Assembly (NCBI GenBank): GCA_037444405.1
Contig: JBBIML010000015.1
Location: 39,550 to 103,549 of the forward strand
Length of the DNA stretch: 64,000 nt
Source: Armatimonadota bacterium
GTDB lineage: Bacteria > Armatimonadota > Fimbriimonadia > Fimbriimonadales > GBS-DC
Reading direction: 5' to 3'
Positions within the stretch are counted from its first letter, which is position 1, and every line of letters starts with the position of its first letter. The position numbers were made by a program, and so were the translations under genes. The notes under the pieces are model-generated. The model ran no database searches and was not told where the DNA came from. It saw only the letters and a list, made by a program, of their open reading frames with translations. Positions 1 to 64,000 of this stretch are shown here, one piece after another.

Positions 1-1
1 C

Positions 2-220
2 TTCCGCGCCTTCGCCACCCACGCCGGCGCCACCCTCCATATCCGCCTGCTGAACGCCAGCAACGACCACCATGCGATTGAAGCCATCTTCAAAGCGTTC
101 GCCAAAGCGCTGGAGATGGCGACCCGCTACAACCCGCGCCAGAGCGCTATCCCGTCCACCAAAGGCTTCGTGGAAGGCGCGAACGAGGAACCGCCGCTGG
201 ACGAAGGCGCACTCGGCTGA
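2..220 (+). CDS. hisB: Imidazoleglycerol-phosphate dehydratase, 3' part (truncated by window start)
   Basis: Frame 2 (absent from the ORF track) reads FRAFATHAGATLHIRLLNASNDHHAIEAIFKAFAKAL...IPSTKG...*. The NxHHxxEAxFK and PSTKG motifs are IGPD signatures. Confidence 0.93.
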   Translation, partial: FRAFATHAGATLHIRLLNASNDHHAIEAIFKAFAKALEMATRYNPRQSAIPSTKGFVEGANEEPPLDEGALG

Positions 221-222
221 CA

Positions 223-876
223 TCAGTTGCTGGAGAAGAAGCCCGGCCAGTTTTCAGGGTCGAACGGCTTGATCTCGTAGGCGTGGGTCACCTCCTGCAG
301 CACCAGGTGCAGCAGGCGCAGGCGCTCGCAGGTGTCCTGCAGCTCCAGCAGGTACTGCTTGAACGGCAAACTCACCTGGAGCGTGCCCGCCACCGCGAAC
401 GAGAGCATCACCGGGTCGTCGGGCAGGCGAATCTCGCTGGTGCGCAAGCCGTACGGCTCCAGCGCGGTGCGCAGAAACTCGGTGAAGGCGTCGGCGACCG
501 CCTGCGTCAGCACCTGTTGCTCTTCGGGTGAAAAGGGCGGAAAGTCGCGCCACGGCTCTATATCAGCCTGTAAATAGGCGGTCAGCCCGCGATGGAGCCG
601 ACGGATGCGGAACCGCTCCTCGCCCAGCGCCAGCAGGTGGAACCGCCCATCCTCCAGCCGACGCAGCCTGCCAATCCGCGCCAGCGTGCCTATCTCGTAC
701 GGCTCCGCCTCACCGCCCACTTCGGAACCCTCCCGAATCAGCACCACCCCGAACGGCGAGTCGTGTTCCAGACAGTAGATGACCAGCTCCCGATAGCGCG
801 GCTCAAACACATGGAGCGGTATCATCGTGTGCGGGAACAGCACCGTCTCCAGCGGAAACAACGGCACCCGACCCAT
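223..876 (-). CDS. Lon protease N-terminal (substrate-binding) domain protein
   Basis: PLFPL..VLFP...PLHVFEPRYR..V motif; no ATPase or protease domain. ATG 876 preferred over GTG 885. Confidence 0.88.
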   Translation of the reverse strand: MGRVPLFPLETVLFPHTMIPLHVFEPRYRELVIYCLEHDSPFGVVLIREGSEVGGEAEPYEIGTLARIGRLRRLEDGRFHLLALGEERFRIRRLHRGLTAYLQADIEPWRDFPPFSPEEQQVLTQAVADAFTEFLRTALEPYGLRTSEIRLPDDPVMLSFAVAGTLQVSLPFKQYLLELQDTCERLRLLHLVLQEVTHAYEIKPFDPENWPGFFSSN

Positions 877-902
877 TTCGCTCACTCTACCACCTGCAAC
901 GA

Positions 903-2462
903 TTATACCCGAATCAATCGGCGCAGGGTCGCAAAGCCGCCGATTCGCGCCCAGCAGGGGAGATTAGACGGCTCTTCAGGGCTTTCAGGCAGGCGGCAAC
1001 GCACGCCCGTGAGCGCCGCCACTATCGCCGCGACCGCCGCGCCCGCCGAATCGGCGATCAGATGCACCTGCATGCCCTGCGCCCGCAACGCCTGCACCCG
1101 CACCAGCAGCTCGCGCGCCAGCCCTGCGAGCGGGGTCAGATTGTAAGTGTCAAAGAAGGCGCTTTTCGGCGCAGCGGGCGACGGCACATGCCACACCTGC
1201 GCATGCGCACCAGCAGGCAACCCTTCTGGCGGTGTACCCCCCTCGCGAATCACCACCATCCACTGCCGTTTCGCGACTGGCTTCCCCTGCGATTCGGGAG
1301 CTTCGGGCAGTTCAGGCAGCCCCAGCATGGAGAGCAATGCATCGCGCAGTTCCCTGCGGAAGGCGCGACGCCGTTGCCAGCGCGACAGGCTCGCCTGCAC
1401 TGCCGCGCGATACCGCGCGAACACGAAGGCGCCATCGCCAGGCACGAACGGGCGCGGCAGCGCGTCGCCCCACACCCGCAACGCATGCAACAACTCCAGC
1501 GCGTCCACCGATGGGTCGTCCGGCACAAAGTTCAGTTTCAGCACCTGCGCCGCCCAGCGATAGTAAGCCGCTCGCGCCTCCGCCCCAAACTGATGACCCT
1601 CCCTCAGATGCACATGCTGGAACCGTTCCGACGCACCGTATAACTGATACACCCGACGGATAAAGGGCGCCACATGCTCAGGGTTATCCGCCGTCCAGTC
1701 TTCCGAATCGGAAATCAGCAGCATCGGTCGGGGCGCGCAGAGGGCAGCGATTTCGGGGTTGCAGGCGAACAGGCGCAACAGGGGCGGGTTCTCGCAGATG
1801 CAGCCGCCCTGCATGCGTGTGGAGACCATCTTCACGGGCGCGGCACAGCACAGGCGCGGCTCCACAGCGGCTAACAGAAAGGTCTGCGTGCCGCCGCCCG
1901 AAATGCCGCTGCAGCCGATGCGCTTCGCGTCCACCTCGGGCTGACGCGCGAGCCACTCGAAGGCGCACAGGCTGTTCCAGGTCTGCAGTCCCGCGCGGCT
2001 GAAGCCCCAACGATGCCATTCGTCTGGTTCGTCGCCCCCGTGTGGCATCTGCAGGTGGTCGTTATAGCCGACCATATCGTACATCAGCACCCATGCGCCC
2101 GCCTGCGCCAGCGCGATTGCCCGCCGGACATCGGGCGTGTTGAGCCGACCCTGCGCAAAGTGCCCGTGCGGTTGCAGCATGGCGGGCGCGCGCCGACCTA
2201 CAGGGCGCTCTGGCAGAAACAGGCTGCCCGTCAGGTAATAACCGGGCAGCGTTTCCAGCGCGAAGCGTTCGATTCGGAAGCCGTCGCCTGTGTAGGCGTG
2301 GGCGCGCAGCGCTCGCAACGGCGCAGGCGGCAACTCCGGCAGCAAGCCGCACGCCAGCCGCACATGGGCGCGCAATCGTTGCGCGAACGCATCCCACTCC
2401 GCGCGGCTCGCCACCCGCGCCATCGACGGCATACATGGCGTGTTATGATCCCGGCTCTGCAC
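903..2462 (-). CDS. Alpha/beta hydrolase, acetyl-xylan-esterase-like
   Basis: PHGH, VDAKRIGCSGISGGGTQT nucleophile elbow and GGCICE motif. Start codon uncertain. Confidence 0.75.
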   Translation of the reverse strand: MQSRDHNTPCMPSMARVASRAEWDAFAQRLRAHVRLACGLLPELPPAPLRALRAHAYTGDGFRIERFALETLPGYYLTGSLFLPERPVGRRAPAMLQPHGHFAQGRLNTPDVRRAIALAQAGAWVLMYDMVGYNDHLQMPHGGDEPDEWHRWGFSRAGLQTWNSLCAFEWLARQPEVDAKRIGCSGISGGGTQTFLLAAVEPRLCCAAPVKMVSTRMQGGCICENPPLLRLFACNPEIAALCAPRPMLLISDSEDWTADNPEHVAPFIRRVYQLYGASERFQHVHLREGHQFGAEARAAYYRWAAQVLKLNFVPDDPSVDALELLHALRVWGDALPRPFVPGDGAFVFARYRAAVQASLSRWQRRRAFRRELRDALLSMLGLPELPEAPESQGKPVAKRQWMVVIREGGTPPEGLPAGAHAQVWHVPSPAAPKSAFFDTYNLTPLAGLARELLVRVQALRAQGMQVHLIADSAGAAVAAIVAALTGVRCRLPESPEEPSNLPCWARIGGFATLRRLIRV

Positions 2463-3735
2463 GCCACACCTCCACCCGCTCCTTCACCGGGCGCAGCAGC
2501 AGCACCGCCAGCACCAGATAGAGCGGCACCAGCGCGAACACCCACCGCCAGCCGACGCCCAGCCCGTACGCGCGGTTCAACGCATCGCCTAACGGTCCCG
2601 CCACCAGCGGCGCCATCACCTGTGGTACGGTCATCGAAATGTGCCAGATGGCCATATAGCGACCCGATTCATTAACGGGCACAAGGTTGCTCGCCAGCGC
2701 CCAGTCGACGGCAGCGAACGCGCCCCACGCGAAGCCGAACAGCGCGCTCAAGCCGTAGACCCAGCGCAGGTCAGGCGCGATCAGAAACAGCACCGTGCCG
2801 ACGCCCATCATCGCAGCGGTGTAGTATAAGACGCGCTTCTTGCTGGTTCGATCCGCCAGCACGCCTGCCCACCAGTTGCCCAGCACGCCTGTCAGCGTCG
2901 CGATTGTCATAATCACAAACGCCTGCATCGGTGCGCCCGCGCCCAGCTTCATCGTGTCCCGCAAATAATACTCCAGAAAGAACAGCACCGTGTAGAAGCC
3001 GAGATTGAACGCGAAGCGCGACAGCACCACCCAGCGGAAGTTCGGATGCTCGTTCAATAAGATGTTAAAAAACAGGCGCGGGTCGACGCGCCTCTCGTCG
3101 GGGTTCGCCGGTTGCCAGCGTGGCTCGCGCAGCCCCAGCACCGTCCAGAGCATCGTTATCAGCAGCACCAGCGCCAGCACCGCGCCCACAATCAGCAGGC
3201 GCGTGGCGAGCGGGTAGCCCCTGAACAGCAGTGGCGGCTCGTTCAGCGCCAGTCCCGCCAGCGCCAGCCCTGCCAGATTGCCCACAAGGGTCATCATGCC
3301 CATATATGCCGACGCCAGCCCGTGCCGCTCCGGCGGCACATAGTCGGGAATCACCGCCTGATAGGGTCCGTTCGCCCAGTTCAGCAGCAGCTGGATCAGC
3401 CCGAAGTAGACCACCAGCAGGATGAAGCTCGGCGTGGTCATAAATAGCAGGATGAACGGCAGGGTCAGCAGCGTGCCCCACAGGATGAAGGGGCGTCGGC
3501 GACCCAGCGGCGAGGTGCAGCGGTCGCTGAGCGGACCTGCGATCAACTCGATAATAGTGGAGAGTAGCGCGCCCGTCGCGCTCAGCCAGCCCAGATAGGT
3601 GCCTTTCACCTGCGCCGGCACCATCTCCGCCACGCGCACCTGCATCACAATCGTCAGGAACGCCGCCCAGTGAACGCTCAATCCCAGCCAGAAAATGCTG
3701 ATCGCCCAGTAATTGACTGCCCGTGTCTCCTTCAA
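2443..3735 (-). CDS. MFS transporter
   Basis: Many hydrophobic segments, GPLSDR...GRRRPF and GVLADRTSKK motifs. TTG 3735 chosen because a TATAAT sits just upstream; the ORF-track extension to 3879 crosses a repeat. Confidence 0.88.
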   Translation of the reverse strand: MKETRAVNYWAISIFWLGLSVHWAAFLTIVMQVRVAEMVPAQVKGTYLGWLSATGALLSTIIELIAGPLSDRCTSPLGRRRPFILWGTLLTLPFILLFMTTPSFILLVVYFGLIQLLLNWANGPYQAVIPDYVPPERHGLASAYMGMMTLVGNLAGLALAGLALNEPPLLFRGYPLATRLLIVGAVLALVLLITMLWTVLGLREPRWQPANPDERRVDPRLFFNILLNEHPNFRWVVLSRFAFNLGFYTVLFFLEYYLRDTMKLGAGAPMQAFVIMTIATLTGVLGNWWAGVLADRTSKKRVLYYTAAMMGVGTVLFLIAPDLRWVYGLSALFGFAWGAFAAVDWALASNLVPVNESGRYMAIWHISMTVPQVMAPLVAGPLGDALNRAYGLGVGWRWVFALVPLYLVLAVLLLRPVKERVEVWRAEPGS

Positions 3736-3769
3736 GATGCAGGGATTATAGCATGGAAAGAGGGAGCAA

Positions 3770-3821
3770 CTAAAACCCCTCTCCCCCTTCAGGGAGAGAG
3801 GGTATGGGTGAGGGAGAACTA
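3770..3821 (-). repeat. REP/MITE-like palindromic element (CCCTCACCC...CCCTCTC..GGGAGAGGGG)
   Basis: Hairpin closely matches copies at 6366-6502 and is flanked by TAG on both sides on the minus strand. Confidence 0.7.
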
Positions 3822-4712
3822 CACCTCCAGACCCGTTGACATCATGTCCCGTGATAGAATCAACGCCTCCGCTAACCACTCCAGCGAGTCGATCAGCCGC
3901 GGTCCAGGGCGACTGAAGAAGGCGCTACCATCGGCGATGAACACCGCGCCACACCGAACCGCGGGCAACTCGCGCCAGCCCGGCATCGACTCCAGGATCG
4001 GCATATCCAGCCGCGTGCGCTCAACGCTGAACCCGCAGCAGGCAATCACGATCGCCTCCGGCTGCCATGCCTGCACTTCCTGCCAGTGGAGCCGTCGGGA
4101 CGGCTTGCCTGCCACACCGTGCCCGTCGATGCCACCCGCCAGCGCAATCAACTCCGGCGTCCAGTGCCCGCAAGCAAACGGCGGATCGATCCATTCCAGA
4201 AACGAGACGCGCACAGGGGGCAGACCCGAGCAGCGCTCGCGCACCCGCTCGATGCGCTCACGGCAATCGGCAATCAATCGCTCGCCACGCTGCGGCACGC
4301 CCGCCGCCTCCGCCACCTGCCGAAAGGTGTCCAGCACCTCCGCCAGCGTGGTCGGCTCCAGATTCAGCACCTGCGGACGCGGATGAAGCGACTCCACTGC
4401 CTCCAGCACCGCGTTCTGCGACACAGCGCACACCGAGCAGAGTGCCTGCGTCAAAATCAGATCAGGCTTCAGCTGCTGCAACAGCGTCGTATCAATTGTG
4501 TAGAGCGTGGCGTGGGTGAGCAGCGTTTCGGACACCATGCGGTCAATCTCGCCGCTGGGCAAATCGGGTGGGATGAGACTACGCGTGATAATAGGCTTGG
4601 TCAGCACCTCTGGCGGATAGTCGCACTCGTGGCTGCGGGCAATCAGGCACTCGCCCAGCCCCAGCGCATACACAATCTCTGTTGCGCTCGGCAAAAGCGA
4701 CACGATCCGCAC
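3819..4712 (-). CDS. Cobalamin/Fe-siderophore periplasmic-binding-protein family (BtuF-like)
   Basis: RIVSLLPSATEIVYALG, SHECDYP, LKPDLILTQ and FSRPGPRL motifs. GTG 4712 lies 6 nt after TATAAT. Confidence 0.88.
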   Translation of the reverse strand: MRIVSLLPSATEIVYALGLGECLIARSHECDYPPEVLTKPIITRSLIPPDLPSGEIDRMVSETLLTHATLYTIDTTLLQQLKPDLILTQALCSVCAVSQNAVLEAVESLHPRPQVLNLEPTTLAEVLDTFRQVAEAAGVPQRGERLIADCRERIERVRERCSGLPPVRVSFLEWIDPPFACGHWTPELIALAGGIDGHGVAGKPSRRLHWQEVQAWQPEAIVIACCGFSVERTRLDMPILESMPGWRELPAVRCGAVFIADGSAFFSRPGPRLIDSLEWLAEALILSRDMMSTGLEV

Positions 4713-4888
4713 GCGCCCATTATACCACCCAGCGACGCCCATCGCCCAGTAACTCAACGAGTTTTTTGCCAGACCGCCTCCAGAACCCTTGGCATCAGGC
4801 GAGTCTTGATATATAATAGGATGTGTTATAATAGGATGTGTCTACCCACCAACACCTGCGAGAGGCTAACAAGAGGAGGAGGTCAAAC

Positions 4889-6370
4889 ATGACACGCATG
4901 GGTTTGATGGGCAAGACGGTGCGCCTGACGATGGCGCTTGCAAGTATAGCGTTGACGAGCGCGCTCTTCGCGCAGGGCACATGGACCTGGCAACAACAGT
5001 GTAGCAGCAACGAGTGGTCAACCATCTGCCAGGGTTCCATCTGCGGCTACGACCAGAATGGCAACCCTGTCTACTGGTACGCGAACAACTGGGGACATAT
5101 GTACTGCGGCTACTCGCCCGGTTTACCTGGACCTGGCTCTATTGTGCAGTTTCCTTCAGGTTCAGGGGCGCTACTTGCCAGCAATGTGGACATCCTCAGC
5201 GTTACGATAGCCAGTGGCGCTCTGCTGAACTGGAGTTCAGGCACGATGATCCTGCGCGATCCGAGCGGCGCCAATCCCGGTTCTCTAAGCATTCTCAACG
5301 GAGGCACTTTGCTCTGGAGCAGCGGCTCGCTTGTTCTTCAAAACGCCTCGAATGGCGATCCCGGCACTTTGACCAACGCGGGGCTGTTGCGCTGGGTCAA
5401 TAATGTCTCGCGCGGGCTGAGCGGCTTGCTTATCAATCAGAACCAGCTGCTCCACGAGGCTGGCGGTACCTACTTCAACACCGCCACTTTGCGCAACACC
5501 GCCAGCGCCACCGCCGAAGTGCGCTCAGGAGGCTGGTACAACAACACAGGCACCAACTTGGTGGTCAATCTCGGCACGCTGAAAAAGGTCTCGCTCGCTT
5601 CCTTCTCCATCTCGGTCAACACCACCAACAGCGGGCTGATTTCGGTGGAAAGCGCCACGCTCGCTTTCACCAACCTCACCCAGACCGACGGCGAGACTCG
5701 CATCTACCGCAACACCACGCTCTCGGTGAGCAACCCGTTCACGATGCAGGGCGGTAAGCTCACAGGCGCAGGCACGCTCAGCGGCAGCCTCAACAACACC
5801 GCGGGCACTATCGCCCCCGGCATCGACGACCCCGACCTGAACCCGCTCGGCATCCTGACCCTCAGTGGCAACCTGACGATGGGCGCCGACGCCGCCTTTG
5901 AGGTGGAACTCGCGGGCACCGATAACTCCGACCCTGCCAACCCGCAGTACGACCGCCTCGTGGTGGACGCGAGCGGAACCACGCGTACGATCCAGCTGGA
6001 CGGCACGCTGCGCGTGAAGGGTCGGAATGGGTATGTGCCCGCGCCGGGTGATACCTTTGATATTCTGGTGCGCACGGGCAGCTACTGGAACTTCTCAGGG
6101 GCGTTCCACACGGTGGAGGTGGACGCCGACACGCTGCCGTGTGTGGCGTTTGAGGTGCAGTACCTGTCCGACCGCGTGCGGTTGGTGGCTCAGGCGGCGG
6201 GTAGCCCCGACATCAACCGCGACGGGTGCGTGGACGACGCCGACCTGCTCGCAGTGCTGTTCGCGTTTGGTCAGACGGGCAGCGGTCTGCCTGAAGACAC
6301 CAACTGCGACGGGGTTGTGGACGACGCCGACCTGCTGCAGGTGCTGTTCGCCTTCGGTCAGGGGTGTTAG
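4889..6370 (+). CDS. Secreted beta-strand-rich (adhesin/autotransporter-passenger-like) protein with C-terminal dockerin-like tandem
   Basis: GGAGG RBS, signal peptide, G/N/T/S-rich repeats, IAPG...G.LT..G motif, and two D.N.DG.VDDADLL.VLFAFG repeats. Confidence 0.75.
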   Translation: MTRMGLMGKTVRLTMALASIALTSALFAQGTWTWQQQCSSNEWSTICQGSICGYDQNGNPVYWYANNWGHMYCGYSPGLPGPGSIVQFPSGSGALLASNVDILSVTIASGALLNWSSGTMILRDPSGANPGSLSILNGGTLLWSSGSLVLQNASNGDPGTLTNAGLLRWVNNVSRGLSGLLINQNQLLHEAGGTYFNTATLRNTASATAEVRSGGWYNNTGTNLVVNLGTLKKVSLASFSISVNTTNSGLISVESATLAFTNLTQTDGETRIYRNTTLSVSNPFTMQGGKLTGAGTLSGSLNNTAGTIAPGIDDPDLNPLGILTLSGNLTMGADAAFEVELAGTDNSDPANPQYDRLVVDASGTTRTIQLDGTLRVKGRNGYVPAPGDTFDILVRTGSYWNFSGAFHTVEVDADTLPCVAFEVQYLSDRVRLVAQAAGSPDINRDGCVDDADLLAVLFAFGQTGSGLPEDTNCDGVVDDADLLQVLFAFGQGC

Positions 6371-6502
6371 TGCCCTCACCCCTGTGCCCCCTCTCCCCAG
6401 GCTTGGGGAGAGGGGATTTTGTTAGGGCCTCACCTCCGTGCCCCAGGCTTGTTAGCCTCCTCACCCATACCCTCTCCTCCACAGGCGGGGGAGAGGGGTT
6501 TC
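6366..6502 (+). repeat. Tandem cluster of three REP/MITE-like units
   Basis: Units start with GTTAG at 6366, 6421 and 6451, each followed by CCTCACC. Units 1 and 3 carry the CCCTCTC/GGGGAGAGGGG hairpin; unit 2 is internally deleted. Confidence 0.7.
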
Positions 6503-6554
6503 ATTTCTCCCTCTCGCCGGTGGGGTACGGCTTAAAACCCCGCAAAAAACGGAG

Positions 6555-6582
6555 TCCAGTCCCCTGCTGTGCCTGCCGATAA
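6555..6582 (+). promoter_or_regulatory. Sigma-28 (FliA)-type promoter of fliD
   Basis: Perfect -10 GCCGATAA at 6575-6582 upstream of fliD; the -35 is degenerate (TCCAG). Confidence 0.6.
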
Positions 6583-6628
6583 TCGGTCAGGGAACGGAGC
6601 AGGTTGACCAGGGGGAGGGAGAATCGCT

Positions 6629-8914
6629 ATGTTCGGAGGCAGTATCACAGGCATCAACTTTGCCGGGCTGGCGTCGGGCATCGACACGGAGGCGATTATC
6701 CAGAAGATGATCGAACTCCAGTCGCGCCCGCTCCAGCGGCTGCTGGTGCGCAAGTCGGAGCTGAGCGCGCGCATGAGCGCGTTCGACCAGTTTCGCGGGC
6801 TGGTCAGCAACCTTCAGACCGCTGCCGGCGCGCTCTCTGTCAAAAATGCCTTTAATCTCATTCGTGCCACTTCGTCCGATACGCAGGTGGCGACCGTGAC
6901 GGCATCGACCGACGCGCTGCCCGGCACCTACGAGCTGCGCGTCAGCAGGCTCGCGCAGGCGCATAAGATTATCAGCGGCGCACACACCTCTGCCACCACC
7001 GAACTGGGCGCATCGGGACAGTTCATGGTGAACGGCAAGATTATTGAGGTCAACCCCAGCGACACGCTGACCACCATCGCCAGCAAGATCAACGCCGCGA
7101 ATGCGGGCGTCACAGCGTCCATCCTGAACGGCGATAATGGGCAGGTGTTCCTGACGCTTACCGCCACCCGCACGGGCGCAGAGAGCCGAATCCAGCTCGC
7201 CGATGTCGGCGGCTACAGCATCATCGTACCCACACTCAAGCTGGTGAGCTACGCCGAGTTCATCCGCAACCAGCAGGGCAACGCTGCCCTCTCCGAACGG
7301 TTCACCGATTCGGGCACGCCCCTCGGCACGCTATTCCAGATGAGCAACCCCACCAGCGGCACCATCCAGATTAATGGCGTCGATGTCAATATCGATTTCG
7401 CGACCGACAGCCTCAACACCATCGCCAGCCGAATCAACAGCGCGGGCATCCCGGGCGTCACAGCGTCCGTGGTCAGCGAAACAGTCAACGGCACAACCTA
7501 CTACCGCCTCAAGATCGAAGGTGACAGCGGTGTGCCCACCTTCACCGATAATAACAACATCCTCAAAAATCTGGGCATTCTGCAGAACCAGTACGAGCGC
7601 GAGCTGGTGCAGGCGCAGGATGCCGAGTTCAGCGTCGACGGCATCACCTTCAGACGCAGCTCCAATCAGATCACCGATGTGATCCCGGGCGTGACGCTCA
7701 ATCTGCTCAGCGCGGACGCTGCCAACCCCAAAACGGCAACCATCACCCTCTCGCGCGATTACGACGGCATCAAAGGCTCCGTCAACAACTTCATTAACGC
7801 TTTCAACAGCCTTGTCGACTTCATCAAGCAGAACGCCTCGTTTGACAAGGAGACCCTTCAGGGCGGCATTCTGTTTGGCGACACAACGGTTGGTCTGGTG
7901 CATGACACGCTGGTGCGCAAGATTACCGATGTGGTGCAGGGTCTGGACGGCACGCTGCGGGCGCTCACTCAGGTCGGGGTTCAGCTGGGTCAGGACGGCA
8001 AGCTCACGCTGGACGAAGGCAAGCTGATGCAGATGCTCAATAGCGATTTGACAGGCGTGAGCCGCCTCTTTATTGCGCATGGCGCCGCCACGAACGCGCA
8101 GATTGTGTTCGTGTCGGCGACCGACGCGACGCGCCCTTCGCCCGCGACGGGCTATGAGGTGGTCATCACGCAGGTGGCAACCCGCGCCACCGCCAGCGCC
8201 AGCATCGCGCAAACGGGCGCCAGCACCACCGAAGAGCGACTCACCTTCAGCGGACGACTGTTCGGCGATGAACCCTACACGCTGGTCATCCCGGCAGGCA
8301 GCACCATCGACGACACGATTGCCCGCATCAATAGCGATGCCCGCCTCAAGAATCTGGTGGTTGCCAGCAAGGATAGCGACGGCAGGCTGGTGATTCAGGC
8401 GCGCAACTACGGCTCGGCGGGCAGCTTCACTGTCGTCTCGGACCAGGAAGCCAGCGCGACCAACTCCGGTATCGGCACCAGCCCCATCGAGGCGCAGGGT
8501 CAGGATGTGGCGGGCACCATCAACGGCGAACCCGCCACGGGTCAGGGGCAGTTCCTCACGGGCAACAGCGACAATCCGAACACGGCAGGGCTGCAGATTC
8601 GCGTGCTGGCGACCGCGCCCGGCACCTACGGCGCGGTCATCTTCACGCGCGGCGTCGCCGACCAGGTGCGCCAGTACGCCAGATCGATCACCGATATTGT
8701 GAACGGCGACCTCACGCTGGCGACCAACACGCTCAAGGAGCAGATCGATGCCATCGACGAGCAGATGCGGAGCATTCGCGAGGAGATTAGCCGCCGTGAG
8801 CAGATGTTGCGCCAGCAGTTCGCCCGACTGGAGAGCGCCCTCAGCCAGATGCAGTCGCAGAGCATGCGACTCGCGGCGATGATGAGCGGTATGCCCATTC
8901 TGCGAGCCGCGTGA
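6629..8914 (+). CDS. fliD: Flagellar filament cap protein
   Basis: N-terminal GLASGIDT..II, LAQAH, AQDA.F.VDG...SSN.I.DVIPGVTLNL, C-terminal QF..LE.ALSQMQ; lies upstream of fliS. Confidence 0.95.
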   Translation: MFGGSITGINFAGLASGIDTEAIIQKMIELQSRPLQRLLVRKSELSARMSAFDQFRGLVSNLQTAAGALSVKNAFNLIRATSSDTQVATVTASTDALPGTYELRVSRLAQAHKIISGAHTSATTELGASGQFMVNGKIIEVNPSDTLTTIASKINAANAGVTASILNGDNGQVFLTLTATRTGAESRIQLADVGGYSIIVPTLKLVSYAEFIRNQQGNAALSERFTDSGTPLGTLFQMSNPTSGTIQINGVDVNIDFATDSLNTIASRINSAGIPGVTASVVSETVNGTTYYRLKIEGDSGVPTFTDNNNILKNLGILQNQYERELVQAQDAEFSVDGITFRRSSNQITDVIPGVTLNLLSADAANPKTATITLSRDYDGIKGSVNNFINAFNSLVDFIKQNASFDKETLQGGILFGDTTVGLVHDTLVRKITDVVQGLDGTLRALTQVGVQLGQDGKLTLDEGKLMQMLNSDLTGVSRLFIAHGAATNAQIVFVSATDATRPSPATGYEVVITQVATRATASASIAQTGASTTEERLTFSGRLFGDEPYTLVIPAGSTIDDTIARINSDARLKNLVVASKDSDGRLVIQARNYGSAGSFTVVSDQEASATNSGIGTSPIEAQGQDVAGTINGEPATGQGQFLTGNSDNPNTAGLQIRVLATAPGTYGAVIFTRGVADQVRQYARSITDIVNGDLTLATNTLKEQIDAIDEQMRSIREEISRREQMLRQQFARLESALSQMQSQSMRLAAMMSGMPILRAA

Positions 8915-8923
8915 AGCCTGCGG

Positions 8924-8945
8924 GGGCAGACCAGTGTGTCTGCCC
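8924..8945 (+). repeat. REP-like hairpin GGGCAGAC-N6-GTCTGCCC
   Basis: Perfect 8-bp stem in the fliD-fliS intergenic region; single copy in this window. Confidence 0.45.
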
Positions 8946-8971
8946 GACACCTATCCTAAACGGAGGAACTT

Positions 8972-9397
8972 ATGTACGGTGGCGTGAACGGACAGCAGCG
9001 CTACTTGCAGACGGCGGTGGAGACGGCGCATCCCGCCCGACTGGTGGTGATGCTCTACGATGGCGCGCTCCGCTTCCTCAACCATGCCATTGAATCCATC
9101 GAGCGGCGCGACCACGAACAGCAGAACCTTTACCTGCAGAAAGCCCAGCGCATCCTGGGCGAGCTGATCAGCAGTCTCGATTTCGCGCAGGGCGGCGAAA
9201 TCGCCGAGAACCTGTTCCAGCTCTACACCTATCTCTACAACCAGCTGGTGCAGGCGAACCTGAACGACGACGCGGCAAAGGTGCGCCACGCGATCGCCCT
9301 GCTGAGCGAGCTACGCGAGGCGTGGGACACCATCGCGAGCCAGGTGGAAGCCCCACTCCAGACCTGTGCGCCAGGGAAGGTGCATCTGCATGGCTAA
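8972..9397 (+). CDS. fliS: Flagellar export chaperone
   Basis: VETA.P..LV.MLYDGA, KAQ.I..EL..SLD...GGEIA.NL..LY.Y and ELREAW motifs. Confidence 0.95.
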   Translation: MYGGVNGQQRYLQTAVETAHPARLVVMLYDGALRFLNHAIESIERRDHEQQNLYLQKAQRILGELISSLDFAQGGEIAENLFQLYTYLYNQLVQANLNDDAAKVRHAIALLSELREAWDTIASQVEAPLQTCAPGKVHLHG

Positions 9398-9728
9398 GAG
9401 CCTGATTGAGACCCTGCTGGACGACTTCTGGCTGTTGAGCCTGTCGCTGGAGCAGGCACTGCAGGAGGACGACTGGGATCAGGTGGTGGGGCTGCTCCAG
9501 CGTCGGGAGGAGGTGCTGCGCACGCTGGAGTGCCTGGAGCCAGACCCGGCGTGGCTGCCCAAACTGCGCCGCGCCCTCGAAGTCGACCACCGCTGCCAGC
9601 AACTCATTCAGCGCAAGCAGCGCGCCCTGCTGCTCGAGCTCGAAGAGGAGAGCCAGCAACGCCGCTGCAGCGAGCATTACCGCCCCAACCCCTGCGAACC
9701 ACCTACCCGCTTCGAGCAGGAGGGTTGA
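9390..9728 (+). CDS. FliT-like flagellar chaperone
   Basis: Small helical protein overlapping the fliS stop, with an EDDWDQV..LL..RE pattern; third gene of the fliDST order. Confidence 0.6.
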   Translation: MAKSLIETLLDDFWLLSLSLEQALQEDDWDQVVGLLQRREEVLRTLECLEPDPAWLPKLRRALEVDHRCQQLIQRKQRALLLELEEESQQRRCSEHYRPNPCEPPTRFEQEG

Positions 9729-9905
9729 GTACAGGGTCGGGGCGCTTTCCAGGCGATACTGTCCCTGCGCGTTGATGCGCAAAAAACGGATGCCAGCCCA
9801 GTGCCACAATCCGCTCAAACCGCCACGGGGCGTACAGCCCCCGATCGCCACACACCAGCACCGTCCAGTCGGCTGGAATGCTCCCGTTGGGGGGCTAATA
9901 AAGGG

Positions 9906-12710
9906 TCAGGCGTCGGGGTCGGTGAGGGCGAGGTCAGACAGTGGGTCGGCGGTGCGGGTCAGGATGGTGCTGGCGCGTGTGCGCTCGTCGCGCACCACAT
10001 AGAGCGTGCGGTCCGCCGCCTCGTTGATCTCCTCAATATGCGAAATGATGAGAATCTGTTCGAACCAGTCGCGCAGGTTGTTGAGCAGCATCAGCACATT
10101 CTGGCGGCGGTCGGTGTCCAGTGAGCCGAACACCTCGTCCAGAATCAGCAGGGAGAGGGGCTGACCCGCGCGCTCGGTGATGAGCCGCGCGAGCGCGAGG
10201 CGCATGCAGAGGTTCACGATGTCCTGCTCGCCTCCGGAGATGACCGCCTTGCGCATGCCATCGTCCATCAGGTGGAAGCGGTACTCCTCGTCCAGCTCCA
10301 GCTGGGTGTAGCGCCCGCCCGTGAGGTGGGTGAGGAACTCGGTGGCGTAGCTGGCGAGCATCGGGCGCAGCCGCTGGTTCAGCTCGGTGCGGAACGCCTG
10401 CATCGCCTTGCGCACCGTTTCATAAAGCAGCTGCTCCCCGCGTCGGCGCTTCAACAGCTCCTCGCGTTCCTGAATCTGCTGGAGTTGCTGTTCGAGCATC
10501 TGCAGGTGCTGTTGATGGCTCTGTCGGGTCGCCTGCAGGGAGGCGAGCTGGTTCTCCAGCTCACGCAGTTGCGCTTCAGCGCTGGCACACCGTTCCAGGG
10601 CTTGCTCGTACGCTCCGGGTGAGAAGGCGAGCGCCTGCAGCTCCTGCTGGGTTCGTTCAAGCTGAGCCTGCACCTCTTCTTGCTCACGCCGGGCTTGCTC
10701 GATCTGTTCGCGCGTGGGTGCTTCCTCTTTGAGGATGGTGTTGAGCTGGATGGCTTCTTCATAGAGGGGCTGGAGCTGCTCGGCTTCGGTGCGCAGGGTT
10801 TCGTGTTCGATGGGATTGTAGCCTTCGGGCAGGCTGGCAAGCTGCTGCTGAAGTTTGCGGAGTTCGTCCTGACGCCCTTCCAGCTCGTTCTGGAGGCGGG
10901 GTTGCTCTTTGAGCTGGATGCTCAGCTCGTTCGCCAGTTCCAGCTGGGGCTGGAGCTGCTGGAGTTGCTCGTTGAGAGCCTGCTCGCGCTGGGGGTCATA
11001 GAGCGGGATGGCTTCAATTCGGCGCTGCAATTCACGGCACTGACGCTGGAGGGTGGGCTGTTCGGCGAGCTCGGCTTGAATCTGGTCGTGGCGGGCGCGC
11101 AGTTCGGCAAGCTGCTGTTGAAGCGAATCGCGCTCTGCCATCACCTGCTGGAGCTGCGCCCGATACGCCTGGAGCAGCTCTGGCTCCTGCTCCAGCGACT
11201 GGCACCGGGCGAGCTGGCACTGATAGGCGTCCTGCTCGCTTCGCAGGTGTTGCTCCAGCTCGTGGCAGATGCGCTGGTAGGCGTCGCCGAGCGGTTGACC
11301 GCAGGTGGGGCATTCGCTCGCCTCGCCGAGCGCGTGCAGCTCGTCCAGCCGCTGCTGGAGTTCCTGCAGGCGAGATTGCAGCAGTTTCAGCTGTGATTCG
11401 GCGTCGGTGCGCTGCTGGCGCCACTGCTGGCTGAGCTGATCGATCTGCCGTTGCAGTTCGTCGCGTTGCGCTTCACGCTCGCTCATCTGTGATTCGAGCT
11501 GGGCAATCTGCGCCTGCAGGCTTTCGGCTTGCTGCTGGCGTTGCTGGAGGGTGTCGAGGCGGGACTGGAGGGTCGCCAGCTCGTTTTCGAGGCGAGCGCG
11601 TTCGGCGGCGCGGGCGGCTTGCTGGCGCAACGCGCTCAGCTCCGCCTGAATCTGGTTCGCCTGCTGGATGACAGGCTCCAGTTGCTGCAGCTGGTGCGCT
11701 TTTTGCTCCAGTTGCTGCAGCTGGCTCTGGAGCCGCTCGATATGCGACAGGAGCTGTTCGATGGCGGCGGTCAGCGCGGCGCGTTGCTGTTCCGCCTGAG
11801 CCAGTTCGTTCAGTTCCTTCAGGCGCCGTTGCACCTCGCGATAGCGTTCGAGGTCGGCTCGAAGCTCCTGAAGGCGTTTTCGGGCTTGCTGAATCTGGTT
11901 CCAGCGCGTGCGCAGTTGCTCCAGCCGTTCGTCGATGCTGGTCTGCTGGTTCTGGAGCTGGCGGAGCCGGTTCTGGAGGTCGTCGTGGATATGCTTTTTG
12001 AGTTCGGCTTCGCGTCGTTGCTGGGCGAGTTGCTCGTATTCGGCGCGGGCGGTGATGAGTTGCGCTTCGATACGGGCGATGTCGCGCTCGCAGGATGCAA
12101 GCGTCTGGCGTGTCTGCTCGATCTGCTGTTGCACGAGTTCGCGGTCGCCCAGCCCCTGCTGAAGCCCTTCGATTTCCGCGCCGAGCTGCTTGGCGCGCTG
12201 GGCGATTTCGTCGATGGCTTTCGTGATGCGTTCATAGCCCAGCATGCGGCTGATTTCCTCGCGGCGGCGTTCAGGCGCGTAGCTCATGAACTCCAGCTCC
12301 TTCTGGCGGGCGCAGAAGCTGGTCTGGAACTGGTTGAGGGTCATGCCGAGCAGGTTCAGGATGGCTTCGGTGGTGGGGCGTGTGCCCCGCGCGAGCGTCT
12401 GGTGGACGCCGTTCTGAATCTGGGTCAGCACGGCGTCTTTGTCGGTACGCACCACCTGATAGAGTCGGGCGCCGAGCTGGAAGTCGAGTCGCACCTGCAC
12501 GCGCGTGCCGCCCTGCGACCACATGAAGCGTAGGGTGTCGGCGGTGCCGCGGGCGGCGTTGGCGCCGTACAGCGCCCACAGGATGGCTTCCACGAGTGTG
12601 GTCTTACCTGCGCCGTTGGCGCCCACAATCGCCGTGATGCCCGTTTCGAACGCCACCGCCGCGCGGGCGTATTGCCGAAAGTTCTCCAGCTCCAGCTCCA
12701 GCAGTCGCAT
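9906..12710 (-). CDS. sbcC: SbcC/Rad50-family SMC-like ATPase
   Basis: Walker A GANGAGKT, long coiled coil with central CPTCG zinc hook, ISGGE signature, LILDEVFGSLD Walker B/D-loop, ISH. Confidence 0.9.
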   Translation of the reverse strand: MRLLELELENFRQYARAAVAFETGITAIVGANGAGKTTLVEAILWALYGANAARGTADTLRFMWSQGGTRVQVRLDFQLGARLYQVVRTDKDAVLTQIQNGVHQTLARGTRPTTEAILNLLGMTLNQFQTSFCARQKELEFMSYAPERRREEISRMLGYERITKAIDEIAQRAKQLGAEIEGLQQGLGDRELVQQQIEQTRQTLASCERDIARIEAQLITARAEYEQLAQQRREAELKKHIHDDLQNRLRQLQNQQTSIDERLEQLRTRWNQIQQARKRLQELRADLERYREVQRRLKELNELAQAEQQRAALTAAIEQLLSHIERLQSQLQQLEQKAHQLQQLEPVIQQANQIQAELSALRQQAARAAERARLENELATLQSRLDTLQQRQQQAESLQAQIAQLESQMSEREAQRDELQRQIDQLSQQWRQQRTDAESQLKLLQSRLQELQQRLDELHALGEASECPTCGQPLGDAYQRICHELEQHLRSEQDAYQCQLARCQSLEQEPELLQAYRAQLQQVMAERDSLQQQLAELRARHDQIQAELAEQPTLQRQCRELQRRIEAIPLYDPQREQALNEQLQQLQPQLELANELSIQLKEQPRLQNELEGRQDELRKLQQQLASLPEGYNPIEHETLRTEAEQLQPLYEEAIQLNTILKEEAPTREQIEQARREQEEVQAQLERTQQELQALAFSPGAYEQALERCASAEAQLRELENQLASLQATRQSHQQHLQMLEQQLQQIQEREELLKRRRGEQLLYETVRKAMQAFRTELNQRLRPMLASYATEFLTHLTGGRYTQLELDEEYRFHLMDDGMRKAVISGGEQDIVNLCMRLALARLITERAGQPLSLLILDEVFGSLDTDRRQNVLMLLNNLRDWFEQILIISHIEEINEAADRTLYVVRDERTRASTILTRTADPLSDLALTDPDA

Positions 12711-12716
12711 GGCGGG

Positions 12717-13355
12717 CTATTTGCGGGTTGCGGGCGGATTCGTTGGGGGCACTCGCCCTTTCGGCGCCGGCATGGGGGCAGGTTGCGAGGGCGGAGGCTG
12801 GGCTTGCCACACAGGTTCGGGCACGATGATGGGAGTGGCAGCCGAAGGATAGATGACAAGCTCTTTGCCGTCGCGGATACCCTTGCCGACGCCCATCATC
12901 TCGAAGCTACCTGCGCCCCGAAAGCTGACCTCCGCTTCGGTGAGCGAGGCTTTCATCGAGTCGTATTTGCCCTGGATGGTGAGCATGCCCGTGCCATGAA
13001 AGACCCGGAACCGCTGGTTGATGGGTGGGTTCAGGCTGACGCCGCGCGGCAGCTGCTTGAGTTCGCGGAAGCCCTGCGCGCGGATTTCGCCCTTCAGGTC
13101 GCCGACAATCACGAAGCCGTGCCCCTTGATGGTGAGCGTGCCGTCCGCCCGTGAGAAGAACTTGATACCCGTGCCCTTGAGGGTGAAGGAACCCGTTTTG
13201 GGTGCCGGGTTGCCGGGCGCAGTTTGTTTGGGAGCGGATTGGGTGGGTTTGTTGTTCGGGGCAGGTTGCGCCGATTTGGGACGCGCCGACGGCTGCTGCG
13301 CCCCACTCAGCGCCAGCGTTAGCATCAGACCGCTCATCAGTGCCGTTGTTCGCAT
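12717..13355 (-). CDS. Hypothetical secreted protein
   Basis: GGAGG RBS, signal peptide, P/Q-rich termini; lies between trxB and sbcC on the same strand. Confidence 0.7.
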   Translation of the reverse strand: MRTTALMSGLMLTLALSGAQQPSARPKSAQPAPNNKPTQSAPKQTAPGNPAPKTGSFTLKGTGIKFFSRADGTLTIKGHGFVIVGDLKGEIRAQGFRELKQLPRGVSLNPPINQRFRVFHGTGMLTIQGKYDSMKASLTEAEVSFRGAGSFEMMGVGKGIRDGKELVIYPSAATPIIVPEPVWQAQPPPSQPAPMPAPKGRVPPTNPPATRK

Positions 13356-13370
13356 AATAATCCCTCCTGT

Positions 13371-14318
13371 TCATTCCTCGCCGTGCTGTGCCAGCCAGCG
13401 TTCGGCATCCAGCGCCGCCATACAGCCGGTGCCCGCGGCGGTCACCGCCTGACGATAGACCCGATCCATCACATCGCCGCAGGCGAACACGCCCTCGACG
13501 CTGGTGTGCGTGCCGTTGCGCACCCTGATATACCCCAGTTCATCCATCTCCAGAATGCCCTGCAGAAAATCGGTGTTGGGCTTGTGTCCGATCGCAATAA
13601 ACACGCCGTCGATGGGGAAGTCGTACTCTTCGCCCGTTTTGAGGTTATGCAGGCGCACGCCGACCACCTTGCCCAGATTGGGGTCATAGATGTCGCGCAC
13701 GACGGTACTCCAGATGAACTCGATTTTGGGGTTGCGGAAGGCGCGCTCCTGCATGATTTTGGAGGCGCGCAGTTCGTCGCGCCGATGCACCACATAGACG
13801 CGCTCGCAGTGGTGAGTGAGGTAGAGCGCCTCTTCCATCGCCGTGTCGCCCCCGCCGACCACAATCACGCGCTTGCCGCGGAAGAAGAAGCCGTCGCAGG
13901 TGGCGCAGGCAGAGACGCCATGCCCCTTGAGCTTCTCTTCCGATTCGAGACCGAGCCATTTGGCGGAGGCGCCCGTGGCGATAATCACCGCACGAGCGCG
14001 ATACTCGTTCCCTGCATCGCTCCAGAGTCGGAACGGTCGCTGACTGAAATCGACGCGGGTGATGGTCTCGTACAGCACGCGGGTGCCGAACCGCTCTGCC
14101 TGCCGACGAAACAGCTCCATCAGTTCGGGTCCCTGAATGCCGTCGGGGAAGCCCGGATAGTTCTCGACATCGGTGGTAATCATCAGCTGTCCACCGGGCT
14201 GGATGCCCGCGAACAGCAGGGGCGATAAGTTTGCCCGCGCCGCATAGAGCGCAGCCGTGTAGCCCGCCGGTCCTGAACCGACAATAATCAGCTTCTCAAC
14301 GCCTGTGGTCTCCATCAC
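13371..14318 (-). CDS. trxB: Thioredoxin-disulfide reductase
   Basis: GSGPAG, GGQL..T..VENYPGF, CATCDG redox motif, GGGDTA.EEA and [10 protein letters not shown] motifs. Confidence 0.97.
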
Positions 14319-14583
14319 GACCGATTTTACCTGATGGCGCGAGGGTGTCTGAAAAGCCCCAAAACCCGTAAATCTACTGGCTCGATTCGGCGGCGTTCTG
14401 ATTTATAATGGATCGAAAAGGGCTTTCCTGACCCATCGGTCAAAAAGCCTGTCCGCTTTTGGGCATCTGCCGAGTCATTAAAAAGCGGGTGAGGGAGAGT
14501 GGCACTCTCCCTGCGGGCAGGGTTGCAGCTGAATGGGCAGGGTTGTCCCGCCCAAAACGCTCATTGAGGAGGTCTATGAGGCT

Positions 14584-15276
14584 ATGAAAGGCTTGAAACG
14601 GCTTACAACAGGCGCAATCCTGGCGCTGATGATGGCTGGCGTGAGCGCGCAGCCCTACAGCGTGGATGGAAACGACTGGCTCATCGATATCACGGGTAGC
14701 CTGATAGTGACGGGAACGATATCCACTACTATCGCCATTAATGTTAATGATCAGTCGCTCACCGTCAACCAGAGCGGGAACGACTTCGACGGCAATTTCG
14801 ACGACTTCTCCCTGCCACTGAGCTTCCCACCCTATTTCAGCACGACCTTGCCAGGTGGCTTTTTCACCATAGGCGGCAGCGATGGTGTGAAAGCCTATAA
14901 GTTCGAGCCAGGTCCCATCGTGATTCCAGCAGGCACCATACCAGGGATCAACTTCGATATCCGCCTGAGAAATATCACTCTGAATGTTGCGGGTCTCATC
15001 ACGGGCGTCAACCCAGCGATAACCGATTCCTGGGGCGAGCGTGTGTACGAGATAACCGGGATACCCTCCACCGATCCCTGGTCTCAGAATCCCGACACAT
15101 CCTGGGGCACGATTGCCGACATCGAGGCGCGCATTGGCACATGGATTCGAATAGGTGAAGCCCGGTTAGATGTGGACTACTGGCAGATGTTTCGTCCCGT
15201 TCCGGAGCCGGCGAGCCTGCTGGCGCTCGGTGCCGGGCTGACCGGGCTGCTGGGTCTGCGTCGTCGAAAGCGCTGA
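14584..15276 (+). CDS. PEP-CTERM sorting domain protein
   Basis: Signal peptide and C-terminal VPEPASLLALGAGLTGLLGLRRRKR; GAGGAGG RBS upstream. Confidence 0.9.
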   Translation: MKGLKRLTTGAILALMMAGVSAQPYSVDGNDWLIDITGSLIVTGTISTTIAINVNDQSLTVNQSGNDFDGNFDDFSLPLSFPPYFSTTLPGGFFTIGGSDGVKAYKFEPGPIVIPAGTIPGINFDIRLRNITLNVAGLITGVNPAITDSWGERVYEITGIPSTDPWSQNPDTSWGTIADIEARIGTWIRIGEARLDVDYWQMFRPVPEPASLLALGAGLTGLLGLRRRKR

Positions 15277-15296
15277 TGCCTCCTCTCTCTTTTCCG

Positions 15297-15335
15297 CAGG
15301 AAGCCCTCGCCTCAACAGGTGAGGGCTTCCTGTTT
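15297..15335 (+). terminator. Intrinsic terminator
   Basis: CAGGAAGCCCTCGCCT-caac-AGGTGAGGGCTTCCTG stem followed by TTT, directly after the PEP-CTERM gene. Confidence 0.7.
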
Positions 15336-15388
15336 CGCACGGAAATCCCTGCCTGTACCCTCCCTCGGCAAACGGGTATTCTTCAAAG

Positions 15389-15889
15389 ATGAGTCAGCTG
15401 GAGATTCGGTGGCTGGAGCCGTCCAGCGTGCTGATTGAGCGCGTGCCGAACGGTCGGCAGGTGCGCGTGCGCCTGCCCGACGGTGAGGTGCATGAAGATG
15501 TGCAGTTCGCCCGCGCCTTCCCCTTCTCCGACCCTGACCACTACATCAGCATCCTCACGCGCGAGGGCAGAGAGATTGGCATGTTCCGTTCGCTGGAGGG
15601 GATGGCGCCCGAATCGCTCGCCATTCTGCAGGAGGAGCTGGAACGCCGCTACTTTATCCCCATCATCCAGAAGGTCTACGCGCTTAACGAAGAGTACGGG
15701 CAGCTGCGCTGGGATGTGGAGACCGACCGCGGGCGACGCCTGTTCTATGTGCGCAACTGGCGCGACAACATCCATGAGCTATCGCCCGTGCGCTACCTGA
15801 TTGTGGCGGTGGACGGCAGTCGCTATGAGATTCGCGACCTGAACGCGCTGGACGGGCGCAGCCGCGCCTTGCTGGAGCGACTGGGCTGA
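15389..15889 (+). CDS. DUF1854-like protein
   Basis: RAFP.SDP..YIS.....G.EIG, EEL.RRYF.P.I and W.VETDRG motifs. Confidence 0.8.
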   Translation: MSQLEIRWLEPSSVLIERVPNGRQVRVRLPDGEVHEDVQFARAFPFSDPDHYISILTREGREIGMFRSLEGMAPESLAILQEELERRYFIPIIQKVYALNEEYGQLRWDVETDRGRRLFYVRNWRDNIHELSPVRYLIVAVDGSRYEIRDLNALDGRSRALLERLG

Positions 15890-15895
15890 ACCCGC

Positions 15896-16897
15896 CTATC
15901 GCTTCGTCCAGATGCGCGTGTTCAGGTTCAGCTCGTCCACCACCGCCAGCGCAAACTGCAGCTCATGCAGATACCTGCCAATCGTTTCCGGCTTGAGCAA
16001 AATGCCCGTCGGCGCGAACACCGACGGCGCCTCAAAGTAATCATGTGCGGTCGGGATCGCCAGATACACCTGCGAGGCGATGAAGGCGAGCCGTATCTCG
16101 CTGCGGGTCAACTCCCGAAAGCGCATGATGCGCGCCATCAGGCTCGGTGTCAGAATATAACGCGCTTCGATCTGGTCGGTGGAGTAGACTTTGAACGCCC
16201 GCTCGAACTCCGGGTCTTCCAGCTTGACCAGCTCGCCCGGTTGCATACCGAGCTTGGCGCTCCAGCTCTGGAGCGTTTGACCCAGCCAGCCCAGCAGCTT
16301 CTCTTCGGTATCGGGCAGCACCAGCGTGACGCCGTTGAACTGTTTGTTGAAATCGGCGATAATGAACAGCCCGCGAAACAGCGTGTGCCAGGTCGTGTAG
16401 CGGTTGCCCTTTGAGTCGTAATGCTCCACTTGATATTCGGCATGCACCTCCGACAGGCGGATGGCGGTCTGACCGACCCTGCCCTGGATCAGGTCTTCAC
16501 CATGATAGCGGTCTGGCTCCCGCTGGAACAGCATGCTCTGGTTGAACTCGGCTTCGCTGATGTATTGTTCCGGCAGGTACTCGAGGTCGGGGCTGATAAA
16601 CTTCACCAGCCGGCTGATTATGCGCCTCTTGAACAGTCTGGACCAGTCGCTTGTGATGGCGGCGTAGCTGGCGAGGATCACGACGAGGGCGACGCCGAGC
16701 GGGGCGAAGGCGAAGATGCCCAGTTCCGAGCTGACAAACGCCGCCAGCGCCAGGCTCAGTAGCCCGCCGATGAGGATGCTCCAGAGCGTGATTTGCCCGA
16801 AGCGTGCTGTGCGCTGCTGACGCTCCTCCTCCAGCGCGCGCAGTATCGGCTCCAGCTCGCGATAGTGCTGATCCCAATCGCCTGTGGGTGCGCTCAT
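15896..16897 (-). CDS. DUF3137-like membrane protein (LemA-associated)
   Basis: Two TM helices, ED...G, F.GLF...DF.K.F.G.T and LEDPEFE..F.VYS.DQ.EARYILTP..M motifs; overlaps the lemA stop. Confidence 0.82.
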   Translation of the reverse strand: MSAPTGDWDQHYRELEPILRALEEERQQRTARFGQITLWSILIGGLLSLALAAFVSSELGIFAFAPLGVALVVILASYAAITSDWSRLFKRRIISRLVKFISPDLEYLPEQYISEAEFNQSMLFQREPDRYHGEDLIQGRVGQTAIRLSEVHAEYQVEHYDSKGNRYTTWHTLFRGLFIIADFNKQFNGVTLVLPDTEEKLLGWLGQTLQSWSAKLGMQPGELVKLEDPEFERAFKVYSTDQIEARYILTPSLMARIMRFRELTRSEIRLAFIASQVYLAIPTAHDYFEAPSVFAPTGILLKPETIGRYLHELQFALAVVDELNLNTRIWTKR

Positions 16898-17478
16898 TGC
16901 TGGAACAGCTGGGCGACATCGGGCGTCGCGCGCTCGGCGGCTTCCGCTTCGAACACGGCTCGCCGCGACAGCCCCATTATCGACGCCACGAAGTTCGTCG
17001 GGAACATCTCGATGGCGTTATTGTAGTCGGTGACGGCGGCGTTATAGGCGCGGCGGGCAGCAGCGAGCTGCTCTTCGATCTCGTTCAGCGACGCCTGCAG
17101 ATGCAGGAAGTTCTCGTTCGCTTTCAGGTTCGGATAGTTCTCGACGGCGACCATCAGGCTGCGCAGGGCGCCCGACAGCGCGGCTTCGACTTGCATGCGC
17201 TCGCCTTCGGGCAAATCGGGTGAAACCGCCCGCGCCCGCAGCGCCGTGATGCGCTCCAGCAGCTCGCGCTCATGCTCCATATACTGGCGCACCGTCGCGA
17301 CCAGATTGGGAATCAAGTCGTGGCGCTTTTTGAGCTGAACATCGATGCCGCTGTAGGCGTAGTCCACCTGATTCTTTTTAGCAATCAGTGAGTTGTACAT
17401 CGCCATGAAAAGAATCAGCAGGAGCAGCGCGCCGCCGCCGATGCACACCAGTCCTAATATCAACCCCATCATATCCAT
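16894..17478 (-). CDS. lemA: LemA family protein
   Basis: YN.L, IDVQLK.R.DLIPNLV, ENYP.LKA..NF..LQ, ARR.YN..V..YN and FP.N motifs. Confidence 0.95.
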   Translation of the reverse strand: MDMMGLILGLVCIGGGALLLLILFMAMYNSLIAKKNQVDYAYSGIDVQLKKRHDLIPNLVATVRQYMEHERELLERITALRARAVSPDLPEGERMQVEAALSGALRSLMVAVENYPNLKANENFLHLQASLNEIEEQLAAARRAYNAAVTDYNNAIEMFPTNFVASIMGLSRRAVFEAEAAERATPDVAQLFQQ

Positions 17479-17540
17479 CGCGTCCACAACCCCCTGAACC
17501 GCTGATAATAACAGTATACCTGCCCGAATCACCCTGAAAA

Positions 17541-17567
17541 GCAGGAATCGTCAAAGCCGTGTCGAAT
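17541..17567 (+). promoter_or_regulatory. SigH-like promoter (GCAGGAATC-N11-GTCGAAT)
   Basis: Matches the Bacillus sigma-H AGGA...GAAT consensus and lies 25 nt before the alpha-2-macroglobulin start; related motifs recur in the window. Confidence 0.5.
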
Positions 17568-17592
17568 AGGGCATTACGGAGGGAGACCTGCG

Positions 17593-20500
17593 ATGTCTCG
17601 ACGGATGGGAGCTGCGATTGCATGGATGGGGCTATTGCTCGCTTTTCAAATCTATGGGGTTGCCGCGCTGATTCGGAATGAGACCCCGCGTGCCAGCCTC
17701 TTCGGTGTCGCTATTTCCGACCAGACAGGTCAGCCGATTCCGCATGCCCACATCACCCTCACCCGCATAGAATATGTTCGGGACGAGCAGGACAGATTCG
17801 GCTATTACCGCTTCTATTATAACGTTTACGAGGTGCGAGCCGATGCGCAGGGGCGGTTCAGCCTGCGAGGCATCCCTGCGGGGCGGTACGAGCTGCGAGC
17901 CGGATCAGAGGCGCACCATTTCCCTGCGGAGCTATCCAGCGGCGACCGCCCGGCGTTCGAGATCGAGCTGAGCGAGGGCGAGCGCGAGGAGCTCACCCTG
18001 CGCATGGAACCCGATCGCCCCTTCGTGGAGCTGATTCATCCGCAGGCGGTCTATTACCCTGGCGAGGCGGTTCGGCTGGGCGTGCGCGGCTTTGCGCCCA
18101 CCGATGAGGTGGAGGTGGCGCTGTATCGGCTCAAATCGGACATCGGCTCGTCCAGCGGTCCCGCCCAGCAGCGCTCGTTGACCGACTTCGTGCGCACGCT
18201 CAGTGAAATCCGATATGGCTGGTGGCGCGACGAATGGGAGCTGCGCAATTTTCTGCAGGCATCGGAGCCGTACCTTAACAGGTTGAGCGAGCTGGTGGAG
18301 CCGATTCGCGGGCGCGACCCCGAAGGCGTGTTCACGCAATATCTGTCCTTGCCGAACCTTGAGCGCGGGGTCTATCTCGCTGTTGTGCGCGCGGGACCTG
18401 CCATACGCCCCGCGCTGCTAATTATCTCCCATGCGGGGCTGATCGCCAAAGTTGTCGGCTCCGAGCTGGAGGTGTGGGCAATCGACCTCAAGTCGGGTCA
18501 GCCGCTGCCGAACCTGCCCGTCGCTGTCGCTTCGCTTTATCAGCAAGCCAGCCGGCAGTCGCGCTTTGTGCAGGGACGCACTGGCAGCGACGGGCGATGG
18601 CGTGTCTCCCAAGCGCCCCCTGGCGAACTGCTGATTATGGCGTCTGATCCCGACCGCAAAACACCCATCGTGTGGTTCACCTTCTGGCGATGGGATGACG
18701 GGAGCGAGAGCGGCGCTGATCTGTACGGCGCCATCTACACCGAGCGACCCATCTATCGCCCTGGCGACACCATCTATTTCAAGGGCATCGTGCGCCGCCA
18801 GCAGCCATCGGCGCAGAGCCTCTATCAGCCGTTGCGAGCGGGCACGCCCGTCCAGATTACCGTCTATGACCCCGACGATGAACCCGTCGCCCAGCAGACG
18901 CTACGCCTGAGCGACTTCTCCTCGTTCAGCGGCTCGTTCGAGACCACGCCCGAATCGCGCACGGGTCTCTACCGAATCGTCGCGCTGGTCGAGGGCGAGC
19001 GCATCGAGGGCGAGGCGGAGGTCGCCGCCTATCGCAAGCCTGTGTATCGCATCAACCTCAAGCCGTCGCGCGAACTCTATCTGCCGGGCGAGCGCGTCGA
19101 AGTGGAAATCCGCTCTGAATACTACTTCGGGATGCCCGTGCCGAATGCCAGACTGCGCTATGAGGTCGCCCGCAGCTATGATTACTACGGTTACGACGAT
19201 TCGGACGGCGCGGAGTGGGAAGACGACTGGTCTGTGCCGCCTGACGCCGACGAGGAGGCGCTGCTGGAGGGCGGCTATGGCTACTATGGCGAGCGCGTCG
19301 CCAGCGGCGAGGCTCAAACGGACGAGCAGGGTCGCGCCATCCTGCGCATCCCCGTGTCCGAGCTGCTCAAGGAATCGGAGCGCGAGGGCGATTTCTGGTG
19401 GTATGCCTTTGAGCGCCCGACCGCCTACCGCTGTACCCTGCGCGTCGAGATGCTCTCCGAAGGTGCCGAGTTCGCTCAGGCGACCACGCGCTTCTCGGTC
19501 GCCTCCACCTACTGGCAGGTGCGCATGCAGGTGGAGCCTTATTTTGGCAAGCCAAACCAGCCGTACACGGTACGCCTGCAGGTGCGCGATCGGCGCACGG
19601 GCGCGCCCGTCCACACCCGCCTGAACTGGCGTGTGGGCGAACGCCTGCGACGCGGCGACCGATTCGTCACCAGCACCGCATTCGAGGGCACCGTCGCGAC
19701 CGACGCGCAGGGACGCGCCCAGTTCGATTTCACACCTCCTTATGCAGGCGACTGGGAGATCCGAATCGAAGGGCGCGACAGCGAGGGCTACCCGCTGATT
19801 TTGACCGACACGCTGTGGGTCTGGCACTCGAGCCGCACGCCCCAGACGCCGCCCGAAGCCAGGCTGGACCTGCGCGTGAACCGCAACATCCTGAAAGCGG
19901 GCGAGCCGCTGGAGATTGCCATCCGCGCGGGTCAGCCCGACGCCACGCTCTGGCTCACGCTCGAAGGCGACCGCATCTACCATTCGCAAATCGTGTCCCT
20001 GCGCAACGGCGTCGCCACCGTCCGCCTGACGCCACCCATCGACGCCATCCCGAACGCCTTCGTCAAAGTGTGCATGGTGCAGAACAAGCGCTACATCGAG
20101 CGGGTGCGTGTGGTGAAGATTGGCGTCCACGAGCAGAACCTGAAGATTGCCATCCAGACCGATAAGTCGCGCTATGCGCCGCGCGAGACGGTGCATGCAC
20201 AGATCACCGTTACGGATGCTGATGGTCGCCCCGCCCGCGCCGAGCTGTCGCTGGCAGTGGTGGATGAGTCCATCTACGCGATTCGGTCCGACACCTTCCG
20301 CCTGAAGCGGGAATTTTATGCCTATCGCTGGAACCGCGTGCGTACCGAGTTCTCCGCGCCGTGGCTGGCATTGCAGGGCGATAAGGGTCAGGCGGAGCTG
20401 GAAATACGGCGCACCTTCCGCGACACCGCCTTCTGGACACCGGCAGCTCTCACCGACGCGCAGGGCGTCGCCCGCATCGCCTTCCCACTACCTGACAACC

Positions 20501-22647
20501 TCACCGAGTGGCGACTGACAGTGCATGCGCACACGCTCCAGACGCAGGTCGGCTACGCGAAGGCGAGCATCAAATGCGCGAAGGATCTGATGGTCAATCT
20601 GCGCATGCCGCTGTGGCTGGTGGAGGGCGACCGCACGCGCATCAGCACGGTCATCAGCAACGACACGGCGCAACCGCGCGAGCTGGAGGTGATCCTGCGC
20701 ACGCCCGACGGCGCACGGCAGCAAACCGCCGCCATCGGCGCCCACAAAACCCTCACGCTCCACTGGGACTACACCGCGCGGGGCTACGGCAAGCAGACCT
20801 TCCAGGCGATTGTGCGCGATCGCGCGACGGGGCTGACCGACGCCGAAGAGCGCACCGTGACGCTGATGCCGTTCGCCCTGCGGCGGTCGTTCGGTCAGAC
20901 GGCGTGGCTCACGCGCCCGCGCGAACTCACGCTCACGGTCGCGCCCGATGCTATCCTGCCTGTGAGCCAGCTGCAGGTGCAGGTGGTGCCCTCAGTGTTG
21001 CACCGCATCTATCACAGCCTGCCCTACCTGATCGACTATCCCTACGGCTGTGTGGAGCAGACGACGAGCCGCTTCCTGCCCGCTGTGCTGGTGCTGCACG
21101 CCTTCCAGCAGATGGGCATCACGCCCCCTGCCGATATGCAGCGGCAGATTGCAACCGTGGCGCGCCTCTCCATCGAGCGGCTGCGCCGATTCCAGCAGGA
21201 GAACGGCGGCTGGGGCTGGTGGGAGGGCGAACGACCGAACCTGTGGACCACCGCCTATGTGATGCGTGCGCTCCATCTGGCAAAGCAGGCGGGTGTGCGC
21301 ATGCCCGACACGATGTACGACGAGGGCCGCCAATCGCTCATCCAGCTCATTAATCAGGGGCTGGAGGAGTGGGAGAAGCGCATGGCGGGCACATCCGACG
21401 ATTCCTCCATCTATATCTCCGAATCTGAGCTGCTGTATGGCTTGTATATGCTGTGCCAGATAGAGACGGAGCCGCCTGTGAAGCGCGCCCTGCTGAACCG
21501 CTTCGTACAGCGCTGTCTCACCGAGATCGCCTGGTACGACAGTGAAGAAGCGTACTGCCTGCTGATTCTCTACCTGCGCTGGCGATTGCCCGATAGGGAG
21601 TCAGCCATCGCCCGCCTGTGGCAGCGTCTGCTCAAGACCGCCCACGAGGAGCAGAGCCTGATGCTCTGGTATCGAACGGAGGAGGACGCCCGCTGGTGGG
21701 ACTACCGCTCCTGGTACGGCTGGCTGCCCGCGCTCGCGCAGTCGGAGGCGCTGCTCGCGTTGCTCGCGAGCGAGCCGTACGCCGAGAAACTGTTCGGCAC
21801 GCGCCGCCGCTACGAGGAGCTGATCCGAAAGACCGTGATGGGATTGCTGAGATTGGCGCAGGGCGACGGCTGGTACACCTCGCTGGACACAGCGCATGCG
21901 CTGGAGGCGCTGCTGGCATTCAGCCGCCGCTATGAGTCGGCGGGCGCGCTCGCGAAGACCGCCCAGGTGCAGGTCTGGCTCAACGGCACGCTCGCAGGTG
22001 AGGTGCGGGTGAACCCCGGCGACGCATGGAAAGCGGCTGGACGGCTAACGCTGGATGTCGGTCGCTTACAACCGGGCGAGAACCGCATCGAGCTGCGCCC
22101 CATTGGCGGCTCACCGATAGTCAGCCTGCAGTTCGAGCAGTGGGTGCGCCTGACACCTGCCAGCGCGACGCCGCCATCCACCTTCAAAATCAAGGTCTCG
22201 CGCCTCGAAAGCGTCCACGACCTGACCGCCTCCATCACCTGCTGCGACGGCGGATGGGGCAATATCGAGTTGACCGAGCTTCAGAGCGGCGATTCGGTGG
22301 CGCAGGGCAGTCTGATTCTGGTGGAGGTGGAGGCGAAGGTGTCCACCCGCTCACGCGAGGCGAGCTATCTGGTGCTGGAGACGCCCTACTTCGCGGGCTG
22401 CGTGCCCACCGAGCTTGCCAGCGACTCCATCTACTACTGGAACGACTGGGTCTATCAGCGCATGGAGCTGCGCGACGATCGGGCGATCTCCTACCGTTCG
22501 CGTCTCAGCGCGAGCGAGGAGATGCATTATCGGCTGCTGTTGCGGGCGGAGGTGCCCGGCGAGTATCGGCTCCTGCCGCCGCGCCTGTGGGCGATGTACG
22601 CGCCCTACGACGAACATGGCGCGTCCTTCATTCTGCGCGTGCGCTGA
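17593..22647 (+). CDS. Bacterial alpha-2-macroglobulin family protein
   Basis: TERPIYRPGD (MG domain), LAVVDE, R..F.DTAFW, LPDNLTEWR, thioester YPYGCVEQ, Q..NGGWGWW and C-terminal AMYAP. Confidence 0.93.
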   Translation: MSRRMGAAIAWMGLLLAFQIYGVAALIRNETPRASLFGVAISDQTGQPIPHAHITLTRIEYVRDEQDRFGYYRFYYNVYEVRADAQGRFSLRGIPAGRYELRAGSEAHHFPAELSSGDRPAFEIELSEGEREELTLRMEPDRPFVELIHPQAVYYPGEAVRLGVRGFAPTDEVEVALYRLKSDIGSSSGPAQQRSLTDFVRTLSEIRYGWWRDEWELRNFLQASEPYLNRLSELVEPIRGRDPEGVFTQYLSLPNLERGVYLAVVRAGPAIRPALLIISHAGLIAKVVGSELEVWAIDLKSGQPLPNLPVAVASLYQQASRQSRFVQGRTGSDGRWRVSQAPPGELLIMASDPDRKTPIVWFTFWRWDDGSESGADLYGAIYTERPIYRPGDTIYFKGIVRRQQPSAQSLYQPLRAGTPVQITVYDPDDEPVAQQTLRLSDFSSFSGSFETTPESRTGLYRIVALVEGERIEGEAEVAAYRKPVYRINLKPSRELYLPGERVEVEIRSEYYFGMPVPNARLRYEVARSYDYYGYDDSDGAEWEDDWSVPPDADEEALLEGGYGYYGERVASGEAQTDEQGRAILRIPVSELLKESEREGDFWWYAFERPTAYRCTLRVEMLSEGAEFAQATTRFSVASTYWQVRMQVEPYFGKPNQPYTVRLQVRDRRTGAPVHTRLNWRVGERLRRGDRFVTSTAFEGTVATDAQGRAQFDFTPPYAGDWEIRIEGRDSEGYPLILTDTLWVWHSSRTPQTPPEARLDLRVNRNILKAGEPLEIAIRAGQPDATLWLTLEGDRIYHSQIVSLRNGVATVRLTPPIDAIPNAFVKVCMVQNKRYIERVRVVKIGVHEQNLKIAIQTDKSRYAPRETVHAQITVTDADGRPARAELSLAVVDESIYAIRSDTFRLKREFYAYRWNRVRTEFSAPWLALQGDKGQAELEIRRTFRDTAFWTPAALTDAQGVARIAFPLPDNLTEWRLTVHAHTLQTQVGYAKASIKCAKDLMVNLRMPLWLVEGDRTRISTVISNDTAQPRELEVILRTPDGARQQTAAIGAHKTLTLHWDYTARGYGKQTFQAIVRDRATGLTDAEERTVTLMPFALRRSFGQTAWLTRPRELTLTVAPDAILPVSQLQVQVVPSVLHRIYHSLPYLIDYPYGCVEQTTSRFLPAVLVLHAFQQMGITPPADMQRQIATVARLSIERLRRFQQENGGWGWWEGERPNLWTTAYVMRALHLAKQAGVRMPDTMYDEGRQSLIQLINQGLEEWEKRMAGTSDDSSIYISESELLYGLYMLCQIETEPPVKRALLNRFVQRCLTEIAWYDSEEAYCLLILYLRWRLPDRESAIARLWQRLLKTAHEEQSLMLWYRTEEDARWWDYRSWYGWLPALAQSEALLALLASEPYAEKLFGTRRRYEELIRKTVMGLLRLAQGDGWYTSLDTAHALEALLAFSRRYESAGALAKTAQVQVWLNGTLAGEVRVNPGDAWKAAGRLTLDVGRLQPGENRIELRPIGGSPIVSLQFEQWVRLTPASATPPSTFKIKVSRLESVHDLTASITCCDGGWGNIELTELQSGDSVAQGSLILVEVEAKVSTRSREASYLVLETPYFAGCVPTELASDSIYYWNDWVYQRMELRDDRAISYRSRLSASEEMHYRLLLRAEVPGEYRLLPPRLWAMYAPYDEHGASFILRVR

Positions 22648-22711
22648 ACCTGCCCTCCCTACCTGCATCCTGTTGAAAGGTGCAGGGGATGGGGTAAGAT
22701 AGGGCGGAGCG

Positions 22712-23524
22712 ATGGGTAAAGCGGGAGATTTACTGGATCGTGTCATCTGTGGCGACGCGCTGGAGGTGCTGCCGCAGCTGCCCGATGCGCTCGCCGATAT
22801 GGTGTTTTTTGACCCGCCCTATTTTTTGCAGCTACCGAAGCGGCAGCTGCTGCGCTGGAAAGCCAGAACGCTGGTGGAGGGCGTCTATGAACAATGGGAT
22901 CAGTTCGCCAGCTTCGAGGAGTACGACACCTTTATCAGCACGGTGCTGGCGCAACTGCGCCGCCTGATGAAGCCCAGCGCTACCCTGTGGGTCATCGGCA
23001 CCTATCACAACATCCATCGCATCGGCCGACTGTTGCAGGATGCAGGCTTCTGGATTCTAAACGAGGTCATCTGGATTAAGACGAACGCCATGCCCAACTG
23101 GTTGAATGTGCGCTTCACGAACGCCACCGAGACCCTCATCTGGGCGGTCAAAGACCGCACGGTGAAGGATTACACCTACCATGCCGATGTAGCGCGCACC
23201 TTTGCGCCCGACGGCTTTCGGCTGGCAATCAATGTGTGGGAGCTGCCCATCTGCACGGGCAAGGAACGGCTGAAAGATTCGGAAGGGCGCAAGTTGCATC
23301 CAACGCAGAAGCCTGAAGCCCTGCTGGAGCGCGTGATTTTGACCTCGACAAACGAGGGCGATGTGGTGCTGGATCCGATGGCGGGCACGGGCACAACGGG
23401 CGTGGTGGCGCTCCGACATGGGCGACGGTTCGTGCTGATCGAACGCGAGCCGCGCTATGTGGCGGCATGCCAGCAGCGATTGCAACAGGAGCATCAGCGC
23501 CTGGCAAACCATCAGCGCAGATAG
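22712..23524 (+). CDS. Orphan beta-class DNA methyltransferase (CcrM/HinfI-like)
   Basis: DPPY motif IV precedes HPTQKPE.LL.R and DPMAGTGTT motif I. FDPPY.LQL, W.IG.YHNI and W.K.N.MPN...RFTNA.ETLIW resemble CcrM. Confidence 0.88.
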   Translation: MGKAGDLLDRVICGDALEVLPQLPDALADMVFFDPPYFLQLPKRQLLRWKARTLVEGVYEQWDQFASFEEYDTFISTVLAQLRRLMKPSATLWVIGTYHNIHRIGRLLQDAGFWILNEVIWIKTNAMPNWLNVRFTNATETLIWAVKDRTVKDYTYHADVARTFAPDGFRLAINVWELPICTGKERLKDSEGRKLHPTQKPEALLERVILTSTNEGDVVLDPMAGTGTTGVVALRHGRRFVLIEREPRYVAACQQRLQQEHQRLANHQRR

Positions 23525-25107
23525 CGCAGGAAACCTGGCATTGCTTTGAGCGGGGAGAAGTGGCGGGTGAGGTAGCGCAGTTCGGGGGCGAGGCGGCGCA
23601 TCGCGCGCAGGCTCATGCGCAGAGTCGGCTCCGCCAGCCACGCCATCATCTCGTCGGTGACGCGGTGCAACCGCTCGCTGTAGGGATACCACCAGAGCTC
23701 GGGCTTGACGGTGTAAATCTCGCTCACATACTGGGTTTGAACCAGCTCATAGAGTCCGAACTGTCCGTGCGTGCGTCCGACGCCCGAATCTTTGAATCCG
23801 CCCCAGCTGCTGTAGCCGTCGCCGAAGGTGGTGGCGTGCGTATTGACCGTGACGGCGCCGCATTCCAGCAGAGGCGCGATCCGTCTGGCGCGCTGGCGGT
23901 CGCGCGTCCAGACGGAGGCGGTCAGCCCGAACGCGCTGGCGTTCGCCCGCGCCACCGCCTCCTGCTCGTTCGCCACAGGCTGAACCATCACCAGTGGTCC
24001 GAAGGTCTCCTCCTGCATGCCGAGCATGCCCTCGTGGGCATCGGCGACGAGCGTCGGCGCGTAGTAGAGTTCGCCCAGCTCACTTAACACCTTACCGCCT
24101 GTCAGCACGCGCCCGCCTTTTGAGCAGGCGTCTTCCACATGCGCCTGCACCCGATCGCGCTGGAACGGCGCAATCAGGGGTCCCATATCGGTCTCCATGC
24201 TGAGCGGGTGTCCCACGCGGATGCGCGACAGCTCCTCGCGCAGAGCTTGCAGGAACGGCTCATAGAGCGGGCGCTCCACATAGACGCGCTCCACCGACAC
24301 GCAGGTCTGTCCCGCGTTCACCATCGCTGCCCAGGCGATGCCGCGCGCGGTGCGCTCGATATCGGCGTCGGATAGCACAATCGCAGGGTCTTTGCCACCC
24401 AGTTCCAGAATCACCTTTTTGTTGGTTTCGGCGGCTTTCGCGGCGACGGCGCGCCCGATGGGCACGCTGCCAGTGAAGATGACGCCGCGCACGCGCGGGT
24501 CACTGATGAGCGCCTGACCCTGTGGCGCGCCTCCCTGCACCAGCTGCACCAGCCCATCGGGCAGATTCAGCCGCTGGAACAGCTCCACGATCAGCGCGCC
24601 TGTGAGCGGCGTCAGCGGCGACGGCTTGAGCAGCGCCGCGTTGCCAGTGAACACCAGCGCGGTTAGCTGTACCAGCGGGATGCTCACAGGGTAGTTCCAG
24701 GGCGCGATCACCGCCCACACGCCGTAGGGATGAAAGTGCATCGTGCAGGTTCGCCCGCGCATAAAGGGACCCTTCGGGCGGATCGGCTGCGGGCGTAGCA
24801 GGCGCACCCCTTCGTAGATGAGGAAGGTCATCGCGTCGACGGGCGGAAAGATTTCGACAATCATCGCCTCGATGAGGGGTTTGCCCTGCTCGCGGGCGAC
24901 CAGTTCGGCGATGGTGTGGCGCTCGTTGAACAGCAGGCGTCGGAGCTGGCGCATGGCGTCTGCCCGCTCCTGCAGGGGCGTGCGACGCCACTCTTCAAAA
25001 GCGCGGTGCGCCCGCTCCACCATCGACGGGATCGCCTCGACGGGTGTCGGCTCCACCTCGCCCAGCAAGCTCCCATCGGCAGGACTTTTGACCACGATGC
25101 GGTTCAT
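23512..25107 (-). CDS. Aldehyde dehydrogenase family protein
   Basis: PWNYP, KPS..TP, FTGS, LELGGKDP, NAGQTC and EETFGP motifs. Confidence 0.95.
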   Translation of the reverse strand: MNRIVVKSPADGSLLGEVEPTPVEAIPSMVERAHRAFEEWRRTPLQERADAMRQLRRLLFNERHTIAELVAREQGKPLIEAMIVEIFPPVDAMTFLIYEGVRLLRPQPIRPKGPFMRGRTCTMHFHPYGVWAVIAPWNYPVSIPLVQLTALVFTGNAALLKPSPLTPLTGALIVELFQRLNLPDGLVQLVQGGAPQGQALISDPRVRGVIFTGSVPIGRAVAAKAAETNKKVILELGGKDPAIVLSDADIERTARGIAWAAMVNAGQTCVSVERVYVERPLYEPFLQALREELSRIRVGHPLSMETDMGPLIAPFQRDRVQAHVEDACSKGGRVLTGGKVLSELGELYYAPTLVADAHEGMLGMQEETFGPLVMVQPVANEQEAVARANASAFGLTASVWTRDRQRARRIAPLLECGAVTVNTHATTFGDGYSSWGGFKDSGVGRTHGQFGLYELVQTQYVSEIYTVKPELWWYPYSERLHRVTDEMMAWLAEPTLRMSLRAMRRLAPELRYLTRHFSPLKAMPGFLRYLR

Positions 25108-25122
25108 TGCCTTCTCAACTGC

Positions 25123-25911
25123 CTATTTCAGGCGCAATGCCCACTCGATGCCGCCCAGCAGGTGCTTCTGATAGTCAGGATTGAGCCACACATCGACGCG
25201 ATGCCCCAGCGCGGTGTAGAACACACGCCCCCTGCCGTAGTCCCGGCACCACGCGAGCAGGTAGTCGCCCGGCTTGCCCGCGTTCGGTGTGCCATCGTCG
25301 GGATGGCGATCCATCGACAGCAGCACCTTCACGCGGTCGCGCGTGTTCTCCTTGAAAAGGTAAATCTCGTCGAAGATTTCCCAGCTCTCGCCCAGATGAG
25401 CGACGGCGGGGTGTTTGCGATCCTCCACACGCGCCTGCACTCTGGTCTGCCGACCGTGATAGGCGAACTCGCCGCCGATCATCTCGATATATTCGGGGCG
25501 ATTGTGATAGGTATCGGTGGCGGCGTGGATACCAATGAATGCTTTGCCCCCCCTGAGCCATTCCAGAAAGGCTTTCAGGTCGGGAATGCCGATGTCGCCT
25601 GTGGTGTTGAGGAAGATCACGCCGTCGTAGCGGTTCTCGTTGAGGTATTCGGGCGTGAGCATCTTCTGCACTTCATCGGCGGTTCGGCAGTAGTCGACGG
25701 TGAACCTGCCACTCTGGTGGGCAAGCTCGGCGAGAATCTTCTCGCCCGCTTCGATCGAATCGGAGTGGCGGAAGCCCGCCGTGTGTGTAACGACGAGCAG
25801 CCGTTTCGCTGAGGAACTTTTTGTCAGTTCCATCTTTTCCGTTCCCTGTCCCCAGAGCGATGCGCTGACGAATGCCATCGCCAGCACACCGACGAGCGTT
25901 ATCCTTCGCAT
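25123..25911 (-). CDS. ThuA-domain protein, secreted
   Basis: Signal peptide; T.GFRH.DSI, F.NTTG, F.GIH.A.DT, DE.Y and G.GRVFYTALGH motifs. Confidence 0.85.
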   Translation of the reverse strand: MRRITLVGVLAMAFVSASLWGQGTEKMELTKSSSAKRLLVVTHTAGFRHSDSIEAGEKILAELAHQSGRFTVDYCRTADEVQKMLTPEYLNENRYDGVIFLNTTGDIGIPDLKAFLEWLRGGKAFIGIHAATDTYHNRPEYIEMIGGEFAYHGRQTRVQARVEDRKHPAVAHLGESWEIFDEIYLFKENTRDRVKVLLSMDRHPDDGTPNAGKPGDYLLAWCRDYGRGRVFYTALGHRVDVWLNPDYQKHLLGGIEWALRLK

Positions 25912-25948
25912 ACTTTCCCGATTCGGCGCGGTTCGGGCAAACTCCTGC

Positions 25949-26752
25949 CTACGGATTGCCGTCCCTGCCAAAGTACTGTTCGAACCAGCGTCGCCCCATC
26001 TCCATCATCTCTTGCTGCTGTTCAGGCGTGAGCGACTGCCAGTATTCGAACGACATGCGCAAGCCTTCGAACATCATCTGGTAGCGCAGTTCAGGGTCGG
26101 CGTTGAGCCACATCTGGAAGCCTGCTCGCAGTGCCTGCGCACGCTCTTCGGGCGTCATGCGTGCCAGCAGCTCCAGCAGTTGCTGCTGGGCTTTGGTGAA
26201 CTGCTCCATGCGCGTGCCCTTGAGGTCGGCAAGCGCGCGCGGACGCGGCTCCAGAATCACATAGATAGGAGTGGAGCTGAACGGCGGCTGCATCTGTTCC
26301 AGGCTCTGTTCGAAGCCGGGCGCAATCGGGTAGTTCGCCACGAAGGAGTTGAGCGTGCCCGTGCGTGGGTCGAGCACCAGCACGCCGCCCAGTTCGATGG
26401 TGAGCAGGGCGCGCACGGCGGCGACCACCTTTTCCGGTTCAGGCTCCTGCCCCAGCACCTTGTTTGTGTACACTTCGCGCCAGACGGCTCCTGATACCTG
26501 CCCCACCAGCTCGTTCAGCGCGCTCTCCAGCTCTTTTGCCTGCGGCGGCTGCACACGCGCTGTCATCAACGGATCCACCACAATTTTCGCCGAGAATTTG
26601 CTCGCCAGCTCCTGTGCCGCCTGTGCAATCGGGATGCGCCCGTCGTCCTTCTGGGCGTTGCCCTTGGTGCCTCCGCGTGGCGCCGACCCGCTTTGAGCCA
26701 GCCCCATCAGCAACGCCATACACGCCATCGCAATCGTCCATCCGATTCGCAT
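25949..26752 (-). CDS. Hypothetical secreted protein
   Basis: GGAGG RBS, signal peptide, MTPEER/LTPEQQ helical repeats. Confidence 0.7.
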   Translation of the reverse strand: MRIGWTIAMACMALLMGLAQSGSAPRGGTKGNAQKDDGRIPIAQAAQELASKFSAKIVVDPLMTARVQPPQAKELESALNELVGQVSGAVWREVYTNKVLGQEPEPEKVVAAVRALLTIELGGVLVLDPRTGTLNSFVANYPIAPGFEQSLEQMQPPFSSTPIYVILEPRPRALADLKGTRMEQFTKAQQQLLELLARMTPEERAQALRAGFQMWLNADPELRYQMMFEGLRMSFEYWQSLTPEQQQEMMEMGRRWFEQYFGRDGNP

Positions 26753-26884
26753 TGTCCAGAACACCTCCAGAAAAAGTGGCAGGAATCGCTCCCTGCCTCG
26801 CGAAAGCGATTATACCATACGCGCGCCGTCGAAACATGCTATAATCTATACGGCGGACAGACGCTCAACAGGGAGTGACGAACG

Positions 26885-28654
26885 ATGGCAATGACACGCA
26901 AGAGCATGGGTGAGTACCTGATTGAGAAGGGTCTCATCACCCGTGAGCAACTGGAGGACGCGCTGCGGGTGCAGCAGACCACGGGTAAGGACCTGGCACA
27001 GATTCTGGTGGACCAGGCGGTGGTCAGCGAGCGTGATGCCTACGAGGCGAAAGCCTACGAGCTGGGCATGCCGTTCGTTGACCTCGATCGCACCACGCCC
27101 GACCCCTCCGCCGTCAATGTGGTCAAAGAGCATATAGCCAAGCGATATAATGTGATGCCCGTTAAAAAAGAAGGCAACATCCTCTATCTGGCGATGGCGG
27201 ACCCGAACAATGTGATGGCGATCGATGATGTGCGGGTCAACTCGCGTTGCATGGTGCGTCCGGTGCTGGCGGCGCCGGGCGCGATTGAGGACGCGATTCG
27301 TCGCGCCTATGGCGGCTCTGCCATCGCGGGCGATGGCAGCATGACAGCGGGTGAGGGTGGAGGCGGCACACCCGCGCGACCCACGGACCTGAAAGCCTCC
27401 GTGATGTCGGAAGTCGCCGCCTACAGCGCACGGGGCGACCTCGAAGAAGACGAAAAAGCCGTGCTGCGCGAAGCCGAAGAGGGTCCCATCGTGCGCGCCG
27501 CCAATATCATCATTCAACGCGCCATCGACGAACGCGCCAGCGATATCCATGTCGAACCGCAGCTGCGCAATGTGCGCATCCGCTACCGAATCGACGGCGT
27601 GCTGCACGAGGTGCTGACCCTGCCCAAGTATATCCAGGCGCCGCTCATCTCCCGCTACAAAATCATGGCGGAGATGAACATCGCCGAGAAGCGCCTGCCA
27701 CAGGATGGACGCATCCCCATCCGCTACCAGAACAAAGACTACGACCTGCGCGTCTCGTCCATCCCCACTCCGCTGGGCGAAAAGATCGTGATGCGTATTC
27801 TGGACAAAACCAGCGTGCTGATCGGTCTCAACAAGCTCGGCTTCACACCCGAAACGCAGGCACGCCTCGAAGAGCTGGTCATCCAGCCGCAGGGCATGGT
27901 GCTGTCGACCGGACCCACTGGCTCCGGCAAGACCACCACCCAATACTCGATCCTGCACAAACTGAACTCAGTGGAGAAGAACATCCTCACGATTGAGGAC
28001 CCGATTGAATATCAGCTGCCGGGCATCAGTCAGGTGCAGGTGAACCGCAAGGCGGGTCTGACCTTCGCGAACGCGCTGCGCGCCTTCCTGCGCCAGGACC
28101 CCGACATCATCATGGTGGGTGAGATGCGCGACCTGGAGACCGCCGAGATCGCGATTGAAGCCGCACTCACGGGACACCTGGTGCTCTCCACCCTGCACAC
28201 TAACGACGCGCCCTCGGCAGTCATCCGTATGATCGATATGGGCGTGGAGCCGTACCTCATCGCGGCAACCGTCACGGGCGTGCTGGCGCAGCGGCTGGCA
28301 CGGCGCGTGTGCCAGAAGTGCAAGCAGCCGCGCGAGATTCGCGCCGCCGACCTGCGTGCCTTCGGATTCCAGGTGGAAGACCCCGACCAGGTCGTCACCA
28401 TCTGGGAGGGCACAGGCTGCGAAGAGTGCCGCTATCGCGGCTACAAGGGACGAATCGGTATCTTCGAATTGATGGTGGTCAACGCCGAGATTGCTGAACT
28501 GATTGTTCGTCGCGCGCCGCTCTCCGACATCAAAGAAGCCGCCAAAGCGAACGGCATGAAGGAGCTGCGCGAGGACGGACTCATCAAGGTGCTGGAAGGC
28601 GTCACGACCCCTGACGAAGTGCGCCGTGTGGTGTTCACCGCCGGCTACTACTAA
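26885..28654 (+). CDS. pilB: Type IV pilus assembly ATPase PilB/GspE
   Basis: MshEN-like N-terminus (MGEYLIEKGLIT.EQLE.AL), ASDIHVEP, GPTGSGKTT, LRQDPDIIMVGEMRD, CxxC...CxxC. Confidence 0.93.
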   Translation: MAMTRKSMGEYLIEKGLITREQLEDALRVQQTTGKDLAQILVDQAVVSERDAYEAKAYELGMPFVDLDRTTPDPSAVNVVKEHIAKRYNVMPVKKEGNILYLAMADPNNVMAIDDVRVNSRCMVRPVLAAPGAIEDAIRRAYGGSAIAGDGSMTAGEGGGGTPARPTDLKASVMSEVAAYSARGDLEEDEKAVLREAEEGPIVRAANIIIQRAIDERASDIHVEPQLRNVRIRYRIDGVLHEVLTLPKYIQAPLISRYKIMAEMNIAEKRLPQDGRIPIRYQNKDYDLRVSSIPTPLGEKIVMRILDKTSVLIGLNKLGFTPETQARLEELVIQPQGMVLSTGPTGSGKTTTQYSILHKLNSVEKNILTIEDPIEYQLPGISQVQVNRKAGLTFANALRAFLRQDPDIIMVGEMRDLETAEIAIEAALTGHLVLSTLHTNDAPSAVIRMIDMGVEPYLIAATVTGVLAQRLARRVCQKCKQPREIRAADLRAFGFQVEDPDQVVTIWEGTGCEECRYRGYKGRIGIFELMVVNAEIAELIVRRAPLSDIKEAAKANGMKELREDGLIKVLEGVTTPDEVRRVVFTAGYY

Positions 28655-28716
28655 ACGGGAACCACCCGTAAGGGTCAACCTGACCAATAAACCAGTTGCA
28701 AGGAGGTCGCAAGCGA

Positions 28717-29916
28717 ATGTATATGCCGAACAATCCGACAGAAGATGCACAGGCGGGCGGCGGTGTGGGCACCGTGCAGACGCCCGTCATGGGACAGGCA
28801 CGCTCGCTCGAAGATATCCACATCGACGAACTGCTCTACATCGTGGTCGAGAAGGGCGCATCGGACCTGCACCTGTGCCCCTATGTTGAACCCGTTATTC
28901 GCGTGGATGGTCAGCTGCTGCGCCTCAATTTCGAAAAAGCCAGTCCCAGCGAGACCCAGCGGCTCATCTACGACATCCTCACCGATGAGCAGATCCAGCG
29001 ATTCGAAACCACCTATGAGCTGGACTTCTCCTACAGCCTGCACAGGGTTGCCCGATTCCGCGTGAATGTGTACAAAGATAAGGGCGCGGTGGCTGCCGCG
29101 TTCCGTCTCATCCCGGCGCGGGTGCCCACCATTCGCGAGCTGAACCTGCCGCCCGTGCTGGAAGAACTCACGCGCCGACCGCGCGGGTTGATTCTGGTGA
29201 CCGGTCCCACCGGCTCTGGCAAATCGACCACCTTAGCCGCGATGATCAACCAGATCAACAGCGAGCGCAGTGTGCATATCATCACGATTGAGGACCCCAT
29301 CGAGTACCTGCACCAGCACAAGTTCAGCATTATCAATCAGCGCGAGCTGGGGCAGGACACGAAGAGCTTTGCGGCGGCGCTCCGCTCGGCGCTGCGCGAG
29401 GACCCCGATGTGATTCTGGTGGGCGAGATGCGCGACCTGGAGACCATCCAGCTCGCCATCACCGCCGCCGAGACAGGACATCTCGTGCTGGCAACCCTGC
29501 ACACGAACAACGCCGCCGAATCGGTGGACCGTATCGTCGATGTGTTCCCGCCCGGTCAGCAGGAGCAGATTCGCATTCAGCTGGCGAACAACCTGCAGGC
29601 GATTATCAGCCAGCAGCTGCTGCCGCGTGCGGGTCAACCCGGTCGCGTGCCCGCCGTGGAGGTGATGATTGCCACACCCGCCATTCGCAACCTGATCCGC
29701 GAGAACAAGACTCACCAGATTCACACCATGATTCAGACCAGCGGTCAGCTGGGCATGCAGACGATGGATCAGTCGCTGCGCGATCTCTATCTCAAGGGCT
29801 GGATCACCTACGAGGAGGCGATGGCGCGCGCGATTAATCCAGACGAGCTACGCAAGATGATTGCGCCCACCGGCGGAGTGCCGGGCACACCGCCTGCGCC
29901 GGGTCGCGGGCGCTAA
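28717..29916 (+). CDS. pilT: Type IV pilus retraction ATPase
   Basis: ASDLHL, GPTGSGKSTT, ALREDPDVILVGEMRD, AIRNLIRE and GMQTMD motifs. Confidence 0.95.
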   Translation: MYMPNNPTEDAQAGGGVGTVQTPVMGQARSLEDIHIDELLYIVVEKGASDLHLCPYVEPVIRVDGQLLRLNFEKASPSETQRLIYDILTDEQIQRFETTYELDFSYSLHRVARFRVNVYKDKGAVAAAFRLIPARVPTIRELNLPPVLEELTRRPRGLILVTGPTGSGKSTTLAAMINQINSERSVHIITIEDPIEYLHQHKFSIINQRELGQDTKSFAAALRSALREDPDVILVGEMRDLETIQLAITAAETGHLVLATLHTNNAAESVDRIVDVFPPGQQEQIRIQLANNLQAIISQQLLPRAGQPGRVPAVEVMIATPAIRNLIRENKTHQIHTMIQTSGQLGMQTMDQSLRDLYLKGWITYEEAMARAINPDELRKMIAPTGGVPGTPPAPGRGR

Positions 29917-29931
29917 GAGGAGGCGAGCAAG

Positions 29932-31152
29932 ATGCCGTTCTTTAACTACACGATTCGGGATCAATCGGGCGCGACCCGTTCGGGCAAAGCGGAAGCCGAG
30001 AATGCGGAGGTGCTGCGCAAGCGGCTGCAGGAAGAAGGCTTCCAGGTGATCGAAATCTCGATGGATCGGGCGGCGCCACGCGTGCCGGCGGGCGGCTACG
30101 GGCGCGTGCGCCTGAGCGACCTCGCCATCTTCGCCCGCCAGTTCTCCACCATGCTCGATGCGGGCGTGTCGCTTGTGCGCTGCCTCGATGTGCTGCAGCA
30201 GCAGACCAGCAACGCGCGCCTACGCCGAATCCTGATGGATCTCTCCACGCGCGTCGAATCGGGCGAGAGCCTCTCCCGCGCAATGTCGCGCCACCCCAAA
30301 GCGTTCAGCCAGCTGATTATCGGTCTGATCCGCGCGGGTGAGGTCGGCGGCGTGCTGGAGGAATCGCTGCAGCGAATCGCCCACTTCCTGGAGAAGGATG
30401 TGGAGCTGCGCCGCAAGATCCGGTCCGCGCTCACCTACCCTGTCATCGTGCTGCTGGCGGCGACGGGCATCGTGATCTTCCTGGTATCGTGGCTGGTGCC
30501 TCAGTTCGCCAGCCTGTTCAGGGACCTCGGCATCAAACAGCTCCCTGCCCCTACCCAGTTCCTGGTGGACCTGAGCGCGTTTCTGACCCAGAAGTGGTAC
30601 ATCATCATCATTTCGCTGGTGGTGATTATCATCGCCTACAAGCTATTTGTCAGCACGCGGGTCGGGCGGCGGGTCGCAGACAGGGTGAAACTACGCCTGC
30701 CTGTGTTTGGCAAACTGCACCACAAGATTGTGATGGCGCGCTTCAGCCGCACAATGGGCACTCTGCTCGCTTCGGGCGTGCCGATCCTGCAGGCGATGGA
30801 GACGGTGGCAGGCGTCGTGGGCAACTCGGTTGTTGCCGACGCCGTGCTGGAATCGCGCGCCCGCATCCGTGAAGGCGAGAAGATTGCTGACCCACTCCAG
30901 AAAAGCAAAATGTTCCCACCGATGGTGGTGCATATGGTCAGCGTCGGCGAGGAATCAGGCTCGCTGGATCACATGCTCAACAAGATTGCCGACTTCTACG
31001 AGAACGAGGTGGAGACCGCGATTGCGAGCCTGACCGCTGCGATTGAGCCAGTGATGATTGTGATCCTCGGCTTCATCGTCGGCTTCATCGTGATTTCGAT
31101 GTTCCTGCCGATGATCGAGGTGATTTCGAATCTGAGCCAATCGCAGAGCTGA
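29932..31152 (+). CDS. pilC: Type IV pilus platform protein PilC/GspF
   Basis: F.RQFSTML.AGV, AGE.GG.L, SALTYP, VGEESG.LD.ML and IEP motifs. Confidence 0.95.
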   Translation: MPFFNYTIRDQSGATRSGKAEAENAEVLRKRLQEEGFQVIEISMDRAAPRVPAGGYGRVRLSDLAIFARQFSTMLDAGVSLVRCLDVLQQQTSNARLRRILMDLSTRVESGESLSRAMSRHPKAFSQLIIGLIRAGEVGGVLEESLQRIAHFLEKDVELRRKIRSALTYPVIVLLAATGIVIFLVSWLVPQFASLFRDLGIKQLPAPTQFLVDLSAFLTQKWYIIIISLVVIIIAYKLFVSTRVGRRVADRVKLRLPVFGKLHHKIVMARFSRTMGTLLASGVPILQAMETVAGVVGNSVVADAVLESRARIREGEKIADPLQKSKMFPPMVVHMVSVGEESGSLDHMLNKIADFYENEVETAIASLTAAIEPVMIVILGFIVGFIVISMFLPMIEVISNLSQSQS

Positions 31153-32177
31153 TGCTACCTGCCTGGAGCGTGGTGTTCGGCGTTGCCTTCGGGGCAGCGA
31201 TAGGCAGCTTTTTGAATGTGCTGATCTATCGGCTGCCCCGAAGGCTTTCTATCGTTTTTCCGCCTTCCCATTGCCCGGCATGTCAGCATCGGCTCGGCGT
31301 GCGCGATCTGGTGCCGCTGTTGAGCTATCTGATACAGGGTGGGAAGTGTCGCTACTGTCGTGCCCGCATCTCTGTGCGCTACTTTCTGGTGGAGCTGTGG
31401 AGCGCGAGCGTGTGGGGCTGGCTCTGGTGGCAGCATCTGGTGGCGGGCGAGCTGCCCCTGCGCTTCCTGCTCTACGCGCTCGCCTGCGCCGCGCTGATCG
31501 CCATCTTCTTTATTGACCTCGAACACACCATCATCCCCGACGAGCTGAACTTCGCGCTGCTCATAGCGGGTCTCCTGCATGCCTGGCTCCTTGTGAATCA
31601 GCCCACCGACTGGTCATGGGCATACTGGGGTGAGGTGAATCTCAAAAATGCGCTTGTGGGTGCGGAGGTAGGCGCGGGCATCCTGTGCCTGATTGCGATC
31701 CTGGGGCGGGTGGTGTTCCGTCGTGACGCGATGGGGCACGGCGACATCAAGCTGGTGCGGGCGATGGGCGCGTTATTGCCGTTGCCCGCGTTGCTGACCG
31801 CGTTCGCACTGGCGGTGGCAGGCGGCGCGATCATCGGCGGCTTGTGGGTACTGTGGCAGTCGCGTCGTCAGCCGTCGGAAGCTGCAGGCAAGGCGGAGGG
31901 CGAATCGCTCCCACCTGAACCCATTCCCAGCCTCCTGCTGATGTGCCTGATCTATCTGCTCTGGCTCGATGTGCTGCTGATGCTGTTGCCCGCCCGCTGG
32001 CAGCAGCGCCTTTACACCGCGCTCGGTCAGCCTGCTGAAGAGGAAGAAGAGCTATCCACTATGCCTGGCATGCTGCCGTTTGGTCCCTTTCTGGCAGTGG
32101 GAGCGCAGCTGACCCTGCTTTTCGGCGCGCCGCTTGCCTCCCTCATCCGCGCCTATCTGAATTGGTCGGGATTTTGA
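31152..32177 (+). CDS. pilD: Prepilin peptidase
   Basis: GSFLNV.IYRLP, SHCP.C, GKCRYC, FID, MG.GD.KL and PFGPFL motifs. Confidence 0.93.
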   Translation: MLPAWSVVFGVAFGAAIGSFLNVLIYRLPRRLSIVFPPSHCPACQHRLGVRDLVPLLSYLIQGGKCRYCRARISVRYFLVELWSASVWGWLWWQHLVAGELPLRFLLYALACAALIAIFFIDLEHTIIPDELNFALLIAGLLHAWLLVNQPTDWSWAYWGEVNLKNALVGAEVGAGILCLIAILGRVVFRRDAMGHGDIKLVRAMGALLPLPALLTAFALAVAGGAIIGGLWVLWQSRRQPSEAAGKAEGESLPPEPIPSLLLMCLIYLLWLDVLLMLLPARWQQRLYTALGQPAEEEEELSTMPGMLPFGPFLAVGAQLTLLFGAPLASLIRAYLNWSGF

Positions 32178-32254
32178 CGACAAACGGCAGGATTCGAGCG
32201 GTGCATGAAGTATAATGAACACCTAATGAACGAAGGAAGGTGACCGTTCCCGGT

Positions 32255-32291
32255 GGGGGCGTCTCCCGCGAAGGGCGGACGCCCTCTTTTC
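32255..32291 (+). terminator. Intrinsic terminator
   Basis: GGGGGCGTCT...GGACGCCCTC stem followed by TTTT. Confidence 0.65.
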
Positions 32292-32312
32292 TACGCTAAG
32301 AGGCAGCTGCTT

Positions 32313-32510
32313 CTACATTAGCAATCCCTCACCCAGCAGCCTTCCATCCAGCACCAGCACCACACGACCCTCCAGCGCCGCCGTTATCACCTCATTCACC
32401 ACCTCCGCTCCACCAACCGCCGGCACCGCCTCATATCCCAACCGCTGTAGTATCCTCACCCGACGCAGCGCTCGCTCCATATCTCCCGTGTCCACCACCC
32501 ACGACGCTTG
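32313..32510 (-). pseudogene. C-terminal remnant of a conserved hypothetical protein (xSWVVD..D.ERA.RR...L...G..AVP.V.G pattern)
   Basis: Reads QASWVVDTGDMERALRRVRILQRLGYEAVPAVGG...; no start or RBS, 5' part missing, purine-skewed composition unlike neighbours. Confidence 0.5.
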
Positions 32511-32536
32511 CCAGCAACAGGGTAGAATATGTTCTG

Positions 32537-34903
32537 ATGAGACGGTCAGGCTGGTGGTTATCCCTCGTGCTGTTTTCCCTTACTGGTCTGGTGTGGGGTC
32601 AAACTGCCCCTGCAATGCAGGCGTTGCGCTGGCAGGTGCGCCCTGGTGCGGAGTCGGGCGTTTTGATGAGCAGCACGCGCAGTCGGCTGGAGGGCGACCA
32701 TCGGCTGATTGGCAGGCGCGGGACGGCAACCTACGGCTTCCGTGTGCTGAGCGGGATGGATGTGCAGGTGCAGGTTACGGCAGGGGGTAATGGGCAGGTG
32801 CGCCTGCGTGCCGCCGATAGGGGGCTGGCAGTTCAACCTGTTCGTGGCGGCGTACGCACCTACACGCTCACTGTTCGCACGCCGTACCAGCCTGCCATCC
32901 AGACCCTGCAGGTGACGGTGGCGGCGGGTCGGCGCGGGCGCGTGGTGCTGTACGGCATAACGGTTCGGGCAACCCAGCGCGACGAGGACGGCGACGGCAT
33001 CGGCGACAGCACTGAACGCTTGCTGGGCGCACCCATCAGCGCACTCAAGCCGAAGCTCACTCCGCCGCGAGTCGAGTCGCCGGCTGCCATCCTCACCGAG
33101 TCTGTCGTTAACAAGCCCGTGCCGCTCAGCGGGGAGTATCAGCCCGACCCGTTCAGCCTGACCTATCTGCGCTGTGCGCTGCTAACGGGCATGCTGGGCG
33201 GGCGAGCGGAGCCTGTGCCACTCACAATAGACCCGATGCAGGAGCTGCTGCAGCGCGACCTGCGAACCCATCAGCGGGTGTTGTTCAGCACACTGGTCGC
33301 AACGCTGATGGCACCATCGGTACGCCCGATTATTGATCTGGAGCAACTCGACGCGCCGCCCGATTATCTGGCGTTGGTGTGGAGCGCGGCGCAGGCGGTC
33401 GATTCGATGGCGGAGCGCGGGGCGGGCACGCTGGACGCGGGGCTGGAGGGTATTGGCGTGCTGGTGTCGGGCTTGGAATCGATGGACACAGCGGCGGTGC
33501 TTGCTGTCGCGCTGCCGCTGGTGCGGGCAGGCGTGCCCGTACAGTTCTGGACGCCACAACGGCTGGTGAGTCGTCCTGACTGGGGCAATCTGCGCCTGCT
33601 GATCTGGACGCCCGAAGCGGTGCCCGTCGAAAACACGGCTGCCCTTGAATCGATGGCGAGCTGGGTGCGCAACGGTGGCTGGTTGTTTGTGGTGGGCATG
33701 CCCGTCAGCGATTCGCAGGGCGTGGACAGCTCGACCACACTGCAGGCGCTGCTGGCACGGCTGGGGCTGAATCCCACCCTCACGGTCATGCCCGACACGG
33801 GGGAACGCCCCTCCTGGCAGGAGGTCGCCCGACATGGGACGCAACCGGAACAGGGCACGCTCAACCGCCACTGGGTGGAGATCGACCTCAGCCCCTATGC
33901 GGGTCAAACGGTTTATGTGCGTTTCAGCGACAGTCTGCCCGACACAGGCTTCGGCGCGCGCGTGCGTCAGGTGCGACTGGAATCGGACGGGCGTGTGTGG
34001 ACGGCTTTCCAGACGGGCACCGTCGTGGAGCGACTGTTCCTCTACGCGCATTCGGAAAGTCTGCTGAACGCCAGCGGGGAGCGTACCGCCGACGGCACAG
34101 CATGGTTTGTCTACCGCTTCCCGTTGCCTGCAGCCACACGCCTCACCCTGCGCGTGGAGATTGCGCAGGAGTGGCGAATTGAACTCAGCCTGCAGCCGCC
34201 CTATCCAGAGCGCGTGCTGACCCGCCAGCGCCCCGATTTGCCGATGCTGACCCTGCGCCACGATGAGCGCGTGGTTGCCTGCTCGCTGGAGGGCGCAGAG
34301 CGGCTCTATCAGCTGGGCGATGTGCCAGTGGGCATGCTGCAAACCGTCGGGCGCGGCGGCGTGATGCTGCTGGGCGTTTCGAGCAGGGTTTTCGCTAACA
34401 GTCCCAACGGTGAGAGCCAGCTGCGTCAGCTCGTACGCTATATTATCGGGCGTGCGGGCGTGCGCTATCGCGAGCGCGCACGGTTCACCATCCAGCGCGG
34501 CGACTGGCTGGCAGCCTTCGGCACCTACCGACTCACCGTGCTACGCGGCACCTATCTGGATGTGCTGGATCCAGCGCTGCCGATACAGACCGATGTGGTG
34601 CTGGAGCCGCGAACGCCGCGCCTGCTCCTGCGCGTGGATACGCGACTCCAGCGAGCCAATCTGCTCCACACCAACGCGCAGATTGTGCTGCGCCACGAAA
34701 CCGTTAGCTCGCTCAGCTATCTGATGCGTGGTGCGGAGGGCGTGCCAGGCTTCGCCCGAATCAGTCTCGGCTCGCTCAAAGGGCAGGTTCAGCTGTTCGA
34801 TCCGCTGGGGCGACCTGCGTCTGCGAAGGTGGAGCGGGCGGGCAGAACGGTGCTGGTTCGCTGGAACATGAGCGCGAGCGGGCATGTGCTGATAGTGCGT
34901 TGA
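32537..34903 (+). CDS. Hypothetical secreted protein
   Basis: 788-aa ORF with signal peptide, a DEDGDGIGD Ca-binding-like motif and host-like codon usage. Confidence 0.7.
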   Translation: MRRSGWWLSLVLFSLTGLVWGQTAPAMQALRWQVRPGAESGVLMSSTRSRLEGDHRLIGRRGTATYGFRVLSGMDVQVQVTAGGNGQVRLRAADRGLAVQPVRGGVRTYTLTVRTPYQPAIQTLQVTVAAGRRGRVVLYGITVRATQRDEDGDGIGDSTERLLGAPISALKPKLTPPRVESPAAILTESVVNKPVPLSGEYQPDPFSLTYLRCALLTGMLGGRAEPVPLTIDPMQELLQRDLRTHQRVLFSTLVATLMAPSVRPIIDLEQLDAPPDYLALVWSAAQAVDSMAERGAGTLDAGLEGIGVLVSGLESMDTAAVLAVALPLVRAGVPVQFWTPQRLVSRPDWGNLRLLIWTPEAVPVENTAALESMASWVRNGGWLFVVGMPVSDSQGVDSSTTLQALLARLGLNPTLTVMPDTGERPSWQEVARHGTQPEQGTLNRHWVEIDLSPYAGQTVYVRFSDSLPDTGFGARVRQVRLESDGRVWTAFQTGTVVERLFLYAHSESLLNASGERTADGTAWFVYRFPLPAATRLTLRVEIAQEWRIELSLQPPYPERVLTRQRPDLPMLTLRHDERVVACSLEGAERLYQLGDVPVGMLQTVGRGGVMLLGVSSRVFANSPNGESQLRQLVRYIIGRAGVRYRERARFTIQRGDWLAAFGTYRLTVLRGTYLDVLDPALPIQTDVVLEPRTPRLLLRVDTRLQRANLLHTNAQIVLRHETVSSLSYLMRGAEGVPGFARISLGSLKGQVQLFDPLGRPASAKVERAGRTVLVRWNMSASGHVLIVR

Positions 34904-34940
34904 GCGAACCTTCAGCGGGGTAGAATCGTATTAGGAAGCG

Positions 34941-37139
34941 ATGGCGTTGGACGACGCGCAATACAGGGCGCAGGCAACCAGTTCGGAGCCGCTCGCTCCG
35001 CTGGCAGGCTCGCTGAACTGGCTGCTGTACGGAGCCGCCTGGCTGGTGAGCATCATCAGCGTGCTGGCGTTCCGTGCAGCCCGCATGGAGGCGGACACCT
35101 CCAGCTTCACCCTGTTCCTGATTCTGTTCATCACGCTCGGAACACTGTTGAGCGCACTGCTTAGTCAGCGACCGTTGAGCGAGACCACACGCCTCGTCTT
35201 CGGCTTTCTCGATGCGACGCTCGCGCTCTTCACGATCACCGCTCAGCCCTCCTTTAACGCGCTGGTCAACATGCCGACCGATTCGGCGATAGAGATTTAT
35301 TTGAGCACCTCGCTTCTGTGGTATCTGGCTCTGCGCACGCCGTTGATGGTCTCGCCCCCATCGGTGCTGTTCCAGAATGTGCCTGTGATGGCGCTCTTCG
35401 GGCTGATTGGCTCCTATCTGTTCGCGCCTGCTGTGCCCTATCTGTTCCTGGCGTTCATCGCGGTGCTGCTCGCGATGCTGATTCTGGCGCACCAGATGGA
35501 GTTGCGGGTGCAGTTGCCGCTGGCGGTGGTGGGACGCTATGCGCTGCTGGGCAGTTTGATAGCAACCGTTGGGGCGAGCGGGCTGGCGCTGCTGTTATGG
35601 CTGATGCTGGGCGAGCTGGTATCGGGGCTTGTGATTGGTCTGCCGTTTCGGACGCCGGGCACAGGCAGCCGCGCGCCCGCTATACCAGCCCTGCAGGTGG
35701 GCGCGGGTCCGCTGGAGCTGAGCGACACACCCGTGTTGCGCGTGCGATTCCTGCAGGGGAGTGCCCGCTATCTGCGAGCCGATACTTATGACCAGTACAC
35801 AGGGCGCGGCTGGAACCGAACCTATCTCGGCATGCGCCTGATCGAAGCGGGTGAGCAGGGCGAGTTTGTGATTGTCTCGAACCTGTCCCACTATCCGCAC
35901 GCGCATCAGGTTCACGCGGAGATCACTGTGCTGGGTGGGATCCATCAGCAGTTCTTCTCGCCCGGCATGCCCCTCTGGCTCAAACCGTTTGAGCAGCGTC
36001 GCGCCATTCGGGTGGTCTACGCAACGGGCACCATCTGGGTGCGTCGTCCGCTGACGCCCGGCACAGGCTATGAAATCCGTGCGCTGGTCAGCTCCCAGCA
36101 GCCCGCCCTTTTGCGCGAGCGCGAAGCCATCACGCCGTTCTGGGGTTCGTGGATCACACCCGCTCGCAACGCGCGCGTGATGGAACTGGCACAGCAACTC
36201 ACCGCCGATCAGCCCACCGATTATGATAAGGTGATGGCGCTCAAACGGTACATCGAGACCCACGCCGCCTATAATGTGCATACAGAAGCCTATCCGTCAG
36301 AGGTCGATGTGGTGGAGCATTTTCTCTTCGAGGCGAAACAGGGCTATTGCATCGAGTTTGCGACGGCGCTGGCGGTGATGTGCCAGTATGTGGGTCTACC
36401 GGCGCGGGTGGTGTCGGGCTACCTGCTGCAGGAGCGCGATCCCGACACGGGCGACTACATCGTGCGTGAGCGCCATCGCCACCTCTGGACGGAGGTCTAC
36501 TTCGAGGGCGTCGGCTGGGTTCCATTTGACGCGACGGAGAACGCGCGCGTGATCGATGGGGGCGATTCGGCGACTGGCAGCGCGGGGAGCGAGTCGGCGC
36601 GGCGTCATCCGCTCTATCGCTGGCGCCGCCTGCTGGACGGGCTGATTGCTGCCGGTCTCATTTATCTGCTGTGGAGTGTGCTGTTCTCCCGATGGCTGGG
36701 CGATCACAGGAGCCTTCCGATCGCTTATGCGCTCTACATGCGGCTGGTCTACTGGCTGCGGTTGATGGGCTGCCCTGCCCCGCTCGCCTCACAATCGCCG
36801 AACGACTATCTGCAGGCGTGCCTGCCCAGGCTCGGTGAGGGCTGGCGCGACGCCCGACGCGCCGAAAGGGCAACGGCACTGCTTGGCTCATTGCGGGAGC
36901 CGCTGTTGCGCCTGCTCTACGCGCCGCCGCTTGAAGCCCGCGCCGTCGTAGCAGAGGTGCAGGGTAAACTTAAAGCGCTGCAGCGTGTGCTGCGGCAGGA
37001 GCTGGGCTATTTTCGTCTTATTGGGCGAGCCGCACGGCTGCTGTGGCTCGATGGGTTCGCCTCAGCGAGTCGTGCGAATGCTCACAGCGACGCAGGGGGC
37101 GGAACGCCCCTTATCGAAGTCGCACAACGATGGAACTGA
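34941..37139 (+). CDS. Membrane transglutaminase-like protein (TgpA/DUF3488 type)
   Basis: N-terminal TM bundle, YLR..TYD.YTG.GW, FLF..KQGYC.EFATA.AVM....G.PAR.V.GY and H.W.EVYF.G.GWVPFDAT (Cys-His-Asp triad). Confidence 0.9.
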   Translation: MALDDAQYRAQATSSEPLAPLAGSLNWLLYGAAWLVSIISVLAFRAARMEADTSSFTLFLILFITLGTLLSALLSQRPLSETTRLVFGFLDATLALFTITAQPSFNALVNMPTDSAIEIYLSTSLLWYLALRTPLMVSPPSVLFQNVPVMALFGLIGSYLFAPAVPYLFLAFIAVLLAMLILAHQMELRVQLPLAVVGRYALLGSLIATVGASGLALLLWLMLGELVSGLVIGLPFRTPGTGSRAPAIPALQVGAGPLELSDTPVLRVRFLQGSARYLRADTYDQYTGRGWNRTYLGMRLIEAGEQGEFVIVSNLSHYPHAHQVHAEITVLGGIHQQFFSPGMPLWLKPFEQRRAIRVVYATGTIWVRRPLTPGTGYEIRALVSSQQPALLREREAITPFWGSWITPARNARVMELAQQLTADQPTDYDKVMALKRYIETHAAYNVHTEAYPSEVDVVEHFLFEAKQGYCIEFATALAVMCQYVGLPARVVSGYLLQERDPDTGDYIVRERHRHLWTEVYFEGVGWVPFDATENARVIDGGDSATGSAGSESARRHPLYRWRRLLDGLIAAGLIYLLWSVLFSRWLGDHRSLPIAYALYMRLVYWLRLMGCPAPLASQSPNDYLQACLPRLGEGWRDARRAERATALLGSLREPLLRLLYAPPLEARAVVAEVQGKLKALQRVLRQELGYFRLIGRAARLLWLDGFASASRANAHSDAGGGTPLIEVAQRWN

Positions 37140-38227
37140 AATACAGCAAGCTCACGGAGGAGCAGTTTCGGTCGCCCGCTCGCGCATACCTGCTGACGGG
37201 CGACGAGCCAGTGTTCGCACGCGAGTTCCTCGAGCGGCTGCGCCACGCCCTCTCAATAGAGCCGGGCAGTCTCGATGAAGCCCTGCTGGACGCGCGGGAG
37301 ACACCCGTTGCTGCCGTCGTCCATCAGGTGCAGACCCTGCCGATGGAAGGCGAGCGACGACTGGTCATTCTGCAGGCGGTCAATCGCTATAATGCCACCG
37401 AGCTGCAGGCGCTGGCGCGACTCATCCCGCAAATCCCGCCCTTCAGCTGTCTGGTTCTGCTGCCCGAACCTGCCGAATCGTCGGAACGCTCCGAACGAAC
37501 CGAATCGGCAGGCTGGCAGGCGGTGATGAACGCCGTGCGCGAGCATGGCGTGCTGATCACGCTCGAACCGTTGCGCGGCAAATCGCTGGAGGCGCGCCTG
37601 ATTGAAACGGCACGCGCCGCGGGCAAACGCCTGCGCCCACCCGAAGCCCAGCTGCTGATGGAGCTGGTGGATGGTGTCGCAGAGCGCGCGCTCACCGAAC
37701 TGCAGAAAGTGCTGCTCTACATCGAGCCACGCACCGAGATCAGCCGTGACGACATCGAGCGCGTGGTCAGCCCCTCCCAGCAGGCGCAGGTGTTCCGGCT
37801 CGTCGATGCAATTGTGGCGGGCAATGTCGCCGAATCGCTGCGCTGGCTGAACCTGCTGTTTCAGGCTGGCTCGCGTCCCGAAACCGCCGCCCTCCAGACG
37901 CTCGGACTCATCAGTCGCCAGTTCCGATTATTATGGGATATGCAAATCCTGCTCACGCATCGCCAACCCATCGATAAGCCGGAGCAGATTCAGGCGGATG
38001 TGGCACAGAAGTTGCTGCATGAGCCGAATGTGGTTCAGTTGCTGCAGCGACAGCCCTTTTTGCGGGAAAGGTTGAAGCGGCAGGCGGAGCGGTTCCCTGC
38101 AAGCCGACTCCAGAAGGCGTTCGCTGCGCTGAACGAAGCCGACCTCGCCCTCAAAGGTGTACTTCCCGCTGTAAATCCAGCCGAAGTTATGGAAAGACTC
38201 ATCGTGCGCCTCACTACGCAGGTGTAG
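37130..38227 (+). CDS. holA: DNA polymerase III subunit delta
   Basis: YLL.GDE, TLPM..ERRLV, EL.K..LY, VF.LVDA and L.EAD..LKG motifs. Confidence 0.85.
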   Translation: MELKYSKLTEEQFRSPARAYLLTGDEPVFAREFLERLRHALSIEPGSLDEALLDARETPVAAVVHQVQTLPMEGERRLVILQAVNRYNATELQALARLIPQIPPFSCLVLLPEPAESSERSERTESAGWQAVMNAVREHGVLITLEPLRGKSLEARLIETARAAGKRLRPPEAQLLMELVDGVAERALTELQKVLLYIEPRTEISRDDIERVVSPSQQAQVFRLVDAIVAGNVAESLRWLNLLFQAGSRPETAALQTLGLISRQFRLLWDMQILLTHRQPIDKPEQIQADVAQKLLHEPNVVQLLQRQPFLRERLKRQAERFPASRLQKAFAALNEADLALKGVLPAVNPAEVMERLIVRLTTQV

Positions 38228-38291
38228 AAGGCGACCCAATGTGCAACTTTTGCTGAGAATTCGTAATCTAAGGATAGGGAGGCAATCGAGA

Positions 38292-39371
38292 TTGGCAAAG
38301 CGCGTGGCGGAGAATCCGATTATTGTGCCGGAGGCGGTGCCGCCATCCGAGCCGGGGCTGGAAGTGATTGGTGTGTTCAATCCGGGGGCTGTGCGCTACG
38401 GTGATGAGGTGCTCCTGCTGCTGCGGGTGGCGGAGCGCCCCGTGCTGGACGACCCCGACCTGGTGGGCGTGCCGGTGCTGAACCTGAACCATCGGCATCG
38501 CTCGCAGCGTGTGGAAGTGCTGACCTTCTCGCGCCACTCACCTGAGGTCGATCTCAGCGACCCGCGTGCTATCCATGTGGGGGGGCGCACCTATCTCAGC
38601 TCTATCTCGCACCTGCGACTGGCACGCAGCCGCGACGGCATCCACTTCACCATCGACCCGCAGCCGACGCTCTTCCCGGAGACCATCTACGAAGAGTACG
38701 GGCTGGAGGACTGCCGCATCACCCCGATTGAAGACACCTACTACATCACCTGCACCGCCGTCTCGCGGTTCGGTATCTGCGCGGAGCTGTTCAGCACGCA
38801 GGACTTCCGCTCTTTCCAGCGGCACGGGCTGATTTTGCCTCACGAAAACAAGAATGTGGTGCTGTTCCCGCGCCGCGTGCAGGGTCGCTATGTCGCCCTG
38901 CACCGTACGGGCATGTCGCCCTTCAATGGTCCGAACATGTGGATTGCCTATTCGCCGGACCTGATGCACTGGGGGGATCATCACTTTTTGATGGCGCCGC
39001 GCCCGCATCTGTGGGATGCACGGCGCATCGGCGCAGGCACGCCGCCGATTGAAACGCCCGAAGGCTGGCTGATTGTGTATCACGGTGTGAACGCCAAAGA
39101 TGGCTACTGCGCGGGCGTCGCCCTGCTCGATCTGGAGGAGCCGCACCGCGTGCTGCACCGCTCGCACGAGCCGCTCATCACACCGACCGAGGATTACGAG
39201 GTCAGCGGCTTCTTTGAGCGGGTGGTGTTCCCGACGGGCATCGTGCCGATGGGCGATGGGCGTGTGCTGATCTACTATGGCGTCGCTGATCGCGCCGTTG
39301 CCGTCGCCGAAAGCACGATCACGGATTTGATTCGGGTAGCGCAGGGCGAGCGCGCGCCCGCCGCGGTTTGA
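38292..39371 (+). CDS. Glycoside hydrolase family 130 (mannoside phosphorylase-like)
   Basis: VFNPGA, LLLRVAE, SHLRLA.S.DG, G.EDCRI, NKNVVLFP, IG.G.PP and VVFP.G motifs. TTG start follows GGAGG. Confidence 0.9.
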   Translation: MAKRVAENPIIVPEAVPPSEPGLEVIGVFNPGAVRYGDEVLLLLRVAERPVLDDPDLVGVPVLNLNHRHRSQRVEVLTFSRHSPEVDLSDPRAIHVGGRTYLSSISHLRLARSRDGIHFTIDPQPTLFPETIYEEYGLEDCRITPIEDTYYITCTAVSRFGICAELFSTQDFRSFQRHGLILPHENKNVVLFPRRVQGRYVALHRTGMSPFNGPNMWIAYSPDLMHWGDHHFLMAPRPHLWDARRIGAGTPPIETPEGWLIVYHGVNAKDGYCAGVALLDLEEPHRVLHRSHEPLITPTEDYEVSGFFERVVFPTGIVPMGDGRVLIYYGVADRAVAVAESTITDLIRVAQGERAPAAV

Positions 39372-39386
39372 AAACCGCCTGCTGTC

Positions 39387-42300
39387 TTATGCAGCGGTGC
39401 GGCGGATCATTTCGACGGTGAGTTCGAGGTTCTGGCGGGCGGGGTCATGGTGCGGGTCCAGGGCGAGCGCCTGCTGGAAGGCGATGCGGGCGGCGTCGTA
39501 CACGCCCATCCGGAAGTAGCAGTTGCCCAGCACGAACCAGCCCTGTGGGTTGTACGGGTCGCGCTCCAGCGCGGCGGAATAGGCGTCGGCGGCTTCCGCA
39601 TACGCGCCCAGCCGATACAGCACATCGCCCGCGTTAAAGAGCGCGTTCGCGTTCTGCGGCTCCAGCTCGATCGCGCGCGTGAGATGCTCCAGTCCCTCAA
39701 CATAGTTGCCCAGCTCGCACAGGGCACGCCCCCAGTTGATATGGACGCCTGCCGACAGCGGCTTGCCGTGCCGCTCCAGATAGGCGAACGACTCACAGAG
39801 CGCCTGACGGTTGCCCGTCTGCTCGGCGGCATGCACCCAGCGATGCCACCAGACCTCCACATCAGGCTGCAGTTCCGCCAGTCGCGCCAGGAAGGGCAGC
39901 GCCCGCGCGTACTGGCGCTGCTCCCACCACATATTGGCGGCGTCCTGCAGGGCGACCAGCGTGAGTTGCGGACTGCGACTGGCTTGCTCGTAGTGCTGGC
40001 TGGCGCGTTCGTATTGCCCCTTGCGGCGCAGCCATTCTGCATAAGCCAGATGCGCTTCGGCGTAGTCGGGTCGCTCGCTCAGCACGCGCTCCAGATGCGC
40101 TTCCGCCTCCTCCAGACGGTTCAGCAGCATCAGCGCCCGCGCCATCGTCAGGTGCCACTTGAAGGTCACGACGGTGGGGTCGCCCGTGTAGCCACTGGAG
40201 GCGAGCAGGGTCTCGCCATCCGCGCTCAACAACCCGATGCGCATTGCACACCGCCGCGCCTGCTTTAATGTTTCGATGGTCTCCTGCGCCGACCCGTTCA
40301 GCAGATACGACTGCGCCAGCGTGAAATAGATCAGCGGATGCTCCAGCCCCTGCTTCAGAGCCTGCTGTCCGACCCGAATCGCCTCATCGTAGCGCTTGAG
40401 CATCTGCAGGCTGGAAATCCACTGGCTCCAGGCGAGCGGCGCGTAATCTTCGGTGGGCAGAATCTGCTCGCATGCGCGCTGGAGCGCGTCGCACGCGCCC
40501 TGATAGTCGCCCTGATTGTAGAGCGTGTTGCCCAGATTGAACCACTGGAAGGCGTCCTGCGGGTTTTCATGCAGGGTCTGGCGTAAAAGTTGTACATTGC
40601 GCTGGCTTTTGCCGCGCCGTCGCATCACCTCCGCTTCGTAGCCCCAGTGGATAATCTGGGCGTTGCGCAGGGTGGCGGGCTTGCCACCCGCAGCTAACAG
40701 GCTGGGCAGAATCTGCTCGTGGATGCGTCCTTCCCAGCGTGCGCATGGCAACCGCCGGAACATGCGAACGGCGCGGTGAATGAATGCGTCATTCGGGTTC
40801 TCCCGATTGAGAATGTTGACAACCTCGATATAGTAGGCGACGAACTGGGGGTGGCGGGCGCCCTCGCGAATGATGGAACGGCTGCGCGGATGGAGGCGTT
40901 CATCGGCGTCCAGCACCAGTATCCAGTCGCCTGTGGCATGCTCCAGCGCGAGGTTGCGCGGGCGTGAGAAGTCGTCGTCCCACTCGCAGGTCAGCACCTT
41001 CGCGCCATACCGGCGCGCGATTTCAGGCGTCTCATCGGTGGAGCCAGTGTCCACCAGAATAATCTCATCCACGATGCCCTGCACGCTTTCGAGGCATTCG
41101 GGCAGAAACTCAGCTTCGTCGCGGGCGACGATGCAGAGCGTGATGCGCGTGCCGAGCGGCTCGTCGGGGATGGGCACGCCATAGCGTGTGAGCCACTCTT
41201 CTAACGCGCGGGCGCGTTGCGCCTGACGGGGCTGACGCCCGGCGTTGCACACAAAGTAGTTTCTCAGCGGCAGCACCACCTCGCGCAGCCAGTGCGGTTC
41301 CGCGTAGCCTGCTCGCAGCAGCTTCATCACCAGCGGATACGCCTGTTGCTCGCGCTCGCTATAGAGCATTAGCCATGCTTTCTGTGCCAGCAGATTGAGC
41401 GCGTCGGGCAGCAGCTCCAGCGCTTTATTGAGCAGGGTTTCGGCTTCATCCCAGCGGTTCTGCTGGAGAAGCGCCTGAACCGCCGCCTCGTACAGGTAGG
41501 GGTTCAGCGGCTCGGCATCGATGGCGTGGGCGAACAGTTGCAGCGCGGTCTCGCTCTCTTCGTTTTCCAGCAGGCTCAGCCCGATGTGATAATAGGTGGC
41601 GGTGGTTTGTGCCTCCTGCGCCAGCTCCTGCAGGCATCGGGCGGCAACCGGTGCAATCTGGCTCCAGCTGAACTGGTTGACAATCTGCTCGTGGGCGAGC
41701 TGCGCTTTCTGCCGGGCAGCCTGCGGGCTGGAAACGACCGCCTGCATCGTGGCAATCAGCGCGTCGGCGTCGGGTTCCGCCCAGAACGGCGTGCCAATCA
41801 GCTCATAGCCTTGCACGCCTTCCAGCGGGCGCACTTCGGCGGGCAGCAGATAGGCGTTTTGCTCGGTGCAGAAGTCGAGGCACGCGCCGAACCCGGTGGT
41901 GATGACGGGGATTCCGCACGCCATCGCCTCGGCAATTGGCAAACCGAAGCCCTCCGCCCGATAGGGATGCACCAGGCAGTCGGCGGCGCGATAGAGACCC
42001 GCCATCGCCGATTCGGGCAGCGTGTCGGGAATGTAGAGCAGCGGGGGCGCGTCAGGGTCGCATGCCCACTCCAGCAGTTGCGCCTGATAGTTCTGGCGAC
42101 TGTACACATCCTGTGCCCCGAAATCCTTGACAATCAGCAGCACATCATCTTTACGGCTGAAGGCGGCACGATAGGCGTTCAGCAGAATATCGACACCCTT
42201 ACGCCGAATCGTGCCGCCCACAAATAGAAACTTATAACGGCGCGGGATGCTCTCGCGGGGCACATTGGTCTGACCGATGGCGTTCAGATCGAGCGGAGGC

Positions 42301-42776
42301 ACATTGGGATGGAACTGGTTGGGATTGACCCCGTTCGGCACGAGGCGCAGTTGCGTTTCGGGCACGCCTGCCTGCAGGAAGGTTTCGTACACGAATCGAG
42401 AGGGCGTCCAGAGCTGGGCGCAGCGGGCACGAATCTGCTCCACCCAATCGCGCGGCGCGGCGCCGAACTCCCACGGCTGAATCATCGCCAGCGGTACGGG
42501 CGAGAGGCTCCAGTCAGGCGGGAACTGGTGGCGCACCCACACCTGCCAGCCGTTTGGGGGCGGTGGGTTCTCGCCCAGCAGCAGGTAGCGACGCAGCGGA
42601 TGCCCGGCGGCGTTCTCAATCGAATCGCCCGATTCGCGAGCTATTAGGTGAACCTGCCAGGCAGGGTCCAGCGTCAGCAGCGCCTGGACCAGCTCGCGAT
42701 TGACCCGTGCGAGGCTATGCGCCGAGAAGATGCCGCCCTGCCAGAGCGTCGGCGGAAGAATCGGCGGACGAGCCAT
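39387..42776 (-). CDS. Multidomain glycosyltransferase (GT4-like + TPR + GT2 + TPRs)
   Basis: PWEFG, FVGG...RKG.D and EGFGLP..EAMACG (GT-B fold); LCI.ARDE, DTGSTD, W.DDFS..RN and LDADE (GT-A fold); several TPRs. ATG 42776 follows AAAGGAGG. Confidence 0.9.
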   Translation of the reverse strand: MARPPILPPTLWQGGIFSAHSLARVNRELVQALLTLDPAWQVHLIARESGDSIENAAGHPLRRYLLLGENPPPPNGWQVWVRHQFPPDWSLSPVPLAMIQPWEFGAAPRDWVEQIRARCAQLWTPSRFVYETFLQAGVPETQLRLVPNGVNPNQFHPNVPPLDLNAIGQTNVPRESIPRRYKFLFVGGTIRRKGVDILLNAYRAAFSRKDDVLLIVKDFGAQDVYSRQNYQAQLLEWACDPDAPPLLYIPDTLPESAMAGLYRAADCLVHPYRAEGFGLPIAEAMACGIPVITTGFGACLDFCTEQNAYLLPAEVRPLEGVQGYELIGTPFWAEPDADALIATMQAVVSSPQAARQKAQLAHEQIVNQFSWSQIAPVAARCLQELAQEAQTTATYYHIGLSLLENEESETALQLFAHAIDAEPLNPYLYEAAVQALLQQNRWDEAETLLNKALELLPDALNLLAQKAWLMLYSEREQQAYPLVMKLLRAGYAEPHWLREVVLPLRNYFVCNAGRQPRQAQRARALEEWLTRYGVPIPDEPLGTRITLCIVARDEAEFLPECLESVQGIVDEIILVDTGSTDETPEIARRYGAKVLTCEWDDDFSRPRNLALEHATGDWILVLDADERLHPRSRSIIREGARHPQFVAYYIEVVNILNRENPNDAFIHRAVRMFRRLPCARWEGRIHEQILPSLLAAGGKPATLRNAQIIHWGYEAEVMRRRGKSQRNVQLLRQTLHENPQDAFQWFNLGNTLYNQGDYQGACDALQRACEQILPTEDYAPLAWSQWISSLQMLKRYDEAIRVGQQALKQGLEHPLIYFTLAQSYLLNGSAQETIETLKQARRCAMRIGLLSADGETLLASSGYTGDPTVVTFKWHLTMARALMLLNRLEEAEAHLERVLSERPDYAEAHLAYAEWLRRKGQYERASQHYEQASRSPQLTLVALQDAANMWWEQRQYARALPFLARLAELQPDVEVWWHRWVHAAEQTGNRQALCESFAYLERHGKPLSAGVHINWGRALCELGNYVEGLEHLTRAIELEPQNANALFNAGDVLYRLGAYAEAADAYSAALERDPYNPQGWFVLGNCYFRMGVYDAARIAFQQALALDPHHDPARQNLELTVEMIRRTAA

Positions 42777-42810
42777 CTGGAACCCTCCTTTGCCGCTGGC
42801 AGTATCGGGC

Positions 42811-43161
42811 TTAGCGACGACTGGGCGTGCGCCGTTTTGCGCGGGCGCGGTTGGGCGAAGTGCCATTGTTGCCCTGAGTGGGCTGCGGCGTGCCAAACCG
42901 CTCGCGCAGCTTGCGCTTCGCGCCTGCTATGGTGTACATCTCCTCCTTGAGCAGGCGCTTGATCTCGCGGATGACCTCGATATCTTCGGGGCGATAGCGC
43001 CGCTGACCGCCCGGAGAGCGAATCGGGCGCAGGAACTCGGAGAACTCGCGCTCCCAGTAGCGCAGTGTGTGGCTCTCCACACCTGTCAGATGGCTCGCGA
43101 CACTGATAGAGACCGGTCGCTGTTCGATCGGTAGCTTCTGTTTCTTGCTTCGCCTCGGCAT
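42811..43161 (-). CDS. MerR-family HTH regulator
   Basis: SI......GV..HTLRYWE.EF...P.RS.GGQRRY motif. Confidence 0.9.
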   Translation of the reverse strand: MPRRSKKQKLPIEQRPVSISVASHLTGVESHTLRYWEREFSEFLRPIRSPGGQRRYRPEDIEVIREIKRLLKEEMYTIAGAKRKLRERFGTPQPTQGNNGTSPNRARAKRRTPSRR

Positions 43162-43305
43162 AATCAACCTCCGTCGCAGTGGATTTATCGAGAGCGCTTC
43201 ACAGCTATCGCTGGAAGGCTCGAAGCGGATTATCGGAACCTTTGACGCTTTTCTTTACACGGTGTTCATGGACGGACGCATGGGGTATGCTCCTCTATCG
43301 GTGCG

Positions 43306-44073
43306 ATGAGCGATTTGCTGACGAAAGCCGACCTGGATTACTTCAAACGCGGCGAATGGGAGAACCCGCGCTTCTGGAGCCGTCTGGGCGGGCAGCCCGA
43401 CCTGCGCGGCAAGAAGGTGCTGGACCTCGGCTGCGGGCACGGCAGCCTTTGCGTCGATATGGCGAAAGCGGGCGCTGCGCGGGTGGTGGGCGTCGATCTC
43501 AACCCACGCCTGATCGAATTCGCTCAGCAAAACCTTCAGCTCAACTACCCCGAACTTGTCGGGCGTGTCGAGTTTTATTGCATCGACATCACCGAGCTGG
43601 ACGAGAGCGGATTCGATTTAATGACCTCTAAAGATACCTTTGAGCATGTGATGGAGCTGGAGAGCGTGCTGCACGAGATGTACAAGCGGCTCAAGCCGGG
43701 CGGCTTGCTCTATGCGGCGATTGGTCCGCTCTGGAACAGCCCCTTTGGCGACCATGACCACCTGAAGCGCGTGTTTGGGGTGAACCTGCCATGGGCGCAC
43801 CTGATCGTGCCGCAGCGGGTGGCGATGCGCTGGCTCAGTCGCAGGCTCCAGCGCGAGGTGCGCTCCTACCGCGATCTGGGCATGAATATGCTCGCGTTTG
43901 CTGACTATCAGCGCATTATCGAGCAGTCAGGCTTCGAGGTGCTGTTTTTCAAGCCGAACAACAGTCGCCATCCGGTGCTGCGTCTGTTCGCGCTGATTGC
44001 CCGCATCCCGTTCCTGACCGAATATTTCACGAACAATCTCTATTGCATCCTGCGCCGCCCGCTTGAGGGTTAG
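43306..44073 (+). CDS. Class I SAM-dependent methyltransferase
   Basis: VLDLGCG.G, GVD, FD......FEHV and LKPGG motifs. Confidence 0.9.
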   Translation: MSDLLTKADLDYFKRGEWENPRFWSRLGGQPDLRGKKVLDLGCGHGSLCVDMAKAGAARVVGVDLNPRLIEFAQQNLQLNYPELVGRVEFYCIDITELDESGFDLMTSKDTFEHVMELESVLHEMYKRLKPGGLLYAAIGPLWNSPFGDHDHLKRVFGVNLPWAHLIVPQRVAMRWLSRRLQREVRSYRDLGMNMLAFADYQRIIEQSGFEVLFFKPNNSRHPVLRLFALIARIPFLTEYFTNNLYCILRRPLEG

Positions 44074-45815
44074 CGCTGCTGCCCCTGCTGGGCTTCCTGC
44101 TGTTTTTGCTGGGCTGGCTGTTGTTTCTGCTGGGTCTCCTGTTGCTTTTGCTGAGCTTGCTGTTGTTTCTGCTGGGCTTCCTGCTGCTTGCGGAACGCCT
44201 CCATCTGGCGGCGGATGGCTTCCTCCTGCGCTTTGCGCATCTCGTCGAACTGCTTCTTGCGCTCGCCCGCCAGCTGGTTCGTTTGCTGGGCGAGGTCGAT
44301 GCGCCCCGCCTTCTTATAGATATCGGCGATGCGATAGAGCGTATCGAAGGCGTCAGGTCGCCAAGCGAGCCGTTGTGCAATCTCCAGATCGTCAATTGCC
44401 TGCGCCTTCTGACCCAGCTCGATCAGCAGTTCCGCCCGCATCATACGCAGGGAGACATCTTCACCGCCATCAGAGAAGAAGCCGTTCAGTGCAGTCAGCA
44501 GGCGCTCGGTGTAGAGTTTGGCTTTCTGTTCGTCCGTTTTCTTCGCCAGCCCACGCAGGCTCGCCAGCACCTGGATGTGGAGCCACTGTGCCATGCGGGT
44601 GGTCGGCGTCGCGCTGGCGACCAGCGGGATGAGCGCTTTGTCGATCTGTTCCAGCTCTTTCAGCTGTTCATCGGGACGCTTGACCCGTACACCCAGCCAT
44701 TTCTCGTATTGCTGAAGGAGCGGGTCTTTGATCTGGGGTTTGAACGCCTGCATCGCCTGCGTGTAGGCGCGTCCCCGCTCCATCTGCACACGCCCGGCGA
44801 TGAACTGATCCCGATACTTCGCCTTCTCTTTCTCGAAGTCGGCGGGCAGTTCCAGCTGGCGTTTCGTGAGGGTGAAGATATAGTAGCCGCGGTTCTCTTT
44901 ATCGCGCAGGGGTGGGGTGAAGGCGCCGGGCTTGAGCGCCAGCACGCCGCTCACATCTTCAGGACGCAGGATCGTGTTCAGCTGGTCCTGAATGCTGTAG
45001 TAGTCGCTGCCAGGGATGGAGCCGCCGCGCTCAATGATGAAGCTCGGATCGTCGGAATAGAGTCGAACGACCTCTGCGAACGGCTTGCCCGCCTTAAGTT
45101 GATTATAAGCCTCCTGGGCGCGCGCCTGTGCTTTCTCCTTGTGCTTCTCCTGCGAGACGAAGATGCGCGACAGAAAGATGTTCTCGAACATCAGGCGCAG
45201 CTGCTCGTCGGTCGGGTTATACTTCTCGCGCAGGCTCTTTGTGTATTTAGCCTGAGTCGCCTCGATGCGGAACATGATTTCGGGCACGCGGGCGAGCGTC
45301 TCTTCTTCGAAGCGCTTAAGCGAGGAGCCACGCTCCTTGAGGGCGCGGTCCAGGTCGCGGTCGGAGCCTTTGCCGTTGGGCAGCAGTTGCGAGCGCAGAA
45401 TATCCCGTTGCTCTTTGAGAAACTGCTGTTTGGTGGCTTCCACCTCGTCGTCGGAGGCACGAAAGCCCAGCTTCTCCAGGTGCGCCACGAACGCGAGCTG
45501 ATTGCCCAGCAAAGTGAGCATGCTATAGCGCTGGTTGAGCTGGGCAGCAATCGTGTCAGGTTCCCGACCCTGCTGTATAAATTGAATATATTGCTCCAGC
45601 TCGCCTTCGGTGACTTTGTAGTCGCCCACCTGCAGCACCACCTGACCACCCGTGGCTGTTCCGCCCCGCTGGGCGCCGCTCAACCCCATCGGGGGAATGT
45701 AGGCGAAGAAGACCACCATACTGAGCGCGACCAGCCCGGCAACCGCGAAGCCAATTGCACGCAGCGCTTTGTTTCTCAACAGGTTCCGAAAGGTTCGTAT
45801 CGAGATTCCCGACAT
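44070..45815 (-). CDS. SurA/PpiD-like peptidylprolyl isomerase with Q-rich tail
   Basis: N-terminal TM anchor; parvulin-like A...L.AG..F.EV...YSDD......GG motif; TPR-like and Q-rich C-terminus. Confidence 0.7.
   Translation of the reverse strand: MSGISIRTFRNLLRNKALRAIGFAVAGLVALSMVVFFAYIPPMGLSGAQRGGTATGGQVVLQVGDYKVTEGELEQYIQFIQQGREPDTIAAQLNQRYSMLTLLGNQLAFVAHLEKLGFRASDDEVEATKQQFLKEQRDILRSQLLPNGKGSDRDLDRALKERGSSLKRFEEETLARVPEIMFRIEATQAKYTKSLREKYNPTDEQLRLMFENIFLSRIFVSQEKHKEKAQARAQEAYNQLKAGKPFAEVVRLYSDDPSFIIERGGSIPGSDYYSIQDQLNTILRPEDVSGVLALKPGAFTPPLRDKENRGYYIFTLTKRQLELPADFEKEKAKYRDQFIAGRVQMERGRAYTQAMQAFKPQIKDPLLQQYEKWLGVRVKRPDEQLKELEQIDKALIPLVASATPTTRMAQWLHIQVLASLRGLAKKTDEQKAKLYTERLLTALNGFFSDGGEDVSLRMMRAELLIELGQKAQAIDDLEIAQRLAWRPDAFDTLYRIADIYKKAGRIDLAQQTNQLAGERKKQFDEMRKAQEEAIRRQMEAFRKQQEAQQKQQQAQQKQQETQQKQQPAQQKQQEAQQGQQR
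44073..44190 (-). repeat. In-frame 21-nt tandem repeat encoding (A/T)QQKQQ(Q/E/P)
   Basis: EAQQKQQQAQQKQQETQQKQQPAQQKQQEAQQGQQR at the protein C-terminus. Confidence 0.75.
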
Positions 45816-45825
45816 AGCAACCTCC

Positions 45826-46662
45826 TTAGCGTATTATTTCTTCTTGAAGCGTTTGCAGGCAGCGGCGGGCGACCTCTGCCTGGCTCCAGCCCTCGATGCG
45901 GGCATGGGTTTCCAGCGCGATAAAGCCGTTGTAGCCGCTCCGGGCGATTTGCTGCAAGTGCTGCTGATAGCCGATTTCGCCCTCGCCTATCGGCACCCAG
46001 CGTATGCTACCATCCGGCTCGCGTATGCCGTCTTTCACATGGATATGCGCCACCCATGGCTGGATGGCAGCATAGCCGTCGGCTGCCGATTCGCCCAGAA
46101 CGAAGGCGTTGCCGGGGTCCCACACCGCTTTGAGCCAGTTCGACGGGAGCTTCTGCAAGATACGCGCCAGTTCGGTGCCGGTGCCGACCTGGCAGCTATG
46201 CTCGTTCTCCAGTCCCAGCACGACGCCCGCGCGTTCAGCCAGCGGCAGCGCCCGCTCCAGCACCGCGACGATGCGCGCTTCGCGTTCAGGCGTCAACTCG
46301 CCCGCCCGCCAGAAGGCGAAGATGCGCACCAGCGGCGCCTCGAAACGATTCGCAATCTGCAGGCAGCGCTCCAGCAACCTGAAATGCTCTTCAAGGGGCA
46401 AATCGGACGCGCCGTGCAAAGCACCACGCTCCCCTGTGCCAAACAGGTCAGTCTTGAACACGGGTGAGGCGATGGAGCAGACGCCCAGCCCTGCCTGGCA
46501 CAGCAGTCGCGCAGCCCGTTCCAGCGTTGCACCGTCCGCCTGAGCGATGTTGACGCCCCAGAGCGTGCGCAGCTCCACCCGCTCGATCGGGAACGCCTGA
46601 ACCACCTCCAGCGCACGCTCCAGGTCGGTATCGATTTCGTCGGTGATGACCGAAAGTTTCAT
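45826..46662 (-). CDS. Sugar phosphate isomerase/epimerase (xylose-isomerase-like TIM barrel)
   Basis: ITDEI, VELR, LENE, WDPGN, HIHVKD, G.G and LETH motifs. Confidence 0.9.
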   Translation of the reverse strand: MKLSVITDEIDTDLERALEVVQAFPIERVELRTLWGVNIAQADGATLERAARLLCQAGLGVCSIASPVFKTDLFGTGERGALHGASDLPLEEHFRLLERCLQIANRFEAPLVRIFAFWRAGELTPEREARIVAVLERALPLAERAGVVLGLENEHSCQVGTGTELARILQKLPSNWLKAVWDPGNAFVLGESAADGYAAIQPWVAHIHVKDGIREPDGSIRWVPIGEGEIGYQQHLQQIARSGYNGFIALETHARIEGWSQAEVARRCLQTLQEEIIR

Positions 46663-47252
46663 CGTTCAGGATTTTGCTGAATAGTGTGCGCGATGATAAT
46701 CGCTTCGGCGATTTCGCGCATGCTTTTGCGTGTGTTCATGCTCTGCACCTGGATGCGCCGATAGGCTTCCTGCTCGCGCAGCCCGTAAGTGTCCATCAGG
46801 ATGCCTTTGGCGCGTTCGATCAGTTTGCGGGTTTCGAGCGTCTCTTTGAGGTCCTGCACCTGATGCTCCAGTTCGAGTGTGTCGCGGTAGCGGGAGAGGG
46901 CGATTTCGATAGCGGGCGTGAGGTCTGCCTGTTTGAAGGGCTTGACGAGGTAGCCGTAGACGCCTGCCTGCTTCGCCCGCTGAATGAGGTCGCTATCGCT
47001 GTAGGCGGTCAGCAGCAGTACGGGCGCGAGCTTCTCCTCGTGCAGGATGCGCGCCGCCTCGATGCCGTCCATCTCCGGCATCTTGATATCAAGAATCGCC
47101 AGATCAGGCTTGAACTTGCGCACCATCTCCACGGACTGCGTGCCCGTGCTGGCTTCGGCAACGACCGAGTAGCCCAGCTCTTCCAGCATCTGGCGCAGGT
47201 CGAGCAGGATAATCGGCTCGTCGTCCGCAATCACAATCCGCAATCTCCGCAT
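46659..47252 (-). CDS. ANTAR-domain response regulator
   Basis: REC domain (IADDE, LDIKMP..DG, LTA, KP) plus LETRK.IERAKG.LM......E.EAY..I...SM ANTAR domain. Confidence 0.93.
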   Translation of the reverse strand: MRRLRIVIADDEPIILLDLRQMLEELGYSVVAEASTGTQSVEMVRKFKPDLAILDIKMPEMDGIEAARILHEEKLAPVLLLTAYSDSDLIQRAKQAGVYGYLVKPFKQADLTPAIEIALSRYRDTLELEHQVQDLKETLETRKLIERAKGILMDTYGLREQEAYRRIQVQSMNTRKSMREIAEAIIIAHTIQQNPER

Positions 47253-47455
47253 CCACATCATCTCCCACGAAAAGTATACCCCATCCCACCAGGGTGGGCT
47301 ACAATCTGGCTCGCCTTCCAGATAATGAGCATCCCTCTTATGTGGCGCTCGCGGTACACTTCGTCGATGCGATAGAGGGTGATTTTCGTATGCAAGTCGA
47401 GCCATCGCAGGGTGAGGCGCAGGGGGATCGCTTCCCACAATCCCCCTGCCGTTGG

Positions 47456-48400
47456 TCAGTTGGGTCTGATCTCGCTCGATTGGGTCCTGGTTTCGCCAGT
47501 TGCATTTGCTTTCTGGCGGGTGGCGTTCAGGGTGAGAGTCAGCTGGCTGCTCTCACGCTCGTAGTCTTTGACCTCCGAGCCATCCTTCTTGATGGGTTCG
47601 CTGGTCTGATTGAGCGAGGCGTTGAGCGTCATCTTTTGCAGAACGCCATCGTCGGGGTGGAGCCAGGCTGTGCCTGTGCCTTTGACCTCGCCGCGCGTGA
47701 TTCGCACCGCCTGCTCCTTATCGCTCACAGTCTGGTAAAAGGCGTCCTGATAGAGTTCGATGGGCTGGTCGAAGCTTTCAGTGATTTTGAGCAATTTGAC
47801 GCCATCCACTTCCTCGAACCCCTCAAAGCGGGCGGTGATGGGGATGCGCAGGGCGTTATTACCCTCCCCAAAAGTACGGGTGAACTGCCATGTGGCGCCA
47901 GTGGTGAGCGCGCCGTCGGGCAGTTCGATGGGGAACAGCAGGGTTGCCAGATTACGCGGGTCAAAGCCTGGCAGGGGCGCGCCCATCAGCCCACCGCCCT
48001 GCAGACCGCTCAGCTTACCGTGTGGCGATACAGTGGCGGTGCTGTCGGGAATGAGGCTCTTTGCCATTTCGAGACTCACGGGGAAGGGCGAGCCGTTGAA
48101 CTCCGCGCTGAAAGCATCCAGCGAGGTCAGTATTGTCGCCTGCTGGTCTTCCACTCTGGTAACTTTCATGGAGATACCAAGCGTCATTTTGGCGATGCCG
48201 GCGGCACCCGCAGCGCCAGGAATCGGCAGACTGCCGTTCAGCTCCACGAGAACCTGATAGCGCTCCTGCAAGTCGGGGCGGAATTTGTACTGGAAACTGG
48301 TCGCTGAACTGGATGGCGCGGTCGCTGGGGCTTGTTGCGCCAGACAGCCAGTTGCTAATAGCCAGCCGAATAGTATCGTGCCAATCACTCGTGTCTTCAT
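47456..48400 (-). CDS. Hypothetical secreted protein/lipoprotein
   Basis: GGAGG RBS, signal peptide (LATGCLA), beta-rich body. Confidence 0.7.
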   Translation of the reverse strand: MKTRVIGTILFGWLLATGCLAQQAPATAPSSSATSFQYKFRPDLQERYQVLVELNGSLPIPGAAGAAGIAKMTLGISMKVTRVEDQQATILTSLDAFSAEFNGSPFPVSLEMAKSLIPDSTATVSPHGKLSGLQGGGLMGAPLPGFDPRNLATLLFPIELPDGALTTGATWQFTRTFGEGNNALRIPITARFEGFEEVDGVKLLKITESFDQPIELYQDAFYQTVSDKEQAVRITRGEVKGTGTAWLHPDDGVLQKMTLNASLNQTSEPIKKDGSEVKDYERESSQLTLTLNATRQKANATGETRTQSSEIRPN

Positions 48401-48430
48401 CGCCTTTCCCTCCTGTTGCACCGCCAGAGA

Positions 48431-49426
48431 TTATACCTGCGGGGTGTGCAGGTCTTCGATTCGAATAACGGTGGCTAACTGGGGCGGTTCGGTGGCGGTC
48501 TGGAGAGGGGTGCCCGGTGCGATATAGGTGTTGCGCACGAAGCCCCAGCCCAGAATGGCGTTCCCCAGCGCGGGCGAGCGCACAGCGCCTGTGAGCCAGC
48601 CTGCGTCGGGTCGGTCCGGCGCAGTGAGCGAGGTGCCGCGCGGCGGGATTGCCTCGCCCTCGAGGCGCAACGGCACCCATGTGCGGTTGGTGTGCCCCCG
48701 CGCCTTAATGCGCATCAGCACCTCCTGACCTGTGTAGCAGCCTTTGGTGTAAGAAATGTATTTCGCCTCAAACGCCGCGCCCATCTCGGCAGCGAGGGTG
48801 CGTTCGTCCATATCGACGCCATAGAGCGGGATGCCTGCCTCGTAGCGCAGCACCTCATAGAGTTCGGGCGAGATGGGTAATGCGCCTGTTGCGACGAGGG
48901 CGGTCTTCAGCTCCTCGTGCGCTTCGAAGGGCAGCCACAGGTCATAGCCGCCCCAGCGGGTGCGTTGACAGCGCACAATGCGCACTTCGACCGATTGCCA
49001 GAGCCGATTCTGGTGGCGCAGTTCGCCTTCGGGCGGCGGCTCCAGCCCCAGCTCCTCCAGCACCTCTGACGCCTGCCCGCCTTGAAGGCTAATCACACCC
49101 AGCCCCTCCTGCAACGGGATCAGCTCCACATCATCCAGAATAATCAGCCCGCTGAGCCGTTCCAGCATTGAGCCGAAGGTGAGGGGTGGAAGCATCAGCA
49201 GGTAGCCCTCACCGTCGTCCAGCACATAGGCATCGGAGAGCAGGTGTCCTGTGGGCGTGCAGAAGGCGGTGTAGGTGCCCGTGCCTTTCTGGAGCGGGCG
49301 CAGGTCGTTGGTCGTCTGCGCCTGCAGGAACCGCTGACGGTCGCTGCCCACCACCTGCACCAGCCCCCAATCGCTCAGGTCGAGCCAGCCCGCATAGTCC
49401 CGCACCTGCTCGTAGGTGGCGTTCAT
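48431..49426 (-). CDS. YgfZ/GcvT-family folate-binding protein
   Basis: G.D...FLQ...TND, R.EAG.P.YG.D and KGCY.GQE motifs. Confidence 0.9.
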   Translation of the reverse strand: MNATYEQVRDYAGWLDLSDWGLVQVVGSDRQRFLQAQTTNDLRPLQKGTGTYTAFCTPTGHLLSDAYVLDDGEGYLLMLPPLTFGSMLERLSGLIILDDVELIPLQEGLGVISLQGGQASEVLEELGLEPPPEGELRHQNRLWQSVEVRIVRCQRTRWGGYDLWLPFEAHEELKTALVATGALPISPELYEVLRYEAGIPLYGVDMDERTLAAEMGAAFEAKYISYTKGCYTGQEVLMRIKARGHTNRTWVPLRLEGEAIPPRGTSLTAPDRPDAGWLTGAVRSPALGNAILGWGFVRNTYIAPGTPLQTATEPPQLATVIRIEDLHTPQV

Positions 49427-49445
49427 CCGGACAGTTGTACCCGAT

Positions 49446-50744
49446 TTAGATCACGGGCACGGGTCGGAACGCCTTGCCCAGCACCTTTTCGGGGTCGCCG
49501 CCGAGCCACTCCAGCACGGTGGCGTACACGCTGCGGAAGTCGGTCTGCATGCGGATGTCGCCGTTATTGTCCAGCTCGCGCAGGTTGGGCGGCTCGCCAT
49601 ACAGCCCGCCTTTGACCTGCTTGCCGATGAGGAACATGGGAGCGGCGGCGCCGTGGTCGGTGCCCGCACTGCCGTTCTCGCGCACGCGCCGTCCGAACTC
49701 CGAGAAGACCATCAGCAGCACCTTATCCGCCTTGCCCTGCCCTTCCAGGTCCTGATAGAAGGCGCGCACGGCGTTGCCGAACCGCTGGAGCAGCTGCTCG
49801 TGCGTGCGTGCCTGCGCCGCGTGCGTGTCGAAGCCGTTCACCGACACATAGAGGATGCGCGTTTGTGGCGAGGTGGTAATCAGCTGGGCTGCCTGCTTGA
49901 GACCCTGTCCGAACGGGTCGTTCGGATACTCCACCTGCGAGCGGTAGTTGTGCACGGCTTCACGCAGTCGCTCGACGGCTTCCAGCGCGGTGCGCGTCGA
50001 TTCGCGGATAAGGCGTGTGGCACTGGTGGGTCTGGCGTCCATCTGGGCAATCGCTTTCACGGTGCGCTCCAGATCGGGATCGCCCGTCATCAGCTGCAGG
50101 TCGCCCAGGCTGGCAAAGCATGGCACGGACACCCGCTTCGCCTGCAGCGCCAGCGGCAGCTCCTGGGTGAAGCTGACGGCAATCACAGGGTTGGCAGCGG
50201 CATCGGTGAGAGTGTCCAGGTAGCGTCCGAGCCAGCCGTAGCGACTGTAGCCATCGGGATCGGCGGTCTGCCAGATCTCCATCGAGCGAAAGTGTGAGCG
50301 GTTCGGGTTCGGATAGCCCACACCCTGCAGGATGGCGACCACGCGCTGTTCATAGAGCGCTTTGAGACCTTCCAGCGCGGGGTGCAGCCCGATGCGATCG
50401 GCAAGTGGCAGCACGCGCGAATCGGGGATTGCGAGCGTCGGGCGCGCCTGATAATAGAGCGGGTCGGTGTAGGGGATGACGGTGTTCAACCCGTCGTTGC
50501 CGCCTGTAAGTTGCAGCACGACGAGGATGCGGTCGTTGGGCAGCTTTTTGCCCTTCACCAGCTGGGCGGCATCGGCGCGGGCGAGCTGCGCCAGCCAAGG
50601 TGGGGCAGCCAGCCCAACGGCGACCAGCGTGAAGCCCGCGCGCAGAAACTGCCGGCGCGACATCTCCGCCGCCCAGAAGTCGCCCGATGGGCGCTCGCAC
50701 AGCGGGCACGGCTCCTCTAAAGGCTGATCCACTTTTGTCTCCAT
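49446..50744 (-). CDS. DUF1501-domain protein (Tat substrate)
   Basis: SRRQFL Tat motif; L.GGNDGLN, NRSHF, GW.GR, FDTH, SEFGR...N...GTDHG and DFRSVYA motifs. Confidence 0.9.
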   Translation of the reverse strand: METKVDQPLEEPCPLCERPSGDFWAAEMSRRQFLRAGFTLVAVGLAAPPWLAQLARADAAQLVKGKKLPNDRILVVLQLTGGNDGLNTVIPYTDPLYYQARPTLAIPDSRVLPLADRIGLHPALEGLKALYEQRVVAILQGVGYPNPNRSHFRSMEIWQTADPDGYSRYGWLGRYLDTLTDAAANPVIAVSFTQELPLALQAKRVSVPCFASLGDLQLMTGDPDLERTVKAIAQMDARPTSATRLIRESTRTALEAVERLREAVHNYRSQVEYPNDPFGQGLKQAAQLITTSPQTRILYVSVNGFDTHAAQARTHEQLLQRFGNAVRAFYQDLEGQGKADKVLLMVFSEFGRRVRENGSAGTDHGAAAPMFLIGKQVKGGLYGEPPNLRELDNNGDIRMQTDFRSVYATVLEWLGGDPEKVLGKAFRPVPVI

Positions 50745-50832
50745 CGGTCTCACCTGCCACAATAGGGAGGCGCGCTTACTGGCGCGCCGCCAGTATGGCT
50801 TTTAGACGCCTGATTACTGGCTCGGTTCGATT

Positions 50833-51039
50833 CTAACGCCCGCCGACGCCTGGCAGCGGGGGTGGAGCCTGCTGCAGCTCGCTATCGGGCAGACGCATCT
50901 CGCCCTTCACTTCAGGATAGGCGTCGCGCGATATCTGCCCGGAGGCACGACCTCCTCCAGAGAAGTACCACGCCGTGCCGATTGCCAGCAGAGCCACCAC
51001 GATAATAATCGCCCAGGCAACTGGTTTGGGAATTTCCAT
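50833..51039 (-). CDS. Small single-TM protein
   Basis: GAGG RBS and one hydrophobic helix, directly downstream of the prepilin-like gene. Confidence 0.6.
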   Translation of the reverse strand: MEIPKPVAWAIIIVVALLAIGTAWYFSGGGRASGQISRDAYPEVKGEMRLPDSELQQAPPPLPGVGGR

Positions 51040-51049
51040 CGGAGCCTCC

Positions 51050-52018
51050 TCAATAGTAATCGTCCAGGTCCCACAGGTATTGCTGGGGATTGGTGATAGC
51101 CCCGCGGCACATCGACATCAGCTCGCAGCCCTGAGCCAGCTGGCGAGGCGTGTACACTTTGGCATGCCCGTCGACAAAGGCGACCATCATCCGCTCGGAG
51201 CGATGCCACGGCCAGCAGCCGCCAAACTCCATCCAGGTGTACCAGCCGCGCGCGTTCTCCAGCATCCAGCAAGCGGGGAGCGGATTGCTGCAGCCCTGTC
51301 CGCGATACTGATACCATCCCCGCGCACGCCCACTGCTGCACTCCTCGCGAACTATCGTGAAGGTGTCGATGCGGTTGCCGGCGGCGTCGTACCACCAGCG
51401 GCAGGGCGGCATCACAATCCAGTTGCCACCGCACTGGGGCTGGCGTGAGTTCGGATCGCGCCACCAGAGGCTGTCAACAAATAAAACGGTGCTGGCAGGA
51501 TTTTTGATGCGAGCATCCGATGCGGGCACATTCGCCCAGCCGTTCGAGCTGGGATAGCTGCCATTCATGATGGGCGACAGATAGACATAGTTGTAGCCGA
51601 GGTCGGTTTTGAGCGCCCAGCGATGTTCGCGCGCGCACTGGCGCTGCGGACGCGGTTCGCCATCGTAGGGGCAGGCATCCAGAATCTCATCCGTTGCCTG
51701 CGGATCCGATGGGCAACGAAACACGGTCCAGTCCTTGACATACGGCATCAGCAACTGCGCCAGGATCCGATCCCGACACTCCGCCTCTTCGGGATCCCCG
51801 GCGAACGAAGCGAACCACTGGGTCAGCGGTTGCATGGTCTCGTAGTCACCCGAGTACGCCACAACCGCGCGAGCGACCTGATAGAAGCGACTGCCACAGT
51901 TAATCTGGCGTGCTGCTTCCCGCGCCTGCGCAAACACAGGAAACAGGATCGCCGCCAGAATTGCGATGATCGCGATAACAACCAGCAGCTCTATTAAGGT
52001 AAACCCTGTCCGTCGCAT
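51050..52018 (-). CDS. Prepilin-type N-terminal cleavage/methylation protein with H-X9-DG motif (DUF1559-like)
   Basis: [37 protein letters not shown] and H....[11 protein letters not shown]. Confidence 0.92.
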
Positions 52019-52088
52019 ATGAGTTTCTCCTTACCGATATTATACTACAGGGAAGAGATTTTGCCTGCTATTGGAGCGAGGTAGTCAG

Positions 52089-52868
52089 CTATCCGAACCG
52101 CCCGCGAATGTAGTCTTCGGTCTCGCGCTTATCGGGCACGGTGAAGATTTTCTCGGTGGTGTTGAACTCGTGCAGAACGCCGTTCAGGAAGAAGCCTGTG
52201 TAGTCGGAGATTCGCGCCGCCTGCTGCATGCCGTGCGTAACAATCACAATCGTGTATTCCGATTTGAGTTCAGTCAGCAGCTCTTCGATATAGAAGGTGG
52301 CGGTCGGGTCCAGCGCGGAGGTCGGCTCATCCATCAAAATCACTTCGGGATTGACCGCCAGCACGCGGGCGATGCAGAGTCGCTGCTGCTGTCCGCCCGA
52401 AAGCGCCAGCCCCGACTGGCGCAGCTTATCCTTGACCTCGTTCCACAGTGCAGCACGCTTGAGGCTCTGCTCCACAATCTCGTCCAGCACGCGCCGATCG
52501 CGAATGCCATGCATGCGCGGACCGTAGGCGACATTATCGTAGATGCTCATCGGGAATGGGTTCGGCTTCTGGAACACCATTCCCACCCGCTTGCGCAACT
52601 CCACCACATCCACATCAGGATCATAGATGTTCTTGCCGTCGAGAATCACCTCGCCCGTCACCCGCGCCCCTTCAATTAAATCGTTCATGCGGTTCAGACA
52701 GCGCAGGAAGGTGCTTTTGCCACAACCAGAGGGGCCAATCAAAGCGGTGATGCTGTTCGTTTTGATTTCGATATCCACATTTTTGAGCGCGTGGAAGTCG
52801 CCATAATAGACATTTAGTCCGCGCGTGAGGATGCGCGCGGGCGGCTCCGTTCGTCCCTCCTGCTCCAT
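52089..52868 (-). CDS. pstB: Phosphate ABC transporter ATP-binding protein
   Basis: [54 protein letters not shown] and TEDYI.GRFG motifs. Confidence 0.96.
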
Positions 52869-52923
52869 CGGCAACAGCTCCACACCAAACCGCTCCGCCA
52901 TCCCAGAGAAAAATACCCGATTC

Positions 52924-52944
52924 GATGTTAAGGGGATGTTAAGG
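52924..52944 (-). promoter_or_regulatory. Pho-box-like direct repeat
   Basis: CCTTAACATC twice with 11-bp period on the minus strand, upstream of pstB. Confidence 0.65.
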
Positions 52945-53005
52945 AGCGGCGATTGCGTCGTCGAATCCCGCCCGACTGGTGTATAATAGGTCGGAGGTAG
53001 AACCG

Positions 53006-54679
53006 ATGCGAAAGGGAATCGCAATCTGGCTTTTACTGGTCTGTTGCTGGCAGGCATTTGCCGATGAGTTAGGGGCAGGGCGATTATTCCCGCAACGCCT
53101 GCCGTTCGCCCTTAGCGGGCAGAGTCGCGAGTCGCGCTACGCGCCGGGGCAGCTGCTGGTGAAGTTCCGCGACGATGTGCCGCCGATTCAGCGGGCGTGG
53201 GTGCGTCAAGCGGCTGGCGCGCGCGTATTAAGCACCAACGACTGGCTGGGCATCGAGCTCTGGCAGGTCAGCCCTCTTGCCGATGTGCCCGCGCTGTGCG
53301 CTCAGCTGCTCCGGTCGGGCTGGGTGGCAATTGCCGACCCGAACTGGGAACTGCAGTTAGCTGACTGGACACCGAACGATCCGCTCTACCCGCAGCAACC
53401 TGCACTGCCCCATATCGGCTGTCCGCAGGCATGGGGCTACTGGCGCGGCAGCAGCCAGTTCATTGTTGCCCCACTGGACACAGGAGTGTTGCGCACGCAT
53501 CCCGACCTGCAGGCGAAGCTCCTTCCTGGCTACGACTTCGGCAACGACGATAACGACCCCAGCGACCCGCATGGGCACGGCACTTTCGTGGCGGGCATCG
53601 CGGGCGCGGTGACCAATAATGGCATCGGTGTTGCCTGCATCGCGCCCGAAGGCAGGGTGCTACCCGTAAAGGTGTTCACCGATGCGGGACAGGGCTTCTT
53701 GAGCGACCTTCTGGACGGCATCAGCTACGCCGTCACGCAGGGCGCGCATGTGATTAATCTGAGCCTGGGAAGTAGCTCGCCGATGTCCAGCGTGCAGACG
53801 GCGCTGAACAACGCCTGGAGCGCAGGCGTTGTGATTGTCGCAGCGGCGGGCAACAATAACAACACGAACCCCTTCTATCCCGCCTACTACCCAGTCTGCA
53901 TCGCCGTCGCCGCGAGCAATCTGGACGACACGAGATCGAGCGTCTCCACCTATGGCAGCTGGGTCGATGTCGCGGCGCCCAGCGGGGATGTCTACTCCAC
54001 CCTCAATAACGGTGGCTATGGTCGCAACACAAACGGCTATACCTCTTATGCTGCGCCGATGGTTGCAGCGCAGGCGCTGCTGCTCTATCCGCTGGTTGCC
54101 GACGGACCCTCGGACCGCAGTCAGGCGCGGGCGCAGGCGGTGCGCACCCTGATCGAGTCGACCGCTGTACCCGTGCCAGGCAACTATGTGGCGTACGGGC
54201 GTATCAGTGTCTCGAACGCCGTTCAGCAGGCGTTGACCGTGCCCATTAGCGGGCGCATCACGATTAATGGCTTCGCCGGCTCCTACAACGGTCGCCCTGT
54301 GGAGGTCAACCTGCGTCCGCTCAACAGCAGCACCGTGCTGGCAACCGCGAACACGACCGCCAATAGCACGGGCGACTACAGCGTGAGCTTCTTCAACTAT
54401 CTGGGCTATTACGATCTGGCTATCCGCGCGCAGGGCACCCTGCTGAAGCGAGCCGCCAACCAGCGGGTGCGCTATCCAGGGCTGACAAATGTGAATGTGA
54501 CTCTGGTGCCAGGCGATATAAACGGCGATAATGCGATTGATGATGCCGACCTGTTGCAGGTGCTGTTCGCGTTCGGGCAGAGCGGCACGAACCTGCCCGC
54601 CGATCTGGATGGGAACGGCGTCGTGGATGACGCCGATCTGCTGCTGGTGCTGTTCAACTTCGGTCAGACAGGCGAATGA
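53006..54679 (+). CDS. S8 (subtilisin/thermitase-like) serine protease with C-terminal dockerin-like tandem
   Basis: Signal and propeptide, LDTGV (Asp), HGT.VAG (His), AAAGN, TSYAAP (Ser), and two DDADLL repeats. Confidence 0.92.
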
Positions 54680-55071
54680 AGCGAAGCACACTGGGGCGAT
54701 GGGGCGAGCAGGCGGCGGCGGAATGGCTTCAGCAACAAGGCTACTGCCTGCTCGCCCGCAACTGGCGCCGTCGCGAAGGCGAGCTGGATCTCGTCGCGAT
54801 GCAGGGCGCAACGCTGGTGTTTGTGGAGGTGAAGACCCGCCGCTCCGATACTCTTGGCAGCCCTGAAGAGAGCGTTGACGAGCGCAAGCAGCGTCAGCTG
54901 ACCCGCCTTGCCCAGCGTTTTCTGGGTGAGAACCCGACCCTGCCCTATGAGGAGTGCCGCTTTGATGTGGTGGTGGTCGATCTCCGCGCCCACCGCCCCC
55001 AGATTCGCCACTATCCCGATGCCTTTTTGCCGTGGGATCCACATCCACTATCGCGAAGTGACAAGGTATAA
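54676..55071 (+). CDS. YraN/UPF0102 family putative endonuclease
   Basis: G..GE..A...L...GY.....NWR...GELDLV......VFVEVKTR and RFDVV motifs. Confidence 0.93.
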   Translation: MKRSTLGRWGEQAAAEWLQQQGYCLLARNWRRREGELDLVAMQGATLVFVEVKTRRSDTLGSPEESVDERKQRQLTRLAQRFLGENPTLPYEECRFDVVVVDLRAHRPQIRHYPDAFLPWDPHPLSRSDKV

Positions 55072-55087
55072 TTCTTCAGCGACAGGG

Positions 55088-55714
55088 ATGCGCGACAAAG
55101 AAAGAGTGCGTTTGGCACAGGGAGAGGATCTTGGGATGGTGAAGGCAATGGCGGACGCGAACCGCCACGCGCTTGGTTTCGTGCGAAACGCAATGCTAAA
55201 AGAATGGCAGCATCGTGGCGAGCTGCTTGTCTGCGAAGAGGAAGTGGGTTCCATCACAGGATTCATCAGCTACCACCATCGTCGCGATGGCTGGACAACT
55301 ATTCATGCAGTGTGCGTGGCAGAACCGTTTCGCAAGCGTGGGCAAGGAAGCGCGTTGATCGCAGCCGTTGTTCAGCAAGCCCAATTGCGTGGGCAGCAAG
55401 GCATTCGGCTCAAATGCCCTGTCGATGTACCAGCAAACGGTTTCTATGCACGGCTGGGCTTTGTTCGCGCACGGATGGAGACGGGCAAGCGACGCCCTCT
55501 GGTTGTTTGGGAGAAGCGCTTAACCCCTAAAGTTTCATCGGGATGCCCGCTTTTTTTCCTCAGCCTTACACACTCGCCAAGCGAGATACGCCGCTTGATT
55601 CATCTCTGGGATGAGAGCGGGGATGGACGAGATCCGTTCGCAAGGGTGATCTTTACTCCTTTGTTTTCCAGTTCATCGACACTGACCCTCATGCGTCAGC
55701 TCAAGGAGGAGTGA
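55088..55714 (+). CDS. GNAT acetyltransferase domain plus start of a TGT-like barrel (N-terminal part of an interrupted fusion)
   Basis: V....RKRGQGSALI (acetyl-CoA motif A) and AN.FY.RLGF (motif B). Ends at TGA 55712-55714, after which the same frame stays open. Confidence 0.8.
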   Translation: MRDKERVRLAQGEDLGMVKAMADANRHALGFVRNAMLKEWQHRGELLVCEEEVGSITGFISYHHRRDGWTTIHAVCVAEPFRKRGQGSALIAAVVQQAQLRGQQGIRLKCPVDVPANGFYARLGFVRARMETGKRRPLVVWEKRLTPKVSSGCPLFFLSLTHSPSEIRRLIHLWDESGDGRDPFARVIFTPLFSSSSTLTLMRQLKEE

Positions 55715-56509
55715 GGCAGTGTCATTCTGTTTGACTCAGGGGGTTACCAAGTTCAGATGGGTAAGATCGGTTATGAGCAGCTATTTGAGCAGTTGCAACG
55801 GTTTTACCATGTCCATAACTGGGCAGACTGGTATGTGCTTCCTGATCATGTGCCATGTTCGTTGGATACCGATAGTGAGGTGGAGTTCAAGGTGCGTGAA
55901 ACCATCGATTTCGCCCGCCTTTTTGTACGGCAGATGCCGGCGGGATTGATTGAGAGAGCAATTGGGGTTGTGCATGGGCGCACGGAAGAGCAAGTTTACC
56001 GATGCGTGGAGGCTTATCGAGAGATGGGCATTCGCTATCTGGGCTTTGGCAGCTTCAGCACTTCTGGGCCGAAGGGAAGCATTAATCTGCTCTCACAGCG
56101 CAACCTTCAACTGCTGCAACGGACACAACAGCTGACGCGGGAGCAAGGCTTAAAACTGCATCTCTTTGGTGTTGGCAGCCCGGGCTCCCTCGTTCGCCTT
56201 GCCCGTGCAGGGATCACCCCCACCAGCTTTGATAGCGCGAGCTGGTGGAAAGCGGGCGGCTTTGGAAATATCTTTTTCCCCTTTAGCAAGCAGATTCATA
56301 TCACGGCAATGCCGCACTCAGAAGCAACGCTGACAGGCGCGGAGCGCCAAAGGAACGGACATCGGTGCGCTTTTTGCACCGATCTACGACTTTTGCGTCG
56401 AAACCGTCTTCGGCGTGTACTGCACAACTTAGCGGTCATGCTGGACTCAGTGGAGCGGGCACCATGGGCAACAGTGGACGATGGGTCTTTCACATTCAAC
56501 AGAATTTGA
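55715..56509 (+). CDS. tRNA-guanine transglycosylase-like / DpdA-like domain (C-terminal part of the interrupted fusion; first ATG at 55757)
   Basis: GSVILFDSGGYQ (upstream of the ATG, same frame), PDH.P, IGVVHG, LGFG, LHLFG.G, SFDS.SW and C..C...LHN follow the TGT-superfamily motif order. Confidence 0.8.
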   Translation, partial: GSVILFDSGGYQVQMGKIGYEQLFEQLQRFYHVHNWADWYVLPDHVPCSLDTDSEVEFKVRETIDFARLFVRQMPAGLIERAIGVVHGRTEEQVYRCVEAYREMGIRYLGFGSFSTSGPKGSINLLSQRNLQLLQRTQQLTREQGLKLHLFGVGSPGSLVRLARAGITPTSFDSASWWKAGGFGNIFFPFSKQIHITAMPHSEATLTGAERQRNGHRCAFCTDLRLLRRNRLRRVLHNLAVMLDSVERAPWATVDDGSFTFNRI

Positions 56510-57318
56510 CAGCTGCACGTTTGCAGGTGGTTTTGACCGAGGTGGTGAAACCACAACCCGATGTCGGTACTATCGCCGCTGACAGCGGGTTGTCCATCAG
56601 CGTGCTTGAGAAAACGGTGTTCCCGTTCATGCGTCAGGCAGGTTTGCTGGACTCGCACGGTTTGGCTCCGACCGAACTGGGTAGACGCCTTCATCAACTG
56701 GCAGCTCAACACTCGCCTGCATTACTCGCCGAAGCGATGCATCACTGGCTTTACATTGCTCATCACCTCAATCCAACAAAGCGGTTTTCGTGGGCATACG
56801 CGCAAGTCATAAACGCGCTCTGGAGGCGAGGGGAGTTCCGTCTGGACAGCACTGCGATTGCCCAGCTGGTAGGGATGGTGGTGGAGGAAGCCCACCGCAC
56901 ATTTGGTGTCCCCCTGGAGCAGATTGCTTTCAGCCGGGACAGTGTACGCGGGGTGTTGAATTGGCTTCAGGCGATGGATCCGTCGCCTATTCTTCATCAG
57001 GATAGATTAGCCATTTTTCGCCGTCGATACTTCTGCCATCCACCAGTGTTTTTGTGGGCAGTAGATTTTCTGTATCAAATTAATAACACTGCTTATGGTG
57101 TGCGCCTGTTTCTAACCCCAGAGCGAATTGACCAGCTCTGCCAGCTGTGTGTGTTAGAACCGCATGGCTTAGAAAATGTGCTTCAGGCGTGCCAACGATT
57201 CAGCGATGGCTTTCAGCGCGGTCTGTTTGAATGCGGCACGCAAGGTGGTTTCGGACGATGGATCTCTCTGGCTGTTCCTTATTCAGCGCCCAGTCCTCTC
57301 CCCAGCATGGGGGTATAA
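56464..57318 (+). CDS. Hypothetical protein, possibly winged-helix DNA-binding (BrxA-like position)
   Basis: GGAG RBS before ATG 56464; overlaps the TGT-like gene end; AGLL.....PTELG..L resembles a wHTH wing. Family not recognised. Confidence 0.6.
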   Translation: MGNSGRWVFHIQQNLTAARLQVVLTEVVKPQPDVGTIAADSGLSISVLEKTVFPFMRQAGLLDSHGLAPTELGRRLHQLAAQHSPALLAEAMHHWLYIAHHLNPTKRFSWAYAQVINALWRRGEFRLDSTAIAQLVGMVVEEAHRTFGVPLEQIAFSRDSVRGVLNWLQAMDPSPILHQDRLAIFRRRYFCHPPVFLWAVDFLYQINNTAYGVRLFLTPERIDQLCQLCVLEPHGLENVLQACQRFSDGFQRGLFECGTQGGFGRWISLAVPYSAPSPLPSMGV

Positions 57319-57348
57319 TACTGCACCGTGCCCATTGGGAGACAAGCC

Positions 57349-57575
57349 ATGAATCGGTTTGTGGATATTCTTAATTGTATTCGCCAGCATGCAAGTGTTG
57401 ATTGGCTCACACCCAGTCAACGAAAAGCTTATCATCAGCTGCAAGACTGACGCTAACTGAGGTGGATATTGAGCAGGTGAAGACGAATTTGCGGCAGGTG
57501 GGTGTAGCGCTGTATAATAATGACTCACCACGCCATCTGTGGGACATTGTGAGTCCGATGAGTCTGGATGGCTGA
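57349..57575 (+). pseudogene. Disrupted small gene (frameshift or internal deletion)
   Basis: GGGAG RBS then MNRFVDILNCIRQHASVDWLTPSQRKAYHQLQD* (57349-57450). Another frame reads LTLTEVDIEQVKTNLRQVG...PRHLWDIVSPMSLDG*, whose stop overlaps the next ATG (ATGGCTGA). Confidence 0.55.
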
Positions 57576-57883
57576 GGAGACTGCAACGATGCCGAGCCTG
57601 TGGGATCGATTGGAAACACTGCGGGCAATTGTGGATACTGCACGGGCTGATGATTTAGAGCAACAGCCCGAAGCAGTGCGTACGCGCTATGAACCCTACG
57701 CTGAGACTTACTTCGTTACCGAGGAGGTCAGACACCTCGAGCAGCGGCTCATCAGTGAAGTGCGGGCAGGGCGATCGGTAACTGGCTACCTGTCAGCCGA
57801 TTTCGGCTACGGGAAGACAGCCACTGCGGTCTACCTTTGGAAGCGATGCATGGATAATGAAATTGCCGCCGTACCCCCCTTTT
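57568..57883 (+). CDS. N-terminal Walker A segment of the large ATPase (frameshifted; ORF track runs on to 58131)
   Basis: GYLSADFGYGKT Walker A; joins the downstream ORF as ...AAVPPFLFRQLK if one base is removed from C6T4 at 57874-57883. Confidence 0.75.
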
Positions 57884-60800
57884 CTGTTTCGACAACTGAA
57901 AGATGTGATGCAAGCAACCAAAGGCTGGTTGGCATATCAACTTCAGCACACTCAGCCCTCGCAGCTGTCTTCACTGGAGGACATCTATCGGCGCTGCGCC
58001 GAACGCTCTATCGACGAGATCGCCGCCGAAATCGCAAGCAAGGAGAACATCCCGGAGGCCAAAGCCCGCTCTATTGTGAAGGACCACTTGGCTCAGCGGC
58101 GCGACTTGACAACAACCGATTCACTGCTTGATTTTCTACAGAAAGCAACCGAGCTCGCTACGCAAGCAGGCTTCAAGGGGCTGGTTCTCTTCGCTGACGA
58201 ATGCCAGGAGTTCCTGCGCATGGAGGAGTCAGGGGCGCGTGAAGCCATCCAGATTATCAGTGAACTGGTAAAGGGCATTCGCGCAATGGCAACGGTACCG
58301 TTAGGATTGATGCTAACCCTTCCGGTTAGCCCTACCGAAACTGTCATCGAGGAGCAGGCAGGCGATATTATCCATCGGATGCGAGAGCGGGGTACCGCTC
58401 TGCGATTGGAGGATACTTACGGTCGAGACTTTCCTACAGCGCTGTGGAGGCACTTATGCACGGCTTGTGATGATGTGAACGCCCAGCAAGTCATCGACGA
58501 ACAAACACTGGATGCCTTAGGGCAGCTGGTCGAGCGCAAAGACCTCAGCAACGGACCCCGAACAACCATAGCGGCTTTTAAGCGAATCGTTCAGTTCTAT
58601 CAGCAACAGCATCGTCCTTATACTCCTATTGATCTAATCGATGACCACCTCAATGAGAACCTTGTGTTCGATGAGCGAGGCGGTAAGGTAGCGACGGTGG
58701 TGCGTCGGTTGCTCGAATTACCTGCCGTTCAACAGCACCCTACCCGGCAACGAGCCGTTAAATTGCTGGCTGCATTCCCGCATGGCGTGGACGAGGCGAA
58801 AGCTGGCGAACTCTTCCCCATTATCGTCGAACTGGCTGATAAAGAGCGATGGTTGGGTGAACATATCACTCAACTTTCCGAAGGCTACGCGCTTGTAAGC
58901 CTGCAGGAGCGAGCCGAAGCCCGACCCCTGCTAGACGAAATTATCCGCGACTTCCGACGCCAGTGGCATACAAACACTTTTTATCGCGACGATCGCCGAA
59001 GATCCTTGTTAGTGGCAACCGAGTTTTTTGAGGAGCTATTGCCCATGCTCTTCCCTCCTCGCTCGCAGGGTCAATATACTAATTTTGGCGGACACAAGAA
59101 ACCTGACTCCGATCCGGAAGGGGTTGCTTACTGCGTTCTGGAGGGGAGCTTTGATCGCCTTTTCCACCGTTTTCCCGATCGCAGAGTGTGTGTCGCGGTT
59201 AGTCCTAACAAGGAAGCGCTGAACCGCTTCCAGCCACCCGAAGAAGAGCTCGATATTGACTTCCGCTTCTTTCTGGAATTCCCCGATAATGAACAGCTGC
59301 CAATTGGCATCCATACAGCTAATCAAGACCGCCGTGTTGACTTTTACCTTAATCTATCACGCACTTTTGGTCGACAGTTTCCGCCTGATCTCGCCTTTCT
59401 GCACGATCTGATGTCGCCCGAACGCACATCAGCGCAGGTGTTGCTTGCACTCGCTCTTCGGATGCGAGCCTGGTTACAGGAACACCCCGACACCAGTGAA
59501 GCAGATCGCCAGATGATTGAAGCGCATCGCCGATTGCTCCATCGCTACGCCATGCTGCTCCTGTTCCCTGACGCCGCCGATAGATCAAAAGTAGATATTC
59601 AAGGAATTCAGAATGTCGCGGGCGCGGAGCAGCGGCTCATCGAGGCTATTTTTGAAGCGAAGTGCGCTGAACTTTATCCCTACTATAAGCCACTGATGAT
59701 GTCAAAGGAATGGCGAAGCTATTTGCTACGCTATCGCGATGCATTGGGCAAGCGTCCACTTGCAGAGCGACGGGGGAGGCAACCCTTCACAGGTAGCAAA
59801 GACGAGATCGCTAAAACCTTTGGATGGACGCACACCGTCTTTGAGGCGAGTTCGCGGAGTCTCCAATCGATGGGCTTGCTACAGGTCAATTGGGGCAGCG
59901 GGCGCGGCGCTGAGGGCGAAGCAAGTGTCCTGTTTAAGGAGCATCCTTTAGAAAAGCTACTGCGTGATACCATGCAAGCAGAAGGTCGCTCCAGAAGTGT
60001 CACCACCGGCGGACACAGTAAACGCGTTAAGAGTATAGAAGCCAGCCGACTCAAGAAGGTAGCACGTAGGTATGGATACCTCGCTGACGAGGTTGATGAA
60101 GCCATCGAGTTGCTGATCCTGCGGCAATACGTGCAGCGTGAAAGTGACGGCACTATCCACGAGTTCACTGGGACAGTGGATACTGAGGAGCTAAAAGGGC
60201 AAGCCCAGACTCTGCAGGGGCAGTTAAAGGTTATCGCCTGCTATTTTGATGATGTGCGCTCTTTCGAACAGCTGCTCCACAGATCGCTCCAGCATCTGGA
60301 AAGCCCTGAGGACGAGATTGCGCGGGACACGGCACACCGCTTGCTTCAAGAGCTTTCCATCCGACTGGATCAGTTTCTTAAGGGTAAAGCGCAAGAAATC
60401 GCCAATCAGCTAAAAGGCATCGCCGAGGAACTGGATCGCTGCCATTCCGCTCTACAGCCTCCTGAACTACAGGAGCCTGTCATGGGTGCCGTCGACTTTG
60501 CACGCCATGTGGATGATCAGCGCAAGGGGCTGCAAAAGCAATTCCAGCAGCTACTGCAAAAAAGAGACCAGCTCAACTATGAGGTTGAAGAATTGCTCCG
60601 ACGGGTGTCAAGCACCTCTGATGCAGACACCCTCTGCAAGATTGCAGAAGACTATCAGAAACTCGACCGTGCCCGAACAGAGCTGATTGAGTCACAGGAG
60701 CGTTTGCGTCCCTACCTAATAGGCTTACAGCAATGGCGTGAAATCGTGACGAAAGCGACGATGCTGAGAGACTCCCTCGAACCAAACCATCCCCTGCGAC

Positions 60801-61531
60801 AAGAGATAGATGAGAGAGTAAGTACTTCTATCATGGAAAATTTCGCGCATCGCCGGCTGGATGCACTCTTGGATTGGGAACGGTTCAAAGCCGATGTGGA
60901 CACCATCGAAGATAAACTTAAGGCGGAAGAGAACCGTAAGCGCAACGAGTTCCTTGAACTCAAGGAACAATACGAGCGGATGCTGGCGCCCTTAGTCCCT
61001 CAACGGATAATTCAAGCGCCTTTCGATCCGCAAGAGCCTCAACAATCCTATCTTCTCCTTTATCAGGGTGTGCTGCGTAAGCTCCAAGAGTGGCTTGGTG
61101 AGCAGCAGCAACTTGCCCAGCAAACACTGGATGAATGGGAATATCTTATTTGCGAGCGAGGTATTCCAGCAGAGGAAGAACGCAACCAAACGGAGCAGGT
61201 GCTGCGAGAGCTCCAGCAAGCCGGTGAGCAGCTCAATCAAGGGCATGTCGAAAACCTCGAGAGATGCCAACAGTTCTGCAAGGAACTGGATCATCTCGGC
61301 GAGCGACTGAACGAGGTTCGTCAACAGCTCAGGATGAAGCGTGCTCAAAAGGGGCAGCCTACAGAGGCGGAGCAATCGCTGCTAACCATTCTGGATACTC
61401 AACGCCGAAGTCTGGGAGATCTGCGCCGCCAGCTGAATGCAGAGCGACTGACACTGGACAAGTTGTTCGATCAGTTGAAGGGATTATATCGGAAAGGGCA
61501 TATTGAAATCGAGGTGCGCAAGCGCGAGTGA
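57857..61531 (+). CDS. Large BrxC-like P-loop ATPase with coiled coils (main part; Walker A is in the upstream frame)
   Basis: LVLFADECQE Walker B, LSNGPRT, long helical/coiled-coil region, C-terminal L..LY.KG.IEI.V wHTH-like end; directly precedes a PglZ-like gene. Confidence 0.72.
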   Translation: MKLPPYPPFLFRQLKDVMQATKGWLAYQLQHTQPSQLSSLEDIYRRCAERSIDEIAAEIASKENIPEAKARSIVKDHLAQRRDLTTTDSLLDFLQKATELATQAGFKGLVLFADECQEFLRMEESGAREAIQIISELVKGIRAMATVPLGLMLTLPVSPTETVIEEQAGDIIHRMRERGTALRLEDTYGRDFPTALWRHLCTACDDVNAQQVIDEQTLDALGQLVERKDLSNGPRTTIAAFKRIVQFYQQQHRPYTPIDLIDDHLNENLVFDERGGKVATVVRRLLELPAVQQHPTRQRAVKLLAAFPHGVDEAKAGELFPIIVELADKERWLGEHITQLSEGYALVSLQERAEARPLLDEIIRDFRRQWHTNTFYRDDRRRSLLVATEFFEELLPMLFPPRSQGQYTNFGGHKKPDSDPEGVAYCVLEGSFDRLFHRFPDRRVCVAVSPNKEALNRFQPPEEELDIDFRFFLEFPDNEQLPIGIHTANQDRRVDFYLNLSRTFGRQFPPDLAFLHDLMSPERTSAQVLLALALRMRAWLQEHPDTSEADRQMIEAHRRLLHRYAMLLLFPDAADRSKVDIQGIQNVAGAEQRLIEAIFEAKCAELYPYYKPLMMSKEWRSYLLRYRDALGKRPLAERRGRQPFTGSKDEIAKTFGWTHTVFEASSRSLQSMGLLQVNWGSGRGAEGEASVLFKEHPLEKLLRDTMQAEGRSRSVTTGGHSKRVKSIEASRLKKVARRYGYLADEVDEAIELLILRQYVQRESDGTIHEFTGTVDTEELKGQAQTLQGQLKVIACYFDDVRSFEQLLHRSLQHLESPEDEIARDTAHRLLQELSIRLDQFLKGKAQEIANQLKGIAEELDRCHSALQPPELQEPVMGAVDFARHVDDQRKGLQKQFQQLLQKRDQLNYEVEELLRRVSSTSDADTLCKIAEDYQKLDRARTELIESQERLRPYLIGLQQWREIVTKATMLRDSLEPNHPLRQEIDERVSTSIMENFAHRRLDALLDWERFKADVDTIEDKLKAEENRKRNEFLELKEQYERMLAPLVPQRIIQAPFDPQEPQQSYLLLYQGVLRKLQEWLGEQQQLAQQTLDEWEYLICERGIPAEEERNQTEQVLRELQQAGEQLNQGHVENLERCQQFCKELDHLGERLNEVRQQLRMKRAQKGQPTEAEQSLLTILDTQRRSLGDLRRQLNAERLTLDKLFDQLKGLYRKGHIEIEVRKRE

Positions 61532-62625
61532 GGGAAGGGATGAGAGTCGCAAGCCTTACAGAGCTGATAGACTGGCTGGGGAGAATGCCGCTGATGGTGA
61601 AGATGAACCCGCTCTCTGCTGCTTTCTTGCCCGACGATGTGTGCATCTATGAAAACGCTCAGCAAATGGTGACCATCCTGGATGATCCTGCCCCGCAACC
61701 TGCTAAGCGAATGCTCATGATAGGAAGCGAGCCAGCTTTACAGCATCGCCTCCCCACCATTACATGCGATCACGATCCGCTGACCACCGAGATGAATCGC
61801 GTTTTGCTTAAGCGCTACGACTGGATCAAAAATCATCTGCTGTGTCAATCGCGGATAGCAGATATAATTACCCAGCATGCAGAAAGGGAAGCGATTGTAC
61901 TGATGTTAATAGATGGACTATCATATAGCGACATTAAGCGGTATGCACCTCGGTGGTTGGATTACACGACGCCTGTACTGGTGGATGGAGTTACAATCAC
62001 AGAGCAGGGAATGACACGCCTCGTTGGCAATCCCCCACTAGCTCAGCGGCTATTCGATTCAGGTTTCCAGAACATCGCAGGCTTCACCTATTGGGAACGA
62101 TCCGAAGATCCACTTACCAATCAGATCGGAAGAGCATTTGGCAACCGCGTATATAAGGTCAAGTCTTTTGATGATGTGCTTCAAGCGCTAGAAGATATGG
62201 AATGGCACGGTGCCTTTGTCCAGATTGTTCGGACGGGGCTGGATGGTGTTGCTCATCGTCAGCGTGAGGCACCCAATGTGGCAGCCATCGTAGGCGATAT
62301 CCTTAATGATTTCGAGCGGTTGATAAATCTTCTAGAGTGCAAAGGAGTATCTGCTCAACTGCATCTGGTAAGCGATCACGGCATCTTGTGGGCGCATGAA
62401 CATACCCTACAGCCCTACGAGTTCAGCGGTGCAGACCATCCACGCCACTACACCAACCCACGACACGACCAGCATACTCTGACCGTTGAGTTTGAAGGCA
62501 AAGGATTTGCCCTGCTGGAGTATCCCTACCTCAGGCGCGATTTGCGAACCACCGAATGGGGCGTGCACGGCGGCTTGTCCTTTGAAGAAAGTATCGTGCC
62601 TCTCATCCGTATAAGTACGGGATAA
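61528..62625 (+). CDS. PglZ-like alkaline-phosphatase-superfamily protein (compact)
   Basis: LMLIDGLSY, LD...H, LVSDHG and HGGLSFEESIVP motifs. GTG 61528 overlaps the ATPase stop; alternative ATG at 61540. Confidence 0.85.
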   Translation: MREGMRVASLTELIDWLGRMPLMVKMNPLSAAFLPDDVCIYENAQQMVTILDDPAPQPAKRMLMIGSEPALQHRLPTITCDHDPLTTEMNRVLLKRYDWIKNHLLCQSRIADIITQHAEREAIVLMLIDGLSYSDIKRYAPRWLDYTTPVLVDGVTITEQGMTRLVGNPPLAQRLFDSGFQNIAGFTYWERSEDPLTNQIGRAFGNRVYKVKSFDDVLQALEDMEWHGAFVQIVRTGLDGVAHRQREAPNVAAIVGDILNDFERLINLLECKGVSAQLHLVSDHGILWAHEHTLQPYEFSGADHPRHYTNPRHDQHTLTVEFEGKGFALLEYPYLRRDLRTTEWGVHGGLSFEESIVPLIRISTG

Positions 62626-62643
62626 TCGTTATGAGGTGCTTTT

Positions 62644-63804
62644 ATGATCTTTCTTGGACGCACCAGCGAAGGGGAACAGGTCTACCTGGATGACATGCGC
62701 TCCCGCGCAGTGCTAATCTGCGGCAAACGGGGGAGCGGTAAATCCTACACCGTTGGCGTGTTTTTAGAGGAACTAATCCAGCGGGAGGATGTGCTGGTAA
62801 TAGTTGCTGATCCTATGCGCAATTTCCATACAATGATTCTCCCCAATCATGAACAAGAAAGCGCGCTCTGGGAATGGGGGCTGAGCGCGAAAGGGATCCC
62901 TGTGCGCCTGTTAGTGCCTGGTGACCCACAGACCCGCTATGGGGTAGATGTCATCAATGCTCTTGAGAGACGAGGTGTGCAGATTGCGTCGCTGCGCATC
63001 AATCCTGGTGATGTACCACCTGACGGATGGCTCGATCTGTTCGGATTAGAAATCACTCAGCCGATGGGCATCGCGCTTTACCGAGCGGTCCAGCGATGCC
63101 GCCAGCAAAGCGGCGTCCATTTCTTCGTGCCTGACATCATCGACCGCCTTCAGAAAGACCCTCAGGTGAAGGAAACCAGTGTGCAGGCGCTTATCTTGCG
63201 TTTGGAAACAGCGGCAAACGAATGGGACATCTTTTCGAGTCGCTACTATGAACTTAGCGAAGTTTTCAGCTTGCAGACGGTCAATGTAGTTGACCTGGGT
63301 GTGTTAGAAGTTAGCCGCTTTGGCTTACGCAACCTGGTGCTGGCAGTGCTGGTGCGCGACCTGTTCCGACGGCGACGCGATGCACGCCTGCGTGAAGAGT
63401 TAGGTCTATCGACGAAGACCCCCAAAGTGTGGCTGGCTATCGACGAGGCGCAGGAGTTTGTACCTGCTGGCAGAGCAGCGCTCGCGAAAGAGCCACTCAT
63501 TCAATGGGTCAAAGAGGGACGACAGCCTGGCCTATCCTTAATCATAGCCTCCCAACAGCCAGGCGCCATCGACCGCGAGATACTTAGCCAGTGCGATGTT
63601 ATCCTCTGCCATAAAGTTACCGCTACTGACGATGTGGAATCGCTCAACCGCTTAAGCCATGACTACATGAATAGAGAATTGAAAGTCTATCTCCGACAGC
63701 TCAACCGAACGGGAGAAGCTGTCATGGTAGATGACACCCGAGAGACAGTTGCAATCGTCCAGATTCGACCACGCCGTAGCAAGCATGGTGGCGCAGAAGG
63801 GTAA
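62644..63804 (+). CDS. HerA/FtsK-superfamily ATPase (DUF87-like)
   Basis: GKRGSGKSYT Walker A, ADP, WLAIDEAQ Walker B, KEGR.PG arginine finger and ASQQP......LSQ. Confidence 0.9.
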   Translation: MIFLGRTSEGEQVYLDDMRSRAVLICGKRGSGKSYTVGVFLEELIQREDVLVIVADPMRNFHTMILPNHEQESALWEWGLSAKGIPVRLLVPGDPQTRYGVDVINALERRGVQIASLRINPGDVPPDGWLDLFGLEITQPMGIALYRAVQRCRQQSGVHFFVPDIIDRLQKDPQVKETSVQALILRLETAANEWDIFSSRYYELSEVFSLQTVNVVDLGVLEVSRFGLRNLVLAVLVRDLFRRRRDARLREELGLSTKTPKVWLAIDEAQEFVPAGRAALAKEPLIQWVKEGRQPGLSLIIASQQPGAIDREILSQCDVILCHKVTATDDVESLNRLSHDYMNRELKVYLRQLNRTGEAVMVDDTRETVAIVQIRPRRSKHGGAEG

Positions 63805-63865
63805 ATATGGGTATCATAAGCGTGCGTTAGCAGGATTCGACGGAGTTTTCCAGAAACCAGTGGAT

Positions 63866-64000
63866 ATGATGAAACCCAAACCGTTGCTCTCGCTTGTGGG
63901 CTTATGGGCGCTGATGGTGCTGACGGGCTGCACGCAGGCGCAGAATAGCGCGCCGCGCGTGCCCGACCCCGACTGGATATTCGGCTACGATAAAAACCTG
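63866..64000 (+). CDS. Lipoprotein, 5' part (truncated by window end)
   Basis: MMKPKPLLSLVGLWALMVLTGC lipobox; frame open to the window end; host-like GC. Confidence 0.65.
   Translation, partial: MMKPKPLLSLVGLWALMVLTGCTQAQNSAPRVPDPDWIFGYDKNL

Follow-up and report, generated by a model that had tools for sequence, protein, structure and literature searches.

A probably pseudogenised GNAT-TGT fusion, predicted to mark self-DNA, at the head of a BREX-related island in an Armatimonadota bacterium

Gene order and lesions of the island

The window, a stretch of 64,000 nucleotides from an Armatimonadota genome, contains an island of low GC content that begins exactly at 55000, where the GC fraction falls from 0.63 to 0.49-0.56; no tRNA gene was found at this border. 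The island is headed by a gene that joins an acetyltransferase domain of the GNAT class to a barrel resembling the base-exchanging transglycosylases (TGT), and its genes follow a conserved order: GNAT-TGT, SspB/DUF4007-like, small NTPase, BrxC-like, PglZ-like and HerA-like. Relatives in metagenomes were searched for with an alignment of eight sequences, and the sets of loci used for comparison comprise 40 from genomes and 80 from metagenomes. The features are as follows.

55088 to 55711, forward strand: first 208 codons of the broken GNAT-TGT gene, comprising the GNAT domain (about residues 1-147) and the two initial strand-helix units of the barrel
55712 to 55714, forward strand: in-frame TGA at codon 209, the nonsense lesion; R, Q or L stands at that column in 17 relatives
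55715 to 56509, forward strand: remaining 264 codons of the TGT-like barrel and the stop, recognised by invariant motifs, hhalign and structural Z scores
56464 to 57318, forward strand: SspB/DUF4007-like, BrxA-like DNA-binding partner of 284 aa, counted from the ATG at 56464 (as listed, the ORF begins at 56365)
57349 to 57566, forward strand: what is left of the gene for a small P-loop NTPase, located by tblastn with the 168-185-aa proteins of loci L036, L022, L026 and L032
57568 to 58131, forward strand: 5' portion of the gene for the BrxC-like ATPase, with Walker A motif GYGKT, out of frame past about 57880
57872 to 57885, forward strand: +1 frameshift site at a C6T4 run (GTACCCCCCTTTTCTG); the relatives at L022 and L036 read AVPPFLFRQL in one frame
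57857 to 61531, forward strand: rest of the gene for the BrxC-like ATPase, read over 1224 codons in the +1 frame; it scores 24.9 bits with Pfam BrxC_BrxD (cut-off 22.2)
61528 to 62625, forward strand: short PglZ-like protein, 365 aa; NCBIfam BREX_PglZ_4 at E 1.1e-6
62644 to 63804, forward strand: HerA/FtsK-like ATPase, 386 aa; PADLOC mad8 at 3.6e-23 and HerA at 2e-20, together with NCBIfam HerA models

The original prediction placed the GNAT and TGT domains in one frame of 473 codons. The two domains do share a frame, running from the ATG at 55088 to the stop at 56507-56509, but that frame is not open, being cut by the TGA at 55712-55714, and the ORF listing gives two ORFs for the gene (54908/55088 to 55714 and 55757 to 56509). 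The N-terminal fragment matches Pfam GNAT families at E 4.5e-14 and aligns over its full length to uninterrupted fusions; in the model, its part of the barrel consists of strand 155-159, helix 164-177, strand 186-189 and helix 196-207. The TGA thus interrupts the barrel after helix 196-207 and ahead of the strand at 212-215, seven codons upstream of the invariant Asp216 in the catalytic FDSGGY motif, and not at the boundary between GNAT and TGT (about residue 148). Since TGA is the commonest stop codon of this genome, ending 964 of 2116 long frames, and relatives carry R, Q or L at the column, it is a nonsense codon rather than a signal for recoding; readthrough as selenocysteine was ruled out on the same grounds. 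A restart at an ATG past the stop was also considered and rejected, as the first one, at 55757, lies already beyond Asp216; ATT and CTG codons stand nearer.

The letters were compared with Logan contigs of one run, the probable source of the assembly, and not with raw reads, so that a shared assembly error is thinkable. One contig equals 55300-57697 without any difference at a depth of about 9, which, coming from the same data, is not independent support. The TGA and the frameshift site both recur in Logan contigs, and a Logan contig of 2692 nt, again with zero differences, includes the NTPase remnant at 57349-57566. Two further runs from the same study contain next to none of the stretch's words. 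No variant letters were seen in the Logan contigs; contigs drop rare variants, and this absence therefore says nothing on minority intact alleles. A 60-nt Logan contig of depth 2 leaves out 243 nt by linking 57697 directly to 57941, which does not mend the reading frame.

The TGA is one of three inactivating lesions, the others being an internal deletion in the NTPase gene and the +1 frameshift in the BrxC-like gene. Of the NTPase, 31 N-terminal and 44 C-terminal codons are left in different frames, the central 90 or so codons with Walker A and Walker B having been deleted, and relatives encode at this position an intact P-loop protein of 168-190 aa. At the frameshift site a change of frame is required in the window, and a Logan contig covers the site without difference; the remainder of the BrxC-like gene aligns from end to end, at 55% identity, with the intact gene of L036, which encodes 1328 aa. 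It is very unlikely that the GNAT-TGT gene is functional in this organism, with the TGA an assembly error or read through, or with the fragments reassembling as a split enzyme. The low depth of about 9 and the use of contigs only speak for this, as does a AAGGAGGAG stretch just before the stop, but that stretch merely encodes a conserved KEE, an independent assembler returned identical letters, and the same operon carries two more independent lesions. Moreover, the first ATG after the stop comes too late for the catalytic Asp216, and the cut lies inside the barrel, whereas natural split forms break at the domain boundary. This copy is decayed and pseudogenised and, given that two neighbouring genes are broken as well, no function is expected of it; the whole defence system in this organism is most likely dead.

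The partner genes point to the kind of system that has decayed. The SspB-like gene lies directly 3' of the fusion in 37 of the 40 genome loci, and the model of its product (pLDDT 93.2) matches SspB of Ssp phosphorothioation (DUF4007; PDB 6JUF, chain B) over 260 of 284 residues at Z 15.1 and 10% identity, and BrxA at Z 9.2 (7zge_A) and, in a further match, 8.8; all Z scores quoted here for structural comparisons are VIA Z. SspB is a nickase, and both it and the protein found here accompany a DNA-modifying enzyme. The PglZ-like protein scores 27.5 bits against BREX_PglZ_4, for which the cut-off is 140, and E 0.004 against PADLOC PglZ, with no Pfam match; it recurs at the same position in L026, L032, L034-L036 and 26 of the 80 metagenome loci. 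The HerA-like protein is 83% identical to its homologue at L036, which itself matches Pfam DUF87. Pfam at E<=1 returned no DUF4007, DUF6079 or PglZ family match on the partner proteins. Overall, gene content and order support a DNA-directed defence island as the probable setting of the fusion.

The acetyltransferase domain and the transglycosylase barrel

The presence of a GNAT domain, as originally proposed, is borne out by profile, fold and motif. Pfam Acetyltransf_1 (PF00583) matches residues 37-125 with 53.2 bits against a gathering cut-off of 20.7. The nearest structures to the GNAT fold formed by model residues 1-152 are protein N-terminal acetyltransferases (Ard1, RimI, Naa), with Ard1 (4pv6_C) at Z 21.6 and rmsd 2.8 over 147 aa, 4r3k_A at Z 21.6 and rmsd 1.5, and 5isv_A at Z 20.6. 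The loop that binds the pyrophosphate of acetyl-CoA has the motif R/Q-x-x-G-x-G/A and is kept in the window as RKRGQGS at residues 82-88; among 115 sequences G87 is invariant and G85 nearly so, and the FY motif of the domain is likewise invariant or nearly so in relatives.

The model of the entire fusion (pLDDT 90.8) combines this GNAT fold with a minimal TGT barrel, and Foldseek gives E values of about 1e-10 to the GNAT fold and to the TGT fold alike. The barrel matches archaeosine TGT (1iq8_A) at Z 24.8 and rmsd 3.0 over 282 aa, DpdA (7ui4_A) at Z 21.6 and rmsd 3.6 over 288 aa, and bacterial TGT at Z 21.4 (3unt_A) and 21.1 (6fv5_A), the TGT matches spanning 282-299 residues; by this modelled structure it appears about equally near to all three. 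Sequence profiles place it less firmly. Pfam TGT (PF01702) reaches E 9.1e-6 and stays below its gathering score of 26.3 bits, at 25.4 for the fragment after the stop, 23.2 for the read-through protein and 22.2 in the genome search. A PDB profile search with the TGT domain found no significant TGT match (DpdA 7ui4 at E 0.93), the whole-protein profile retrieved GNAT chains only among the best 60 of 168 matches, and hhalign of the domain profile against the genome's own single Tgt gave a weak C-terminal match only, at E 0.005. PADLOC DpdA matches at E 3.9e-9 and 33.8 bits, and the NCBIfam equivalog model for DpdA (NF041059) reaches 34 bits against a cut-off of 200, as a partial match over 261-386. 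The label "DpdA-like" under which the barrel was first described is too specific in the light of this shortfall, of archaeosine TGT being the best structural match, and of the missing large insertion Ins8.

The pocket itself is well preserved. Its motifs are FDSGGY (Asp216), LPD (Asp253), HG (296-297), the GFGS loop (320-327) and FDS (Asp382), and the three aspartates, whose loss would have told against the original proposal, are instead invariant in 115 fusions, 37 standalone forms and 78 metagenome copies. They align to DSGG, LDEC and FDCV of Tgt (hhalign against 30 canonical Tgt; E 6e-5, probability 37%), a mapping that rests also on motif identity. By motif and spacing, the columns further correspond to DpdA D95, D130, H181-G182, G206 and D256, with equivalents of F99 and L236 and a putative zinc site as well; according to the accessible part of the DpdA study, D95, D130 and D256 serve as acid/base, in base recognition and as nucleophile (PMC10164549). 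Comparison of the pocket, by model and alignment, with DpdA, bacterial TGT and archaeal TGT thus found all three catalytic aspartates conserved, and the barrel, as judged from its residues, appears to retain every catalytic residue of the base-exchanging transglycosylases. A predicted zinc site, H425-x-C427-x2-C430-x15-H446, aligns to the Cys/Cys/Cys/His site of Tgt with His in place of Cys as first ligand; H425, C427 and C430 are invariant and H446 nearly so. The loop by which known TGTs read the 7-substituent is lengthened here by seven residues, an insertion specific to the family with invariant Thr325 and Gly327, which suggests that the inserted base may differ from preQ0 and preQ1.

Relatives and known systems

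The family is small, with 302 clusters among 1.84 billion representatives and 290 metagenome stretches found, and ranges over cyanobacteria, Armatimonadota, Fervidibacter, Binatia, Firmicutes, haloarchaeal plasmids and a hot-spring virus. That homologues might never be fused had been named as an observation that would refute the proposal, and fusion proved to be the rule. Among the 120 best database matches, 114 are uninterrupted fusions of about 460 aa (447-540 aa, covering 90-97% of the query), and 36 of the 40 genome loci have a single open frame from residue 18 or earlier to residue 453 or later, one being broken and three cut by contig ends. Every genome locus found has GNAT and TGT either fused or directly side by side, as do 54 of the 80 metagenome loci, and where they are naturally split the break falls at the domain boundary. 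A further 16 loci, in each of which 600 nt or more are available upstream, lack a GNAT and keep the same partners and the same TGT pocket, from which it follows that acetylation is not needed for the system. Given that GNAT-less and split forms have identical pocket residues, any acetylation would follow insertion of the base; the GNAT-less relatives argue, as far as pocket sequences can tell, against insertion of a pre-acetylated base and would allow acetylation afterwards.

Two other settings broaden the picture. In at least 15 cyanobacterial loci the trio of GNAT-TGT, DUF4007-like and BrxC-like genes is accompanied by other genes, and neither PglZ nor HerA lies within 10 kb. An Aquificae virus carries a GNAT and TGT-like pair inside its replication module, among DNA replication genes and without the other defence genes; the accessible text of the Pyrovirus paper does not discuss the GNAT and TGT genes, and the three passages in which it uses "transglycosylase" are each about the lysin (PMC7689252).

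Neither the fusion nor its defence context is new to the literature, where both have been described in silico. The system BRC ("BREX-related capture") has been described in silico only, with self-DNA marking proposed as its activity (NAR 2026; PMC12839542). In the accessible text, it is reported from 45 taxa, with a GNAT "occasionally fused with TGT" and HerA "universally retained"; the role of the GNAT is left open and modification is suggested to stop possibly at dPreQ0 (PMC12839542). Counterparts of the seven kinds of BRC component, namely PglZ, BrxC-type ATPase, small active NTPase, DUF4007/BrxA-like protein, HerA/FtsK, GNAT and TGT, occur here in matching order, those of PglZ, the BrxC-type ATPase and the DUF4007/BrxA-like protein being putative and HerA/FtsK lying at 62644-63804. 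Against the 45 taxa and the constant HerA of that description, 290 metagenome stretches were found here, and the cyanobacterial loci mentioned above show no HerA nearby. The small NTPase of BRC is an active STAND-type protein homologous to BrxB, whereas only the remnant lacking Walker A and B is found here; the BrxC-type ATPase is assigned to DUF6079 in that paper, whereas the frameshifted gene here matches BrxC_BrxD at 24.9 bits and its intact relatives show no DUF6079 at E<=1; and the tripartite DNA-binding DUF4007/BrxA-like protein is matched here by fold, with no Pfam match. This copy, with its three lesions, is moreover decayed. As the partners yield no Pfam DUF4007 or DUF6079, the match to the published set is one of architecture and fold.

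DpdA (PDB 7UI4; PMC10164549), the enzyme of the Dpd system that inserts preQ0 into DNA, has in common with the fusion a TIM-barrel TGT fold and a defence-island setting. Its accessible description places 112 residues between the nucleophilic Asp and the zinc site, including the four-helix bundle Ins8 at residues 256-383 (PMC10164549), whereas the fusion has only 43 (D382 to H425), which leaves no place for such a bundle. Further, the zinc motif is CxCxxCx22H in DpdA, against a putative HxCxxCx15H in the fusion, the DpdA chain has 413-436 residues against about 315 for the fusion's TGT domain, and DpdA is accompanied by DpdB-K, whereas the fusion has BREX-like partners and alone carries a GNAT. 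Pfam scans of the neighbours at L018, L036, L019 and others detected neither DpdB (a ParB-like ATPase) nor DpdC, and the BRC loci, in the accessible text, are likewise reported without either (PMC12839542).

With archaeosine TGT (PDB 1IQ8), the best structural match, the fusion has the catalytic Asp in common at 15% identity; only residues 11-329 of that 577-residue chain are matched, and its C-terminal tRNA-binding domains are absent from the fusion. Against bacterial Tgt (the genome's own copy on contig C8 and the Z. mobilis structures), DSGGYQV is identical and all motifs match by hhalign, whereas the barrel of the fusion, at about 315 aa, is without the N-terminal lid and carries the seven-residue insertion in the loop for the 7-substituent.

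What intact relatives may write

A base-exchanging enzyme of this kind would depend on a supply of deazaguanine. It had been observed that the window holds no que or folE genes, so that the precursor would have to come from elsewhere in the host, and the genome agrees on both counts: QueC, QueD, QueE, FolE2, QueF and Tgt were found, every que match lying on other contigs. By gene content, the full preQ0/preQ1 pathway is encoded elsewhere in this genome, including QueF, which makes preQ1; its TGT-like genes are the single GNAT-TGT copy and the canonical Tgt, and no more. A bona fide QueC was not found in 7 of 30 fusion-bearing host genomes, for which completeness is not given and which show weak PP-loop matches only; all seven have a canonical Tgt, and four of them a QueE-like match. 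Neither QueC nor QueD occurs in three viral records with a TGT-like gene, one of which is rated 100% complete. Beside the fusion, none of 125 related loci carries que genes, bar one weak PTPS-like match (L008).

Taken together, the sequence at 55088-56509 is probably a pseudogenised GNAT-TGT fusion, predicted to have been the self-DNA-marking enzyme of a BREX-related island whose gene set fits BRC. In intact relatives, the minimal TGT barrel would flip a guanine out of DNA and exchange it for a guanine-like 7-deazapurine (preQ0 or preQ1) drawn from the queuosine pathway of the host. Asp382 would serve as the nucleophile and Asp216 as the acid/base, following the scheme of DpdA and the tRNA TGTs. 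The SspB-like protein and the BrxC-like ATPase would provide access to the DNA and choice of site, the GNAT, where present, would act after insertion, its target being either the new base or a protein, and it would fall to the HerA-like translocase and the PglZ-like effector to deal with unmarked DNA. For all family members, we infer the substrate (DNA or tRNA), the inserted base and the target of the GNAT.

The role of the GNAT admits several alternatives. An unlikely, though credible, one is that the TGT alone writes dPreQ0 or dPreQ1 and the GNAT acetylates a protein, be it a partner in the complex, itself or a phage protein, as a regulator or a second line of defence. It would fit the GNAT-less systems with their identical pocket, the best structural matches being protein N-alpha-acetyltransferases (4pv6_C and 4r3k_A at Z 21.6, 5isv_A at 20.6), and the accessible account of BRC, with dPreQ0 as a possible end point (PMC12839542). 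However, generic GNATs nearly always find protein N-acetyltransferases as best match, making the fold match weak evidence, and the persistent fusion or translational coupling with a base-exchange enzyme, also in the virus without the other defence genes, fits a shared substrate better.

More doubtful is a second alternative, in which the TGT of intact relatives inserts preQ1 into DNA and the fused GNAT acetylates its exocyclic amine to give an N-acetyl-dPreQ1 mark; an acetylated deazaguanine is a possible product. The association of GNAT and TGT in 54 of 80 metagenome loci and all genome loci found, the (nearly) invariant G85, G87 and FY motif, the presence of QueF, and a TGT pocket that is the same with or without the GNAT, as a post-insertion step would have it, all speak in its favour. 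A precedent exists in phage DNA, where, in the accessible text, inserted 7-aminomethyl-7-deazaguanine is methylated or formylated on the amine by DpdM and DpdN, N-acylated fdPreQ1 being attributed to the predicted formyltransferase DpdN (PMC10516641). These are the closest analogues of the proposed acetylation but are encoded by separate genes and are not GNATs, DpdN being PurN-like and DpdM having a new methylase fold (PMC10516641). Against an acetyl mark stand the 16 GNAT-less loci that keep partners and pocket, and the nearness of the GNAT to protein N-terminal acetyltransferases. Further, the literature covered reports no acetylated deazaguanine (in the accessible text of PMC10516641, "acetyl" occurs 0 times), and nothing here favours preQ1 over preQ0.

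An action of the fusion on tRNA, whereby the barrel docks on the anticodon loop and the GNAT acetylates tRNA or aminoacyl-tRNA as an abortive-infection effector, is the least probable reading, as the archaeosine TGT match at Z 24.8, the absence of DpdA's DNA-binding Ins8 bundle (43 residues from Asp382 to the first zinc ligand) and the existence of GNAT toxins that acetylate aminoacyl-tRNA are met by a barrel that has none of archaeosine TGT's C-terminal tRNA-binding domains either, by a gene locked to an SspB-like DNA-binding protein and BREX-type genes at the position of the BREX DNA modifier, and by a viral copy among DNA replication genes.

Beyond self-DNA marking by the intact relatives, a more speculative and rather improbable extension is that intact members, such as WP_015211778.1 on plasmid pOSC7112.01 of Oscillatoria nigro-viridis PCC 7112, write an undescribed DNA base, and that the same module serves defence islands and viruses. 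One candidate is N-acetylated 7-aminomethyl-7-deazaguanine, made by one polypeptide through TGT exchange and then acetyl transfer by the GNAT; a second candidate is some other base resembling guanine, for which the Thr/Gly-rich insertion that this family specifically carries in its substrate loop would select. The self-DNA marks of BREX-type systems are normally methylation or, in type 4, phosphorothioation. If true, base-exchange marking, possibly with acylation, would be new chemistry for the discrimination of self from non-self, and there might be one more natural DNA base.

The window's own copy adds little here because it is most likely dead, whereas its comparison with relatives yields points that can be tested. 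These include a cultured host with an intact locus in Oscillatoria nigro-viridis PCC 7112, catalytic residues to mutate, a GNAT that is optional and leaves the TGT pocket unaffected, and an architecture free of PglZ and HerA that is built on the same three-gene core.

The fusion gene and the decay of its island

The original prediction described one 473-codon frame at window 55088-56509 (+), joining a GNAT domain to a DpdA-like transglycosylase. Translation does place a GNAT domain and a TGT-like (tRNA-guanine-transglycosylase-type) domain in the same frame, but that frame is not open: an in-frame TGA occupies codon 209 of the read-through, by which residues are numbered here, and the ORF list splits the gene into 54908/55088..55714 and 55757..56509. 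Since TGA closes more frames in this genome than any other stop (964 of the 2116 stop-to-stop frames that reach 300 codons) and also ends the fusion gene itself, codon 209 is a nonsense codon, and recoding is ruled out. Relatives carry Arg, Gln or Leu in this column (18-sequence alignment), and a single C-to-T change from CGA would account for the stop. Pfam GNAT families cover residues 37-131 (Acetyltransf_1, 53.2 bits against a cut-off of 20.7); the second ORF piece matches the Pfam TGT family weakly (25.4 bits, E 9.1e-6, below the gathering score of 26.3), and DpdA models match in part (PADLOC, 3.9e-9; NCBIfam, 34 bits against a cut-off of 200).

Features of the island, in window coordinates
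54676-55087 region, where the GC drop starts: YraN/UPF0102 gene (Pfam, 106 bits), ending at 55071, 16 nt before the fusion ATG
55067-55072: TATAAT
55088-56509 (+): GNAT-TGT fusion
55712-55714: in-frame TGA of the fusion
Directly downstream of the fusion: SspB-like gene (284-317 aa, without any family match)
After the SspB-like gene: gap of 250 nt
57349-57441: small NTPase remnant, residues 3-33, 81% identical to the related locus L036
57435-57566: the same remnant, last 44 residues, in a different frame
57568-61531, downstream of the gap: BrxC/BrxD-like ATPase gene, in two frames
~57872-57885: run GTACCCCCCTTTTCTG, within which the BrxC-like gene changes frame
Downstream of the BrxC-like gene: short PglZ-like protein
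Downstream of the PglZ-like gene: HerA-like ATPase

GC drops from about 0.63 to 0.49-0.56 exactly at 55000 and remains low until the window end, where contig C15 ends too; no tRNA gene was found at the island border. The island carries three lesions, namely the TGA at 55712, the NTPase remnant, which has lost ~90 central codons, among them those for Walker A (GHHGVGKT in relatives) and Walker B, and the BrxC-like frame change, where the window needs a +1 shift and relatives read AVPPFLFRQL in a single frame. Logan contigs reproduce 55300-57697 (depth ~9) and 57668-57970 (depth ~7) with zero differences; they stem from the one run with this DNA, marked as the probable source of the assembly, and are thus not independent support. 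A shared assembly error behind all three lesions is unlikely. Besides the fusion, just the canonical Tgt, whose ORF is intact, scores as TGT-like in the genome, which holds no second copy. We conclude that the defence system is most likely non-functional in this organism. The value of the analysis is hence mainly comparative and lies less in the window copy than in the map of catalytic residues, a GNAT that is optional and leaves the pocket unchanged, the pair carried by a virus, the second cyanobacterial architecture and the cultured host with an intact locus.

One 60-nt Logan contig (depth 2) joins 57697 to 57941, skipping 243 nt that include the BrxC-like Walker A motif and the frameshift site; it may represent a minority deletion allele or be chimeric. 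The BrxC-like gene is also split in at least eight related genome loci uncut by contig ends (L011, L013, L015, L020, L024, L026, L032 and L040) and seems to be often inactivated; in L011, L015 and L024 the split adjoins a 342-aa ORF (cluster 11) resembling an insertion element.

The fusion family and its barrel

Queried with the read-through protein (X at the stop), a set of 5.8 billion clustered proteins gave 316 matches at E<=1e-3 among 7999 candidates scored. Among the 120 matches listed, 114 measure 447-540 aa (query coverage 90-97%, identity 43-65%) and six 325-407 aa, and the source names, where given, are merely 'GNAT family N-acetyltransferase' or similar. A one-genome-per-species scan yielded 40 fusion loci in cyanobacteria, Armatimonadota, Candidatus Fervidibacter, Binatia and Desulfotomaculum, with a single open frame across window residues <=18 to >=453 in 36; L040 is interrupted, and contig ends truncate the other three. 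The GNAT-TGT fusion proposed from the window is thus a real architecture. With a TGT-domain-only profile, 302 representative clusters among 1.84 billion were reached at E<=1e-3 (89 at <=1e-30), including fusions of ~460-530 aa alongside numerous standalone forms of ~305-355 aa. An intact locus resides in a cultured host, on plasmid pOSC7112.01 of Oscillatoria nigro-viridis PCC 7112. A haloarchaeal plasmid (Haloplanus sp. HW8-1, NZ_CP098519.1, 108501-109331) has a match to the TGT-like part alone, annotated hypothetical, which aligns at 36% identity with residues 196-468 of the query, the L036 fusion.

The AlphaFold2 model of the fusion, built from 115 sequences (mean pLDDT 90.8, pTM 0.74), has a GNAT fold at residues 1-152 (Ard1 4pv6_C, Z 21.6, rmsd 2.8, 147 aa; 4r3k_A, Z 21.6; RimI 5isv_A, Z 20.6) and a TGT barrel at 148-471 (archaeosine TGT 1iq8_A, Z 24.8, rmsd 3.0, 282 aa; DpdA 7ui4_A, Z 21.6, rmsd 3.6, 288 aa; bacterial TGT 3unt_A, Z 21.4; QTRT2 6fv5_A, Z 21.1); Foldseek agrees on both folds. 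In sequence the barrel is remote from every solved TGT, the domain-only profile reaching DpdA at just E 0.93. Column conservation was scored over 115 fusions, 37 standalone forms and 78 metagenome copies.

Barrel motifs, invariant or nearly so in all three sets, and their pairing with canonical Tgt by global hhalign against 30 Tgt of the same phylum (E 6e-5, probability 37%)
F-D216-S-G-G-Y220: FDSGGYQV with TDSGGYQV
L-P-D253: LPD with LDEC
H296-G297: HG with QG
G-F-G321-S-F-x-T325-x-G327: GFGS with IGGV
F-G-I362-G-x-P: FGVGSP with MGVGTP
D382-S-x-x-W: FDSA with FDCV
H425-x-C427-x-x-C430 ... H446-N-L: HxCxxC...HNL with CxCxxC...HNL

This genome's own canonical Tgt contains the identical string DSGGYQV. 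For DpdA, the available text of PMC10164549 assigns D95 as acid/base and D256 as nucleophile, has D130 and H181 reading the Watson-Crick edge, lines the pocket with G182, G206 and G207, sandwiches the base between F99 and L236, and gives the zinc site as CxCx2Cx22H. Because every position assigned there has a fusion counterpart at similar spacing, the catalytic Asp residues on which the original prediction depended (D216, D253 and D382) count as conserved. On these residues, intact members appear to have a catalytically competent barrel, with a predicted pocket that looks made for a guanine-like base.

While the TGT fold and catalytic residues of the predicted DpdA-like enzyme stand, the DpdA label does not. 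The TGT-like domain has just ~315 aa, and between its nucleophile Asp and the first putative zinc ligand lie only 43 residues (112 in DpdA), which leaves no room for the DpdA-specific four-helix Ins8 bundle. That ligand is a His, and the loop with which known TGTs read the 7-substituent here carries a 7-residue insertion, the sole internal model stretch with pLDDT below 50 (324-328). Given these differences, the barrel is filed as a separate TGT superfamily clade.

The GNAT domain, precursor supply and possible chemistry

A deazaguanine precursor would have to come from outside the window, and the rest of the genome (completeness 98.9%) does encode, on other contigs, QueC (251.8 bits), three QueD/PTPS-like matches, QueE (239 bits), the GTP cyclohydrolase FolE2 (247.6 bits), QueF (83.6 bits) and a canonical Tgt; type I FolE was not found in it. 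With these genes, the organism should make both preQ0 and preQ1. Full-length QueC occurs in 23 of 30 host genomes of related loci (best E <= 1.6e-53). The other seven, of unstated completeness, gave weak PP-loop matches for QueC only; all have a canonical Tgt (at least 509 bits), and four a near-full-length QueE-like match (58-76 bits). No que gene lies in 125 related loci, bar one weak PTPS-like match, and QueC and QueD are both absent from three viral records carrying the TGT-like gene. Since salvage or host supply is possible, such gaps need not contradict the presumed deazaguanine substrate.

An acetyl-CoA loop (RKRGQGS; G85 and G87 are conserved) and an N-G-F-Y motif persist in the GNAT, which also has an unusual invariant K-C-P strand. 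Yet the domain is optional: in the best 80 of 290 metagenome stretches it is fused in 39, a separate ORF directly upstream in 15 and not seen in 26, and the GNAT-less loci retain the same partners. Setting aside copies near a contig edge or lacking a near-full-length one-frame domain left 38 fused, 14 separate and 16 GNAT-less copies, with 10 at an edge. Between the 52 GNAT-associated and 16 GNAT-less TGT domains, no column conserved to at least 85% in both differs, every pocket and catalytic column included; the barrel therefore probably takes the same base with or without the GNAT.

For intact relatives, we give a slightly better than even chance to the exchange of a DNA base for a 7-deazaguanine supplied by the queuosine pathway, a step that the SspB-like and BrxC-like partners would help. 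A base shared by both forms argues against insertion of a pre-acetylated one and leaves a protein target or acetylation after insertion. Action of the GNAT on a protein after insertion is conceivable, if unlikely. Its action on the inserted base, the acetylated DNA mark originally proposed, is rather improbable. The phage base fdPreQ1 is a precedent for acylated dPreQ1; the available text of PMC10516641 makes no mention of acetyl, and a literature search found no report of acetylated deazaguanine in DNA. That the target is tRNA is very improbable.

DpdA is a module common to defence islands and viruses, and the GNAT/TGT module likewise occurs in both. Thermocrinis Great Boiling Spring virus BK013347.1 encodes GNAT and TGT-like domains as two adjacent genes of its replication module (36079-37256; loci L054, L132 and L165 are this one pair), next to those for the sliding clamp, helicase, nuclease and DNA polymerase. 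This viral TGT-like gene is likewise spread over two frames, and the virus paper (PMC7689252) does not discuss the pair. In a complete 73.7-kb viral record (L133), the TGT-like gene lies at the record end, and a custom GNAT HMM found no GNAT.

Island gene order and a second architecture

A literature search for DpdA with GNAT returned just one relevant paper, on BREX (PMC12839542). As far as its available text goes, this purely computational work on 45 taxa defines a 'BREX-related capture' (BRC) system of seven components (PglZ, BrxC-like DUF6079, active STAND NTPase, DUF4007, HerA/FtsK, GNAT and TGT), notes 'GNAT occasionally fused with TGT', proposes dPreQ0 insertion and assigns the GNAT no role. 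The island gene set fits this system; the architecture of the fusion family is thus already in print, and the window copy is a decaying member. The partner proteins have no Pfam DUF4007 or DUF6079 match even at E<=1, and the identification accordingly rests on architecture and fold. For the SspB-like model (pLDDT 93.2), the structural matches are SspB 6juf_B (Z 15.1, 260 residues) and BrxA (Z 9.2 and 8.8). An SspB-like protein follows the fusion in 37 of the 40 genome loci and a BrxC-like gene in 33. PglZ-like and HerA-like genes occur in L026, L032, L034, L035, L036 and, partly, L022, together with a P-loop protein of 168-190 aa, encoded between the SspB-like gene and the BrxC-like one, and, in some, an Mrr_N protein. 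Custom-built HMMs recovered the gene order in the best 80 of 290 metagenome loci, with a PglZ-like gene in 26.

Cyanobacteria hold a second architecture on the same GNAT-TGT / SspB-like / BrxC-like trio, in two variants; next to both lies a giant DEAD/Helicase_C protein of up to 1938 aa, encoded convergently.

Variants of the second architecture
Variant 1: trio, then a 287-aa protein, an AAA_16/STAND-like ATPase (~422 aa) and a PRTase-CE protein (~371 aa); group listed: L008, L010, L013, L017, L018, L019, L021, L027, L029, L030, L037, L041, L042, L043
Variant 2: trio, then a DUF6575 protein and a small ORF; L031, L033, L038, L039, L164 (= NC_019763.1)

These loci have no PglZ-like or HerA-like gene within 10 kb, in contrast to the constant retention of HerA stated in the BRC paper (PMC12839542). 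In 12 scanned GNAT-less or split-GNAT loci (L099, L100, L104, L107, L108, L109, L113, L115, L123, L126, L127 and L129), the gene immediately preceding the TGT-like or GNAT gene encodes a protein of 690-1170 aa that combines 2-5 alpha-CTD repeats of RNA polymerase with a Sigma70 region 4, and 11 of the 12 add a HARE-HTH domain; this protein is not among the seven components in the available text of PMC12839542. In Nostoc (L017, L018, L039 and L041), TnsD/TniQ-like genes and four further conserved genes lie 6-10 kb upstream, and the loci, just downstream of them, may be cargo of a Tn7-like element.
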